This document shows positions 1 through 64,000 of a stretch of 64,000 bases of DNA, piece by piece. How positions within the stretch are numbered: position 1 is the stretch's first letter; each line of letters starts with the position of its first letter. This DNA is from Octopus sinensis. Its lineage: Eukaryota. Made by a program: the position numbers and the translations under genes. The notes under the pieces are model-generated. The model was given only the letters and a program-made list of their open reading frames with translations, was not told where the DNA came from and made no database searches. Location: NCBI RefSeq assembly GCF_006345805.1, contig NC_043004.1, positions 32,922,001-32,986,000 on the forward strand, read 5' to 3'.

Positions 1-85
1 AATCCTCGTTATATGGTATTTGGTAGTAGGTAATTTAAAGGTAAAACCGTGGTTTTTTATATAGAGAGAAGATAAGATATTCTTA

Positions 86-124
<39 letters not shown>

Positions 125-430
125 GTGTGTGTGTGTGTGTGTGTGTACGCAACATGGCTACATGCAAAGAAAGAAAATAAACAAATAGTATATTCTTTTG
201 TTATATTTTAGGATGGTCCCTTTTTTTGCCAAATAACCACACGCACCATGTATCAGGACCTTATTCGTAGTTTCCAGCCTGAGTTCTGTGTCTAAGATCG
301 GTAGCCTATGCTTGCTAGGATAATGTACTGTTAATCCTGGTGAATGAATTTAGCTATTTGCTGGACGTTCTCCATGGTGCTAGCTTCTAGTTCACAGACA
401 CAGTGTCTATGGACAGGAGGAGACACGCGA

Positions 431-664
431 GACATGCGAGCTGGCAGAATCGTAAGCACGCCGGGCGAAATGCGTAGCCGTATTTCGTCTGCCGTTACGT
501 TCTGAGTTCAAATTCCGCCGAGGTTGACTTTGCCTTTCATCCTTTCGGGATCGATAAATTAAGTACCAGTTACGCACTGGGGGGTCGATATAATCGACTT
601 AATCCGTTTGTCTGTCCTTGTTTGTCCCCTCTATGTTTAGCCCCTTGTGGGTAGTAAAGAAATA
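431..664 (+). mobile_element. SINE family A (tRNA-like head, conserved central domain), full length with 16-bp TSD
   Basis: Head GCGAGCTGGCAGAATCG, B-box-like GAGTTCAAATTCC, core GACTTTGCCTTTCATCCTTTCGGG-TCGATAAATTAAGTACCAG, tail ...GTAGTAAAGAAATA. TSD AGGAGGAGACACGCGA at 415-430 and 665-680. More than 10 related copies in the window. Confidence 0.9.
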
Positions 665-3371
665 AGGAGGAGACACGCGAAGTAGAGAGTCGTTGAGGAG
701 GTGACAACATGTGTGACAAAAGATTTCAGACAAAGGGCACTGAAATAATAATAATAATAACGCTGAAATGGAGAACGAATGTTTATTTGGCAAAACAAAA
801 AAACGACCATTCCGAAATCTAATATCTGTTTCAACACACGATGTGAACATCAGGAATTTTGGTAAAATTCATAAACGAAATGTTCTTTTTTATCGTCTGC
901 TTTACTTTCGATCACGTACAAAACAAACAATTGATTAAATAATTAAATACATAAATAAAAATAAAATATCGAGTAGACTTGCCCAATTCGCACGTTTGCA
1001 AAATGTAATTTCAATTATGAGGAATGTCCAAGAAATAACTTGGCTTTCCAAAAAATAATCGAACTGTTTTCATTTCTCCACATCATCGTTAAAAGAGAAA
1101 AAGTTATTAAACTACCATTTTTGAATATAAAATAAGAAATTAATCATTTTTTAAAAAGTAAGCAAAAATACGAATCACCTGTCAAAAATTTCTCTCCAGG
1201 AAAAATTCATCCGTTAACTTTTGTTAAATAAGAAACGTTATCTGTCTGTCTTAAGGTATCTCCGTCTTCCCAACACACAAAATAAGCTAGACACACCAGT
1301 GCTATATATGTCCACATTAATTCTCTCCCTTTCCTCATCGCAGAAAGACAGTTGATTGATTAAATTCTTACAGCCATTTTGAAGAAATTCCTTTTACCAT
1401 TGAATGATTTATGATTTATGAAGAACAAAAGTAAGTAACGAGGCAGCGGCAGCAAATGTGGACATCTAAACTACATCAAAGACATGGGTGTTCTTTCTGA
1501 CAAGAGAATGCTGAGAAACAACGGAAACTCATCGGAGACCTCCAGAAGAACGAAGAGTATATATTTCGGCATGGAAGGTTCTTGGGCATAGAATTCCTTG
1601 GGAACTGTACCAGGAATATCATCATCATGTTCTAATACGAGAATGCTACTTAAAACAGATTATGTCAGCGAAATAATCAACGAGTAACACTTAATGTCGT
1701 CAGTTGCCATGATATAGAAGATTTTCGACTAGGTAAAACTGATATTTCTCGTCACACCTTTGGATCCACGTAAGTGAGTGGACATTGGAACGCTTCCATG
1801 TTTTCCAGTGAACAAACAAAAGACACAAAATAGACCTTCTTTTAGCTTACGCTGCAAATCAGGAATTGTACACTCTGCAAGTATTACTGATCTAATGATG
1901 TTTTGGGTTCAGAGAGTGAATCGACAGATTTCAGAAGAAAGAAAACAAAAACGAGAAACTCTTGGTAATGAGATTCTATAACCGAGTATTAGGGGTGGTT
2001 CTTTTAATAGACTGAACATCTCGTTTCTAAATGTTCTGGACCGTTTTTTTTTTATTGAGTCAGATGTTGAATTGTGAGATTTAAGCAAATCTAAAACAAA
2101 TGTATGCATAACATCTGAACGTGTCTTAATTATAGGTGGGAGACATTTAAAAAAGTAACGGTCAAATTTATAAGTTTCTTGGCCACCTATTGTGACTTGG
2201 TGGCAGACATCCAAGTATTGGAAATATTCATTTCGTTAGAAGCCCAATAAACTGACCCCTTCGCCTCCACAAATTTTAGGTTAAAATGCAGAGATTGCAT
2301 CAGAATTCCAAGATATTTTACAAGTATATTTATTACACACCACACACACACACACACACACATACACACACATCACTTGTATTTAAGGCAATTCTTTATG
2401 TCCATTGGATGAAATAAATAGCAATTTAAAAGCCATTATACATGCAGATAAAACTGCAAGAATTTTTCGGCATGTATTTGCTATTCGGAGAGTAAACCGA
2501 TGCCTTTTACAACAAAGCTTTTAAGTATTGGATATTTGCCCATTGATTCACCTTATGGCTCTATATCTTTAACGTAAGCTTTCTGCAATGCTGTTTGCTC
2601 AAATATATTAGTACAGAAATGCGATATTCAGTAGCCTATATGAAAAATCCTACAAGAAAAACACATTGATCAAAACCTAACTGACAGGAATAGTAATATT
2701 GACACTGTAGAAAGACGCAGTCACTAAATGAGAAAATTCGTGATAAAATCCTGAGTAAACTGATGAAAAAGCAATTTCAAAAAGCAGTAATATATCCTGA
2801 TTAATATATAAATCCCTTGAAGCCATTAGAAGTATCTTGTGTGTTGAAAGAGATAGCATGTGTGTTGATAAAGATCTTTATTTCTTGCCTTCAACGGTTG
2901 ACATTTTCAAAATTAACTTTTGTTATAATTGTCACCAATTCGAGAATAAAACACTAATTTTGTTTCTTAGCAGCTGCAACACTACTTTTTTTTTCCTACA
3001 CACTGGTGAATAGATCGCACTATTTGTGTACGGTTTATAATATTGGAAGAAAACCACGCATTCTTAGAGAAAGATTATTTAAATTGCCAATAAAATAGGA
3101 CCTGTCTATTACCGGTATTTATGTTATTAACTAGAGTGTTGCTTGTCATATGACGTGTAACTTTGAAAATATCCTTTTGCCACCATGGGGTTATATCAGG
3201 AATCAATTTTGATTGAACTTCTACCGAATTTCTTGTTGCTTAAACAAAATGAAACGAATACTAATTTTCCAAAGATAAGTATTTAACTTAAAATAATTAT
3301 AAAATAAAAGAATATTCACAGAGTAAAAACAAAATTATTGTGTTAGTTTTATATTATGGAAGTTTACACGT

Positions 3372-3430
<59 letters not shown>

Positions 3431-4169
3431 ATTAGAGAGCCATTAGGAAGAGCAGGGGAGTGTACATACATACATACATACATACAAACATACATACATA
3501 CATACATGTTAAGAGAACGAGAGTAGGTGTGTACGTGGGAGCGGTCATATACTCATTGCCTTTCATCAAGCCTAGTAGGTGTACTCATTCTGCATCTCTT
3601 ATGGTAACTCGCTCTGTCTCTCTCTATGATGTAATGTATAACTACAGAAACCAACCAACCATCCATTATATCGGTTATTTTATTGAGATTCTGGTAATAT
3701 TTGAATTAAAAACAGAGGAAATCGAGAAGATTGGAAGGAAATTTAGTCCAGTGTATTTTTGTTATTTCTTTCTTCGCTTCGACACTCTCGCAGCTATTAA
3801 CACTTTCTGCTAATCTAAGTAATCGAAGGAAGTAGGTAAATGAAATGAAATAAAATTAAAAATGCAATTTCTTTAAAAAATAGAATTTGAGAATTGTTAA
3901 ATTAAAGTCAGGATGGAAAATATCTACTTAGTTAAAAAATAATGTTTGTAGTGAAGATATTTAAAATAGGCATAATTTCACTTTTATTGCGTCAATTAAC
4001 TTCTTAGTCTCGTCATACATGAAGCAATCTTGAGACTTGGCCAGTAAATATACTCAAGAAGAGGTTTTCCCCGTATTTGATGTCATAAGACGCACTTTAT
4101 TATTAAAGAAATGTCTCAAAAATCCACCCCGGGTCCTACATGTGAAGTGTGGCCTATATGTCTGTTCCT

Positions 4170-4445
4170 TCTCGAGCCGCGACTGGCTCATAGTTTCCCG
4201 GTTTCTTTGGCGTATAGGTTCCCCACCTGGACGGGACGCCGGTCCATCGCAGGTGAGCTGCTAGAAGCAGGAGAAAAAAGTTGTAGTGAAAGAGTCAGCA
4301 GAAGTTCGCTATTACTTTCTGCCGGAGCCGCATGGAGCTTAGATGTTTCGCTCATAAACACATACATCGCCCGGTCTGAGATTCAAACCCGCGACCCCTC
4401 AACTGCGAGTCTGCTGCTCTAACCACTAGGCCATGTACCTTCACC
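4170..4445 (-). mobile_element. SINE family C (tRNA head, Nin/V-like body segment)
   Basis: Minus strand has a tRNA-like head (GGCCTAGTGGTTAGAGCAGCAGACTCGCAG...GGTTTGAATCTC) shared with the 41380-41578 and 53383-53740 copies, then CCTGCGATGGACCGGCGTCCCGTCCAGG. Domain name is from recall. Confidence 0.7.
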
Positions 4446-4700
4446 TGGCCTATATAACATGCTTTAATGTAATAAAATCGTTTTCCTCCTCAATACGCGC
4501 TGCTGAAATTGGTGTGCATCTAATCCACCCGTATGTGATACGCTGTGCATAGAATCGAGTATGTTCTTTTCAAAGTGGGTCCTACATCCAAGAATAGTTT
4601 CCCTCGGTGAACTTAGGCACGTAGAATAAACTGTTGGAAATGTCTTGCTTCCAATGAAGGGAATCTATTTGAAATTTCAACAATTCATCACTGGTGATAA

Positions 4701-4933
4701 GGCGGCGAGCTGGCAGAATCGTTAGCACGCCGGACGAGATGTTTAAAGGTATTTCGTCTGTCGCTACGTTCTGAGTTCAAATTCCGCCGAGGTCGACTTT
4801 GCCTTTCATCCTTTCTGGGTCGATAAATTAAGTACCAGTTACGCACTGAGGTCGATATAATCGACTTAATCCGTTTGTCTGTCCTTGTTTGTCCCCTCTA
4901 TGTTTAGCCTCTTGTGGGCAATAAAGAAATAAG
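4701..4933 (+). mobile_element. SINE family A, full length
   Basis: Near-identical to 431-664. Degenerate TSD TTCATCACTGGTGATAA / TTCATCAATGATGATAA. Confidence 0.9.
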
Positions 4934-5119
4934 ATTTCATCAATGATGATAATTCAGATGGGAAATCAATCGGTAATCGTTCAAATCGAGAAATCAAGCG
5001 AACAAGACGTAAACCAGCGTTGCTGTGTGGTTAAGAAGCTTGTTTCAATCCCATCGTGCGACACTTTTAGCAAGTGACTTTTACTATTGCATCGGCCCGG
5101 CAAACCAAAGTCCATTATA

Positions 5120-5162
<43 letters not shown>

Positions 5163-5419
5163 CTGTGTGTGTGTTTTTGTGTTATGTTTGTCCACCTCAC
5201 CGCTCGACAACCAATTTTGCTTTCTTTACGATGCCGTAACATAGAGCTTCAGCAAAAGATACCGATAGAATAAGTACTTAGAAAATAAATATTGGGTGCA
5301 TTTGTTCGACTAACGGCAATGCCCCAGCATGGCCGCAGTCCAATGCCTGTAACAAGATAAAAAAAGGTGGAAGAGAAAGGACAAACACTAAGACAACCCC
5401 GCAGCCTGAGTGAAATAGA

Positions 5420-5860
5420 ACATTCTCTCCCTCAATCTTTCTCACCATCCCTCTCCCCCTCTCTCCCGCTTTCTCTCTCTCTCTCCTCTCTCTTTCGCCC
5501 CCTTTGTCTCTCTCCACTATCTCCTCCTCTCCCTCTCTCCTCTCCCCTCTCTCTCTCCCTCAATCTCTTCCTCTCTAACCCTCTCTCTTTCTTACCCCTT
5601 TCCTCCTCTCTCCCCTCCTTCTTTCTCCTTCTCGCTGTCCTCCTCTGTCCCTCTCTCTCACCCTCTGTCTCCATCTTTCTGCCCTCTGTCTCACTCTCCC
5701 TTCCCCTCTCTCCTTCTCTCTGTCCTCCCTCCCTCCTCTCTGCCCCTCTCTTCCTCTCTCTCGCTCTCTGTCTCCCTCTTTCTCCCCCTCTGTCTTCCTC
5801 TCCTTTTCCCTCCCTCCCTCCCTCCCATCTCTCCCCCTTCTCTCTCTCTCTCTCTTTTCC
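5420..5860. repeat. CT-rich polypyrimidine/polypurine low-complexity tract
   Basis: About 440 bp almost entirely C/T on the + strand; explains ORFs 5367-5918 and 5432-5890. Confidence 0.95.
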
Positions 5861-6594
5861 ATATAACACAAGATGCAATAAACCCAACACTACCAGACAA
5901 CGTTGGTCAATATGGTGAAATTGATACAGTATTGATTTGCGTTGCCTATTATATAGATATATCGATTAAACAGATCGTCTCAGACTGTATTGTCTTGACG
6001 ATGGTCACTCAGGCCTGTGCTGACGATGAGAAACGTATTGTAGGTCTTACTGTTGGCTGCTGTCGTACCGAATTAATATGAATGGCTATGCTTCACTGAG
6101 GAGGCTTAATACGGCTGAAATATGGCCAAAGTTGTTATCGGACATATTTCAGTTTGCCTTTCTCACATTATTTTATCTATTTCTATTTTTAATTACCTGG
6201 GACACTGGCGTACCAGACTATTATATACATACATACATACATACATACATACATACATACATACATACATACATACATACATACTACATACATAAACTTA
6301 CTTGGAAATGGATGCATGGCGTTCAATCAAATATATATATTTCATATTTCATCTAGTTTCAGCTCACGAGCTGTGGCCATGCTGAGGCACTGCCGTTTCT
6401 ATATATATATGCGTATATGTACGCACATACACACATATATTTATATATGGGTACAGGACATCACAAACCGTAAACAACATGAAATTTGAAAACATATATA
6501 TGTATATGTATATACATATATATACATATATGTACATATACATACATACATACATACATACATACATACAACATACATACATACATACATACAG

Positions 6595-6766
6595 ATCGCT
6601 AACCACTAAACCTTTTCTATTTTCTCGCCCTGTTTGTTTCTGTGTTCCTTTCAGTCGAAGAGCGTAGGCTCGAAACGTAAAAGACGTTCTCACTTCCCGA
6701 GCGTTAAACTAATACATCTGTTTGGTGTTTACACACCCGCCTTCATCTTTTTTTTGTAAACTCTCA

Positions 6767-6775
<9 letters not shown>
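6595..6775 (+). mobile_element. Penelope-like (pLTR) fragment with degenerate hammerhead motif
   Basis: CCTTT-CAGTCGA-A-GAGC(GTAG)GCTC-GAAAC-GTA-AAAG has minimal hammerhead architecture with a non-canonical core, and is flanked by microsatellites. Confidence 0.5.
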
Positions 6776-6800
<25 letters not shown>

Positions 6801-6803
6801 ATA

Positions 6804-6835
<32 letters not shown>

Positions 6836-7029
6836 ATTTTGAGTTGTCAGCCCGGCTTTTGTTTTTATTGTTCAACTATATTTAGCCCCTCTCAATACAA
6901 CTATTAACACATTACGTAAGTGCTTCAGATCTTATTTGACTTTCAACATAGCTTGCAGTAATTCTCTCTCTGTAAATTTAATTCGATAATAACGGTTAAT
7001 ATATATCACATTTATCTAATCAAATTCTA

Positions 7030-7450
7030 TATTACATTGAAATTAATCTTGAGTAAAAGAGGCCGAAATGAGGTTTCTCCGAAGGATATCTTGAGTGACG
7101 TTACTCGAAAGAGTTTGTTGCTCGGAGATCAAGGAATCTCTATAGGTTGAGCCGCTACCTCACCACGTTTAGAGGACACAGTTCTGGTACTACAGAGATG
7201 TGATTTAAATGTTGCTGGAAAGGATTGAAAGACGGATATTTCAAAAGGCACCAATCGGCAGAAAACCTAGAGATTGACAAAGAACAAAATGGCTGTATAA
7301 CATACATCTTCTCAGTTGTTAATGTTTGGGAATCCAGCTGGAAAGCGTATTGACAGTTGCTTCAGATAAGGGCCTATGGAAGAGATGCTTGAGGACTCTA
7401 CCCCAACGACCCTTCAGGAATATGGGTGGAGAAAATGGGTGGATGGATGG
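7030..7450 (+). mobile_element. RTE-clade LINE 3' fragment (decayed)
   Basis: Translates with stops to EAEMRFLRRI...IKESL.VEPL...GRKPR...LWKRCLRTLPQRP and ends in a (GGAT)n-like tail; typical RTE RT C-terminus. Confidence 0.8.
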
Positions 7451-7460
7451 TAAAACGATA

Positions 7461-7889
7461 TCTCTCTATATATAAACGGCAGTTTGTCTGTCTGTCTGTC
7501 AGGTTGTACCCTCACCCTGACCACGGCTTTCAATCGATTCTGATGAAACTTGACACACACATAGCCCAATGTCATAATTCAAAACTTACGCAGTGAAAAT
7601 TTTGAAAAGTTCCCCCAGTTCTGAAAAAAATCGATAAATTCGATATGGGGGTCGAGAATCTAAGCTTTTTATATGCAACACATTTTCTGTCTAGGGGACA
7701 CAACTCGACCTTTTTATCGCCCAAAAGGACAGCTAGGAACATCGTATACACAGAAGTATTCGAGTGAAGAGAAGACATTGCAACCTACACATGCGCCTTC
7801 ATTCCCTAGAAAGAAAGGACTAGATTGGGATTAGTCATTGCCTACTAGGGGCTCTTACATACCCGGGCAACGCCGGGCTATGCTGCTAG
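7461..7889 (+). mobile_element. Non-autonomous Helitron
   Basis: 5' TC after A, 3' subterminal hairpin CCCGG-GCAACG-CCGGG (7862-7877), terminal CTAG followed by T (A|T insertion site). Confidence 0.75.
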
Positions 7890-8411
7890 TATCTCATACA
7901 GTTTTAAGACTATTTACGAACGATCGAATCCTCCCTGAAACCAAAAAATAAAAATAGCGATCAATGGTTAAATATAACTGTAAATGACATCTGGGAATGT
8001 TTTAAATAAAGCTAAACGGTTTTCAGTGATGTTTGTTCTGACACTGGTAATGGATGGCGTGCAAAAGGAATCCTGGTATCAGTGTAAAAATCTTCCAAAA
8101 CTTGTTAAACTGTTGCTCTGTACATCAGTTCTGTAATAATGTTTATGTTGAAAGCTTAACCTTATCTCTGTTACACACTCAATAATATAACTTTAGGTTA
8201 AATGATGAAAGAAAAGTTTTAGCGTGTTCCAAACCGAAATAAGAAAATTGTTTTAAAGTAAAACAGACAACTTTAGAAAGAAACTGGGAAAAAAAATTTC
8301 ATCAACAATTTTTGAAAAGGCAAATCTTGATAACGAGAGAGAGAGAGAGAGACAGAGAGAGAGACAGAGAGAGAAAGAGGGAGAGAGAGAGAGAGAGGAG
8401 GAAGAGGGAGA

Positions 8412-8451
<40 letters not shown>

Positions 8452-8974
8452 TATTGTAGAATGCAACCAAGCACTAAACAAAATTTATCTCCTTTAGTTG
8501 AAGATCTAAGAAAGATAATGCGAGAAACCTGCAGTGGACAAGTTCCAAATGCAAGGGTGGAAAACACACACACACACACACACACACGCATACACACACA
8601 GGTAAAGAGAGAAAGAGAGACACACACGCACACACACACGCACACATACACAGAGAAGACAGATATATTAATGTGGTGGTTGAAGGTAAGTAGCGAAGAA
8701 ACTTAATGTTTGATATAATTGTCAAGATGTTCTTTCTGCCAAAGACGTGATGTGACTTGTTAGTGTCTTACAATGTTGGGAATTTTGAAGTGACGAACAT
8801 GAGAATAAAGAATATGAAGACACAAGTAACGTCTTTGACAGTTTCCAAATATCATTGGTGACTAACAAAGTAAGAGGGAGGTGAGGAGATGGTAGGAAGT
8901 GAAAGAAAGAAGGAAGTAAAACGAGGAATTAAGGTAATCGTTTCTACTAAGGCCTCAAAACCCAAAATTTTGAG

Positions 8975-9480
8975 GGAGGGGGCTAAGTCGACTATTCAAC
9001 AGATATTTATCGAACCCAAAAGGATGAAATGCAAAGTCGACCTCGTCGGAATTTGGACTCAGAACGTAAAAACGGATGAAATACCTATTTCTTTACTACC
9101 CACAAGGGGCTAAACAGAGGGAACAAACAAGGACAGACAGACGGATTAAGTCGATTATATCGATCCCAGTGCGTAACTGGTACTTATTTAATCGACTCCG
9201 AAAGGATGAAAGGCAAAGTCGACCTCGGCAGAATTTGAACTCAGAACGTAAAAACGGATGAAATACCTATTTCTTTACTACTCACAAGGGGCTAAACACA
9301 GAGAGGACAAACAAGGACAGACAAACAGATTAAGTCGATTATATCGATCCCAGTGCGTAACTGGTACTTATTTAATCGACCCCGAAAGGATGAAAGGCAA
9401 AGTCGACCTCGGCGAAATTTGAACTCAGAACATAACAGCAGACGAAATACCGCTAAGCATTTTGCCTGGCGTGCTAACAA
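8975..9480 (-). mobile_element. SINE family A tandem trimer (about 182-bp period)
   Basis: Three head-to-tail body units; the junction AAAGAAATAGGTATTTC (minus strand) recurs at about 9081 and 9263. Confidence 0.9.
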
Positions 9481-9494
9481 ATCTTATAATAATA

Positions 9495-9558
<64 letters not shown>

Positions 9559-9589
9559 CAACAACAATGACAACAACAACAACTAAAGA

Positions 9590-9755
9590 CAAACTAGCAG
9601 AGTACAGGAGCTAGCCATTGCGTTACAGAGGCTATGGAAAGTGTAGTTATAGGAGCTATTCCTAAAGATTTGAACAGTTGGATGGAGGAAATAGGTTTAA
9701 AACCCAGTTTAGTACAGCTCCAGAAAACCATGTTATTAGGGACAGCTAGGACTAT
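9590..9755 (+). mobile_element. R4/Dong-type LINE 3' fragment
   Basis: KYRSxxIA...VIGAIPKDLNSWMEEIGLKPSLVQLQKTMLLGTAR resembles the C-terminus of a restriction-like endonuclease (RLE); preceded by (AAT)n(AAC)n. Confidence 0.7.
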
Positions 9756-9789
9756 TGTCATTATTATTTCTTTTTATCACAACTTTTGT

Positions 9790-10357
9790 TGGAACTCCTG
9801 GAGTTTTGCATGCGTAGCGGTCTTGCTGCCGGCGGCCTACAGTACCATGCTATCTGTTCTTTTCAACTATTTAATACTTTCTTGATAATTCTGGCTGTGT
9901 CAACAGTTCTACTGGGCATTACATTCCGATTTCCTTTATATTCCTCTTGATGCCTTCTGATACTGTCTCTAAGGATCAAACAATAATTGGCACTACCTTC
10001 ACCTTCTTCATTTTCCATAGACGGGCTATTTCCTACCTAAGACGGTTGTATTTGTCTATTTCTTTGCTTTCCTCTTTGACTATTCGTGGGTCAAAGGGGC
10101 ATACAACATCAACTAAATTGTACATGTGGTGCATCTTGTCGACCACCACTAGGTCCGGTCTGTTATGCTCTAGGACTTGATCTATTTGGGTTGGGAATTC
10201 CAAGAGGATTTTGCTAATCTCCGGCTCCACCTCTCTGTGTGTTTTTTTCTCATGTCACGTCTTGCCTCTCTCTAGCCCCCCTTTTTCTGCACAGTTTCCA
10301 GTGTAACACTTTCGCTGCCTTATCGTGTGGCTACAATTTGTAGTGGTTTTGGGTAAG
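9790..10357 (-). mobile_element. R4/Dong-type LINE 3' fragment (RLE domain), decayed
   Basis: HDKAAKVLHWKLC...EHNRPDLVVVDK...VDVVCPFDPRIVKEESKEIDKYNRLR shows the RHD / PD..D / KxxxY RLE motifs; its 5' truncation abuts (TAA)n. Confidence 0.85.
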
Positions 10358-10365
10358 TCCAGGGC

Positions 10366-10396
<31 letters not shown>

Positions 10397-11159
10397 TATT
10401 ATTATTATTATTATTATTATTTGTTTTGGGGACACAGAAGAAAACGGCAGCCGCACACACACTTATTAACATCCACTCTCTCCAAAAGATATGCTCTCGC
10501 ACGTACACACAATTGCTTACCGATTCTTATGCGCACATATACACATGCACACGTACACGCATACACACACATATGCATGCCCTCGTGCAAGCACACGCAC
10601 ATGCACAGTGTCAAATGAAAACAAACATGGCGTAGATTTTTCATTAAAGCGAGTAAAGTCTAATTAGATTCAATGCAAAATCGCCTCCGGCAATAATTGA
10701 AAGGTATTCAATGACGAGATCGTCTGAAGGATAGACTGACCTAAGAACATGAGAAACTAAGTTGATGCTTCTCACCAAATATCTTGGAGATACAACGCCT
10801 GGCAGCAGTCTGACCATGGAGGTTTTGAAATGGAAATCAGTTTTGCAGACGGTTCAGAATAGGGAATACGAGCGCGCGCCTGTATGTACTTGTGTGTTTG
10901 TGTGTCTGTGTGTGTGTGCGTGCGTGTGTGTGTGCGTGTTTGTGTGTGCGTGCGTGTGTGTTTGCTTGTGTGTGTATGTGAGTGTGCGTGCGTGCGTATA
11001 TGTTTGCAAGTGTGTGTGCGTGAGTGTGCGTACGTGCATGCGTGTGTGTGTATGTATGTTTGCATGTGTGTGTGTTCTTGCGTGCGGGCGTGTGTGTGTG
11101 TGTGTTTGCGTATGTTTGCGTGTGTGTATGTGTGTGTGTGGTATTTACTCTAACTGAAG

Positions 11160-11310
11160 TCGCGTGGCTTAGTCGTTAGTGTATTCAGCTTACGATTTTA
11201 AGGACACGAGTTCGATTCCCGGCAGCGCGTTGTGTCCTTGAGCAAAACACTTTACTTCACGTTGCTCCAGTCCACTCAGCTGGCAAAAATGAGTTGTGCC
11301 TGGAATTCAA
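11160..11310 (+). mobile_element. SINE family D fragment (tRNA head + GTGTCCTTGAGCAA core)
   Basis: A/B-box-like TGGCTTAGTCG / GAGTTCGATTCC; related to the minus-strand copies at 42185-42632 and 52350-52570. Confidence 0.7.
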
Positions 11311-12654
11311 AGAGAGGTAAGACAATGTGTCTATGAGATGGAAATTGTAGGTGTTTAGGGAAGTTGAGTTGGTCACTTTGAGATGGGCATAACAACAGCA
11401 TTATTCTAGATGTACGAAGAGAACTTCTTTGGGGTTCTCACTGGATCTTTATAGACGTTCGGCAACTGTTCGGAGTTGAATTATTTTCTGGTTCTGAAGA
11501 GGATAACCAGTCACGGTATGGGGTGGGAGCAAAGTTTTTTTTTTTCTTCTGTTACGGTAGAAATGTATCATTATTAGTGATTGATTAAGGCGGTGAGCTG
11601 GAAAAACTGTTACCGAACCGGACAAAATGCTAAGCGGCATTTCGTCCGGCTTTGCGTTCTGAGCTGTAATTCCTCCGAGATCGACTTCGCCTTTCATCCT
11701 TCGGGATCGATAAAATAAGTCAGTTGAGCACTGGAGTTTATTCAACCGACTAAACCCCCGCTCCCACAATTACTGGCCTTGTGTCAAAATGTGAAACCAT
11801 TATTTGTGATTGATCACTAAACCAGATCAATAATGTTTAGTATTTGTAGCAACCTGGATGGTTTTAATCCCGTTTACTTTTTCTATTTGCTTCAGTTACT
11901 GAATTACGGCCATGCTGGAGCACCAACTTTAAAGATTGAATCAAAAGGCTTGTACTTCTTTTATTAACCCCGGTACAAGATCACAAGAAGGCAAACAAAC
12001 CAATACCGAAAGTCGAGAGGTACTGGTGTCCGCCTATCAAATTCTTTTCTTTTCTACTCTAGGCACAAGGCCCGAAATTTTTGGAGATGTTTGGTCCGGT
12101 GTACTAACGATTCCGGCACCTCGTAGCCTTCTATTTTGCAGTAATATTATTGAAGTTGTTTTTCAAATTCTGTCGAGGTTTACTTGCCTTTCATCCTTTC
12201 GGAGGGTTCGCAAAATATGTACCCGTTAAGTGCTGGGGTTGATGTGATCGACTTACCCCTCTTTCGAACTTGCTGTCCTTCTACCCCAATTTGAAACTAA
12301 TTTTACTGAAGTTGTTTCACAGATTTTCACAATTAGGGATTTTTATTTTGCAATGGAATTGGTTGACGGAATCTATTTACACTTGAAAATCTTACACATT
12401 TACAGAACTTCAGAGCTCTCACGTTTACCAAGAGGTAAAGAAACCTGTACGTGCTCGCTCCAAATGCTAGAAATAAAGGTTAAATCCCCCTCAAACTAGA
12501 CCTTAAAGCCTTGAAAATAAAGAACACATATTGTGTTCTCTTAGAGACTCAAATAGGGCGGTATAGTCATGACTGGAACGCCTTTTATCATAAAACGGTC
12601 AAATAGCTTTGACTGACAGCCAAACAACAATAACTTTCTCTTTCGCCTCTTCCC

Positions 12655-12790
12655 TTCTTCTTCTTCTTCTTCTTCTTCTTCTTCCTCCTCCTCATTCTTC
12701 TTCTTCTTCTTCTTCTTCTTCTTCTTCTTCTTCTTCCTCCTCGTCCTCATTCTTCTTCTTCTTCTTCTTCTTCTTCTTCTTCTTCTTCTT
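12655..12790. repeat. (CTT)n/(GAA)n trinucleotide microsatellite
   Basis: Directly visible, with a few CTC interruptions. Confidence 0.95.
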
Positions 12791-13859
12791 CATCGTTATC
12801 ATACCCAAACCAACGATCTAATCATCCTTCAAGAAACTCTAAAATAGTCACCACAGCGCAGAGTAATAATACTTGTCTCAAGTTTAAGATTAATTACCAT
12901 GAAGATAAGTCACATAAAAATAGCTCCACAACTATTAGTTGCTACAACTATTTGAAAACCGACAGACTATGCAGCCTTTATCGGAAAAAGAATCTCAGAT
13001 TATAAACTGGCCGATCGTTTTTCAGAAATATAGCACCCCACCAACCCGTCATTCCCCTGAAATCGATTTGGCAGTAAACTACAGGTAAACGAAGTATGTG
13101 GAATTTAAATTTAATTTGATGACAATAGTAATTATTACAATTCTCAGCACATCTGACCTTATTCTTCAGAAGATAAAAACCTCTGGCCTGAGCCAGTTTC
13201 ACGTGATGAGCTAATCTTTATGGCTCTGCCACCGTAGATTTATGACAAACAGCCTTTACTTGAAAGATAAAACAAATAATGTGAGAGTTTCTACGCTGAA
13301 GGCGTTGTATACGAATGAAACGTCAAGTTTTGATGTTTGCTGTTCACAGCAAACTGACGATTTTTGTTGCACATTTACTATAATAAAAGATGTCGAGCAT
13401 AATTTAATTTCAGAAAGAAGAGGATTAAATCTCCAGTGAAAAACTAAAGATCAGCCCAGATTAACATCTGTTTTATGCAAAGCATCTATCGACAAAAATA
13501 AAATTGTTAGCCATACGACTGGTGTCAGCTTGTTTCACTCGGAACATCAGCGTTTTTATAACTAGAGACATTACACCATAAACATCTTCACTTTATGGAA
13601 TTCGCGACAGACGCACTAACACATACTGATTAGCCCTTCTGTATTTACAACAAGCCAACCGTGGCCTCTCGATTTGATAGGAATTGCAACAAATCTTCTT
13701 CAGCCACACTAGATTGTCTTAAAATACAGGACAAACACGACACTATGAGCGGCGATACATTATTCCTGAATAGGATATATATATATATATATATATTGTT
13801 ATATTTCGGAATGGTCATATTGCCAGTTTAGCCAAAATCTTGCACAACAAATATTTAAA

Positions 13860-13860
13860 C

Positions 13861-13899
<39 letters not shown>

Positions 13900-14008
13900 C
13901 ATGTATATATATGTATGTATATATATATGTATGTATATATATGTGTATATATATATGTACATATATATATATGTATATATATATGCATATATATATATGT
14001 ATGTATAT

Positions 14009-14049
<41 letters not shown>

Positions 14050-14218
14050 TATATGTATATATATGTATATATATATATGTATATATATATATATGTATAT
14101 ATATATGTATGTATATGTATATATATATATGTATATATATATGTATGTATATATATATATATATATATGTATGTATATATATATGTGTGTATGTATATAT
14201 GTGTATATATATATATAT
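13860..14218. repeat. (TA)n/(TATG)n compound microsatellite
   Basis: Directly visible; source of the YI/IY-rich spurious ORFs. Confidence 0.95.
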
Positions 14219-15619
14219 TGTTGGACATCGTTTGTAACTGGAAGTGTTTGCATCGATATTGTCTAGTGGCGGTATTCGAGGCGAATACCAATTCTATGCT
14301 GTAACCAGTAAAATATTGTTTGACAATATAACGATATACCCACTCTATTGCATATATCAAGTGTTTTTATTTTTGACTTATGGACAAGTAACTGAATTCA
14401 CACACAGACACACACGCTCGTACGTGTGCGCCTGTTTTCATATGAAGTTGTAAAAACAATTTAACATTAAACAGAAGTGGTACTTAATACTTTTAGTGGA
14501 ATATGTTTACTTAACATTTACGAGGCAAAGTTGGCATTGAAGAACACAAGCAAGCCAAAGTTTCGGCTTGATTGTATTCGTCATACCATTCTTTCTTTCA
14601 TACATACATACATACATACATACATACATACATACATACATACATACATACACACATACATACATACATACATACATACACACGCACGCACGCGCCAACG
14701 CACGCATGCACACACACACACACACACCACACACACACACACACACACATGTATATATGTACTGATCAGTACCAACGCATGACGAAAACGCAACAACAAC
14801 AGTAGCGAGTAACACATTTAACTCACTGTGACATTGTGATTATCAAAGTTTTGTTGTATAATATTATATGATAAAATTCTTAAAATGGCCAGTAAATTGG
14901 GAGTAGGAATATGACCAGTAATTACACCCGCTAGGTTGTGTGTTACTTTCTTTTTATTCATAAGCAATGGAGTCAACAACTGAAGAAAAATAAACGTGCA
15001 GACTTTTTTGTGATGATTCCAAACTATCCAAAGTAGGAGAAAGCTTTCGGATCACAGATATGTTGTATGAAGATTATCGCTGTTGTCTAATTTCAAGTTG
15101 GCATTGAACTAACAGACCTGTGATTGAAAGCATTTCAGCTGACCGTATCGTAATTTTCACGGGTATTTCATATCCAGAATAAGAGTATCCAAAGAATCCG
15201 TCCCCATTCAAGATGATAGGGTATAATTCGAGAGAGATGTGGCTGCTAGTTTTAGCAAATGACTCTGTAAAACGGTGATGACAACCAATGATATTTTTGA
15301 CACGTGATACGTGACAGATTTTGAAAAGATCCACCTCCGGTCTTCTTGATACTCCTTATAGACACATTAAAAAATCTGACAGAGAATTTTAAAACTTTGA
15401 CTTATTATTAAAAAATTTTTTTTTCAGTGCTGTCTAAGGACACATTACTCTCTGTTGTAATTAGTAGATTTAAAATCGAATACATATTAATAAATTAGCA
15501 TCCCATTATTTGTTATTCGTATAGGCTAACACGATCTGTCGAACACGTGGTTTCAGCCTTTTTTTGTTTTCTCAATTCTTCTTTTCTTATCAATGTGGCA
15601 ACAACTGTTTATAAAAAGA

Positions 15620-16760
15620 TTATTTCAAAAAGCAAAGTTTGAAGATTGGTGTGGTGAACAATATGGCGTTGTTGACACGGGTGATATAATTCTTTGTATG
15701 TTGCCCGAGGATGTAGTTGTGAGTAGATCATGAAAAGGTTTCTTGACATTAAGCATTATCCCTGGATACAGAACCTGCTGTCGACCACAATGAGTCTGTG
15801 TCCTAACAGCTAAAACAGAAATAATTCCAACAACCAGAAAACATGTTTAAATTGTTGGCAGGACATTCCCATTAAGTAGCTGCAATCTCTTGTATTGTTG
15901 AAGCAGAAAAAAAGGAAAAAGAATGGTGAATTTATTAAAGAATCTTTTGTTAAACCTGCACCACTTTTAGTTGAAGACTTTCATAATAAGGACGCTAATG
16001 TAAAGGGTGTGAATGAGCTGGCAATAAGAAATGTTCTGAAAGGCATTTAGTGCTAACGACAATGATTCACAGGAGCACGTTGATTTTCAAGAATGTAATT
16101 CTCCATAATACCAGAAGTTCACAGTCCAAATCCCTGATTACGTTTACCTGTTCACGTTTACATTCATTTTCTTCTGAACCCTTTCGAAATATAATGGATT
16201 TTTGCTTCCCAATAGGATTCTATTGGAAAGCTAACGCAGGAAATCAAATTCGAGAACATTTAAATCGAAGCAAACTATTTTTTCTGTTAGTCTTGACATC
16301 AGTTCTACTGGCTGTCTTCAGCTCAATAATTTTAAGGTGATTCTTTTCACGAGGAGTTGATTAAGTTAGAGAATTTACCTCAAAACACGTCAGGAAAAGA
16401 CGTAGAGTTTTGGCAGCTATAGCTGGAGGTGTATCTAATATGGTAGGCAAAAATGCTGATTTTATAAATAAAGCAAATTAATTAAAGCTCTTGATCATCT
16501 TGTTTCTTCCTATTGCTTTACTCATCAAGAAGTACTTTTGTTTAAAAGTAGGCTTTGAACATTTCGATGATGTGATGAGAGTTGTAAGAAAGATCGTTAA
16601 TTTGGTAGCTGCCAGAGCTTTACATGAACGGGGATTTGATTAACTTTTAATTAAGGTAAATTAGTTTTTGAAGGTTTACTAATGCAAGATGGTAGAGCCG
16701 GGGACGAATTTGTCGACTGGTTTCTTGAATGTTTAAGTAAAATCAAACTTTTCATGAAGC
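15620..16760 (+). pseudogene. Decayed hAT (Charlie/SPIN, GTF2IRD2/EPM2AIP1-like) transposase
   Basis: Fragments in order: IMKRFLDIKH, GEFIKESFVK..LLVEDFHNKD, EELIKLENLPQNTSGKDV, GGVSNMVGKNADFI, YCFTHQEVL, DDVMRVVRKIVNLVAARALHERGF, RW*SRG. These match hAT motifs (TDGAPAMVG, HCIIHQE, RWLSRG); many stops and frameshifts. Confidence 0.85.
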
Positions 16761-16899
16761 ACAATTTTCTTCATTTTAAATGTTTGTCCTTCTTTTGCGG
16801 ATTTTTCTTTTGTCTGTGAATTCCATATTAAGAATAAAAATAAATAAATATTAGCGATGGAAGTAGTATTAATATCCAAAAGAAATCTTTATATACAGG

Positions 16900-17282
16900 A
16901 TCGGCTGTGTGGTAAGTAGGTTGCTTACCAACCACATGGTTCCGAGTTCAGTCCCACTGCGTGGCACCTTAGGAAAGTGTCTTCTACTATAACTTCGGGC
17001 CGACCAAAGCCTTGTGAGTGGATTTGGTAGACGGAAACTGAAAGAAGCCTGTAGTATATATGTATATGTGTGTGTGTGTTTGTGTGTCTGTGTTTGTCCC
17101 CCCTAGCATCGCTTGACAACCGATGCTGGTGTGTTTACGTCCCCGTAACTTAGCGGTTCGGCAGAAGAGACCGATAAAATAAGTACTAGGCTTACAAAGA
17201 ATAAGTCCTGGGGTCGATTTGCTCGACTAAAGGCGGTGCTCCAGCACGGCCACAATCACATGACTAAAACAAATAAAAGAGA
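16900..17282 (+). mobile_element. SINE family B (CORE-like, OR-type), full length
   Basis: GGCTGTGTGGTAAG head, GGTTCAGTCCC B-box-like, CORE-like GGCACCTTRGGCAAGTGTC, internal (TA/TG)n, tail GTGCTCCAGCAYGGCC...AAAAGAG. Confidence 0.9.
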
Positions 17283-17769
17283 TACAATGTAACGTGAATA
17301 GATTATTAGAACACCGAATGTGGGGGTATTTGTCCTTGCTGGTCGTCTAATGTTGTTTAAAATTACACGCATATATTGTCTGGAAAGAGTACCGGAACTC
17401 CCAGACTTGGTGATTTCAGCTTACTGTGCTACTGTCGCTAATGTCTATTTTTCGATAAGGCTGTAGGCTATTTACAACATCTGTGTCTGAAGAGATACTG
17501 TTGTTCTATATATATATCGCTGGCAGTGATATGCTGTGACCAGATACCTGCTACTGAAGACAGCGTGAGGAAATCACGTGAACTGCTAGTTCCGGCACCT
17601 ATCTCATCTTCTCCGATATAGGTGTGTGCTTTTAAGCACGTGTTTGTATATGAAAGGAGATCTCAGAGTGAATGGCGCTGTATATAGCGTTGGAAAACAT
17701 GTTGTTGTAATGATTGAATTCAATCAGAGTTTTGGGAGTAACCCGTGAGAGTAATCCTGATTTGCTTAC

Positions 17770-17786
17770 GAAAGGTTTCACGTATC
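17770..17786 (-). CDS. Weak candidate 17-nt exon (xYVKPF)
   Basis: Minus strand: CATTACTTTGTTGCTCTTAG|GATACGTGAAACCTTTC|GTAAGC. Phase 1 in, compatible with upstream candidates, but could be chance. Confidence 0.2.
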
Positions 17787-19160
17787 CTAAGAGCAACAAA
17801 GTAATGGCTTATAGAAACCAGCTGTAAGATTCTTCGACAACACACAAAAGTTCTAAATGTCATGATTGTATAGTTTTCTTCTACGTTTATCGAATTTAGA
17901 GTTAGAAAAAGACAATACTATTTATAAAAATAATCTTAATGAAGCAAACCTCACGCTGTATTTCAATGGTTGAATTAAAGCTATTTCGAAACACAGTAAG
18001 TCTACTTCTAATGGAATTCTATTTGGAAGCAAAAATCCATTATATTTCGAAATGATTTAGAACAAAATGAACGCGAACGTGTGAACGTAATCATGAATTC
18101 GGATAGTGAACATGAGAAGATGCTGCGAATTGCATTCCTGAAAACCAATATATTTATGGGAAACATTTGTCGTCAGCACTAAATAATGTAACACCGAACA
18201 AAAGTGGAACAGAAAGAGTATGATGCCATTACATGTCAGAATGTCATATCACTCCCATATACTGCCTTCTCGAAGACAGCAACGGAAAAACCTATAAAAT
18301 CAAAGCAACGTTTTAACATTTTCACTAATTTAAAAAGCCATTCCAACTGTGATCATCCGATGTTTTTTCAGACTGTACCTACAATTTTATTATCGAATGT
18401 GTCCAAGTTATTTTTTTAAACGGTTGGGTGATAATTGAAGCAAATTTAGCTCCTGTTTCTCTCAGATCGAGCGGCCTTATAAAGGTACCATCGTTGATTC
18501 GTGCGTCGTTCTTCTCTAATGGAGGTTCCGTGGATGGTCAAAGACCACAACTGGCACTGATGGTGTAGTCGATTAAATCTACCCATCGTTTAACTGGGGT
18601 GTCATTTTATCGAGTCCTAATTGGAAATCGAACGCATTATTAAATAATGCAAAGTATTATGTTATTAGGGTGCTCTGACATAACGGGATGTATTAACCCC
18701 TACAAGCGAAGATACTTGACAAGCATTTACAGAACTATTGAATAAATAAAAATAATATACTAATGGCGGTGCCCCAGCATGGCCACAGCTCGTGAGCTGA
18801 AAGTAGATGAAATAAAAAAAAAAAAAATATATATAATTAGCAAAATGTAATGTAATGCCGCAGTTAGGTGTAAGGGAGCTAACTTTTGCACCTAACACCC
18901 TCCCCGCAACAAAAAATCCTTTAATTGCACTAAAAATCATGGGAGGCAACTCTTTAACTGAAAACCCGAGGGTACGAATGCTTCAGCGTTCTGTTGTAGA
19001 ATAACTGCTGCACATAATAAGATCGATTTTTACAGCGATAAACAAATAAATGCATGAGAAAATAAATATAACGTTGCAATTGAAAAGAGAAAATGTGGGA
19101 CGTGTTGTTTAAGAAAGATAGTTGGCGGAGGTTATTTTCATTAATTAATTGAATTATTAC

Positions 19161-19212
<52 letters not shown>

Positions 19213-19235
19213 GTTATTGTTGTTGTTGTTGTTGA

Positions 19236-19560
19236 GGCGGTGAGCTTGGCAGAAACGTTAGCACGCCGGGCGAAATGCTTAGAGGTATTTCGTCTGCCGC
19301 TACGTTCTGAGTTCAAATTCCGCCGAGGTCGACTTTGCCTTTCATCCTTTCGGGGTCGATTAAATAAGGACCAGTTACGCACTAGAGTCGATATAATCGA
19401 CTTAAGCCATTTGTCTGTCCTTGTTTGTTCTCTCTGTGTTTAGCCCCTTGTGGGTAGTAAAGAAATAGGTATTTCGCCCGTCGCAACGTTCTGAGTTCAA
19501 ATTCCGTCGAGGTCGACTATGCCTTTCAACCTTTCGTAGTCGACCAGTAAAACATTGGGG
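19236..19560 (+). mobile_element. SINE family A dimer
   Basis: Full unit followed by a second body joined at AAAGAAATAGGTATTTC (about 19460-19477). Confidence 0.85.
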
Positions 19561-19791
19561 GTCGGTGTAATCGGTTAGTCCCATTGCCCCAATTTTCAAG
19601 GTCTTATGCCTTCAACACAAATGATTATTATTATTCCTTCGTAACACAATGTAGGTTAAAATGCACCGGAGTCTTTAGTCATCTGTCAAGTCACAACACT
19701 GACCTCAGACATAATAATAATAATAATGATAATAATAATAATAACAATAACAACAACAAAAACAACAATAATAATATCAATAATAATAATG

Positions 19792-19840
<49 letters not shown>

Positions 19841-19875
19841 TGATAATAATAATAATAATAATTATTATTATGATT

Positions 19876-20100
19876 AAGGTGGCGAGATGGTAGAAATTGT
19901 TGGCACGCCGAGCAAGATGCTTTGCGGCTTTTTCGCCCGTCGCTAGGTTCTGAGTTCAAATTTCGCCGAAGTCGACTTTGCCTGTCATCCTTTTGGGGTC
20001 GATGAAATAAGTACCAGTTGTGCGCTGGTGTTGATGTAAATGACTGCTCCCTCCCCTAAAATTTCAGGCCTTGTACCTGTATTAGAAAGGATTATTATTA
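19876..20100 (+). mobile_element. SINE family A variant with alternative tail (CCCTAAAATTTCAGGCCTTGT...GGATTATT)
   Basis: Same head and core as family A with a different 3' module; follows an (AAT)n array. Confidence 0.8.
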
Positions 20101-20462
20101 ATAGTAAAGCAGCGAGCTGGCAGAATCGTTAGCAACGCTGGACGCAATGCCCAGTGACATTTCTTCCTGCATTTTACGTTCATAAAAATCCTGTCTTGGG
20201 AGGGTCATTACGCCAATGATAATAACACACGCACTGGTTCAATATCACTTCTTTATTGTTAGATAATTAGTTGAATATCTTTTTTTTTTAACTAATCGAC
20301 AAATTGTTTAATGTGCTGGCTAAATAATCGGTTGGTTGTTTGTTAGTCAAAGAGATTCAGAACATACCTTGAAGAGAGAGAGAGAGTGAGAGAGGGGGGG
20401 GCAAGTCATTGAAAAGGACGCGATTGATTGTTTAACCAAGACAATAAACAAATGATTAGTTT

Positions 20463-20852
20463 GGAGTGGCTGCGTGGTAAGCAGCTTGCTTACCAACCAC
20501 ATGGTTCCGGGTTCAGTCCCAATGCGTGGCACCTTGGGCAATTGTCTTCTACTATAGCCTCGGGCCGACCAAATCATTGCGAGTGGATTTGGTAGATGGA
20601 AACCGAAAGAAGCCCGTCGTATATATGTATATATATATGTATATATGTATGTGTCTGTATTTGTTCCCCCAACATCGCTTGACAACCGATGGTGTGTCTA
20701 CGTCCCAGTAACATAGCGGTCCGGCAAAACAGACCGATAGAATAAGTACTAGGCTTACAAAGAATAAGTCCTGGCGTCGATTTGCTCGACTAAAGGCAGT
20801 GCTCCAGTATGGCCGCAGTAAAATGACTGGAACAGGTAAAAGAGTAAAAGAG
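20463..20852 (+). mobile_element. SINE family B, full length
   Basis: High identity to 16900-17282; tandem GTAAAAGA tail. Confidence 0.9.
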
Positions 20853-21902
20853 TTAATTGGTCCAACCAACTGAGTAACAATAAAGAAGTGATATTGGACC
20901 AGTGAGTGTGGTTATTATTATTGGTGGAATGACCCTTCCAAGACACACTAAGATTTGTTTCAGCACACGAATTCACATCCAGAATATTGCAAACCAAACA
21001 CAAAAACTCCATAAAAATATATTTTAAAAACATATGACGTCAATGAAAAAGAATGTGAAATATCTCTTGTTTGTTCAGCACGAATCGACTTCCAGTAATT
21101 CATTAGCGATCTTTAACCTCCTTAAAGTAGTGTCCATGAGGTTAACTTTACTTCTATCTACAATTAACTGCACTTTAAATCGATGTCTTGCAAACAACTT
21201 GCACATGCAAGTGCTACCAGTCAAAAACTCCGCATACCGGAAGCCAGAAAGTGTATGGGGTCATCAGGAGAGAATGCGCGCCGTTTCGGGGCCTACATCT
21301 CAACGGCATCAATGCGCACCGCCCCCCCCCCTCACTGATATGAAGCCCCGCTTGCTAGATCAGCTGGTTATCAAATAAAGCTCAATATTCTTCTAGCCAT
21401 CGCTCATCGTCTCTTTTTAACCAAATCCAGTGGCTAGCCTTCTCCACTGTAGATTGGATATCGGTCATGGTGGTATTGACTTTATGATGAGTTAGGCCTA
21501 ACGATAACAACAGTCATCTCACACTGGGTACAACGAACCCTCTACATAATGCAAGCAATTTCGGCGGAGAGGTTAGATTGATTCCATCGACCCCAGTACG
21601 CAACTGGTACTTAATTTATCGACCTCGAGAGGATGAAAAGCAAAGTCGACCTCGGCCGAATTTGAACTGAGAATGTCGTGACGGACGAAATGCCACTAAG
21701 CTCGGTGTGCTAACAATTCTGCCACCTTATTTCGTATAAATATTGATCTCGTTTTACTAGAAACAAACCCCGTGGCTCTTTCGACTTACATTTTGTTTTA
21801 AACTCAAACCAGAAGATGGCCATCGTCACATCTCACCAGTTTCGTTGTTTCATACTTGTCAATTATTCCTGTTCCGCTATGATATATCAATCATTGTTTA
21901 AA

Positions 21903-22133
21903 AGGCGGCGAGCTGGCAGAAACGTTAGCACGCCGGGCGAAATGCGTAGCCGTATTTCGTCTGCCGTTACGTTCTGGGTTCAAATTCCGCCGAGGTCGAC
22001 TTTGCCTTTCATCCTTTCGGATTCGATAAATTAAGTACCCGTTACTCACAGGGGTTGATGGAATCGACTTATTCTGTTTGTCTGTCCTTGTTTGTCCTCT
22101 CTGTGTTTAGCCCCTTGTGGGTAGTAAAGAAAT
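21903..22133 (+). mobile_element. SINE family A, full length with 21-bp TSD
   Basis: TSD ATATATCAATCATTGTTTAAA at 21882-21902 and 22134-22154. Confidence 0.9.
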
Positions 22134-23114
22134 ATATATCAATCATTGTTTAAATATATATGTTAATTACTTTCATATGTTAATTAGTTCCATATATTAA
22201 TTAATTTCAAGTCTAATTTTTACAGTTAAGACACATTGAAGAGTAAATCGAATCAATGAACGACTCGTTCAATATACTCATTAAGTTCGAAACTAATTGC
22301 TATAAGGCAATTAAGCTTGGCACTGTTCCAAACCAAACATCTCATTCAAAAAGGAACCAGCAAAGAGGAGAGTCGACGTGGTCGCTCGCTGTGCTAGAAA
22401 TAGCTGCCATATTTCACTTAAATCACATCCGACAGTCTTGATGTAGTCCTTGTTTGATGATGATATGAAAGTATGTAGCCTAATGGTTAAGTTATTGAGC
22501 TGGCAACCATGACGTTGAAGGTTCGATTCGTGGATCTTTGACCAAGTCACATCATTTCAACTGCTCAGTGGAAAGAACAAGCCAAGTACTGGTGCAACCC
22601 TTTCTCATTCCATATTGTTGCATCATTTATTCTAGTAGGTCATGGGTGGCAAGCCCGAGACAGTGTCTATGTCTGCTAGAGACAAAGCAATTAACGAAAG
22701 CACATACTGCCAAGACATCCATGATTCCAAGTGATACAGCCGTAGTCAGACAGATGACAGCCGAAATATAAAAACGGGATGGTCACGGATGGAATACCAT
22801 TGATTATAGATCTGTTCAATCAGGGCTGACCAGAAGTTAAACGCCAGCAATAACGTTCGGTGTAAACTACATATTTATCAAACCGTTTCAAAATCGTAGT
22901 CCGATCAGTTTCGGAAGTTTTATTGCAAAATAAAGTGGTTTGATTTTTTCACAGAAACTTTTTAAAAATGTGTTTATAGGCAAAAAGAAATAAAAAAAAT
23001 AACGAGTTGGTTGAGTGATATTTATTGCAACGGAAACACAGTAATGGAATAAAGTAATTAAATTAATTCGCTAATAAAACAATTAGATTAATTACGTAAT
23101 ATAAATCTACTTAC

Positions 23115-23123
23115 TCGTAAAAT
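23115..23123 (-). CDS. Candidate 9-nt microexon
   Basis: Minus strand: TTTCGCTTTCCTTTTCCTCCTGAATAG|ATTTTACGA|GTAAGT; frame-preserving and stop-free in all phases internally. Confidence 0.3.
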
Positions 23124-23318
23124 CTATTCAGGAGGAAAAGGAAAGCGAAATTTCCATAAAGTTGAAAATTGTACATGCGTAAATCCGTTAAGGCGAATAT
23201 CATAGATTGAACAAACTAATTAATGAACACAGAAATTGAATAGAGGACCCCGAGAAAAAGAAATATCAGACGTTTTTATTTTATTGTTTATGTCTGCGAG
23301 TATCAATCATAAACGGAT

Positions 23319-23555
23319 AAATAATATCAATATTTTTAGTGTACTGAGATCCATTGTATCAAATGTGATACAATATGGAACAGGATCTGAGGAATAAACA
23401 GGGCAATATAAGCAATTGTGGGTTATTACTCTAGTCAAATAATATCAATATTTTTAGTGTACTGAGATCCATTGTATCAAATGTGATACAATATAGGAAC
23501 AGGATCTGAGGAATAAACAGGGCAATATAAGCAATTGTGGGTTATTATTCTAGTC
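23319..23555. repeat. Tandem duplication, 2 x about 118 bp
   Basis: Copies at 23319-23436 and 23437-23555 differ by about 2 nt. Confidence 0.95.
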
Positions 23556-24042
23556 TTTCGCGTTTACTTGTTTCAGTCATTGGACTGCGGCCATGCTGGG
23601 GCACCGCCTTGAAAGATTTAGTCGAAAAACTCAATCCCAGGATTTCTTTTTTAGACTCTGCTACTTAAAGTATCTGTCCCTTTTTCTCTACGTTACAAGG
23701 ACATCAACAAATCAACACCGGTTGGAAAATGATGGATTGGGTCAAACACAAAATATAACACAACACACACACGCGTGCACACACACACAACGGGCTTCCA
23801 CACAGTTTCCATCTAACAAATGCACTCACAAGGCTTTCGTTGGCTCAGGGCTATAGTAAAAAGCACTATCCCAAGGTGCCACACAGTGCGATTGAACCAG
23901 AAACTATATCGTTGTCAATCAAACTTCTCAGCCACACAGCCGTGCTTGCTCCTATATTAATCCCAAGGGTCACTTAAATGGCAGTTAGTTTCCCCTGTTT
24001 TCATATCTTAAATTTAGGGACACCGTATTTTAATAGAATGTA

Positions 24043-24190
24043 GGGCCAGTGCTGAAAGCCACGACGTTTCGTATACGAATACGTCTACGTAAACAAAACA
24101 ATCGAAGTCCAGAATTTAGAACCTGCTTTGATCGCATTCTCTTCATTAACGTATTCGTATACGAAAAATCGTCACTTTCAGTGCTGGCTC
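24043..24190. mobile_element. Small MITE-like element with 40-bp imperfect TIRs and TA flanks
   Basis: Arms 24045-24084 and 24149-24188 match at 34/40 as reverse complements; TA on both sides. Confidence 0.55.
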
Positions 24191-24213
24191 TAAATTCCAC
24201 AGAAAATCTATAG

Positions 24214-24583
24214 AGTGGCTGTGTGGTAAGTAGCTTATATACCAACCACATAGTCCCAGGTTCAGTCCCACTGCGTGGCACCTTGGGCAAGTGTCTTCTA
24301 CTATAGCCTCGGGCCAACCAAAGCCTTGTGAGTGGATTTGGTAGACGGAAACTGAAAGAAGCCCGTCGTATATATGTATATATATGCGTGTGTGTGTGTG
24401 TGTTTGTCCCCCTAGCATTGCTTGACAACCGATGCTGGTGTGTTTATGTCCCCGTAACTTAGCGGTTCGCCAAAAGAGACCGATAGAATAAGTACTGGGC
24501 TTACAAAGAATAAGTCCCGGGGTCGAGTTGCTCGATTAAAGGCGGTGCTCCAGCATGGCCGCAGTCAAATGACTGAAACAAGT

Positions 24584-24590
<7 letters not shown>
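24214..24590 (+). mobile_element. SINE family B, full length
   Basis: Same architecture as 16900-17282; ends in (GA)n. Confidence 0.9.
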
Positions 24591-24667
<77 letters not shown>

Positions 24668-24883
24668 ACTTAGATGTATGTGCATACATATACATACATA
24701 CATCTTAATACTTTTCATCATTCCCAAATTCCTTTATTTGTAATTGTTGCTTTCTTTTCTCTCATCTGCCTAATCCATATGACTGCATACTGTCGTTGAG
24801 TAGAAATTAATTATACTTTAACAAGAAAACTATTGACAGTGACCTCGAAGTTTAAGCCAGCTAAGCCATCCTCGGAATGTATG

Positions 24884-24917
<34 letters not shown>

Positions 24918-24923
24918 TGGATG

Positions 24924-24971
<48 letters not shown>

Positions 24972-25271
24972 ATATATCTATATATAATATATACATATAT
25001 ATATGTATGTATATATACATATATACATACATGTATATGCACATATACAGACACTTATACTTCAGGCCCAAAATATGTCGGACTATTTTACTATCAGAAG
25101 CACGAAACTTATAGTAGCTCGCATTTGAAACCCTGTGTATATAAATGATATTTATCTCTCGCTGGTTGGAGTACTTTTTCTTGATTCCACTAATAATGAT
25201 ACATACATACATACATACATACATACATACATACATACATACATACATACATACATACATACATACATACA

Positions 25272-26445
25272 TAGGCTGATAACATCATAAGATTTGAAAG
25301 GCAGCTCCTTGAGCAACACTTTGCCTGATAACCTAGAATACATGCCAAAGAAGCCACACGACTCTACCGCAACATATCATCAGATGAAAGGACGAGCCCG
25401 TATTAGCAGAAAACTATGCATGGATATGTTAGCAGAAAGCTCCGTGATGATAGTAACATCTATCATCAAAACAGTTTATCATGAACCTATAGCCGGATTA
25501 CTACCTCCCTCGTTGAAGGGTATGCGTTTGCAATTCAGGAACAGGAAATATCAACCAAGTACTTGATGCACAAAAGGGATAGAGATGCAGGAAAAGCAAC
25601 CGATGCAGACTTTGTGGAGTTCACACTGAAGATATCCCCCACATCAAAAGCATCACGGTATTATCTACCGATGAGACATGACGTTGTAGCTAGGATACTC
25701 TATAACGAAATCCGCCGGATTGAAAATCCCGAGGACAAAGAAATAAGAACCCACAATATGGTAGAAGCCATAGCCGCTCACAATAAAAAGGAATACTGGG
25801 GGAATGTACCAGTGAAGGCCTCAATAAAATGTAAGCTCAAAAGACCTGATATAATGATTTGGGATAGACAAGAGAAACTGTGCACAGTTGTGGAAATTAG
25901 CTTCCCAACGGATGTTAACATAAAGCTGAAGATCAGTGAAAAAGAGAACACCTATGCCGAACTATTGAGAAATCTGCAGTTTCTCTATCCAGATTACAAG
26001 TTTAGGTTTATACCTGTAATTACTGGCGCTCTGGGACATGAAACACACTGCCTACATATCAATCTTGAGAACTTAGGCTTCTCAAAACCAGAAAGGGGAA
26101 AGTTAATTCGAAGACTATAGATCCAATCCATCACTGGAACTGTAAATATCTGTAAAAATTCCAGAAGTTTATCATTTAAATACATATGATCATGTCTAGA
26201 TATGCAACTATATGCAAGAGAATACATACATCAAACATACAAATCTGCACATACATACATACATACATACATACATACATACATACATACATACATACAT
26301 ACATACGTACGTACGTACATACATACATACATACATACAAAAATACCTTGTTGATGTTGAAATTCCAATGAAGGAGCCTTGGATCTAGGTGAGAAACCGA
26401 TTCTTTCTCTATTGGCAAGAAATCATGAAATAAACTGAATGACAT
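25272..26445 (+). mobile_element. R4/Dong-type LINE 3' portion (zinc-finger/RLE region), decayed, embedded in (TACA)n
   Basis: ORF 25563-26120 has RYYLPMRHDVVARILY...RPDIMIWD...VVEIS...EKENTYAELLRNLQFLYP...IPVITGALG (RHD, PD..E, KxxxY motifs). Flanked by (TACA)n on both sides. Confidence 0.9.
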
Positions 26446-27384
26446 ACATACATACATACATACATACATACATACATACATACATACATACATACATACA
26501 TACATACATACATACACGCATACACACATACATGTTTTCATTCTTCAAAGTAATTCAAATGTACAATTGTTTCTAAAGTCTATCGTAGAGTAATTATGCA
26601 GCGGACGAGTCTCAATTTGTTTTAACTATTGAAGCAGTTATATATATCACAAGAAAAGCATCAACATCACAACATCACACTGATTTCTTCTATTTCCTTA
26701 ATTTAATGAGGCTAATTATTTGATAAATATTTCAGAGAACGGAAATTCAGGTAATTATTACTTTCACGTATGATAAATAAAATACCAATTGATTTTTTTT
26801 TATTCTACTGAAAATAATTTGATGTCATTTTTAAGAAAAGTGTTCTTGTCACTTTAAGACTGTGTTTTGAAAATCTTCTTTGTCTTCTTGGCTTTGTTTA
26901 ACATAGGTTATCATCTCTTTGCTAAAGTAGAGGAAGCTGAGTTTATCTTCGTCTGATCTCTGGCTTGGTGAATCACCCATTCTCTAAGACACATTCTTTT
27001 CTCTGTTTAAGAACGTATATGAATAAAAAAACCTCCCTGTAATACATACATACATACATACATACATACATCAAAACATGGGATTAGAAAATGTTTTTGG
27101 TATTTATTCACCATTACCAGTGTTTCATTTCCTAACAAGTGTTACAAAATTTTACATGTAATAGTAAGCATATAGCATATTGTTAAATTTAGGGACGGTC
27201 ATTTTTTTTGGCCAAATAAACACACGCTCTTTGCATTCGTTCTTCACTTCAACATTATTATTGTTCTTATTTTTGCAAGAATAATAATAAAGCTGCAGTG
27301 AAGAACGAATATATATAAGTATAGTGCATGTATTTATTTGGAAAAAAAAACAAAAACAAAACAATCCCAAAATATAAAAATATC

Positions 27385-27522
27385 TACATTATTTACATTA
27401 TTTACATTTGACGGATATTTGTCCTCATCTTGTTTGTTGTTAACACAACGTTTCGGCTGATATACTCTTCAGCCTTCATCAGGTGTCTTGGGGAAATTTC
27501 GAACCTGGGCTCTCATGCCTAA
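27385..27522 (-). mobile_element. Penelope-like pLTR fragment
   Basis: Carries a minimal hammerhead motif and a TGTAAATAA tandem tail; truncated at the inverted-repeat arm. Family assignment is by inference from the ribozyme architecture. Confidence 0.55.
27442..27488 (-). ncRNA. Minimal type I hammerhead ribozyme motif
   Basis: Minus strand: AGACAC-CUGAUGA-A-GGCUG(AAGAGUAUAU)CAGCC-GAAAC-GUU^GUGUU. Intact core, 5-bp stem II, 5-bp stem I, palindromic AACGUU in place of stem III. Confidence 0.6.
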
Positions 27523-27523
27523 G

Positions 27524-27573
27524 AATTGTGGCAGGACATGATCACCTATGTCCTACAGTTTGGACACGGCACC

Positions 27574-27618
<45 letters not shown>

Positions 27619-29898
27619 TAACCTGAACAGTAGAGATGGATTATAGGCAGAGGATGAGAAATGTGTCATGAAAAGGAATAGCTTTGTGGGGAATACAAGG
27701 CTTATAAAATATGAGTGGAATCCAGGTCGAAACGGAAACTGTGGGGTTTAGCTCCGGTTTGAGGGCTTTTGAGGAAGTGTAAAGACTGATAAGGAAACGG
27801 TAGTTCTAGGAATCTCCTGCCTGGTCTGAATGCTTGCAACAGACTGAACTCTACTAATGACTATAGGCTGGCGGGGAGGGGTTAAATCGAGAGGTGTGAT
27901 GTGCTAGAAATTAAGAAGGGGCTGATGTATAGAAAAGAGCGCCTTTGATAACAGATTAAGCTCGATAAGGATTGACCTGGGGTTAAACAACAACAAATTA
28001 AACACTTACTTATTATCTGGTAACGTTGTGTCTTACTGGCAGCTGTGAAAGTGAAACGAATAGATCTACAGATATTCCATAAGACATCAGGTGACAAGAA
28101 TACTTAATTCCTTCTGTATCTATCAACCTACCATTTGGAGCAGTATCTTAAAACTGAATAAAACTGTAAAGATACGAAATGTTTGGAGGCTTCTTTTTTT
28201 TCTTTTTTAGTAGATAGGTCATTTTTAGAACAAAAATATTTCTAATATATACCGAAAATTGTATGAAAATTTAACACAACCATATATCATTGGGAGATCT
28301 ATAATTGGAATATTTTAACCCGATGAAATATTAAAGATTTCAATAACCAAATTTTTATTTCTCGTGGGATCTCGTTTGTCAAAATTATATTAGTTATTAT
28401 CGAACTATGAAAGAAATTGTTGATATTATTGGAAATAAGATTTGGCAATCCAACAGACACACAGTTTATGATGGTAGCATGAGTGATATTTCTTGAGATG
28501 TTATAGCAATTGTTTTATTATCAACATGACACAACTGCAAAAGTAAATGGTGGTGGAAATCGGCCGAAACAGGATATCTCTGGTAAAGAGAACCTGTTAT
28601 CAAAACCGTTCCATATGTGACCATATAGTCAGATTCTGTATCAATGCGTCCTTCCAGATTTGCATATTTAAGATGCAAATTTCATCTCTTACCTAAGTTA
28701 ACAACAACTAAGTTGAAAACTTGATGGTATGGTGTGTAATTGTCGTCATTAAAGATATCGTTATACTAAAGAAACTCTAAAGAAATGGTAGAAAGATCTT
28801 GACGCCAATCGATGAATTGCTTTCGAATCTGCTGTTCGTTTCGCATATGAGAAAACCATTTATACACATTATTCTATTTCCCCATCTGCAGAGTTCTGTG
28901 TTTCTGCAAACGTTTAAATCTTATTTAGATTAGAACGATGCACCTCCAGGACAAGGTAGAGAAAGAACGGGAAACAGAAATACCATTTTACACATACATC
29001 TCAAGAAATATCACTCATGCTACCATCATAAACTGTGTGTCTGTTGGATTGCCAAATCTTATTTCCAATAATATCAACAATTTCTTTCATAGTTCGATAA
29101 TAACTAATATAATTATGACAAACGAGATCCCACGAGAAATAAAAATTTGGTTATTGAAATCTTTAATATTTCATCGGGTTAAAATATTCCAATTATAGAT
29201 CTCCCAATGATATATGGTTGTTGTAAATTTTCATACAATTTTCGGTATATTTTAGAAATATTTTTGTTCTAAAAATGACATATCTACTAAAAAAGAAAAA
29301 AAAAAGAAGCCTCCACACATTTCGTATCTTTACAGTTTTATTCAGTTTTAAGATACTGCTCCAAATGGTAGGTTGCTAGATGCAAAAGGGATTAAGTACT
29401 CTTGTCACCTGATGTCTTATGGAATATCTGTAGATCTATTCGTTTCACTTTCACAGCTGCCAGTAAGACACAACGTTACCAGATAATAAGTAAGTGTTTA
29501 ATTTGTTGTTGTTTAACCCCAGGTCAATCCTTATCGAGCTTAATCTGTTATCAAAGGCGCTCTTTTCTATACATCAGCCCCTTCTTAATTTCTAGCACAT
29601 CACACCTCTCGATTTAACCCTTCCCCACCGGTCTATAGTCATTAGTAGAGTTCAGTCTGTTGCAAGCATTCAGACCAGGCAGGAGATTCCTAGAACTACC
29701 GTTTCCTTATCACTCTTTACACTTCCTCAAAAGCCCTCAAACCGGAGCTAAACCCCACAGTTTCCGTTTCGGCCTAGATTCCCCTCATATTTTATAAGTA
29801 TGCTATTCCCCACAAAGCTATTCCTTTTCATGACACACATTTCTCATCCTCTGCCTATAATCCATCTCTACTGTTCAGGTTGTCTCTCTGTCTCTCTG

Positions 29899-29943
<45 letters not shown>

Positions 29944-29995
29944 TTGGTTCCATGCCCAAACTGTAGGATATAGGCGATCATATCCTGCCACAATT
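27524..29995. repeat. Large inverted repeat: arms 27524-28501 and 28996-29995, spacer 28502-28995
   Basis: Arms are reverse complements (identical 71-aa ORFs at 27882-28097 minus and 29402-29617 plus); roughly 95% identity by eye. Confidence 0.95.
28693..28765 (-). CDS. Candidate 73-nt coding exon (YNDIFNDDNYTPYHQVFNLVVVNL), unrecognised protein
   Basis: Minus strand: TCTTTCTACCATTTCTTTAGAGTTTCTTTAG|TATAAC...AACTTAG|GTAAGA. Only one frame is open (phase 0 in, phase 1 out). A competing AG lies 11 nt upstream. Confidence 0.4.
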
Positions 29996-30600
29996 TTTTG
30001 TTCTTTGTTTTCTGCGACTCTCCCACTTTCTGATGTTTAATGTCTTTCTCTTCCAACCAGTTAGCCAAGCTTGACATCCATATCATCCTTTCCAACCCTT
30101 TGCTTCTTTTTCTCTTCAATCTTCTCGGCCGTCGCTAAATCCTTCAGACACTCTTTTCTCATCACGTGACCGAAAATCTCAGTTGTTTGGCCCTTATCTC
30201 ACAAAGCAGTTTTCTATTTACCGCAGACCAGGTCATCATTAGTCACTTGGTGTGTCCATGCTATCCTCAATATTCTTCTTAAGAACCACATTTCCCAGCT
30301 CTCCAAGCATCTTCTTATTTCCGATGTAAAACCATGCCTGACTTCCATACATTAACACATGGTAGACGTAGCATTTCAAAATACGGATCTTAGTCTTGAT
30401 GCTCAGAGTACGGAGATCGATTCTCAAGATGTTATACAATTTTAAGAATGTAGATTTTGCCAGCACCATTCTTCTTTTGGTCTTTTTCGCAGATCTTGCA
30501 TCTTCTGTGATCGACGTTCCAAGGTAGTTGAAAAATGATACCTGCTTAATGATTTGATTGTTCACTTTCAGCATGCACCGTTTAAGATACACTCTTTATT
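29940..30600 (-). mobile_element. RTE-clade LINE 3' fragment
   Basis: IKQVSFFNYLGTSITED...RILKCYVYHVLMYGSQAW and ...KRSKGLERMIWMSSLANWL...LWQDMIAYILQFGHGT, followed by a (GA)n tail. Confidence 0.9.
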
Positions 30601-30665
30601 TAACTCTGGAATTATTTTTGTCTGTGCATACGTAAACTCCAGTCTCTCTACGTTTCATCTCTCAC

Positions 30666-30716
30666 CTGAATATCTGTAATAATAATTTCCAATTCCTCTG
30701 GCTCGAAGTCGTTATT
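30666..30716 (-). CDS. Candidate 51-nt coding exon (NNDFEPEELEIIITDIQ), unrecognised protein
   Basis: Minus strand: CCTTCTTTTCTTTTTGTTTAACGACGGTAAAG|AATAAC...ATTCAG|GTGAGA. Symmetric and open in phase 0. The AG is about 12 nt from the pyrimidine tract. Confidence 0.4.
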
Positions 30717-31064
30717 CTTTACCGTCGTTAAACAAAAAGAAAAGAAGGGGAAAGGACCGGTTAGATTTTGTGGTTCCTGACATACAGTTTGAGAGGACGG
30801 TCATCACCGGACTACTTTTGATCGTGAGTCTACTCGACCAGGTCGTCTGGCCTGGAGTTAAACAACAATATCAAAAACTATTTGGTAAAGGAGTCAACGA
30901 GAAAGTTTTTTACAGGCCTTGTGAGTATATTAAACTTGGTCGTCATTCGACCTGCAAGAAGTAGCAGTCAGATCACCCTCATATCATATCCTACCCTCTT
31001 AAAACACGAAATACATTTATAATAGAGGTGTAGCGGACGCTTAGTGAAATTCTCTCTCTCTCTC

Positions 31065-31900
31065 TGTTATATAAACATGAATACGGACGTAGTAGATAAC
31101 AGCTAGCCTTCGGCCGCTTGGACCCTGTTGTGTCCGCTACTCTGATTGGTTGGTATTGGCGCAGTTTGTCTCTTGCTCTGTTTCGCGCCGATGTGCAACC
31201 CAAGCAATAGTAGCCTTTTGATAAGGTCATGTGAGACAGTCTCTTCTAAATCTCCGTTTGCGCCTACTGGTCCCTATAAAAAGCTAGCTTCAACACCGTA
31301 TTTCGTCTTTCGGTTCTAGACCTTCTAAGGTCTAACCACTGACCACAGAGCACACAACCAGTTCCAGCAACAGACGACACCAGCAGTTCACATGGAGAAA
31401 CATCAACACTTCGTCCAGCAGTATCAGGACCTACATCTCCGTCGCCAACATCTCTCTACGTACACCCAGGTTTTATCTCCTCACTGTTTGTGAATTACTT
31501 TACCATGGTTAACAGCAATACAACCTGCGAGAAATTCCTGTATCAAGTGACCGGCAGCGGCATAGTAGCCACAACTTCTTACACGACATGTGCTTCAACC
31601 GGCTCTTCTTCTTCGCCACAACTTCTTGTTACAGCACTTCAACTATTGTGTACCTTACTACGAACTGGTATTTATCATCATTGTGTGTGAACATTCTTCT
31701 AGCTCTGTATTTTATCTCACACGCATACACCCTTGTTTGTACACACATTCACATTATGTATGCATGACCGCCTGTCTATTGTTATTATTACATATGTACT
31801 TATGACGAACACACGGAAACACATGTTAACACCTAAATAAAATCTTCTCTTAAACCTTCTGTCGGTTATGTCTTTCTTCTCCTTCTGGCACCCATACTCA
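31065..31900 (+). mobile_element. LTR-like unit (possible solo LTR)
   Basis: Begins TG, reverse CCAAT (ATTGG 31145-31149), TATAAAAA (31275-31282), AATAAA (31836-31841); GC-richer than its flanks. No TSD or matching terminal CA could be fixed. Confidence 0.4.
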
Positions 31901-32788
31901 TTTATCCATTTTTGCTTTTATTGTAAAGCGACCGTGCGGTGTATTAAAGGAGTCATTCATTCATCACCTCTTCTGCACACGGTCGTTCTTACAGAGGTTT
32001 ATAAAAGAGGTGTGTTCCCTCGGGGTGACTTGCAATTAAATAGCAACAACAACATCCACTTGGATATTTTTCTTAACAAATACTTGCCCCACGGAGAAAA
32101 CTTGACATTTAAGATATAACGATACAATTACAATGTAAGTTAATATCAAAGTGAAATGAAAACCGGTACATTTGAACAGAAATACCTTGCATTGTTCAAA
32201 TCCGTTTGAGTTGTCTTCCCTCATATCGGAACCCACTTTGCATTTTTACATCTTCCGCTGTCGATAAAATAAAGGCCAGACAAAATACTGGGAACGATAT
32301 TGTTGACGACAGGAATAACGGTTGATGACTATATCCCAGCATGGCCGTAGTCAAAAGGACTGCAACCAGTGAAAAGGACAGAACGAAAGTGAATCGAACC
32401 AAACTAAAATAAAAATCCTTGATATTTCACTTTTACTAAACATGATTAACTCTATCCGGACAATCATATTTCCTGAAATTAAATACACTTCAGATAATCG
32501 ACTAAATTAAAAGAAGAGAAGCGAGTGCTTGGGTTTAAAGCATATGCAAGACATCTTAAAATAGGAGAATCTATTTGTATAAGTGGACTTGTGTGACGAC
32601 GAATGTTCGTTGAACAACGGAGACAACGATTGTCGATTCAGTGAAGACAATAAGAGAAAGTCGAAATTCAGATTATCATTAGCTGTACACAGCTTATCAT
32701 TAGTCTTAAAGTACTGGAGATATTGATATTTGTTGAAAGAAGAGATGCTCTCTTTCTGAAGGACCATGTGAAACAAAAATACATGTAT

Positions 32789-32838
<50 letters not shown>

Positions 32839-32986
32839 ATATGTATGTATGTATACACATTTGTATATATATATACATATATATATATGCATATATATAT
32901 ATATATATATATATGCATATATCTATATATATATATGCACTTATATTCATATATATATGTTTGTATATAAATATATATTCATATAT

Positions 32987-33024
<38 letters not shown>

Positions 33025-33280
33025 TTAGGATTTAGAGATTGTCACTAAAATATTCAATACAATAGTTATATGTGAGTGTATGTGTGCGTGTGCGTGCGCG
33101 TGTGTACATGCATACACACATGAACACTTGAAAAAGTACTCAATACCAGCTGTAGAGTATAAATAATTTAACCAATCTACAAGTTTCCGTGTTTGAACAC
33201 GATTCCTATATTCCCTCAGGCTCAATGGAATGGCTATTATTTTGACAATCACAATATTTCAACGTTCCGAACAGACTCAC

Positions 33281-33326
33281 CTTTCTCATTGGCCAAATAC
33301 GAGTCTCACGTGAATATGGGAGCGGT
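33281..33326 (-). CDS. Candidate 46-nt exon (xPLPYSRETRIWPMRK), unrecognised protein
   Basis: Minus strand: TTCTTTTTCTTTTTTTTTCTTAG|ACCGCTCCC...ATGAGAAAG|GTGAGT. Very strong acceptor and donor; one open frame ending in phase 0. Confidence 0.6.
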
Positions 33327-33604
33327 CTAAGAAAAAAAAAGAAAAAGAATATGATTTTGTGTTTGTATTTATTTTGGTAGAAGGTAACATGTGTCGCACA
33401 TGTGTAGTTTATATGGTTGTGTGAGACGACATGTGCGTAGGTGTACACATTTTACCCAAGTTTAAGTATGCGCATGCGCGTTGGCGTCTGTTTATCTCCC
33501 ACGTGTCTCTAATCCTTGTCGCCAAATTTCCCGAAGTAAAACGTTCGGTTTTGCTATTCAATACATAAAGTCACACATCATCAGAAAAGATTAATTAAAA
33601 TTCA

Positions 33605-34698
33605 TTAAAACGACAAATCTGTCGGACTTTCAAAGAGGTCAAACTGTTGGTACTCGTATAGCAGGCGCTAGCGTAACGAAAGCAGTTGAAATGTTTGGTG
33701 TGTCAAGAAGTACTGCCTCGAGAGTAATGACAGCCTTTGGAGAAAGAGAAAAAAACCTCCTCGTCGAAACAAAACTCTGGAAGAAAACCAAAACTTTCCG
33801 ATAGGGACCGCCGAACTCTTACGCGAATTGTTAGAAAGGATCACAAAAGTACAGCTCTCAAAATTACTGCAAAGCTTAATGACCACCTCGAGAACCAAGT
33901 TTCCATAAAAGCTGTTCGCCGGGAGCACAAAGTCAGATTTCACGGGAGGGCTGCAATTAAAAAACAACTACTTTCAAAATCAAACATTGCAAAGCGTTTA
34001 GAGTGGAATAAAAACCTACAGAATTGGTCACTAGAGCAGTGGAAGAATGTCATTTTCTCGGACGAGTCATCCTTTATTTTATTTCCGACCACCAGCCGTG
34101 TATACGTGTGGAGACAGCCAAAAGAAGCATTTGACCCAGAATGCCTACTTCCAACTGTTAAACATGGAGGAGGATCTGTGATAATCTGGTGGGTGGTGGG
34201 GGTCTATATCTTGGAAATCCGCTGGCCCAAAGGTTTCCCTTTAAGACAGATATTAATAGTCAAGACTATTTAAGCATTATATCTGATCAAATTCATCCTA
34301 TGATTGCAGAACTGTTTCCGATGGGAAACGCAATCTTTCAGGATTATGATGCACCAATTCCCACAGGTAAAGTTGTTACTGAATGGCGCGAGGAACATTC
34401 TAGTGAAGTTGAGCAACTTATCTGGACACCACAGCCCCCAGATCTCAATATGATTGAACATTTATGGTGCATTTCAGAAAAATAGGTAAGGAGTCGATAT
34501 CATCCACCATCATCACTACAAGAACTGGAGACTGTTTTAGCTGAAGAATGGACAAAAATTCCTTTGGAAACAATTCAAACTTTGTACGTGTCCATACCTC
34601 GTGGAATTGAAGCTGTAATTACTGCCAAAGGTGGTCCCCATATTAAAATAAATTTGCTTGAAATTTTAAGGTGTTTCCATTATATTGTCCAACTCCTG
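33605..34698 (+). mobile_element. Tc1-like DNA transposon (DD37E/TRT-type), frameshifted, 5' TIR missing
   Basis: LSDFQRGQ...GRKPKLSDRDRR...VIFSDESSF...TVKHGGGSV...IFQD-(37 aa)-E (PPDLNMIEHLW). 3' TIR GTGTTTCCATTATATTGTCCAACTCCTG then TA. Confidence 0.9.
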
Positions 34699-34699
34699 T

Positions 34700-34773
<74 letters not shown>

Positions 34774-34791
34774 TATATATTATATATATAT

Positions 34792-34830
<39 letters not shown>

Positions 34831-34900
34831 GGATAACAACAGGTAATCGAAACTGTGCCGGTGCTTTACTCATCATCTATTTATACATTTTGTATGATTT

Positions 34901-34936
<36 letters not shown>

Positions 34937-34949
34937 TATCATCATCGTC

Positions 34950-35125
34950 GTCGTCGTCGAACGTCCGTTTTCCATACTGGCATGGGTTCGACGGTTCGAC
35001 CGGAGTCTGGGAAGCCAGAGGGCTGCACCAGGCTCCAGTCTGATCTGGCAGTGTTTCTACAGCTGGATGCCTTTCCTAACGCCAACCATTCCGTGAATGT
35101 AGTGAGTGCTTTTTACGTGTCAGGT
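34950..35125 (-). mobile_element. RTE-associated short repeat (GGTTGGCGTTAGGAAAGGCATCCAGCTG...GGAAAACGGACG + (GAT)n tail)
   Basis: Ends in a (GAT)n microsatellite tail on the minus strand; motif recalled as a common RTE-linked non-autonomous element. Confidence 0.55.
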
Positions 35126-35181
<56 letters not shown>

Positions 35182-35445
35182 AAGCAATTAGTTACCTGTG
35201 CAAGAATAAAACAAGCATACTCAAAAATCATTGAGACTGAAGAATATAATTAATATATACAAACATGGAACACTCACCATTTTCGCAATTGCCAGGCAAA
35301 CACGTGTATGAAGGTATTCGATTTCTCATCAACGATTACGATTAACCTGTAATGGTTTCACTTAACAGCTGAAGTGGGAAGTGTGTTGATTACCGATCAG
35401 AAATCTGGTTTGATAGACCTGGCATGCCGGAAAACCCCGAGTACT

Positions 35446-35679
35446 TATTTCTTTTACTGCCCACAAGGGGCTACACGCAGAGGGGAAAAACAAGGACAGA
35501 CAAAGGGATTAAGTCGATTATATCGACCCCAGTGCGTAACTGATACTTATTTAATCGACCCCGAAAGGATGAAAGGCAAAGACGACCTCGGCGGAATTTG
35601 AACTCAGAACGTAAAGACAGACGAAATACTGCTAAACATTTCGCCCGGCGTGCTAACATTTCTGCCAGCTCGCTGCCTT
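35446..35679 (-). mobile_element. SINE family A, full length with 17-bp TSD
   Basis: TSD GGAAAACCCCGAGTACT (35429-35445) / GGAAAACTCCGAGTACT (35680-35696). Confidence 0.9.
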
Positions 35680-36821
35680 GGAAAACTCCGAGTACTGTAA
35701 GTGAGTGTTATATGCATATGTGTGCGTGTGTGGGGGGAGGGTGCAGTGTTCCTTATCGCAAGCATTGCGTACACTTTTTCTTGTAAGAGAGAATAGATAA
35801 GATGGGGAGAGATAGAGATAGGTGCCAGTTGCGCAAGAGATGTTAAGTTCATGGCAGTTTGAGACTCGCATTACAGTTCAGTTTCCGTTTACTACCAGAT
35901 CCTCGCATTACAGTTTCCGATTGTAAGCAGCATGGAGATTGTTGACCCTCTCTTCGTTGTCTTCTTTTGGACGGGCAACCTCCATGTAAAGCTTCTAGCG
36001 ACAATCCAAGAACGCATGAAAGTTAATTCCAAGATGTTTTATTCATAAAGACAAAGAAACTCTACTAATGTATTATTTTTCAATCCATCCCAGAGCTGGC
36101 TCTTGCCAATCAATATATTCGCTGATCTTAGGTTCAAACTCAAACTCAGTTTCTTATCAAGAATGTTATTACGATATCAGATGTCGACGAAGAATGTGTG
36201 TTACAGGTGGACAAAGGTAATGGCGGCGTTGAGGTTGAAACTAAAATTAAATGTCTTGTTTAGTTCAACGATTCAATCATATCAAAGTTTCCCTGGGGAA
36301 GAGCTCTTCGTTTATCAGACATTGAGATTTATGGAAGGAAAAAAAAAAAGAACGGAAAAAAACAAAGAATTCAATAAAACTCGCATAGAGGAAGAAAGAA
36401 GAAAACAGGAAGAATAAGAGTGAAATTAAAAAGACAATTATTTTAGTCTATGCAAATTGTATAAAGAACAAACCTGGACAAACAAACGGCCGCCATATTT
36501 GAGTTATTTACCTAGAAGAGATAATAACGACGTTTTGTATGTTGGAAAGCGAGTTTTTGTTGTAGTTCAGTGAAGCAATTAACGATTGCCACAATCTCGA
36601 CCTAATGAAATACTAATTTAGATAACAATGGTAAGAAAGAAGAGACACAAAAGCTTAGCAATTCACCAGGAAAAGAATGAAGAATTCGAAAAGTTTACCC
36701 AACGAACAACAAACACCTTAACTGGAAACATTTCCTAAGAAAGCAGACTGGAAAGCAAAAATCAATTTAGCAGTAAAGGATTTTTCTCTTCTTTCGTGAC
36801 AGCCTATATATATATATGTAT

Positions 36822-36919
<98 letters not shown>

Positions 36920-37217
36920 GTTTGTATATATGTATGTATGTATTTATTTATTGCCTGTCAATGAAACTTTGTCTATAATAATAATCGATAGAAAGATATA
37001 ACAGATTCTATCGCATCTTATCAGACAAAATATAAACTTCTCTTGTCTCATTGGTGCTCCATTCCTCCCCCTTTTCCCGACGGTTATAACAAACATTTAT
37101 TTAATATTTGCTCAGGTTAAACCAGCATCGTATAACATGCGTAACTAAAGCAGTGTTCTGTAAAGACTATGGAAAGACAGAAAATAAACGATAAAAACCA
37201 ACTGCCTTCGACTTGAC

Positions 37218-37293
37218 CTTTGTCCTTCACTACTGAAATATTCCACTATCTCCAGTTTTGCCAGACCCATGCCATGCATCGTTATAATGATGT
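37218..37293 (-). CDS. Weak candidate 76-nt exon (xIIITMHGMGLAKLEIVEYFSSEGQx)
   Basis: Good acceptor TCATTTCTATTATATTCAG but weak donor AG|GTCAAG; ends in phase 2, compatible with the 33326 exon. Confidence 0.25.
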
Positions 37294-38850
37294 CTGAATA
37301 TAATAGAAATGATATAAGTAATGTTATTGAATCCAAAGTGCTGAGAATAACGCATTTAATTGCGTTTTATCGCCCAACTCTTTCGTTTTGGTGACTTAAA
37401 TTTCAATAGAACGAAAATCTATGAACTTTGCCAAATGGAGACATAGAATAAATTAATTGCTAGAAATACTCTTAATACTTTAAACATCACAGAGACAAAT
37501 GACCTTCATCATACTCTGACATCAACCAATACATTCCCGCCTCTTAATATTTCACTGGAATTATTTCAACCATTTTCTCAGTTCCAAACGTAGACACGCC
37601 AGAACATAACTGTTCCAAAAAAAGATAAAAAAAAAGACACTTCAGATATAAAACCACAGCTATTGCTCTCAAGTTTATATATTTAGTTTCGAGTAAACCA
37701 TTTGCATTCTTGGAATTGTAGATCAGTGAAATAATTATAGTCGAACATGAATGCGTGGTAAAAAAAAAAAGGTCGCTTTGAAACAACGTGGTTCTAGGTT
37801 CAACCTTTGGCAAATGTTTACTATCATAGCCTTGGAGTGACCAGTGTCTGGTGAGTGAAATTTGGCATACAAACTCTGCAAAGACACGTCACACATACAT
37901 ACATACATACATACATACATACATACATACATACATACATACATACATACATACATACATACATACATACATACATACATGCATGCATACATACATTTGT
38001 ACATCAGTATACGGCCTAAGAAAAACAAAAGACAAAATACTACGCGTATTGCTGTATACATTTGGCGGGGAGGCTCTTAGAATATTGTCTTTGCTCCGAG
38101 TTGCCGACACTCCCTTATCATTGACGCTGTCAGAAAAAGCAAAAATCCAGTGATTGACTCATTGGCAACATGAAGCCAAGGAAGCTTTTGTTCACGATTT
38201 TCAATATTATTTAAATAGATCGAACAGTAGTAGTTTTGTAGAACTTGGATAATCCAATTGATGCAAGATGAAGGAACCTATTTCTTGTCCTATTTCACGA
38301 ACTATAGTCTCCGTCAGCGAGTGGTTATCTTCGTTGTTTTAGCTTTGAGATCACTGTGACCTTGATCCTCCTTGTCAATGATGTAGCGCGGGCAGGGTCA
38401 CAGGAGTGGTTGCTTCGGGCCCAAAATTTCGAAAGTGAAGAAAATTAAGGGAAAATAAGAAGAAAAACAAAACAAAACCGTGCCCTCCCGGCAATATTTG
38501 CGTTACCCCGTCTACTAGCAACCTATTTTATGTCACTGCTCTTCAGGTTTTTGGGTTATAGCCATAGAATTAGCTGGAATTAACTCTGCATGTCACTGAG
38601 ACAATTGCTTCTGTTACAGTGGTACTTACACGAATAACTTATACCACCGTCTGGTACACACACACACACATGTACACGTAAATGTCAAACAATGAAAATG
38701 AGTGTTCAAAATCGCAAGGGGGGAATAACATTTCTTTATTTGTATATTAAGGCTACCATTGGTTTTATGTTAAGAAACATATCTTAATATCCTAACAATT
38801 TTTCAAGCCGATCACACGAAAGAATGGTGTTCGTCTCCATTTTGGATGAA

Positions 38851-38905
<55 letters not shown>

Positions 38906-38970
38906 ATATATATATATATAATATGAGTGGCTTATTAACAATTTAACAACCTAAAGGCAAATTTATAGAC

Positions 38971-39212
38971 GTCACTAAAGTGACAGAATGTACTAAGTGG
39001 TACCAGCATTGCTAGAAATAAGAGTCACACCGACTCACTAGCCACAAGGGCACTATCTTAATGGCTGACAATGGCTGAGCACTCATTATCAAGCGAGATA
39101 AGCTCCCTTGTCTGTCATTAAGAAAGTGCTCTTTTGGCTAGTGAGTTGTTTTGACTATTATTTCTAGCAATGTCGGTATCACTCAGTGACTACTCTCTGT
39201 CACATTTGTGAC
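38971..39212. mobile_element. Palindromic MITE (about 100-bp imperfect TIRs)
   Basis: GTCACTAAAGTGACAG...CATTGCTAGAAATAAGAGTC...CTCACTAGCC is mirrored by GGCTAGTGAG...GACTATTATTTCTAGCAATG...CTGTCACATTTGTGAC. Confidence 0.75.
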
Positions 39213-39464
39213 ATTTTTCTCTCTCTTTATTGTATTTCGAGATGTTAATTTTTTTGCCTAATAAACACACGCACTATTCATTTTTCCTTCATTCGTTTAT
39301 TGCTGTTCTTATTTTATTATTTTAACGCATGTCCAATATCCGAAAATTTCCCGTCACACATCTGTGACCTCTTCAGCGACACTTTTCACTTTCGCGTGTG
39401 TTCTTGCTCCATTTACTCCATTCTCTGAAGTAAGCGGATTAAAAACATGCACGAAAGCGAAAGG

Positions 39465-39500
<36 letters not shown>

Positions 39501-39609
39501 AACACACACACATATATATATATATTTTATTTCTATGTTTTGGTTTATGTTTTTCACTGTTTGATTTGCCTAATAGTGGTTTTATCTCTAATTTAATATA
39601 TATATCTAA

Positions 39610-39647
<38 letters not shown>

Positions 39648-39780
39648 AGTGAATGGAATAACGGTTGCAACACCAAATGGTCTTATCTCCAACCGTGCTG
39701 TTTTCCGCTGTGATTTTTGCTACCCAGGTATCGGTTAAACCTTTGAATAATCTGTTACAAGAAAATTCATCTTTCTATTT

Positions 39781-39831
<51 letters not shown>

Positions 39832-40727
39832 GCAGCCAATTGAATTGTGCTAAGGGAAGTGTGGTTTCGTTTCACAAGATATAGTGAGGGACCATAATAT
39901 GACTTTATGCATACGGATCCGGTAAAAGTTGTCCATACTAAAGTATATATTTTCTTACTGAGCGTTTTGGTTGGTATATTCACTGTTCGTCTTCTGGTGC
40001 TATCTCTTTATATAACCTGTTTCTTTGAAGGTGTGAAGAAAGCTTTGAAATCGTAGTAATAAGAGTTTTTTGGGAAAATAAAACTACGTTCGCGACTTTA
40101 AAATTTGACGGTGAGAAATCCTTTTTAAGTTACACATGACAACTTTTGTTTTGTAATTGTTTCGTTTTTTTTTTTTCGAAACTGAAAGTTAAAAATAATA
40201 TCATTCTGAACCGAAGAAGTAGTCGCCAAACAATTTTGTAACATCTGAAATAAGATTCCAAACAGAGTAAATGAAATTACAAATGTAGCAGATCTGTATC
40301 CCCGCCATGTTTTCAAAACAGATAGAAACAACAACAGTAGCCAATAAAACAGACAACAAACATTAGCAACAAAATAAAGAGGTAACAGGAAATAATAAAT
40401 AAAACTGGATTTTCGTCTTATATTTTGTAATTTTCCCTTGTCATAAAGTGAACTAAAATGCCATCAAATATTATCTATGTTTAAAATTCATTCGTTATAG
40501 CGTAAAGTAAATTGGCGCCAATATAATTAAGTCTTTAAGAAAGAAAATTGTAAAAAGCTGATGTAGTTTCAGAAGCACTTATTTCGTCGGTGACGTTCGA
40601 TAATAGCAGAAATGGTAAAGATGGTGTGAGAGAGATGGGGGGTAAGAAAGCCATGGAAAAATATATGGTTGCTATTGCTCGTATGCCACAAAATATATAT
40701 TTTCATTCCTTTCTCTAGTGAAACTGA

Positions 40728-40782
<55 letters not shown>

Positions 40783-41191
40783 GAATAAATAAAATGTATT
40801 GTTTAAACATTATCATGAATAATCCAAACAACTCCGCATTTGTTCAGGTCTGTTGTTCTGACACGTAAGATATATAACCAACTGTGCAAGTGTGTAATGT
40901 GCAAAAGTAAAACAGAACAAACATGGCCACTAAAATATGTAGGATTTAATTTGGTTTTGTGTTGGCAAAGTCAGGATGGTGTAAAGGCAGGCGGGATGTT
41001 ATTAAAAACCTGAAGATTAGCATTTTTAGACTTTTAACTTTTCTCACGTTTAATAAGAAATGGTTTTGTCTAAACACAGAGTCAATATTTTAAAAGGCAG
41101 TGAGTTTAGTTAACAATCAAATCACTATATTCCCGTTCTGTTGGCTCAAAGTAACTGCTGCTGCTGCTGTTGCTGTTGCTGCTGTTGCTGT

Positions 41192-41370
41192 TGAGCGAAG
41201 CGGTCTTCGTCTCGGAGCTCGCAAGATCGCGCCTCATGATTGTCTGTAGAAGTCCGCAACGTGGTCCTTTGCTATTGGTAAGACCCGCAGAAGAGAAAGC
41301 AGGTCAACTCCCCGACACCGAGAGCATCGACGGCTGGATGAATGCGCATCCAGGCTCAGCGGATGCATAG
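41192..41370 (-). mobile_element. Short LINE-like 3' end with (CAA/CAG)n tail
   Basis: RCSRCRG...KDHVADFYRQS* followed by a short UTR and a microsatellite tail. Confidence 0.45.
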
Positions 41371-41379
41371 GAAGTCGGG

Positions 41380-41578
41380 GATAAGAAGCAGGAAGAAAGA
41401 GTGAGAGAAAGTTGGGGCGAAAGAGTACAACAGGGGTCGCCACCACCCCCTGTCGGAGCCTCGTGGAGCTTTAGGTGTTTTCGCTCAATAAACACACACA
41501 GCACTCGGTCTGGGAATCGAAACCGTGATCCTCCGACTGCGAGTCCGCTGCCCTAACTATTGGGCCATTGCGCCTCTA
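41380..41578 (-). mobile_element. SINE family C 5' portion (tRNA-derived head)
   Basis: GGCGCAATGGCCCAATAGTTAGGGCAGCGGACTCGCAG...GGTTTCGATTCCCAGACC. Confidence 0.8.
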
Positions 41579-41611
41579 CTTGCTGCTGCTGCTGTTGTTA
41601 TTTTTGTTGTT

Positions 41612-42115
41612 GTTAATCAACAAGACGGGTAAGGGTGATTTCACTGCGTCCGTTCTGTGGGCTGGGAGACGTCTGGCAGGTCGGTAGCGGAAGTCCACTT
41701 TTCCCAGATCCGAAGGACAAAGAGAGGGTCACTGGCCAGAGTGTCTGGGAGGGGGTTGGCATTTGCGGCGGGCGATGGATCCGTGGACAGTCGTAGATGA
41801 CATGCTCCGCCGTCTCCTCTCTCACTCCGCACTTTCTGCAGGTTCTGTCTATGGCTCGGTCGATCTTGTAGAGCCAGTACTTGAGGTCCGGGTGATAACC
41901 GCTCTTAAGTCTGCTGAGTGTTACCTGCTCCTGGTTAGAGACGAATCAGCGTTTCTGCTCACTTTAGCCGTTCAGGAATTTGGACCTGGAGATCTACATT
42001 TCCAGCGACTTCGAGGGTCATCTCCCAGTGGTGTCGGGCGTCGACGAAGAGCCCTCGACTACAACAAGATGACCAATGTTTTTTTTTTCCCCAAGGTCTG
42101 GGGTCTCCCGTCCCG
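41612..42115 (-). mobile_element. I-group/Ingi-like LINE 3' fragment with CCHC zinc knuckle
   Basis: QVTLSRLKSGYHPDLKYWLYKIDRAIDRTCRKCGVREETAEHVIYDCP; ends in a (CAA)(CAG) tail. Confidence 0.85.
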
Positions 42116-42184
42116 CTAATGTTGCTGCTGGTGAGAATTGAAAATTAAATGTAGGAGTATCAAGTTCAGTTTTTTATTGTACTT

Positions 42185-42632
42185 ATGACCGGAAGAAATA
42201 TCGGATGCAGTTGTCCTGTCTATATAACTGGTACCCCGTCAGTCACAACGTTGAGCGTTGCAGTTGATCCGATCACTGGAACCGTAAAAAGTAAAGTTAC
42301 TTTCCAAGCCATGCTGACCCCACAAAAGCCGATTTCCCGACTTCCATGGCGTGTATATTCCCCACGGCTCATAGAATTAATATGCAAGTGACCAAGTATT
42401 CCACAGACACACATACCCTGAATGTAGTTCTCAAGGAGACTCTGCATGACACAGAATATGACAAGGACGGCCCTTTTGAATTACAGGTACACCTCACTTT
42501 TGCCAGCTGAGTTGACTTGACCAACATGAAATAAGGTGCCTTGGTCAAGGACACAATGCGCTGCCAAGAATCGAACTCACGACCTTGCGATTGTGAATCG
42601 AATCCCCTAATCACTTAGCCATGCTTCTCCAC
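42185..42632 (-). mobile_element. SINE family D (tRNA head + Ceph-like body), diverged
   Basis: Head GTGGAGAAGCATGGCTAAGTG...GAGTTCGATTC; body shares GTGTCTGTGGA...CACTTGCA-TTAATT with 53383-53740. Confidence 0.75.
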
Positions 42633-44794
42633 CCTTGTCTCTATATGTGAGTGTCCCTGCCTTGTCAGTAGACGTTCACTACAAACGACAGCCACGAGGG
42701 CCGACCAGGTTCCCGTTCCTAATTATGTCGTACAACAAATATATCAAGGAGACACATCACCATACACCTATATATATTTATGCGATAGGATTCTTTCAGT
42801 TTTCATTTATTAAATTTACTCACAAGGCTTTTGTTGGTCCTGGGCTATGTTAAAAAGACATTTGTCTCGGGTGTCACAGGGTGGAACTGAACTCAAAATC
42901 AAACGATTTGAACCAAACTTCTTAACCACACAATCATGGCCGCCCTTTCAAAAAAAAATGAATAATCATAATTTTTCAAAACAATTTCATTTTAATTTGA
43001 AATGAGTCAAGAATCCATCAATAGAATTACCTTTTCATGTCAATGGGAAAAGATGAATAGGGTTTGGTTATAGTTGGTAATCTGTCAAAGCTGGCATCAC
43101 CTCCAGTCAGGTATTGGGATTCCTCACAGAAGATATTAATTTCTTTCTCGATCATGACTTTGGGGATCACCAAATTGGCTTTGAACCTACGGGGTTTCGG
43201 GTTCAATCTCACTTCGCGACACCTTGCGCAAGTTCCTCTCATGGCTTCGGATCGACTAAAATCTTGTTTTTTTATTTATTCTTATATTTCAGTCATTTGT
43301 TCGACTAAATTGTTGCCATGCTGGGGCAAAGGTTTTGTGGAACAAATCGGTTCTAGTATTTGTTTTACGTTTAGAATTATTTTATCGGATCTTGTCTGTT
43401 GAACCTCTAAGCTTCGGAAAGGTAAATATATTTTCACCAGATGTCAAACGATGGGGATAAACAAAGACTGACAGACACACAAATACAAGTACACACACAC
43501 ACAACCAACGGGCTTCCATACAGTTTCCGTCCGCCAAAACCAAATCCACCCACAAGGCTTTGGCCGCTCCGGCACTCTAGAAAAAGGAGACATTTGCCCA
43601 AAAGGTAGCACAGTTGGGCTAAATCTGAAACCATGTGACTGTGAAGCGAGTGCCAAAACCAACAATTTCTCTCTTATGAGGGAAAATCGGTTGAGTGAAT
43701 TTGTGAGGAGTTCCGTCAGGGAACAGTTTCTATTCTTGGGTGATGGACTTATTCCATTGCATAGCTTAATACCCCGGCTGGCCCTTAGGGACCTTTATCT
43801 GTTGCAAGTATTTTGGCAAGTTCTCTGGATTGCAGGTAATGACAATCCCAGAGACACTAAAAAATAGGAGCCAAGGAGCTGCCCTGCCTCCTTAGACAGA
43901 GTTCCGTTGCGAAAAGACCTCCCCTGCCACCTCCAAGAAATACAATGAAATATCTAAAAGACTAGTGTTTATCTTCATTTCTCATGGTATTCAGAACATA
44001 AGAGTTAACAATTCTCCGGGATGGTACACCAGTCAATCATAGCCAACATTTCACCGAAAGGAATTGAATTCAAATCTAAAAGCTATAGAACCAGTCACCA
44101 ATTTAACAATGTTCCTTTGAACCTGTCCTATCTAGATACAACGAGATGAATTTGATTGTTGGAATCTAAGTACCTTGGCCAAGAATACAGTCATTGGAAA
44201 TATCAAAAGAAAAATAGATTTTCACTTATTTTCTAGTCTAAGTTTAGATTTTTCAGCTTCCAATAATAAGAATAGCTTTTTTTTTATTTCTTAAAATATA
44301 CTAAATCAAGAGTTAATAGGTATCGATAATTATTGGATTTTTTTTTATCTTGACGTTTTTTCCCGATATGATGACAAAAGATGTTTAAATGCGATAAAAA
44401 CAATTTTAAACGATGACCTTTTATTGAAGTACAGGAGGAAAAGTAATGTTGGCTCAAGCAAAATTTCTAATCAATTCTTACTTTCATCTAAGTGTAATCA
44501 ATACAAAACAGTAATCAATCACGAAAAAGTGGTTTAGAAGTTTACAACTGAATATAAATTGTTCAAATTCGACAATTGGGTTTCGATTCCTCTTTTTCCT
44601 TTTGTTATGACTTTTCCTGGCTATTGCCAAACTTATGATTCTTCTATGAATAGAATCACACTGAGATATTTTAATAAAATCGTATTTCCTTACATCAATT
44701 CCATTATCCAATTGAAAGAGAAGCAAATGAAATAATATATCAAATATTCTTATTCTGATCTATCACTTGGTTTGATTTTTACACAGAAAGGTGC

Positions 44795-45200
44795 AAGCGT
44801 GGCTGTGTGGTAAAACGGTTGTTTCCCAACACCATGGTTCCGATTTCATTCTAACTGCGCGATACCTTGTTGTCTTGAGAGACATCTTCATTGTGGTAGC
44901 TCGGTCTTCTACTCTAGTCTTGGGCCAACCAAACCCTTGTGACTGGATATGGTAGACGGAAACCGAAAGCCTGTCGTGTGTGTGTATGAGCGTGACTATG
45001 TTTCTGTTCCCCACCGCCACTATTGCTCGACACCCGGTGTTGGTGCGTTTATGTTCCCGTAACTTAGCGGTTCGACAAAAAGATCGATAGAATAAATATC
45101 AGGGTTTAAAAATAATAAGTACTTGGGCCGATTCATTCGACTAAAAATTCTTCAAGGCTCTGCCCCAGGAAGGCCGCAGTCTAATGACTGAAGTAAAGAG
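44795..45200 (+). mobile_element. SINE family B, diverged
   Basis: GTGGCTGTGTGGTAA head through ACTTAGCGGTTCG...AATAAGTACT...GGCCGCAGTC tail. Confidence 0.8.
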
Positions 45201-45236
45201 AGTGGGGAGAGACAGGAAGAGAGAAAGGAGAGAGAT

Positions 45237-45277
<41 letters not shown>

Positions 45278-46351
45278 CTGTTTTGAATAGGTGTAAATTG
45301 AAGACCATGAGTTACCCAGTTGGAGAGTTTAACATCCGGAAGTTCCTCTTCTAACACCAGAGCAGTCATGACGAGACGTTATGAGCTTGGCATATTAAAA
45401 TTTTAATTTCTTTAGAAAAACAGTTATTTTGGCTTTTCGGTAAATGCTTATTGGGGAGATTTTTTATAACAAGATACCGCAGCGAGATTTCTTTCTCCAA
45501 ATTCGTTCGAGTATCGTCTAAAAGCCTGCAGAATGTCACCGTTGATATTCGTGTCACAAGTTCACTATTACTACACACTCGAGCCACAGTTTATTAAAAG
45601 GAAAGCCAGAATGAAGATTTCATACAAGACAGTAACCGTATAAGAATAGAGTATAGGCGACTGAGATTTGGTATAGGGGCCATATTTATTTTCATCAACT
45701 CTAAAGTATGATAGATAATCGAGGTCAATGCTAATATATTTTGAAATGTTGAACGTAGAGGAACAAAACTAAATAGTGTTGGGTGACTTAGTTTCGTGCC
45801 AGTTCACTGTCAGAAATATTAATGTCAGAAATATTACAAGAACTGATTACATCTCTTTTTTGATTATTGACTTATAAAATACCTACGTCCATTTATTATT
45901 CCGTCATCAGAGAACTGTTTATAACTATTTGTTGGAATGGTAGTTGTTAGCTAACCAGATCCTCTACCAGCTTTTTATCAACATCGTAAGTATAAATACC
46001 GCATTTTGTATCAGCCTATAAACCCGAGAACGGTTTTCAATTAGGTATTCCTACGACAGATGCTAGCTAACCAGATTCCATACGCACTTTCTATCGATAT
46101 GGTAAAGTGAGAACCGCAACTTTCTAATAGAGTTCTACAGGGACATTGACCAAACGCTCAACATTCGATTCTTTAGAGTGTAAAATAGAAACTTTGCATG
46201 ATTTATTTATTTCAGTATTTCATTTCCAAACGATAGTGATAGAGGTATCAATTCTTCTAGGATTTCCCGCTGAGATGAGAAATGAAATCGTGGTGTGTGG
46301 CAAATTGTCTTTTATCTTGTTGCTTCAATACTTCTATAGAAATAGCAGCAG

Positions 46352-46401
<50 letters not shown>

Positions 46402-47622
46402 CATATCAGATTATTAATAAGAAAATAAAAATGGGATTATTATCAAGAAATAAAAATAACGTGCCCTTTGTTTTAGATTCTACACAAACACTTTCGGCAA
46501 TCCGTCTTTCTCATCCGGGTTTACAAATTTACATACGATAGTTAGCTTATCAGCTGAACCTAATGTGAAGCTGTTAACCAAATTTATTTTTCAGCTGTTT
46601 CTGAAAGCCTTGTGGCATAGTGAACATTTAAATGCTTCGGCCTTTCCGTGTTTATATCCTCTTTCTTATATTATTGTTTCTAACTTCAATAATGCAATAT
46701 TCTATTGGGACAGCGAACGAGGAAGTAAACCGTTTCGGTTCCCTCTTGCATTTATTTTGCTTTACCCATGCAGCAATTACTCTTTAAGCAAAATGTATGA
46801 ATTACTCAAATAAATTTTCCCATTCATTTCAATCAGAAACCTGGTGATTTTTACTTCAAAAATTTCGGTATTCTAAAATGAAAACGAGTTCTTTAGCAAA
46901 AGGTTTCTGCTAAGTTCAACCTGATATTCGGTTTCACTTAATGCTTGTTTTGAAAATCGCAAAGATTACTGTATTCCAGCATCCGTACTTCTTTAAATTT
47001 CAGCCCCTCTGTCTCTCTAGAATGATTGTTTCATACAAATTTAAGGAATACTATTTTGGAACTTGCTCCACAAGGTCAAGTCCTTGTTGCGATGTTGTGG
47101 CCTCTGTGCCTCAATGAGATGAGAGCAAGCGGAGCACAAGCTTCTGATATGGCCTCTCCTGCTGTAAGAGTCAGAAGACAGAGGTCAGATTAATATGAAC
47201 CACCTCATTCTAGAAGTAAAAATAGATTTATGTAGGGCTCACACCCCTACTTTGAAGAAAGCAAAGTTACAGAGGCATCAATGAAAATTCGAAACAAAAA
47301 AAACCTTGGTGAGGAAAGCCTTCCTTCAGGGTAACATATGATGCGCTGCAGCAAAGTTCGAAACGTCTTAAAGAAATCTACAGCCTACGTTACACGTCAG
47401 GTCTGGGATCCACAAGGGTGGAGGAGGATGAAGGGGGGAATACAAAAATGGCCGGAAGTGGAATAATGAGGCAAAGGAGAGAAACAGACATGACAGTCGA
47501 GAGAGGAGAACTGAAGAAAAGTCACAGGAAGACATAAAGAGTGAAGGACTTAAGAGATGAGACACTATAACTTGCTCTCTCTTACTCTCTCTCTCCCCCT
47601 CTCTCTCTATATATATACACAC

Positions 47623-47668
<46 letters not shown>

Positions 47669-47762
47669 TATATATAATAAAGGGTAAAATTAATTAATCA
47701 GTTAATAATTAATTATTTTACCAAGTAGTTCGGTAGGCTAAAAGAACCATTATCGGTAAACC

Positions 47763-47930
47763 TATACAGAAATTCTATAATTATGAGTATAATTATAATT
47801 AGGGTTCAGCAAAAATGGTAGTGAAATAGTTAGTTTTTAACTGCTATTTCTAAATTTCGGTATGTGGTGAAGCAAATTTTTTGCTGAACCCTAATTATAA
47901 TTATACTCATAATTATAGAATTTCTGTATA
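47763..47930. repeat. Perfect 53-bp inverted repeat with 62-bp loop, within a Penelope-like/AT-rich repeat
   Basis: 47763-47815 is the exact reverse complement of 47878-47930. Confidence 0.9.
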
Positions 47931-48855
47931 TACATATACATATATGTATGTATGTGTGTGTGTATATATATATATATATGTATATATAAATAAACATATA
48001 TTGGTCAGGGATTTCTCCAAACGTTTACCGTTTACTAACAGTTAAGTATTCAGAATAAGGAGGATGAGGAAGGGAGATCTGCACCGATATCATAGTAAAG
48101 TTTATTATAGCAATTGCAACGGTTACTAAGCGATGCAGTCGAAACATATGTAGGTCTATTTGAGGCTGTGTTTATATATAAACATGAATTAAAGGTAATG
48201 CTAATGCTACTTCATCATAATTCTTATCATCATTATATATATATATATATATACATATACTCTTCTTATAACTTTCTCATACCTCTGTTTATATTTTATC
48301 TAATATGAATAATATAGTGCATCTAATATTATTAATAATAATTGATTATTGTGTATGCTTATAAATGTAAATATGTATATACATTTACGTATATATATAT
48401 ATGTATTTATGTATATTTATATATGTATGTACATGTATATGTATATGTATAAGTATGTAAATGTGTGTGTATTTATTTATTTTATATTTATATTTATTTA
48501 TAGCTTAACTTTATGTACTTCATAAAATCTCTGACGAAGCCTAGAGAAACACCCAAGTACCTCAATTTCATCTACTAATTAGTTCAGTTTACTGGAGAGA
48601 TAAAGGTAGAATGAGGTATTTTTGCCTCTTGGCTGAAAGAGCTGTAAGATTTTTTCCCAATTTATATTCCTGTATGTTATATTTTAATAATTACTAGTAT
48701 CTTTATATATTAATATATTTTATATGTAAAGCATAATATGTTATACATGTATGTATTTCTTGTAATTGTCATTTTAGTAAATATATAAATAAATTGAGAT
48801 AATATAATGTCTAAAAGTTGATGAACCACCTATTGATCCCCTCCATTTTCTTATT

Positions 48856-48909
<54 letters not shown>

Positions 48910-48919
<10 letters not shown>

Positions 48920-49290
48920 TGAAGTTGTCTGTGTATGGCAGGTTTGGTAGCCTTCAACTAACACTATCTCCTCCGAGACCCTGGGGCGCAAGTTGACCAA
49001 AATTGAGAGTATAATAGAAGGCTTGCTCTTCCTTTCGTAGAAGAAAAAAAAATCAAATCGGACCATGTTAACACACAAAATTATTTACATCAAAAAGGTG
49101 CTTTTTCTCTATGAAAATCCCTATTTTCTACGATTTTTGACTGCTGTGTTGCCATTTTTCGGTGTATTTCAACCAGAAAAATGTTCACTTAAAGAGAATA
49201 ACCAGCTACATAATGCAAATTTTTACTTTTCAAAAATTCCAATTTTAAAGAGTCGAAACAAACCCGAAAAACGCCGAGCGATACTGCTAG
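48910..49290 (+). mobile_element. Non-autonomous Helitron (second family)
   Basis: 3' end CCCG..AACGCCG..CGATACTGCTAG|T mirrors the 7461-7889 terminus; 5' end is buried in (TA)n. Confidence 0.65.
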
Positions 49291-49309
49291 TATATATATA
49301 TATACACAA

Positions 49310-49830
49310 GTTTACGAGTGGTTTCCACGCTTTAGGAAAGGTCACTTGTCAATTGAGGACCAACCTCGTTCAGGACGACCGTCGACCTCCCGGACGATTG
49401 AAAGCATCATGAAAATTCATGAACTGATCTTGGAGAACCGTCACTGAAAAATTGACAAACTTGATATGACAGGTATGTCCTGGAGCTCCTGCCACAAATT
49501 TTGATCGAGGAATTACGAATGAAAGGAGTTGCAGCAAAATTTGTGCCTAGCTTGCTCGCGGAGGATCAAAAGCAGTGGCGACTGAATGCGTGCCATGAAA
49601 TGAAAGAACAGTTGGAAGTTGATCCGCATCTTTTTTGAAGGTCATCAGTGGTGACAAAAGCTTGTGCTGTGGAATTTGCAGATGTGGAAGAGATGAAGAA
49701 AAAACGACGGGGGCGTTAAAAGGCATCACTTTGCAAGAGTTCCATCACTGTTTCGAATAGTGGAAAACGTGCCTGGACCGATTCATTGCTTCAAATGAAG
49801 AATACGCTGAAGGCGGTAAAAGAGTAAACA
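49310..49830 (+). pseudogene. Internally deleted mariner transposase relic
   Basis: SIEDQPRSGRPSTS...ELRMKGVAAKFVPSLL.EDQKQWR...ISGDK, then jumps to FADVEEMKKK...WKTCLDRFIASNEEYAEG; the catalytic middle is missing. Confidence 0.85.
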
Positions 49831-50802
49831 TGTAAAACTAAGTGAGTAAAATAATACTGCAAAATTCCGGTTTCTTTTGGGTATTAGTATTAGTAAACGG
49901 AAGATAAATTTCATTCGATACAAGTTTCATTTGGATCTCAGTCTTTTTTTACTAAGAAGTGAAAACATCTCGAATTTACTTCCTGTTCTTGATTTATCGC
50001 CAAACCCAACAGGTAACAGAGCTCTTGAAAATTTTGGAGAAATGGCAGCCTGGTCTCATTGACAATACAGAGACAGAAAGAGAGAGAAAGACAGAGAGAG
50101 AGGGAGGGGGTAGAGACGGAGAGAAATAAGAAGAGAGAGAGAGAGAGAGAGAGTTATCTACCTTAAGGAAACACACCTTTAATACTACACGTTGGCCAAA
50201 GTCCAATGAATTTAGCTGCCTTTCTTCCCCTCACCACCCTCTTACCACCCCAACACCTTTTCCATTCTTTCCCGTCCTTTCACCGTAGAACTGCAACTTT
50301 CTGGAAAGAACCATCCACGTTTTCTTAGAGAAATTCAAGTTAAGCATGAACGCTAAGGGCACTGCTTCCTCCTTCGATAATTGTATTAAAAAGATTAACG
50401 GCACACAGCTTCCCTGGTAATCCTTCTTCTTTCTTGAAAAGGTCTTGAAAGGGTTGTTGATTGGGAAATACACTAAAAAGTGAATCTCACTTGGCTAAAC
50501 CAGATTATGTGTTGGCATAAAGTTATAGGCACAACAATGCAATGTTCGGAAAGTGACCAGTCTAATTTAGCTTACATGAAATAGAAAGAAAGAAAGAAAG
50601 AAAGAAGGAAATAAAGAAGAAAAGAAAGAAAGGAAAACGTTAATCAGGGGTTGATGGAAGTGTTGTATGTTTCTATTACATGAAAAAGGAAATTGGTCAG
50701 AACAGGAGGTGCCTTATAAGAATTACTCCAGTAACCATAAAATGAGATGGTTGCAAAGAGTAGAAAAAGGTATTTCGTCTAAAACCAGGCGTACTAATCA
50801 CC

Positions 50803-51037
50803 TATTTCTTTACTACTCACAAGGGGCTAAACACAGAGGGAACAAACAAGGACAGACAAACGGAATAAATCGAATACATCGACCCCAGTGCGTAACTGGC
50901 ACTTAATTTATCGGCCCCCGAAAGGATGAAAGGCAAAGTCGACCTCGGCGGAATTTGAACTCAGAACGTAACGGCAGACGAAATACGGCTACGCATTTCG
51001 CCCGGCGTGCTAACGTTTCTGCCAGCTCGCCGCCTTA
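50803..51037 (-). mobile_element. SINE family A, full length with 16-bp TSD
   Basis: TSD AGGCGTACTAATCACC at 50787-50802 and 51038-51053. Confidence 0.92.
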
Positions 51038-53079
51038 AGGCGTACTAATCACCGGGCGGTTGGTGTTCCTCTTCAAGTCAGGGGTTTCTCTATGACGGAG
51101 CTGTGATCCCATTATTCCACATATTTGCAATCTCTAATCTTGGTCATTAGCCTCGTTCAAAAGAGAGGGGAAGGCTCAATGAAACCAACTTACTCATGGT
51201 AATCAGTATAAAGATTTAAAAAAAAAAAAAACCTTCGATTATGAAGACCCGGAGGTTATAAATCCATTGTATCAGCTTTTAAAATCTTCAGTTTTTAAAT
51301 TCTTCAGCGAATTCTTTGAAACCTCAATGTTATGATTTCCAAATAAATATTTCAGCTTTAAATCACAGTACCTAATCATTTAGTACGACATTTTTATTTA
51401 TTAAGCCCGAATTGCGTGTATTTCTCCCACCAAAACGGAACATTTTAGAGAAAGCAAACAAAATGCAAGATATATTCTTGGCTTGTTTAAATAAAATATA
51501 CGAAATGAGATTTTATTCTGATTTCTGATGTGAAAGCATATCGTGAAACTAAGCCATAAATCCAAACACCAAAGTCGTTTCACTCTGGAATCGAGTAAAG
51601 TTTATACAGTTGCAAATAACAACAACATCAACGGTTACAGATATTTTAGAATTAATCATGTTATGTTACAGTTCAATGCAATCGATTCTCGTTGCTTCCA
51701 ACTTGGTAATTGTTCTTTAGAGAGATAACCATAAATCTTCTTCTTGAAAGGAAGACAATTCGAAATTTACAGGACACTAATAAAGAACATTGGAGGCTTT
51801 TGTAGGGATAAGAGAACGTGTATATTTTCTATATTGCTCAATATAAATGGGTTATGCTATGATTTCTGGTATTTCATAGCCTACCAAAATCGTAACTTAT
51901 ATTTCTCGTTAGAAATTAAGAAATAGAACCAATTCACATTATATTTCGCTTGAATAATTTCCTCCTAAAACAATTGAATTAATATCCGGTTTAAGTTCCA
52001 TTTTACCAAAAGTAGATATAGAAATAATGTAAATCTTTTTGGCGCAACACCCACAGAATGAGAACAGGTTCGTTACTCATAAAGAATCCGAGCTTTTATT
52101 TCACTCAACCATTCTTTAAATAATTCTTTAGAGGTGAACATAAATTGAGTGTAAGATATGTAGGAATGTCGAAGTGAATGAGAGTAATCAGAATTCCTTA
52201 CCCAGAATACATTGGTTATTTAGATGACTTCGTCAATTTGGCTGAGGCTGGGATCCTGTTGGCAACGGCGATGAGGATTCACTTGATCCAGTCAATGGAA
52301 CAGCCAGCTTATGAAATTAACGCGCAAGTGGCTGAGTACTTCATAGATACGCATACCCTTAACGTAATTGTTAGTGAAATTCAGCGTGACACAGAATGCG
52401 ACAAGGCTGGCCTCTTTGAAACACGGGTAGAACTCATTTTTGCCAGTTGAAGGGATTGGAGCAACGTGAAATAAAGTGTCTTTGTCGAGGACACAATACG
52501 CCGCCAGGTATCGATCTGATGACCTTAAGATTGAGAGCCGAATAGCTTAACCACCTAGCCACGCGACTTCACCAATCATAACAACTTTAGGTTTACGTAA
52601 ATTCTGCCTGACTAAACCTAGTATTTTATCTTACTCTTTTACTTGTTTCAGTCATTTACTGTGGCCATGCTGGAGCACCGCCTTTAGTCGAGCAAATCGA
52701 CCCCAGGATTTATTCTTGTAAGCCTATTACTTATTCTATCGGTCTCATTTTCTCTCATCTTACCCACAATTTATTAACAGAATATTCTTCTCCTCTTATA
52801 TTAACTCAACAGTGTCATTATCTTCCAAGAAAAGAATCCTAAACATGTGTTCTACTCAATATACTTTTTACAGTAACACTGTTTATTTCCAAACACGTCA
52901 TAAAATAACATATAATTAAAAAAAACATACATACGCTGTGTGATGTAATCAATAATTAATCTCAGTCCCTTTCTGTCAAAGTAACCTCACTTTCTGTGCA
53001 TTACAGAATAGCAATAAGCTATCTACAGATAAATTATCACGGTCACAGTCTCACAGTATTGACCAAACCATCAGATGCT

Positions 53080-53395
53080 GTTATACACCGCTGGTCACAA
53101 TGCGTTTCCGATTCTATCTTGATTGTGCCATTCTTTTCCATCTTGAACCAAATTGCTTCACCAGATCATCTTCTCATCGTCGTGGAGGCCTTCCAAGTGG
53201 CCTCTTCTGATCTCTTGGACACCACTCGGCAGCTGCCTGGGTCCACATATTGCCTGTGAACCTTGAAACATGGCCAGCCCAGTAGAACTTGTGCTTTCTG
53301 GATTCTGCGATCACATTCGTTCACCCCGCTCCATTTTTGAATTGCCTCATTTCCAATATGCTCTCGTAATTATATATATATATAAGTGGAGGTGC
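53080..53395 (-). mobile_element. RTE-clade LINE 3' fragment
   Basis: RKHKFYWAGHVSRF...EWCPRDQKRPLGRPPRR*EDDL; typical WAGHV / RxxGRP motif. Confidence 0.85.
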
Positions 53396-53740
53396 AATGG
53401 CCCAGTGGTTAGGGAAGCGGACTCGCGGTTTCGATTCCCAGACCGGGTATTGTGAGTGTTTTTATTGAGCGAAAACACCTAAAGCTCCACGAGTTTCCGT
53501 TACGTGGTTGTGGTGAACCCTGCTGTATTCTTTCACCACAACTTTCTCTCTTTCTTCCTGTTTCTGTTGTACCTGTGTTTAAAAGGATCAGCCTTGTCAC
53601 GCTGAATCTCCCCGAGAATTACATTAAGGGTACACGTGTCTGTGGAGTGCTCAGCCACTTGCACGTTAATTTCACGAGCAGACTGTTACGTTGTTCGGAT
53701 CAACTGGAACCCTCGTCGTCGCAACCGACGGGATGCCACG
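53383..53740 (+). mobile_element. SINE family C, near full length (tRNA head + Ceph-like domain)
   Basis: GTGGAGGTGCAATGGCCCAGTGGTTAGG head; GTACACGTGTCTGTGGAGTGCTCAGCCACTTGCACGTTAATTTCACGAGCAG body. Confidence 0.85.
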
Positions 53741-53752
53741 ATGATATATATG

Positions 53753-53786
<34 letters not shown>

Positions 53787-53932
53787 TATGTGAAATAGAA
53801 AGAGGAATAATCTTGTAGTAGATTAATCAAAAGTTTAACCGATACCTTAGTAGCAAAAACAGCAGTAAACAGCACGGTTGGAGGTACAACCATCTGGCGT
53901 TGCAACCGTGCGTTGGTGCGGATAATTGAAAT

Positions 53933-54194
<262 letters not shown>

Positions 54195-54875
54195 AAGAAT
54201 GGAAAAAGGTAAATTATACACCACGTAAATCGGGTACCAATTTGAGAAAGAAACACCAAAACTAAAGAGAAAAAAAAAATCTAGCCAATGTTGTTGTCTT
54301 TGTACGCATAGCGTGAGTGTGGAGTCATTAGGACAACTGGGGGTAATTAACATGACTGATGCCGTGATTAGGACATCTGGGGTAATTACCGTATCACATT
54401 TGATTAAGTTTCCAAACCTAATAATTGGAAAAACGGTATTAGTCTTCACTAAGATAACTTAATTCTGATCAACTGAAGTTAGCTCAATCGTCTTTTCCCT
54501 GAAGCATGAATAACTGAACTGGTAGAGCAACGAACAAAATAATTTGTGGTATTTAATTACATCCTTTTGTGCTCAAAATTCAAATCCTTCAAAGTTATTT
54601 TGCTTTCCGTCGTTCCGATATCGATGAAATACATATCGATGAAGTTCTCATCTTGGTTTAAGTGACTACACACTCTCCAAAATATAACTCTTCGGGTTAA
54701 CATTCGTCTATTTCTCGAAAGATTTCTATCATTATAATTGGTAACTAGTCATTATTTTATAGTCCATGTGGCTCCCTTACTCCTTCTCTCTCTCTGTCTC
54801 TCTGTCTCTCTCTGCCTCCCTCTCTGTCTCCCTCTCTGTCTGTCTCTGTCTGTTTCTGTCTGTCTGTCTATCCCT

Positions 54876-54922
<47 letters not shown>

Positions 54923-54925
54923 CAC

Positions 54926-55102
54926 CTGTATCGTTCCTGATCAGTCGCAATGAGTTTTGTCCGATCACACGTATAGGAAAGTTACAGCTAATCAAAGGGT
55001 TAGGAACAACCCAAACCCAGCCCTTTGAAGGCATGATTACATTTCGGTGTACTGTTAGGATTCCAAACGTTACGGGAAGTTCTTTGACTGAAGCATTAAA
55101 TT
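54926..55102 (-). CDS. Weak candidate 177-nt exon (single open frame, ...MPSKGWVWVVPNPLISCNFPIRVIGQNSLRLIRNDT)
   Basis: Acceptor TTGGTTTATTTTGTATAG, donor CAG|GTGGGA; separated from the upstream donor TTG|GTAAGA (55162) by a 60-nt intron. No protein similarity recognised. Confidence 0.25.
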
Positions 55103-55399
55103 CTATACAAAATAAACCAAGTTTCTGGTCAACCATCCATATAACAATATACCTGCTCTTACCAAGAACACGAGTTCCTGGAGTTCTCTAGCTGCCTTTT
55201 GCAATCAAAGATTTGCAAATAGCTGGGTCTGAAATTTGAGTCAAGCGCAAACCTAGAAGCGTCTGTATTGAATCATGGGTCGTACGTTTTGAAGAGAACA
55301 ATCTATAAGTAAATTGAGCGAGAATTTGTGTTGTGTGTTGTTCACGCAATAATACAAGCTGGTATTGATTCTAAGACAGGCACAAACAACAGGTCCACG

Positions 55400-55570
55400 A
55401 ACTCACACACCAATGTGCCAATCGCTCAACACTTTACCAATCACGTACACCTCCCTCCCCCTGTCACTAACACTACCATTCTCTGTTCATAATAATTCTA
55501 ATTACATAAAGCAACCTTCAGCCAAGATGTCAAACATTTACGAATAGTCTAAGAGCGGTCCCAATTTCCG
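55400..55570. promoter_or_regulatory. CCAAT-box cluster, promoter-like
   Basis: CCAAT at 55410, 55418, 55437 and 55561, two in NF-Y-like context (GCCAATCG, ACCAATCA); unique, CpG-containing sequence with a minus-strand donor about 250 nt away. Confidence 0.4.
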
Positions 55571-56271
55571 TTTAATTTTGTTGAATCAAAAATTCATGTG
55601 CCATAATGAAGAAACGAACGGGGAGGGAGAGTGAGAGTGAGGAGGGAGTGTTGACAAAGAAAAGAAGTAAATGGCAGAAGTGGAAGGAGGCAGGAGGAGG
55701 AGGAGGAGGAAAGAAAAGATTGAGTTCTCTTCACAGCTGAACTTAGAATGAATCATGCAAATGAAGGAGATAAAGTTGAAGAGTATTTGATTCTATTCCA
55801 CCATTTCCAAAATAGAAGCGCGCTGTTCATCGTTAATATTTCAAAGTGTTTCTTTGGCTTTAATTTGTCTTCAACTATCTGAGATTGTTGAGACGAAATT
55901 CTAACTTTAGCTTCGTCGAGGCCACACACAAAACACAAGAGGAAAACAACCTCCAGTTCTGTTTCCCTTCATGAATTATAATATTGCAATCTGTGAATTT
56001 ACGCCGAATTCCTCCACAATTCACTCACACCCACACACAATTTATATCCACTTAATCTTTCTTTCTTTCTTTCTTTCTTTCTTTTAAATTCCTCACTCCT
56101 CCCTTCTACCCCTCTCCTCCAATTCTTCTTCTTTACCGTTTCCCTTCCTTCTCTATTTCCACCCTGTTTCTTCCTCCAATTATCACCTGTTTCAGCTCCT
56201 ACACATTCCATTACTACCGCTGCCACTAACTTCCACTACCATCATCCCTACCACCACCACCACCACCGTCC

Positions 56272-56319
<48 letters not shown>

Positions 56320-56339
56320 TTGTTGTTGTTGTTGTTGTT

Positions 56340-56535
56340 AAGCAACAAGACAGGTAAGGGTGATTAGGTGATGGTCTAGGGCTTAGGGGTCGGAGACCTC
56401 AGACCTTGAAAAAAGAAAACTTTGGTCGTCTTGTTGTAGTCGAGGGCTCTTCGTTGACGCCCGACACCACTCGGAGGTGGCCCCCGAAGTCGCTGGAGAT
56501 GGAAATCTCTAGGTCTAAATTCTTGAACGGCTGCT
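56340..56535. mobile_element. Rearranged copy of the 41612-42115 LINE (3' end plus inverted internal segment)
   Basis: CAACAAGACAGGTAAGGGTGATT matches 41618-41640 in the same orientation; 56390-56535 matches the reverse complement of about 41975-42115. Confidence 0.75.
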
Positions 56536-57250
56536 GCTGCTACTATCTGTCTCTATTAATAAATGAACCTTCGACGTGGTTAAATACAAAAGGTGGCTCA
56601 CGAGGCCTCCGTTCGAGTGGTTTTTCTCCCGGTTCACCATCTCACCCTCTCACCCTCATTACGTCAATCCGGCGCAAAGTTATCCATTTACAGTCGAGTG
56701 GACTGGAGCAACTTGAAATGAAGTGTCTTGTTTAAGAACACAACACATGGCCCGGCCTGGGGATCGAAACAGAAACTGAAAGCCTGTCGTATATATATAT
56801 ATATATATATATAACAGGCTTTCAGTTTCTGTTAAAATCTACTCACAAGATTTTGGTCGACCTGAGGCTATAGTAGAAGATACTTGCCCAAGGTGCCATG
56901 CAGTGGGACTGAACCCCAAACCATGTGGTTGGGAAGCAAGCTTCTTACCACACGGCCACGCCTAAATAATGTTTTAATACAATTTCTAATAATATTTGCT
57001 TATGAAAATATGTTTTTTTTTCTTTTTAAACATTGAATGGTTATGCGAGTTCACTTCAATAATATGGGAATCAAAGAGGTCTAGTGATAAAAAATAGTTG
57101 AGAACCATTGGTCGATGGCATTCCATGCTTTTGCAGTTCTTGGATATTTTAGTCAACCATTTTCAGATCTTCAGATTGGTGCCATTCAGAACACAGATAT
57201 TACCTGTTATGCTATAGAACATGTTCACATATGTGTATTTCTTTTTTGTT

Positions 57251-57294
<44 letters not shown>

Positions 57295-58949
57295 TGTGAC
57301 ATTAGAAGGAATGAGAAAGTAGTGGTTGTATCGAGAAAGATGAAAGATGGAGAAAGTAGCATAAAGAGAGGTAGATTTGATAGATGGGAGACTGACTAAA
57401 TGAGGAGGATACTGAGAGGAAAAGAGGAAAATAACCAGCTGTCACAAGTGAGACAGGTAGTCATTCGAGCAGATAGTGAAATATAGAGAGGGCTGGAAAA
57501 AGGATAAGAGACAGAGATATAGCATATGAAAGGCAAGAGGTAGAAATAGAGAAAGGAGGAATCACAGGAACGAAATGAGTGAGAGAATGATAGAGAGTGA
57601 GAAAAGGGGAAAGAGATGCTCGTGCATCTTACAGAGGATGGTGGAAGAAGGCACCAGGAAATTATCCCTTTGAATTTTGAACTGATGGTTCTGGAATTCC
57701 TATTGCTCTGTCGCTGGAACTTGTACGGCCGATTTTATCACTATGGCTGAAATATGAGTGGCAGATTTTCGGGCCCTCACATATTTGTGTGTGTGGTGTG
57801 TGTGTGTTGTGTGTGTATGCGTGCGTGCATGCGTGTGTGCATGTGAATGTTCCTCATTTCTCACTCTCATGCACTCTTGCAACCCTCTCACATCTACAGA
57901 ATCCATATCTTGAAGGTACACCCAGACACCTCATCTCCACTATTCTTATTTTTTTCCACCACCATCCCTACCTCTCCCACCCTCTCTTCTAAAATGCAAG
58001 CAGTCATGTAGCCCCTCTATGACAAGAAACCTGTTCTGTACTGGCCCCTTCTCTTATACTTTAATCCCTCAACTTCCAACATAAAGCCATCTCCCTTGGG
58101 AATTTTAATCTTGAGAGCTGCTCAGTGGTGCTGCAGACATTAAAAAATGCAGCCTGTATGCGTTCGTGTTTGGAATGGCATCCAGCTGTGGAAACAATAA
58201 CAAAGCAGACATTGGAAATTTCCAATTATGTCTTTGGCAAGTTCACCTGGGATTCCATAACGCCAATGTAACCTTCATATAATTAAGGTATCTTTGGCCT
58301 GATGAGTAGCAAGCCGAATACTCCTCATTGAGTAATTATTACACCAGAAGATCCAATTGCTAGGAAACATATGTAGTTTGAATTTTGCCTGCTCCACAAT
58401 TCGAATTTTTATTCGCATTCATAGCAACTCAAGTTGCTAACCGTGAGCTATGAAAAATATTTCAGTTTACTGAACTTCGATATGGGCAAGGCCTACAATC
58501 TTTAACGCCAATAAATAATAATTATTGCAGAACGTTGTTCTTTATACCTACCATGGACAACTTGAAGCTTACAAACTTCCTACACTTAGATCTTATCTTT
58601 GGATCATACAATTACACGTATCTGTGTGTGTATTCTTTTATTCTTTTACATGTTTCAGTCCTAAAGCTGTAGCAATGCTGGGGTGCCGCTAGTGATATAT
58701 ATATATAAATATTGAACAATGAGAATGAGTGCTCAACACCGCATTGGTGGATAAAGATTCTTTCTTTGTGTATTAAAGCTAAGCTACCATTAGTTTCATG
58801 TCAAGGAAATTCTCAACAATTATTCAAGCCAATCAAGTAGAAAAATTGGTGTTTGTATAAAAAAACAATGATCAGGAACAATAATAATTTATGTTGGCCT
58901 TTCCCATTTTGAAGAGTTCAATAAGCTGTTTGTCTCTATTTTGGATCAA

Positions 58950-58982
<33 letters not shown>

Positions 58983-59013
58983 GTTTGTATCTCTCTCTCT
59001 CTCTGTCTCTCTG

Positions 59014-59052
<39 letters not shown>

Positions 59053-59322
59053 CATCAGTAGTTTATCTGTCTGAAAAAGCACACTTTAAAACATAATGGC
59101 AGTAATATATTTTGTGGGGGAGTTGATTGTTAAGGCCAGTCAGAAAGTGACCATTGGTTTCACACCTATAATGTGCTTAGCTGTGTAGGAGACTCATCGG
59201 ACTCAAATGGCCAAAGGCACATAACCCCTCTACCACTGGAGGAAGGAATACATCATCGTCAGCTAGTTTTGTAAGCAAAAATATACATCTGGATTAGCAA
59301 GAAAAATAACAGCAACAACAGG

Positions 59323-59356
<34 letters not shown>

Positions 59357-60523
59357 ACAACAATGGCTCCAATTGTGGCAGCAACAACAACAGCAACAAC
59401 AGCAGCAGTAGTAACAACAACAGCAACAACACAAAAACCAAAGGAGCCACTACGCACTTGACATACAAGAAATAGTAACCAAATCAATTCTAAATCAAGT
59501 ATCACTCGACTATTTTAAACAAGAATGGGCCTATTGAGTATCACTGTACAAGACACTCCTAAAAAGCAGTGATGATCATGGCTAGGATGTGTTTGGTTGT
59601 AGATTTCTTCACTCTTCATTGATCTGGAGCTAAGCAATACCAAAGTCTTTATGTGGTTAGTCACTCTGCTAGAAATAGCTGCCAAATCTCTGTTAAGTCA
59701 CAAGACAAAAAAAAAGAATAGTAGAACTTTGGGAAAAGATGGACTTGTGCACATTCAGTCTTGGAAAACGATGAGATGTTCACGGAAGGATTGTCTTCTC
59801 TGATTTTAGGTCTCCTTGATCAATTCCAATATGGGGTTTGTGTGTGTGTGGGGGGATAAACAACAACATCAATCAAAAACAACAACAACATCAAAATCAT
59901 TACAAAAGAGAAATATAAAAAAACCCAAATACAACCCCAAAGTGTCCAGTTAGCATTTTTGAACACAGACCATTCTTCACTAATTCCTTCTTCAACACTG
60001 ACCAGGTGACCAGAAACCTATGCACAATCGACAATTGTTACTGTTTTGGTGAGCGGGGGGTGGGAGGTGGGGGTGGTAGTGGTAGAAAGCAGATTTAATA
60101 GTCGTTTCTACGCTCTTATTATGAAAGAAACAACATTCCCCTGCGCCAAACTAATGTGTAGGAACCAAGTCTTGGAGAGAAGTCTGAGAAACTGGTAGTG
60201 CTATAAACACATCGATATTGGTTAACAATTCTACTGCTAATCAATATTGAAAATCAATAATAAGATAAATGGCTTGATACTGAAGTAGAGGACAGCTATC
60301 TAAAGATTACATCTCGCTGTGTGTATATATATGTATGTGTAGATTTTAGCTGTATATGTGAGTGTGTGCGTGTGTGTGTGTGAGTGTGTATGTGTGAAAG
60401 TGTTCGCATGCATAATTGTTATGTAAAAACTGTATACATGCTTGTGTGGTTGTGGTCTATTTGGTTATATATACATACATACATATGTATATGTATGTGT
60501 ATATATACATATATATGTATATA

Positions 60524-60570
<47 letters not shown>

Positions 60571-60630
60571 GTAAGTATGTGTGTATGTGCACATATATCT
60601 ATGTGTATATAATATATATAGATATGTATG

Positions 60631-60678
<48 letters not shown>

Positions 60679-61779
60679 ATGTATGTGTGTATGTATTATT
60701 TATACACACCTACTCTGCACAATATATAGATATATGTGTTTTTATACACACACACACATACACTCAGATGTTTTTTCTTTCTTTTCCACTATTTTACATC
60801 CTTTTTTCCTGTTTTTCCTTTTTTTCCTTTTTTTCCATTGGTTATGATTATATATGCATGATTATTTGGGTGTGTAGTTATAGGCTATGTACCTATGTGT
60901 ATATCTATGTGTGTGTACATCTATGTATATATGTTTGTGTGTATGCATACGTATACATATATATGTACACATATTTATATTATATGTATATATGTATGTA
61001 TACTCATGTGTGTGTGTGTGTGTTTGGCGTGTATGTAAGCCTATGTAGTAGACATAGGCTTACATGGCCGATTTTAATGTATTTCTCTGTTGAATAAAAA
61101 AGAAAAGAAATGATGAACAACCTTAATCAATTTTCAAACCTTATTGAGTTCTCATCAGGGCTGTCTACATCACTTGACCAATACCTGACACATACGCATA
61201 CACACACACACACACACACACATACACACACATGTGTACATATATGTTCCACATTCGCATTTAAATATAGCAAGCAAATGAATAGATATGCCAAGGTGTG
61301 ATTTGTTAGCCAAGTAGAATGTGCCATGTTTAGGTGATACAGTATTTTTTACTAAATGGAAGCATCTGAAGACAGAACACATCTGGAGGTAGTCGAGAGA
61401 CCAAGGATGGTAATGTATGTAAGGTATTGAATTCTTGCAACCAGATCCATGATGTTGTTCTTGGAGGGCTGGCACCCAAAGTAGACACCAAAAGTTGACG
61501 GGCACCAAATCAGAACAATTATTAGTGCACTGTAGGTGGAAGCGGATAATATTTTATTTTGGATTTGGCCCACAAATGTGAAATAACAGCTCATGCTGAG
61601 AGCAGAGTTTGGATAATCTTCAACCGATTCTGAGATAGAATTTACACAACATGGTCTGGTGGGGATGGTTACACCGATTCCATTTTTTGGTGTGGTGATT
61701 TAAAGAAAGAAAGAAAGAGGGAGATGGGGAGAGTGAAAGAGAGAGGGAGAGAGAGAGTTAGAAGGTGAGACTGAAAGAT

Positions 61780-62150
61780 TGAATCTTTTATCTTTTACTT
61801 GCTTCAATCATTAGACTGTGACCATGCTGGGGCACACTCTCAAAGAATTTTAGCTGAATGAATCAACACCTGTACCTACTCTATATAAGTCACTTTAGTC
61901 AAACTGTGAATTTATGGTGATGTAAACGCACCAACAGCGGTTGTCAAGTGGTGGGGGGTACCAATGGAGACACACACACACACACACACAAGCACATGCA
62001 CACACTTTCAGTTTCTGTCTACCAAATCCACTCAACAGGCTTTGGTTGACCTAAGGCTACAGTAGAAGACACTTGCCCAAGGTGCTATGCAGTGGGACTG
62101 AACCTGGAAGCATGTTGTTTGGATGCACACTTCTTACCACACAGCCATTC
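61780..62150 (-). mobile_element. SINE family B, CpG-decayed copy
   Basis: Same architecture as other B copies but with most CpG changed to TG/CA. Confidence 0.8.
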
Positions 62151-62584
62151 CTGAAGGTCGATATTTACAAAAAATTCATTAGTAGCACCAATTATTTTGT
62201 CAGTTAGTCTTAGGAAGGCAGATTAAGATGCATGGCCCTTAAGAGATCGCCTGAGACTTGTAGGGAGGTGGGAGGGAGTAAGGTATCCTTAAACCAAAGA
62301 ATTTGTCCAAATATTTGCAGCAGAATGGAATGTGCTAAAGATTTCCAATGACCAGGAGGGGGAGGGGGTGTTAAATCTGACCACAGATTAAGTCATTCAT
62401 CCAAACAGGCCTTACTGGACCCATTAGTGCAAGGTATCTTGTATGATACCCTCACACTTCTGCCAGCCATCTCACAGTACAAGACTGCTACTTTCTTTAT
62501 CAATATCAGGAAGATGAATGATAAAACTGCCCTTGGTATGATCTGAACACAAAAGGGGGAAAAAAAAAAATCAGAATAGGTATT

Positions 62585-62790
62585 CGCATCAAATTCTTGG
62601 CACAAGGCCAGCAATTTCGTGGAGGAGGTGGGGGGGTAGTTGATTACATTGACCCCAGTGTTCAGCTGGTACTTATTTTATTGACCCCAAAAAGATGAAA
62701 AGTAAAGTAGATCTCGATGGCATTTGGACTCAGAGCACAAAAACACATGAAATCCACTAAGCATTTTCTCTGCTGTGCCAACTATTTTAA
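62585..62790 (-). mobile_element. SINE family A variant, CpG-decayed copy
   Basis: ATTGACCCC for ATCGACCCC etc.; alternative GGCCTTGTGCC tail. Confidence 0.75.
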
Positions 62791-63139
62791 GCAGAATAAA
62801 TATTGCAAACCATTTCATCTGATTCTCTAACAATTTTACCAGTTTGTTACTAAGGTTATGGGACAGACAAAGAGGGAGTTTCACTGCAAGAAGTTGGCTG
62901 AGATTCTTTATAGTCTCCATTTGACAACCTATGAAACATGTGTTTTGCATAAAATTATGTCCTGCAGGAATATCATAATAGGCTCAGAAGGTTCCTGACA
63001 CAGAGACAGAGAACTTGTTTGTTCTGCAAGGACCAGTTCTTCTTTTACTTCTCATTTTATTTATTACCATCTCTGACGTTTCACCAAAACATATGTTCCA
63101 AACTTGTTGCTGGTGAACCATGAGGCCTTTTAGTGAAGT

Positions 63140-63345
63140 TCCAATATCAACCTTTGATAAAAAGAAGTCTGTTATCTCTTTCAGACCAGCATGTCCACAC
63201 TGTTGCCAAAGCCTCTCTCTTAATATTCAAATAATTAGATTCCGCACAAGTTAACCTCCTTGATAAATATAGCACTGGGCAGTTATTCTGTGATAAAATT
63301 CCTGATATAGATTGCTCAATAGCATTGGTCGTTGACGTGGCGCCA
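63140..63345 (-). pseudogene. Ty3/Gypsy LTR-retrotransposon RT-RNase H relic
   Basis: TTNAIEQSISGILSQNNCPVLYLSRRLTCAESNYLNIKREALATVW resembles the TDAS...GxVLSQ...SRxL..AE.NYS.IEREALA motif. Confidence 0.8.
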
Positions 63346-64000
63346 TTGTTGTGCCGTGTCATACAGAGTTTAACAAGAATATTAAATATTTAATAATACA
63401 AACACATGAATATGTATTTATCTGCATATGTATGTACAGACACAACGCACATACACACACACACACACACACATACACGCACACAAACTTTTATGAATAT
63501 GTATATGTATATACAAATCAATATACACATATATTATACATGTGCATTGAATATATATATGCATATATAAATCAATATATATATATCTGTATATATATTT
63601 ATTTATATACATACATAGATATACATACACACACACACATACATATATATACATATATACTTATATATATATATATATATATCAGAAACTATGATATATG
63701 TCTGTAAGCAGTTAGACATAGCACTCTATATGTTGTAATACGTGATTGTATGATTAATGTGTGCATATATGTATATTTTTATACTCGTGCATATTTAAGT
63801 ATATTAACCTATATACATTTTTATGTGTATGTATATGTTTTTATGTAGCTCTTGTGGAATGATATATGGAAGACTTGTCTTGTGTGTATGTGTATGTGTG
63901 TATATGTATAGGTATATGTATCTATCATTGGTCTACGGTTCTAGAAGACTAAAAACATGTGTATATACCTGTGTGTATATATCTAAACATTTTATCATGT

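What the first reader, a model, noticed from the sequence alone, without database searches (positions are those of the whole stretch)
27524..29995. About 1-kb inverted repeat that loops out a single candidate exon
Seen: arms 27524-28501 and 28996-29995 (roughly 95% identical) enclose a 494-bp unique spacer holding a 73-nt open exon candidate (28693-28765) with GTAAGA donor. The right arm continues into an RTE LINE, while the left arm keeps only its last 50 bp or so, so the left arm looks like the derived inverted copy. Established: flanking intronic reverse-complementary sequences promote exon skipping and back-splicing and are ADAR substrates, and coleoids edit RNA extensively. Inference: the pre-mRNA would form a kilobase dsRNA that sequesters a frame-shifting (73-nt) exon, a possible structure- or editing-controlled splicing switch, circRNA or endo-siRNA source.
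Basis: partly seen in the sequence, partly recalled or inferred. Interest (0 to 1): 0.75.

Follow-up and report, generated by a model that had tools for sequence, protein, structure and literature searches.

The report
Young inverted duplication in octopus junk DNA
A real, roughly 1-kb inverted repeat with a 494-bp spacer lies in transposon-rich, apparently non-coding octopus DNA; it is most likely a recent DNA-copying accident, and the "exon" it was said to loop out is no better than chance.

Summary
The inverted repeat is real. Its arms are 27521-28501 and 28996-29998 (949 of 1003 aligned columns identical), the spacer is 494 bp, and it is the longest and tightest inverted pair in the window. 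The right arm does run into a decayed, 5'-truncated LINE whose ORF ends at a (GA)n tail, and the left arm keeps only 55 bp of that LINE.

The 73-nt "exon" (minus strand) is not supported. Equivalent AG...open...GTAAGA/T segments are as common in simulated sequence (25 +/- 5.5) as in the real window (21). No protein contains its 24 codons, although octopus proteomes are in the database. A weak Calx-beta resemblance of the spacer frame failed three independent checks, and it runs through both an in-frame stop and the proposed donor.

The arms have two ages. The LINE tails differ by 14.5% and the other ~880 bp by 2.6% (p = 2e-4), and the tail differences leave a 3' stem-loop intact. There are no target-site duplications, no coding domains and no other copies in the window.

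My best reading is a non-functional, few-million-year-old inverted segmental duplication, probably seeded at two oppositely oriented (GA)n retroelement tails. If it is transcribed it would form a ~955-bp dsRNA, a routine ADAR substrate in octopus. Whether the locus is transcribed or lies in a gene could not be tested.

The parts
27521..27575 (+). Left-arm retroelement 3' tail: 55 bp homologous to the last codons of the LINE ORF. It is either an extreme 5'-truncated LINE or the LINE-derived tail of a SINE.
   Evidence: It aligns to 29998-29944 with 8 mismatches in 55 positions (14.5%), against 2.6% in the rest of the arm. It folds into the same stem-loop as the right copy, with one compensatory pair. 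The motif occurs only twice in the window.
27576..27618 (+). (GA)n microsatellite tail, left arm.
   Evidence: TRF finds period 2 with 21.5 copies. It differs in length from the right-arm tract.
27619..28501 (+). Left arm proper: the young inverted copy of non-coding flanking DNA.
   Evidence: About 97.4% identical to 29882-28996. No Pfam domain in any frame of the equivalent right arm. No other copy in the window.
28502..28995 (.). Unique 494-bp spacer, the loop of the hairpin.
   Evidence: No similarity elsewhere in the window, no Pfam match and no word-sharing homolog.
28693..28765 (-). It is judged to be a chance open segment.
   Evidence: The pattern occurs at chance frequency and no protein contains it. 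The same frame continues after a single TGA into a 70-codon ORF. The weak Calx-beta-like resemblance of that frame is not reproduced by independent models.
28996..29882 (-). Right arm proper: the presumed template, contiguous with the LINE tail.
29883..29939 (-). (GA)n tail of the LINE, read as (TC)n on the + strand.
   Evidence: TRF. In octopus RTE elements a microsatellite begins right at the ORF end (PMC9115989).
29940..30650 (-). Decayed, 5'-truncated LINE fragment (reverse-transcriptase C-terminal region). Only its last ~59 bp (29940-29998) lie inside the right arm.
   Evidence: The translation needs three frames and contains stops. Homologs at E = 2.5e-50 to 1e-26 carry PF00078.

Best explanation
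The feature is a non-functional, evolutionarily young inverted segmental duplication of about 0.9 kb of non-coding DNA, in a transposon-rich stretch of an octopod genome.

Shown:
- Two arms of ~1 kb, 494 bp apart.
- They are single-copy in the window, carry no coding domains and have no target-site duplications.
- The inner ~880 bp differ by 2.6%. Using the published octopus calibration, that is roughly 4 million years (inference).
- The outermost 55 bp, a LINE 3' tail, differ by 14.5% yet keep the same stem-loop.

Inferred mechanism:
- Two related retroelement tails, each ending in (GA)n, already lay in opposite orientation about 2.4 kb apart. One was a 5'-truncated RTE-type LINE on the minus strand. 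The other was a 55-bp LINE tail or a LINE-tailed SINE on the plus strand.
- A replication or repair intermediate ending in one (GA)n tract re-primed on the inverted (TC)n/(GA)n tract (template switch, or synthesis-dependent strand annealing).
- It copied ~880 bp of the neighbour's flank and was then re-joined without homology at 28501/28502.

Consequence: the product has no demonstrable role. If a transcript happens to span it, it will fold into a ~955-bp dsRNA and be hyper-edited by ADAR, like very many other octopus inverted repeats. The 73-nt 'exon' in the loop is a chance open segment.
For: - Repeat anatomy and identity.
- Outlier status among inverted pairs in the window.
- No other copy of arm or spacer in the window, even at low stringency.
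- No TSD of 6 bp or more around the left arm, the right arm or the whole unit.
- No simple-repeat or A-rich tail at the inner ends: direct reading.
- No Pfam domain in the arm or the spacer.
- No tRNA or Rfam feature.
- Two-age structure: 8/55 mismatches in the tail against 23/876 elsewhere, Fisher p = 2.4e-4.
- All 15 predicted pairs of the tail stem-loop are intact in both arms despite 8 differences, including one compensatory C-G/U-A pair. A neutral simulation gives P = 0.03-0.09. This is what is expected if the two tails come from different active retroelement lineages rather than diverging in place.
- The LINE fragment is old, with multiple frameshifts and stops, which matches the older tail divergence.
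- (GA)n-tailed retroposons are common in this window.
- Octopus RTE ORFs end directly in a microsatellite: PMC9115989.
- The substitution spectrum between arms is symmetric (A>G 3, G>A 5, T>C 5, C>T 5), so there is no sign of a copied, edited RNA.
- Exon candidate at chance level and without homologs.
Against: - The pre-duplication state is unknown, so the template-switch step is inferred rather than observed.
- Divergence outside the tail also declines from the outer to the inner part (4.4%, then 2.0%, then 1.7%; p = 0.04). A single step-like copying event does not predict that; gene conversion does.
- The stem-loop is not itself energetically significant (z about -1.1), and the covariation rests on a single compensatory pair.
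- Copy number of the arm in the whole genome could not be checked, so a low-copy TE cannot be excluded.
- Lack of function is a default assumption, not a demonstration. Transcription, editing and small RNAs were untestable.
Confidence: 0.55

Rival explanations
1. A single, older inverted duplication copied the LINE tail, the (GA)n tract and the flank in one event. Later arm-to-arm gene conversion homogenised the inner parts and left the outer edge diverged. Alternatively, ectopic conversion from other LINE copies altered one tail.
For: Mismatch density falls monotonically from the outer edge to the loop: 14.5%, 4.4%, 2.0%, 1.7%. Closely spaced inverted repeats are known to undergo gene conversion (general knowledge, for example sex-chromosome palindromes). 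The homology boundary at 27521 lies inside LINE sequence, as a random breakpoint would.
Against: It requires the stem-preserving tail differences to be coincidence, with P about 0.03-0.09. The jump from 14.5% to 2-4% happens exactly across the microsatellite.
Confidence: 0.25
2. The arms are two independent insertions of one ~1-kb mobile element, for example a LINE with a long 3' UTR after an internal (GA)n tract, or a non-autonomous element. They landed tail to tail, 494 bp apart.
For: 5'-truncated LINE copies are the commonest LINE insertions. The published octopus RTE-2_OV has a ~600-nt 3' UTR. The database holds no close copy of this LINE family with which to check its true 3' end.
Against: No further copy of the arm in 64 kb that is otherwise full of repeated families. 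No TSDs. In RTE-2_OV the 3' UTR is mostly microsatellite. The tail is 5 times more diverged than the supposed UTR.
Confidence: 0.07
3. The left arm is a retrotransposed read-through transcript of the right-hand LINE (3' transduction): a 5'-truncated LINE plus transduced flank, inserted nearby in inverted orientation.
For: The architecture (a short LINE end, then its tail, then the parent's downstream flank) is what 3' transduction produces.
Against: No TSD. No new tail at the 3' end near 28501. The LINE part is much more diverged than the transduced part, although the two should be the same age. There is no A-to-G excess.
Confidence: 0.04
4. One reading: the hairpin lies in an intron and sequesters a real 73-nt frame-shifting exon, acting as a structure- or editing-controlled splicing switch, or as a circRNA or endo-siRNA source.
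For: Very strong predicted duplex. Reverse-complementary matches promote both exon skipping and back-splicing (PMC8330042) and are ADAR targets (PMC8938519, PMC5625713). The organism is an octopod.
Against: The exon signal is at chance level. No homolog or annotated protein contains it. No host-gene exon was recognised in the window. The duplication is young and one-off, with no sign of constraint. Competing AGs lie just upstream of the acceptor (output).
Confidence: 0.03
5. Assembly artefact: a chimeric or palindromic long read, or a mis-join, created a false inverted duplication.
For: Inverted duplications are a known failure mode of long-read and amplification-based libraries (general knowledge).
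Against: Such artefacts give near-identical arms with little or no spacer. Here there are 32 substitutions (18 transitions, 14 transversions), different microsatellite lengths, a 494-bp unique spacer and a structured divergence pattern.
Confidence: 0.04

Closest known systems
Inverted segmental duplications and small palindromes made by replicative template switching or fold-back repair (FoSTeS/MMBIR-type events)
   Same: Two arms in inverted orientation around a unique spacer. No TSDs, non-homologous inner junctions, a single locus, non-coding content.
   Different: Here the outer boundary coincides with microsatellite-tailed retroelement ends that are older than the rest of the arms. That suggests priming in pre-existing inverted (GA)n tracts rather than in a few bases of microhomology. 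The mechanism is inferred, not observed.
Intronic reverse-complementary matches (for example inverted Alu pairs) that drive exon circularisation or skipping and serve as ADAR substrates
   Same: Long, near-perfect intramolecular complementarity over a short loop. The predicted duplex is much longer than a typical Alu pair.
   Different: No evidence that the locus is intronic or transcribed. The enclosed 'exon' is not supported. The arms are mostly unique DNA rather than two members of a dispersed repeat family.
Hairpin-RNA (hpRNA) endo-siRNA loci of Drosophila
   Same: A single-locus long inverted repeat with a short loop, evolutionarily young.
   Different: hpRNAs are defined by Dicer-2-dependent ~21-nt small RNAs and by complementarity to a target gene. 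Neither could be tested, and the arms match nothing else in the window.
LINE 3' transduction
   Same: The left arm consists of a very short LINE 3' end plus the sequence that lies downstream of the right-hand LINE.
   Different: No TSD, no terminal tail, and unequal ages of the LINE part and the 'transduced' part.
Octopus RTE-class LINEs (for example RTE-2_OV, PMC9115989)
   Same: The reverse-transcriptase C-terminal ORF ends directly in a microsatellite, and there is a short 3' stem-loop before the tail.
   Different: The fragment here is 5'-truncated to ~700 bp and decayed. Its clade was not established phylogenetically, and the closest database relatives are only ~46% identical.

Membership tests
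Intronic RCM pair flanking a skipped or circularised exon | Extended reverse complementarity between two segments on one strand | tested here: met
   949 of 1003 aligned columns identical. RNAfold pairs ~955 arm-arm positions, with MFE about -1800 against -571 kcal/mol for the control.
Intronic RCM pair flanking a skipped or circularised exon | A bona fide exon between the arms | tested here: not met
   The candidate pattern is at chance frequency: 21 observed against 25 +/- 5.5 simulated. No protein shares its residues. The Calx-beta lead was not reproduced by Pfam, PDB or the animal-only model.
Intronic RCM pair flanking a skipped or circularised exon | Both arms lie in introns of one transcribed gene | not testable with these tools
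   No transcript data or genome annotation was reachable. Exact look-ups of window ORFs found no record. No host exon was recognised.
LINE 3' transduction product | Target-site duplication flanking the insertion | tested here: not met
   No shared k-mer of 6 nt or more in the 35-nt flanks.
LINE 3' transduction product | New 3' tail (poly-A or microsatellite) at the end of the transduced segment | tested here: not met
   The left arm ends ...GAGATGT|TATAGC with no repeat tail.
LINE 3' transduction product | LINE part and transduced part of equal age | tested here: not met
   14.5% against 2.6% mismatches, p = 2.4e-4.
Transposable element with terminal inverted repeats or foldback element | TSDs and multiple dispersed copies | tested here: not met
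   No TSD around 27521-29998. No other copy in the window. Genome-wide copy number was not testable.
hpRNA / endo-siRNA locus | Long hairpin-forming inverted repeat at a single locus | tested here: met
hpRNA / endo-siRNA locus | About 21-nt small RNAs from the arms and a complementary target gene | not testable with these tools
   No small-RNA data were available. The arms match nothing else in the 64-kb window.
RTE-clade LINE | Reverse-transcriptase ORF whose end abuts a microsatellite 3' tail | tested here: met
   RT C-terminal homologs carry PF00078. The ORF ends at 29944 and (GA)n begins at 29939. The same feature is described for octopus RTE.
RTE-clade LINE | Phylogenetic placement in RTE; N-terminal AP-endonuclease domain | not tested
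   The copy is truncated to its last ~700 bp, and no reference RTE set was at hand.
Calx-beta domain coding sequence (spacer, minus strand) | Significant match to independent Calx-beta models | tested here: not met
   PF03160 was not reported. The PDB phmmer search found no Calx-beta hit. The animal-only HMM ranks the spacer 5th of 103 six-frame segments, at 0.6 bits. Only 5 multi-repeat bacterial proteins hit, with single stretches of ~27-30 bits.

The most novel reading that the evidence does not exclude
The hairpin lies inside a long neuronal pre-mRNA or lncRNA and is used. The kilobase duplex would be hyper-edited, and the loop segment, possibly a decayed Calx-beta-like pseudo-exon, would be included, skipped or circularised depending on how far ADAR has unwound the stem.

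A second, more modest novel reading also remains open. Priming between oppositely oriented microsatellite-tailed RTE/SINE ends could be a recurrent way in which octopus genomes manufacture long hairpin-forming duplications, feeding their exceptional dsRNA and editing load.
Probability: 0.04. Interest if true: 0.55.

Novelty: new member of a known kind. Interest (0 to 1): 0.15.

Why it matters
As it stands it matters little. It is one more structural by-product of repeat-rich DNA, and octopus transcriptomes already carry over a million hyper-edited sites in dsRNA formed by neighbouring inverted repeats (PMC5625713).

Its modest value is twofold. First, it is a clean, datable example of an inverted duplication whose outer boundary sits in older, oppositely oriented microsatellite-tailed retroelement ends. 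That suggests a testable route by which such genomes generate unusually long hairpins. Second, if RNA-seq shows that it is transcribed, it would be a very long, near-perfect ADAR substrate, convenient as a positive control for hyper-editing pipelines.

Tried and rejected
1. The arm as a dispersed repeat: standard and low-stringency self-BLAST found only the partner arm and GA microsatellites.
2. TSDs or microhomology at all three possible insertion boundaries: none.
3. A SINE head in the left flank: no tRNA and nothing significant in Rfam. There is only a B-box-like TTCGAACCTGGG, read by eye at about 27499-27510, so this stays unresolved.
4. The LINE tail next to other (GA)n tracts: absent. 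Other tracts carry a different retroposon tail.
5. Finding close copies of the LINE to define its true 3' end: the best relatives are only ~46% identical.
6. Exact look-ups of three window ORFs in public assemblies, to locate the source record and its annotation: nothing on record.
7. Coding potential of spacer and arm: no Pfam hits and no word-indexed homolog.
8. The exhaustive HMMER search returned five Calx-beta repeat proteins. I rejected these as evidence for four reasons. The score is the sum of weak matches to near-identical tandem repeats. A model built from those hits is circular. Pfam, PDB and an independently derived animal Calx-beta model do not single out the spacer. No other Calx-like exon exists in the window.
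9. Bulk Pfam annotation of all 405 non-repetitive ORFs was prepared but abandoned, because it was unlikely to reveal short host exons.
10. The bacterial promoter/terminator scan is irrelevant to a eukaryote. Its only use was to flag the tail stem-loop.

Full report
**Observation.**
- A gapped alignment pairs 27521-28501 with the reverse complement of 28996-29998 over 1003 columns. There are 949 identities, 32 substitutions and 22 gap columns, and 18 of the gap columns lie in or beside a (GA)n tract.
- The 494-bp spacer (28502-28995) and the arms have no other copy in the 64-kb window, even at low stringency. Only the GA microsatellite recurs.
- Among the 12 inverted pairs in the window with arms of at least 100 nt and gaps of at most 5 kb, this one is the clear outlier: 1003 nt at 94.5%, against at most 390 nt at 68-89%.

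**Organism and setting.**
- The window is AT-rich and crowded with microsatellites and transposon remnants.
- An intact TE-type ORF next to the repeat (25566-26117) has its closest named relatives in Octopus bimaculoides (77% identity) and O. vulgaris (83%). The DNA is therefore octopod, and annotated octopus proteomes are represented in the protein database.
- No tRNA or Rfam family is present.
- I recognised no host-gene exon anywhere in the window. Whether the locus is intronic or transcribed cannot be settled with these tools, and exact look-ups of window ORFs found no source record.

**The LINE.**
- On the minus strand from about 30650 down to 29944 lies the C-terminal region of a LINE reverse transcriptase. 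It is readable only by switching among three frames and passing stops, so it is old and decayed.
- Its relatives (E = 2.5e-50 to 1e-26) carry PF00078 but are at most ~46% identical.
- The ORF ends directly at a (GA)n tract (29883-29939). [quoted passage not shown] The LINE should therefore end at the microsatellite, and the ~880 bp that make up most of each arm are flanking, non-LINE DNA.
- That DNA has no Pfam domain in any frame.

**The 'exon'.**
- The 73-nt open segment is on the minus strand (28765 to 28693). It has AG upstream and GTAAGA downstream, but two competing AGs sit 9-11 nt before the acceptor.
- Counting all AG / pyrimidine-tract / open-frame / GTAAG[AT] segments of 50-300 nt gives 21 donors with such candidates in the real window and 25.1 +/- 5.5 in second-order Markov simulations. 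The pattern therefore carries no information.
- A word-indexed search of 5.8 billion protein clusters found nothing, not even the exact 24 residues.
- An exhaustive HMMER search of the frame that contains it (99 codons, one in-frame TGA) did return five proteins, all bacterial adhesin-like proteins with 7-20 Calx-beta repeats. I do not accept this as homology, for these reasons:
  - The best E-value (6e-16) is a sum over eight near-identical repeats. Single stretches score only ~27-30 bits, far below significance in a library of 2.4e11 residues.
  - Only five members of a very large family hit.
  - Pfam's own PF03160 did not report the sequence.
  - The PDB sequence library, which contains NCX and integrin beta-4 Calx-beta domains, returned only unrelated chance hits.
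  - A model built solely from animal Calx-beta domains retrieved independently of the query ranks the spacer 5th of 103 six-frame segments, at 0.6 bits.
  - The model in which the spacer stood out (8.3 bits against -0.1 for the next best) was built from the very proteins selected by the query, so it is circular.
- Even if the resemblance were real, it runs colinearly through the TGA and through the proposed GTAAGA donor. It would then describe a dead coding relic, not a 73-nt exon.

**Two ages within the arms.**
- Mismatch density is 14.5% (8/55) in the LINE tail, 4.4% in the next 275 bp and about 1.8% in the inner 600 bp. Tail against the rest gives Fisher p = 2.4e-4. Only 4 of the 32 mismatches involve CpG.
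- Both tails fold into the same stem-loop. Of the eight tail differences, one is in the loop, one turns G-U into A-U, two form a compensatory C-G/U-A pair and four lie 3' of the hairpin. All 15 predicted pairs are intact in both arms.
- Under neutral in-place divergence that outcome has a probability of 0.03-0.09, depending on transition bias.
- Taken together with the decay of the LINE, this suggests that the two tail-plus-(GA)n units are independent, older insertions of related retroelements, and that only the ~880-bp flank was copied recently.
- Using the published octopus calibration (Jukes-Cantor distance 0.065 for about 18 million years; PMC13282606), a distance of 0.027 between the arms corresponds to roughly 4 million years, and the tails (about 0.16) to roughly 20 million years. 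These figures are rough inferences that ignore gene conversion.

**Mechanism.**
- No target-site duplication flanks the left arm, the right arm or the whole unit.
- The inner ends carry no repeat tail.
- The substitution spectrum is symmetric, with no A-to-G excess.
- Retrotransposition, including 3' transduction, and transposition of a TIR or foldback element are therefore disfavoured.
- The best-fitting model is a DNA-level template switch, or repair synthesis primed in one (GA)n tract on the oppositely oriented (GA)n/(TC)n tract about 2.4 kb away. It copied the neighbour's flank and re-joined at 28501/28502.
- The main rival is a single older inverted duplication, homogenised towards the loop by arm-to-arm gene conversion. 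The graded decline in divergence favours this rival. The two models can be separated only with orthologous loci or genome-wide subfamily assignment of the tails.
- An assembly artefact is unlikely, given the substitutions, the differing microsatellite lengths and the unique spacer.

**Consequences.**
- If a single transcript of either strand spans the region, RNAfold predicts about 955 arm-arm base pairs, with MFE about -1800 kcal/mol against -571 for a control in which one arm is flipped.
- Long, near-perfect duplexes from neighbouring inverted repeats are the main ADAR hyper-editing substrates across Metazoa. O. bimaculoides shows an exceptionally high load, over a million sites (PMC5625713).
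- Reverse-complementary matches also promote back-splicing and exon skipping (PMC8330042) and are modulated by ADARs (PMC8938519).
Applying it here lacks the two specific requirements, a real exon in the loop and evidence of transcription.

**Verdict.** The structural observation is confirmed and the functional interpretation is not supported. The feature is best filed as a young inverted segmental duplication in non-coding, transposon-rich octopus DNA. The one mildly interesting detail is that its outer edge lies in older, oppositely oriented microsatellite-tailed retroelement ends. Interest is low.

Noticed in passing
window 27203-27350: A nested mini-palindrome just left of the big repeat: 34-nt arms with an 8-nt loop, inside 28-nt arms. 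It looks MITE-like or foldback-like and is single-copy in the window.
   Followed up: partly
window 31145-31480 (+): A promoter-like stretch pointing away from the repeat. It has two inverted CCAAT boxes (31145, 31155), TATAAAA at 31275, and an ATG at 31393 followed by 26 open codons and a GT. CpG observed/expected is ~0.9, and there is no other copy in the window. It could be a gene or TE 5' end.
   Followed up: partly
window 25566-26117 (+): An intact 184-aa TE-type ORF with no Pfam domain. It is 77% identical to O. bimaculoides XP_014788340 and 83% to an O. vulgaris hypothetical protein. Decayed relatives are visible by eye at 9598-9882 (+) and 10036-10254 (-).
   Followed up: partly
window 33737-34273 (+): A Tc1-type transposase fragment with the HTH_Tnp_Tc3_2 domain (PF01498, E = 1.5e-8).
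   Followed up: partly
window 436-666, 4687-4941, 9019-9558, 19163-19543, 21890-22134, 35442-35684, 50800-51038: A ~235-nt SINE-like family in at least 7 copies in both orientations, partly tandem at ~9.0-9.6 kb, 87-93% alike. These copies form most of the other potential dsRNA pairs in the window.
   Followed up: no
window 16896-17277, 20463-20840, 24213-24586; inverted copy 23563-23942: A ~390-nt repeat family. The copy at 24.5 kb, and a related tail at ~45.2 kb, end in ...CAGTCAAATGACTGAAACAAGTAAA followed by (GA)n. This shows that other (GA)n-tailed retroposons populate the region.
   Followed up: no
window 28469-28765 (-): The spacer frame (99 codons, one in-frame TGA) has a weak, full-length colinear resemblance to Calx-beta repeats, with five bacterial multi-repeat hits. 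Pfam, PDB and an animal-only model do not reproduce it. It is probably chance, and at most a dead relic.
   Followed up: yes
window 53161-53369 (-), 49214-49635 (+), 63150-63389 (-): Seen by eye in the ORF translations: a second LINE C-terminal fragment, a mariner-like transposase fragment and an LTR-retrotransposon RNase H-like fragment.
   Followed up: no
window 27499-27510: A B-box-like motif, TTCGAACCTGGG, about 10 bp upstream of the left LINE tail (position read by eye from the sequence). It hints that the left tail belongs to a tRNA-derived SINE with an RTE-type 3' end. ARAGORN and Rfam do not recognise a tRNA-like head.
   Followed up: partly
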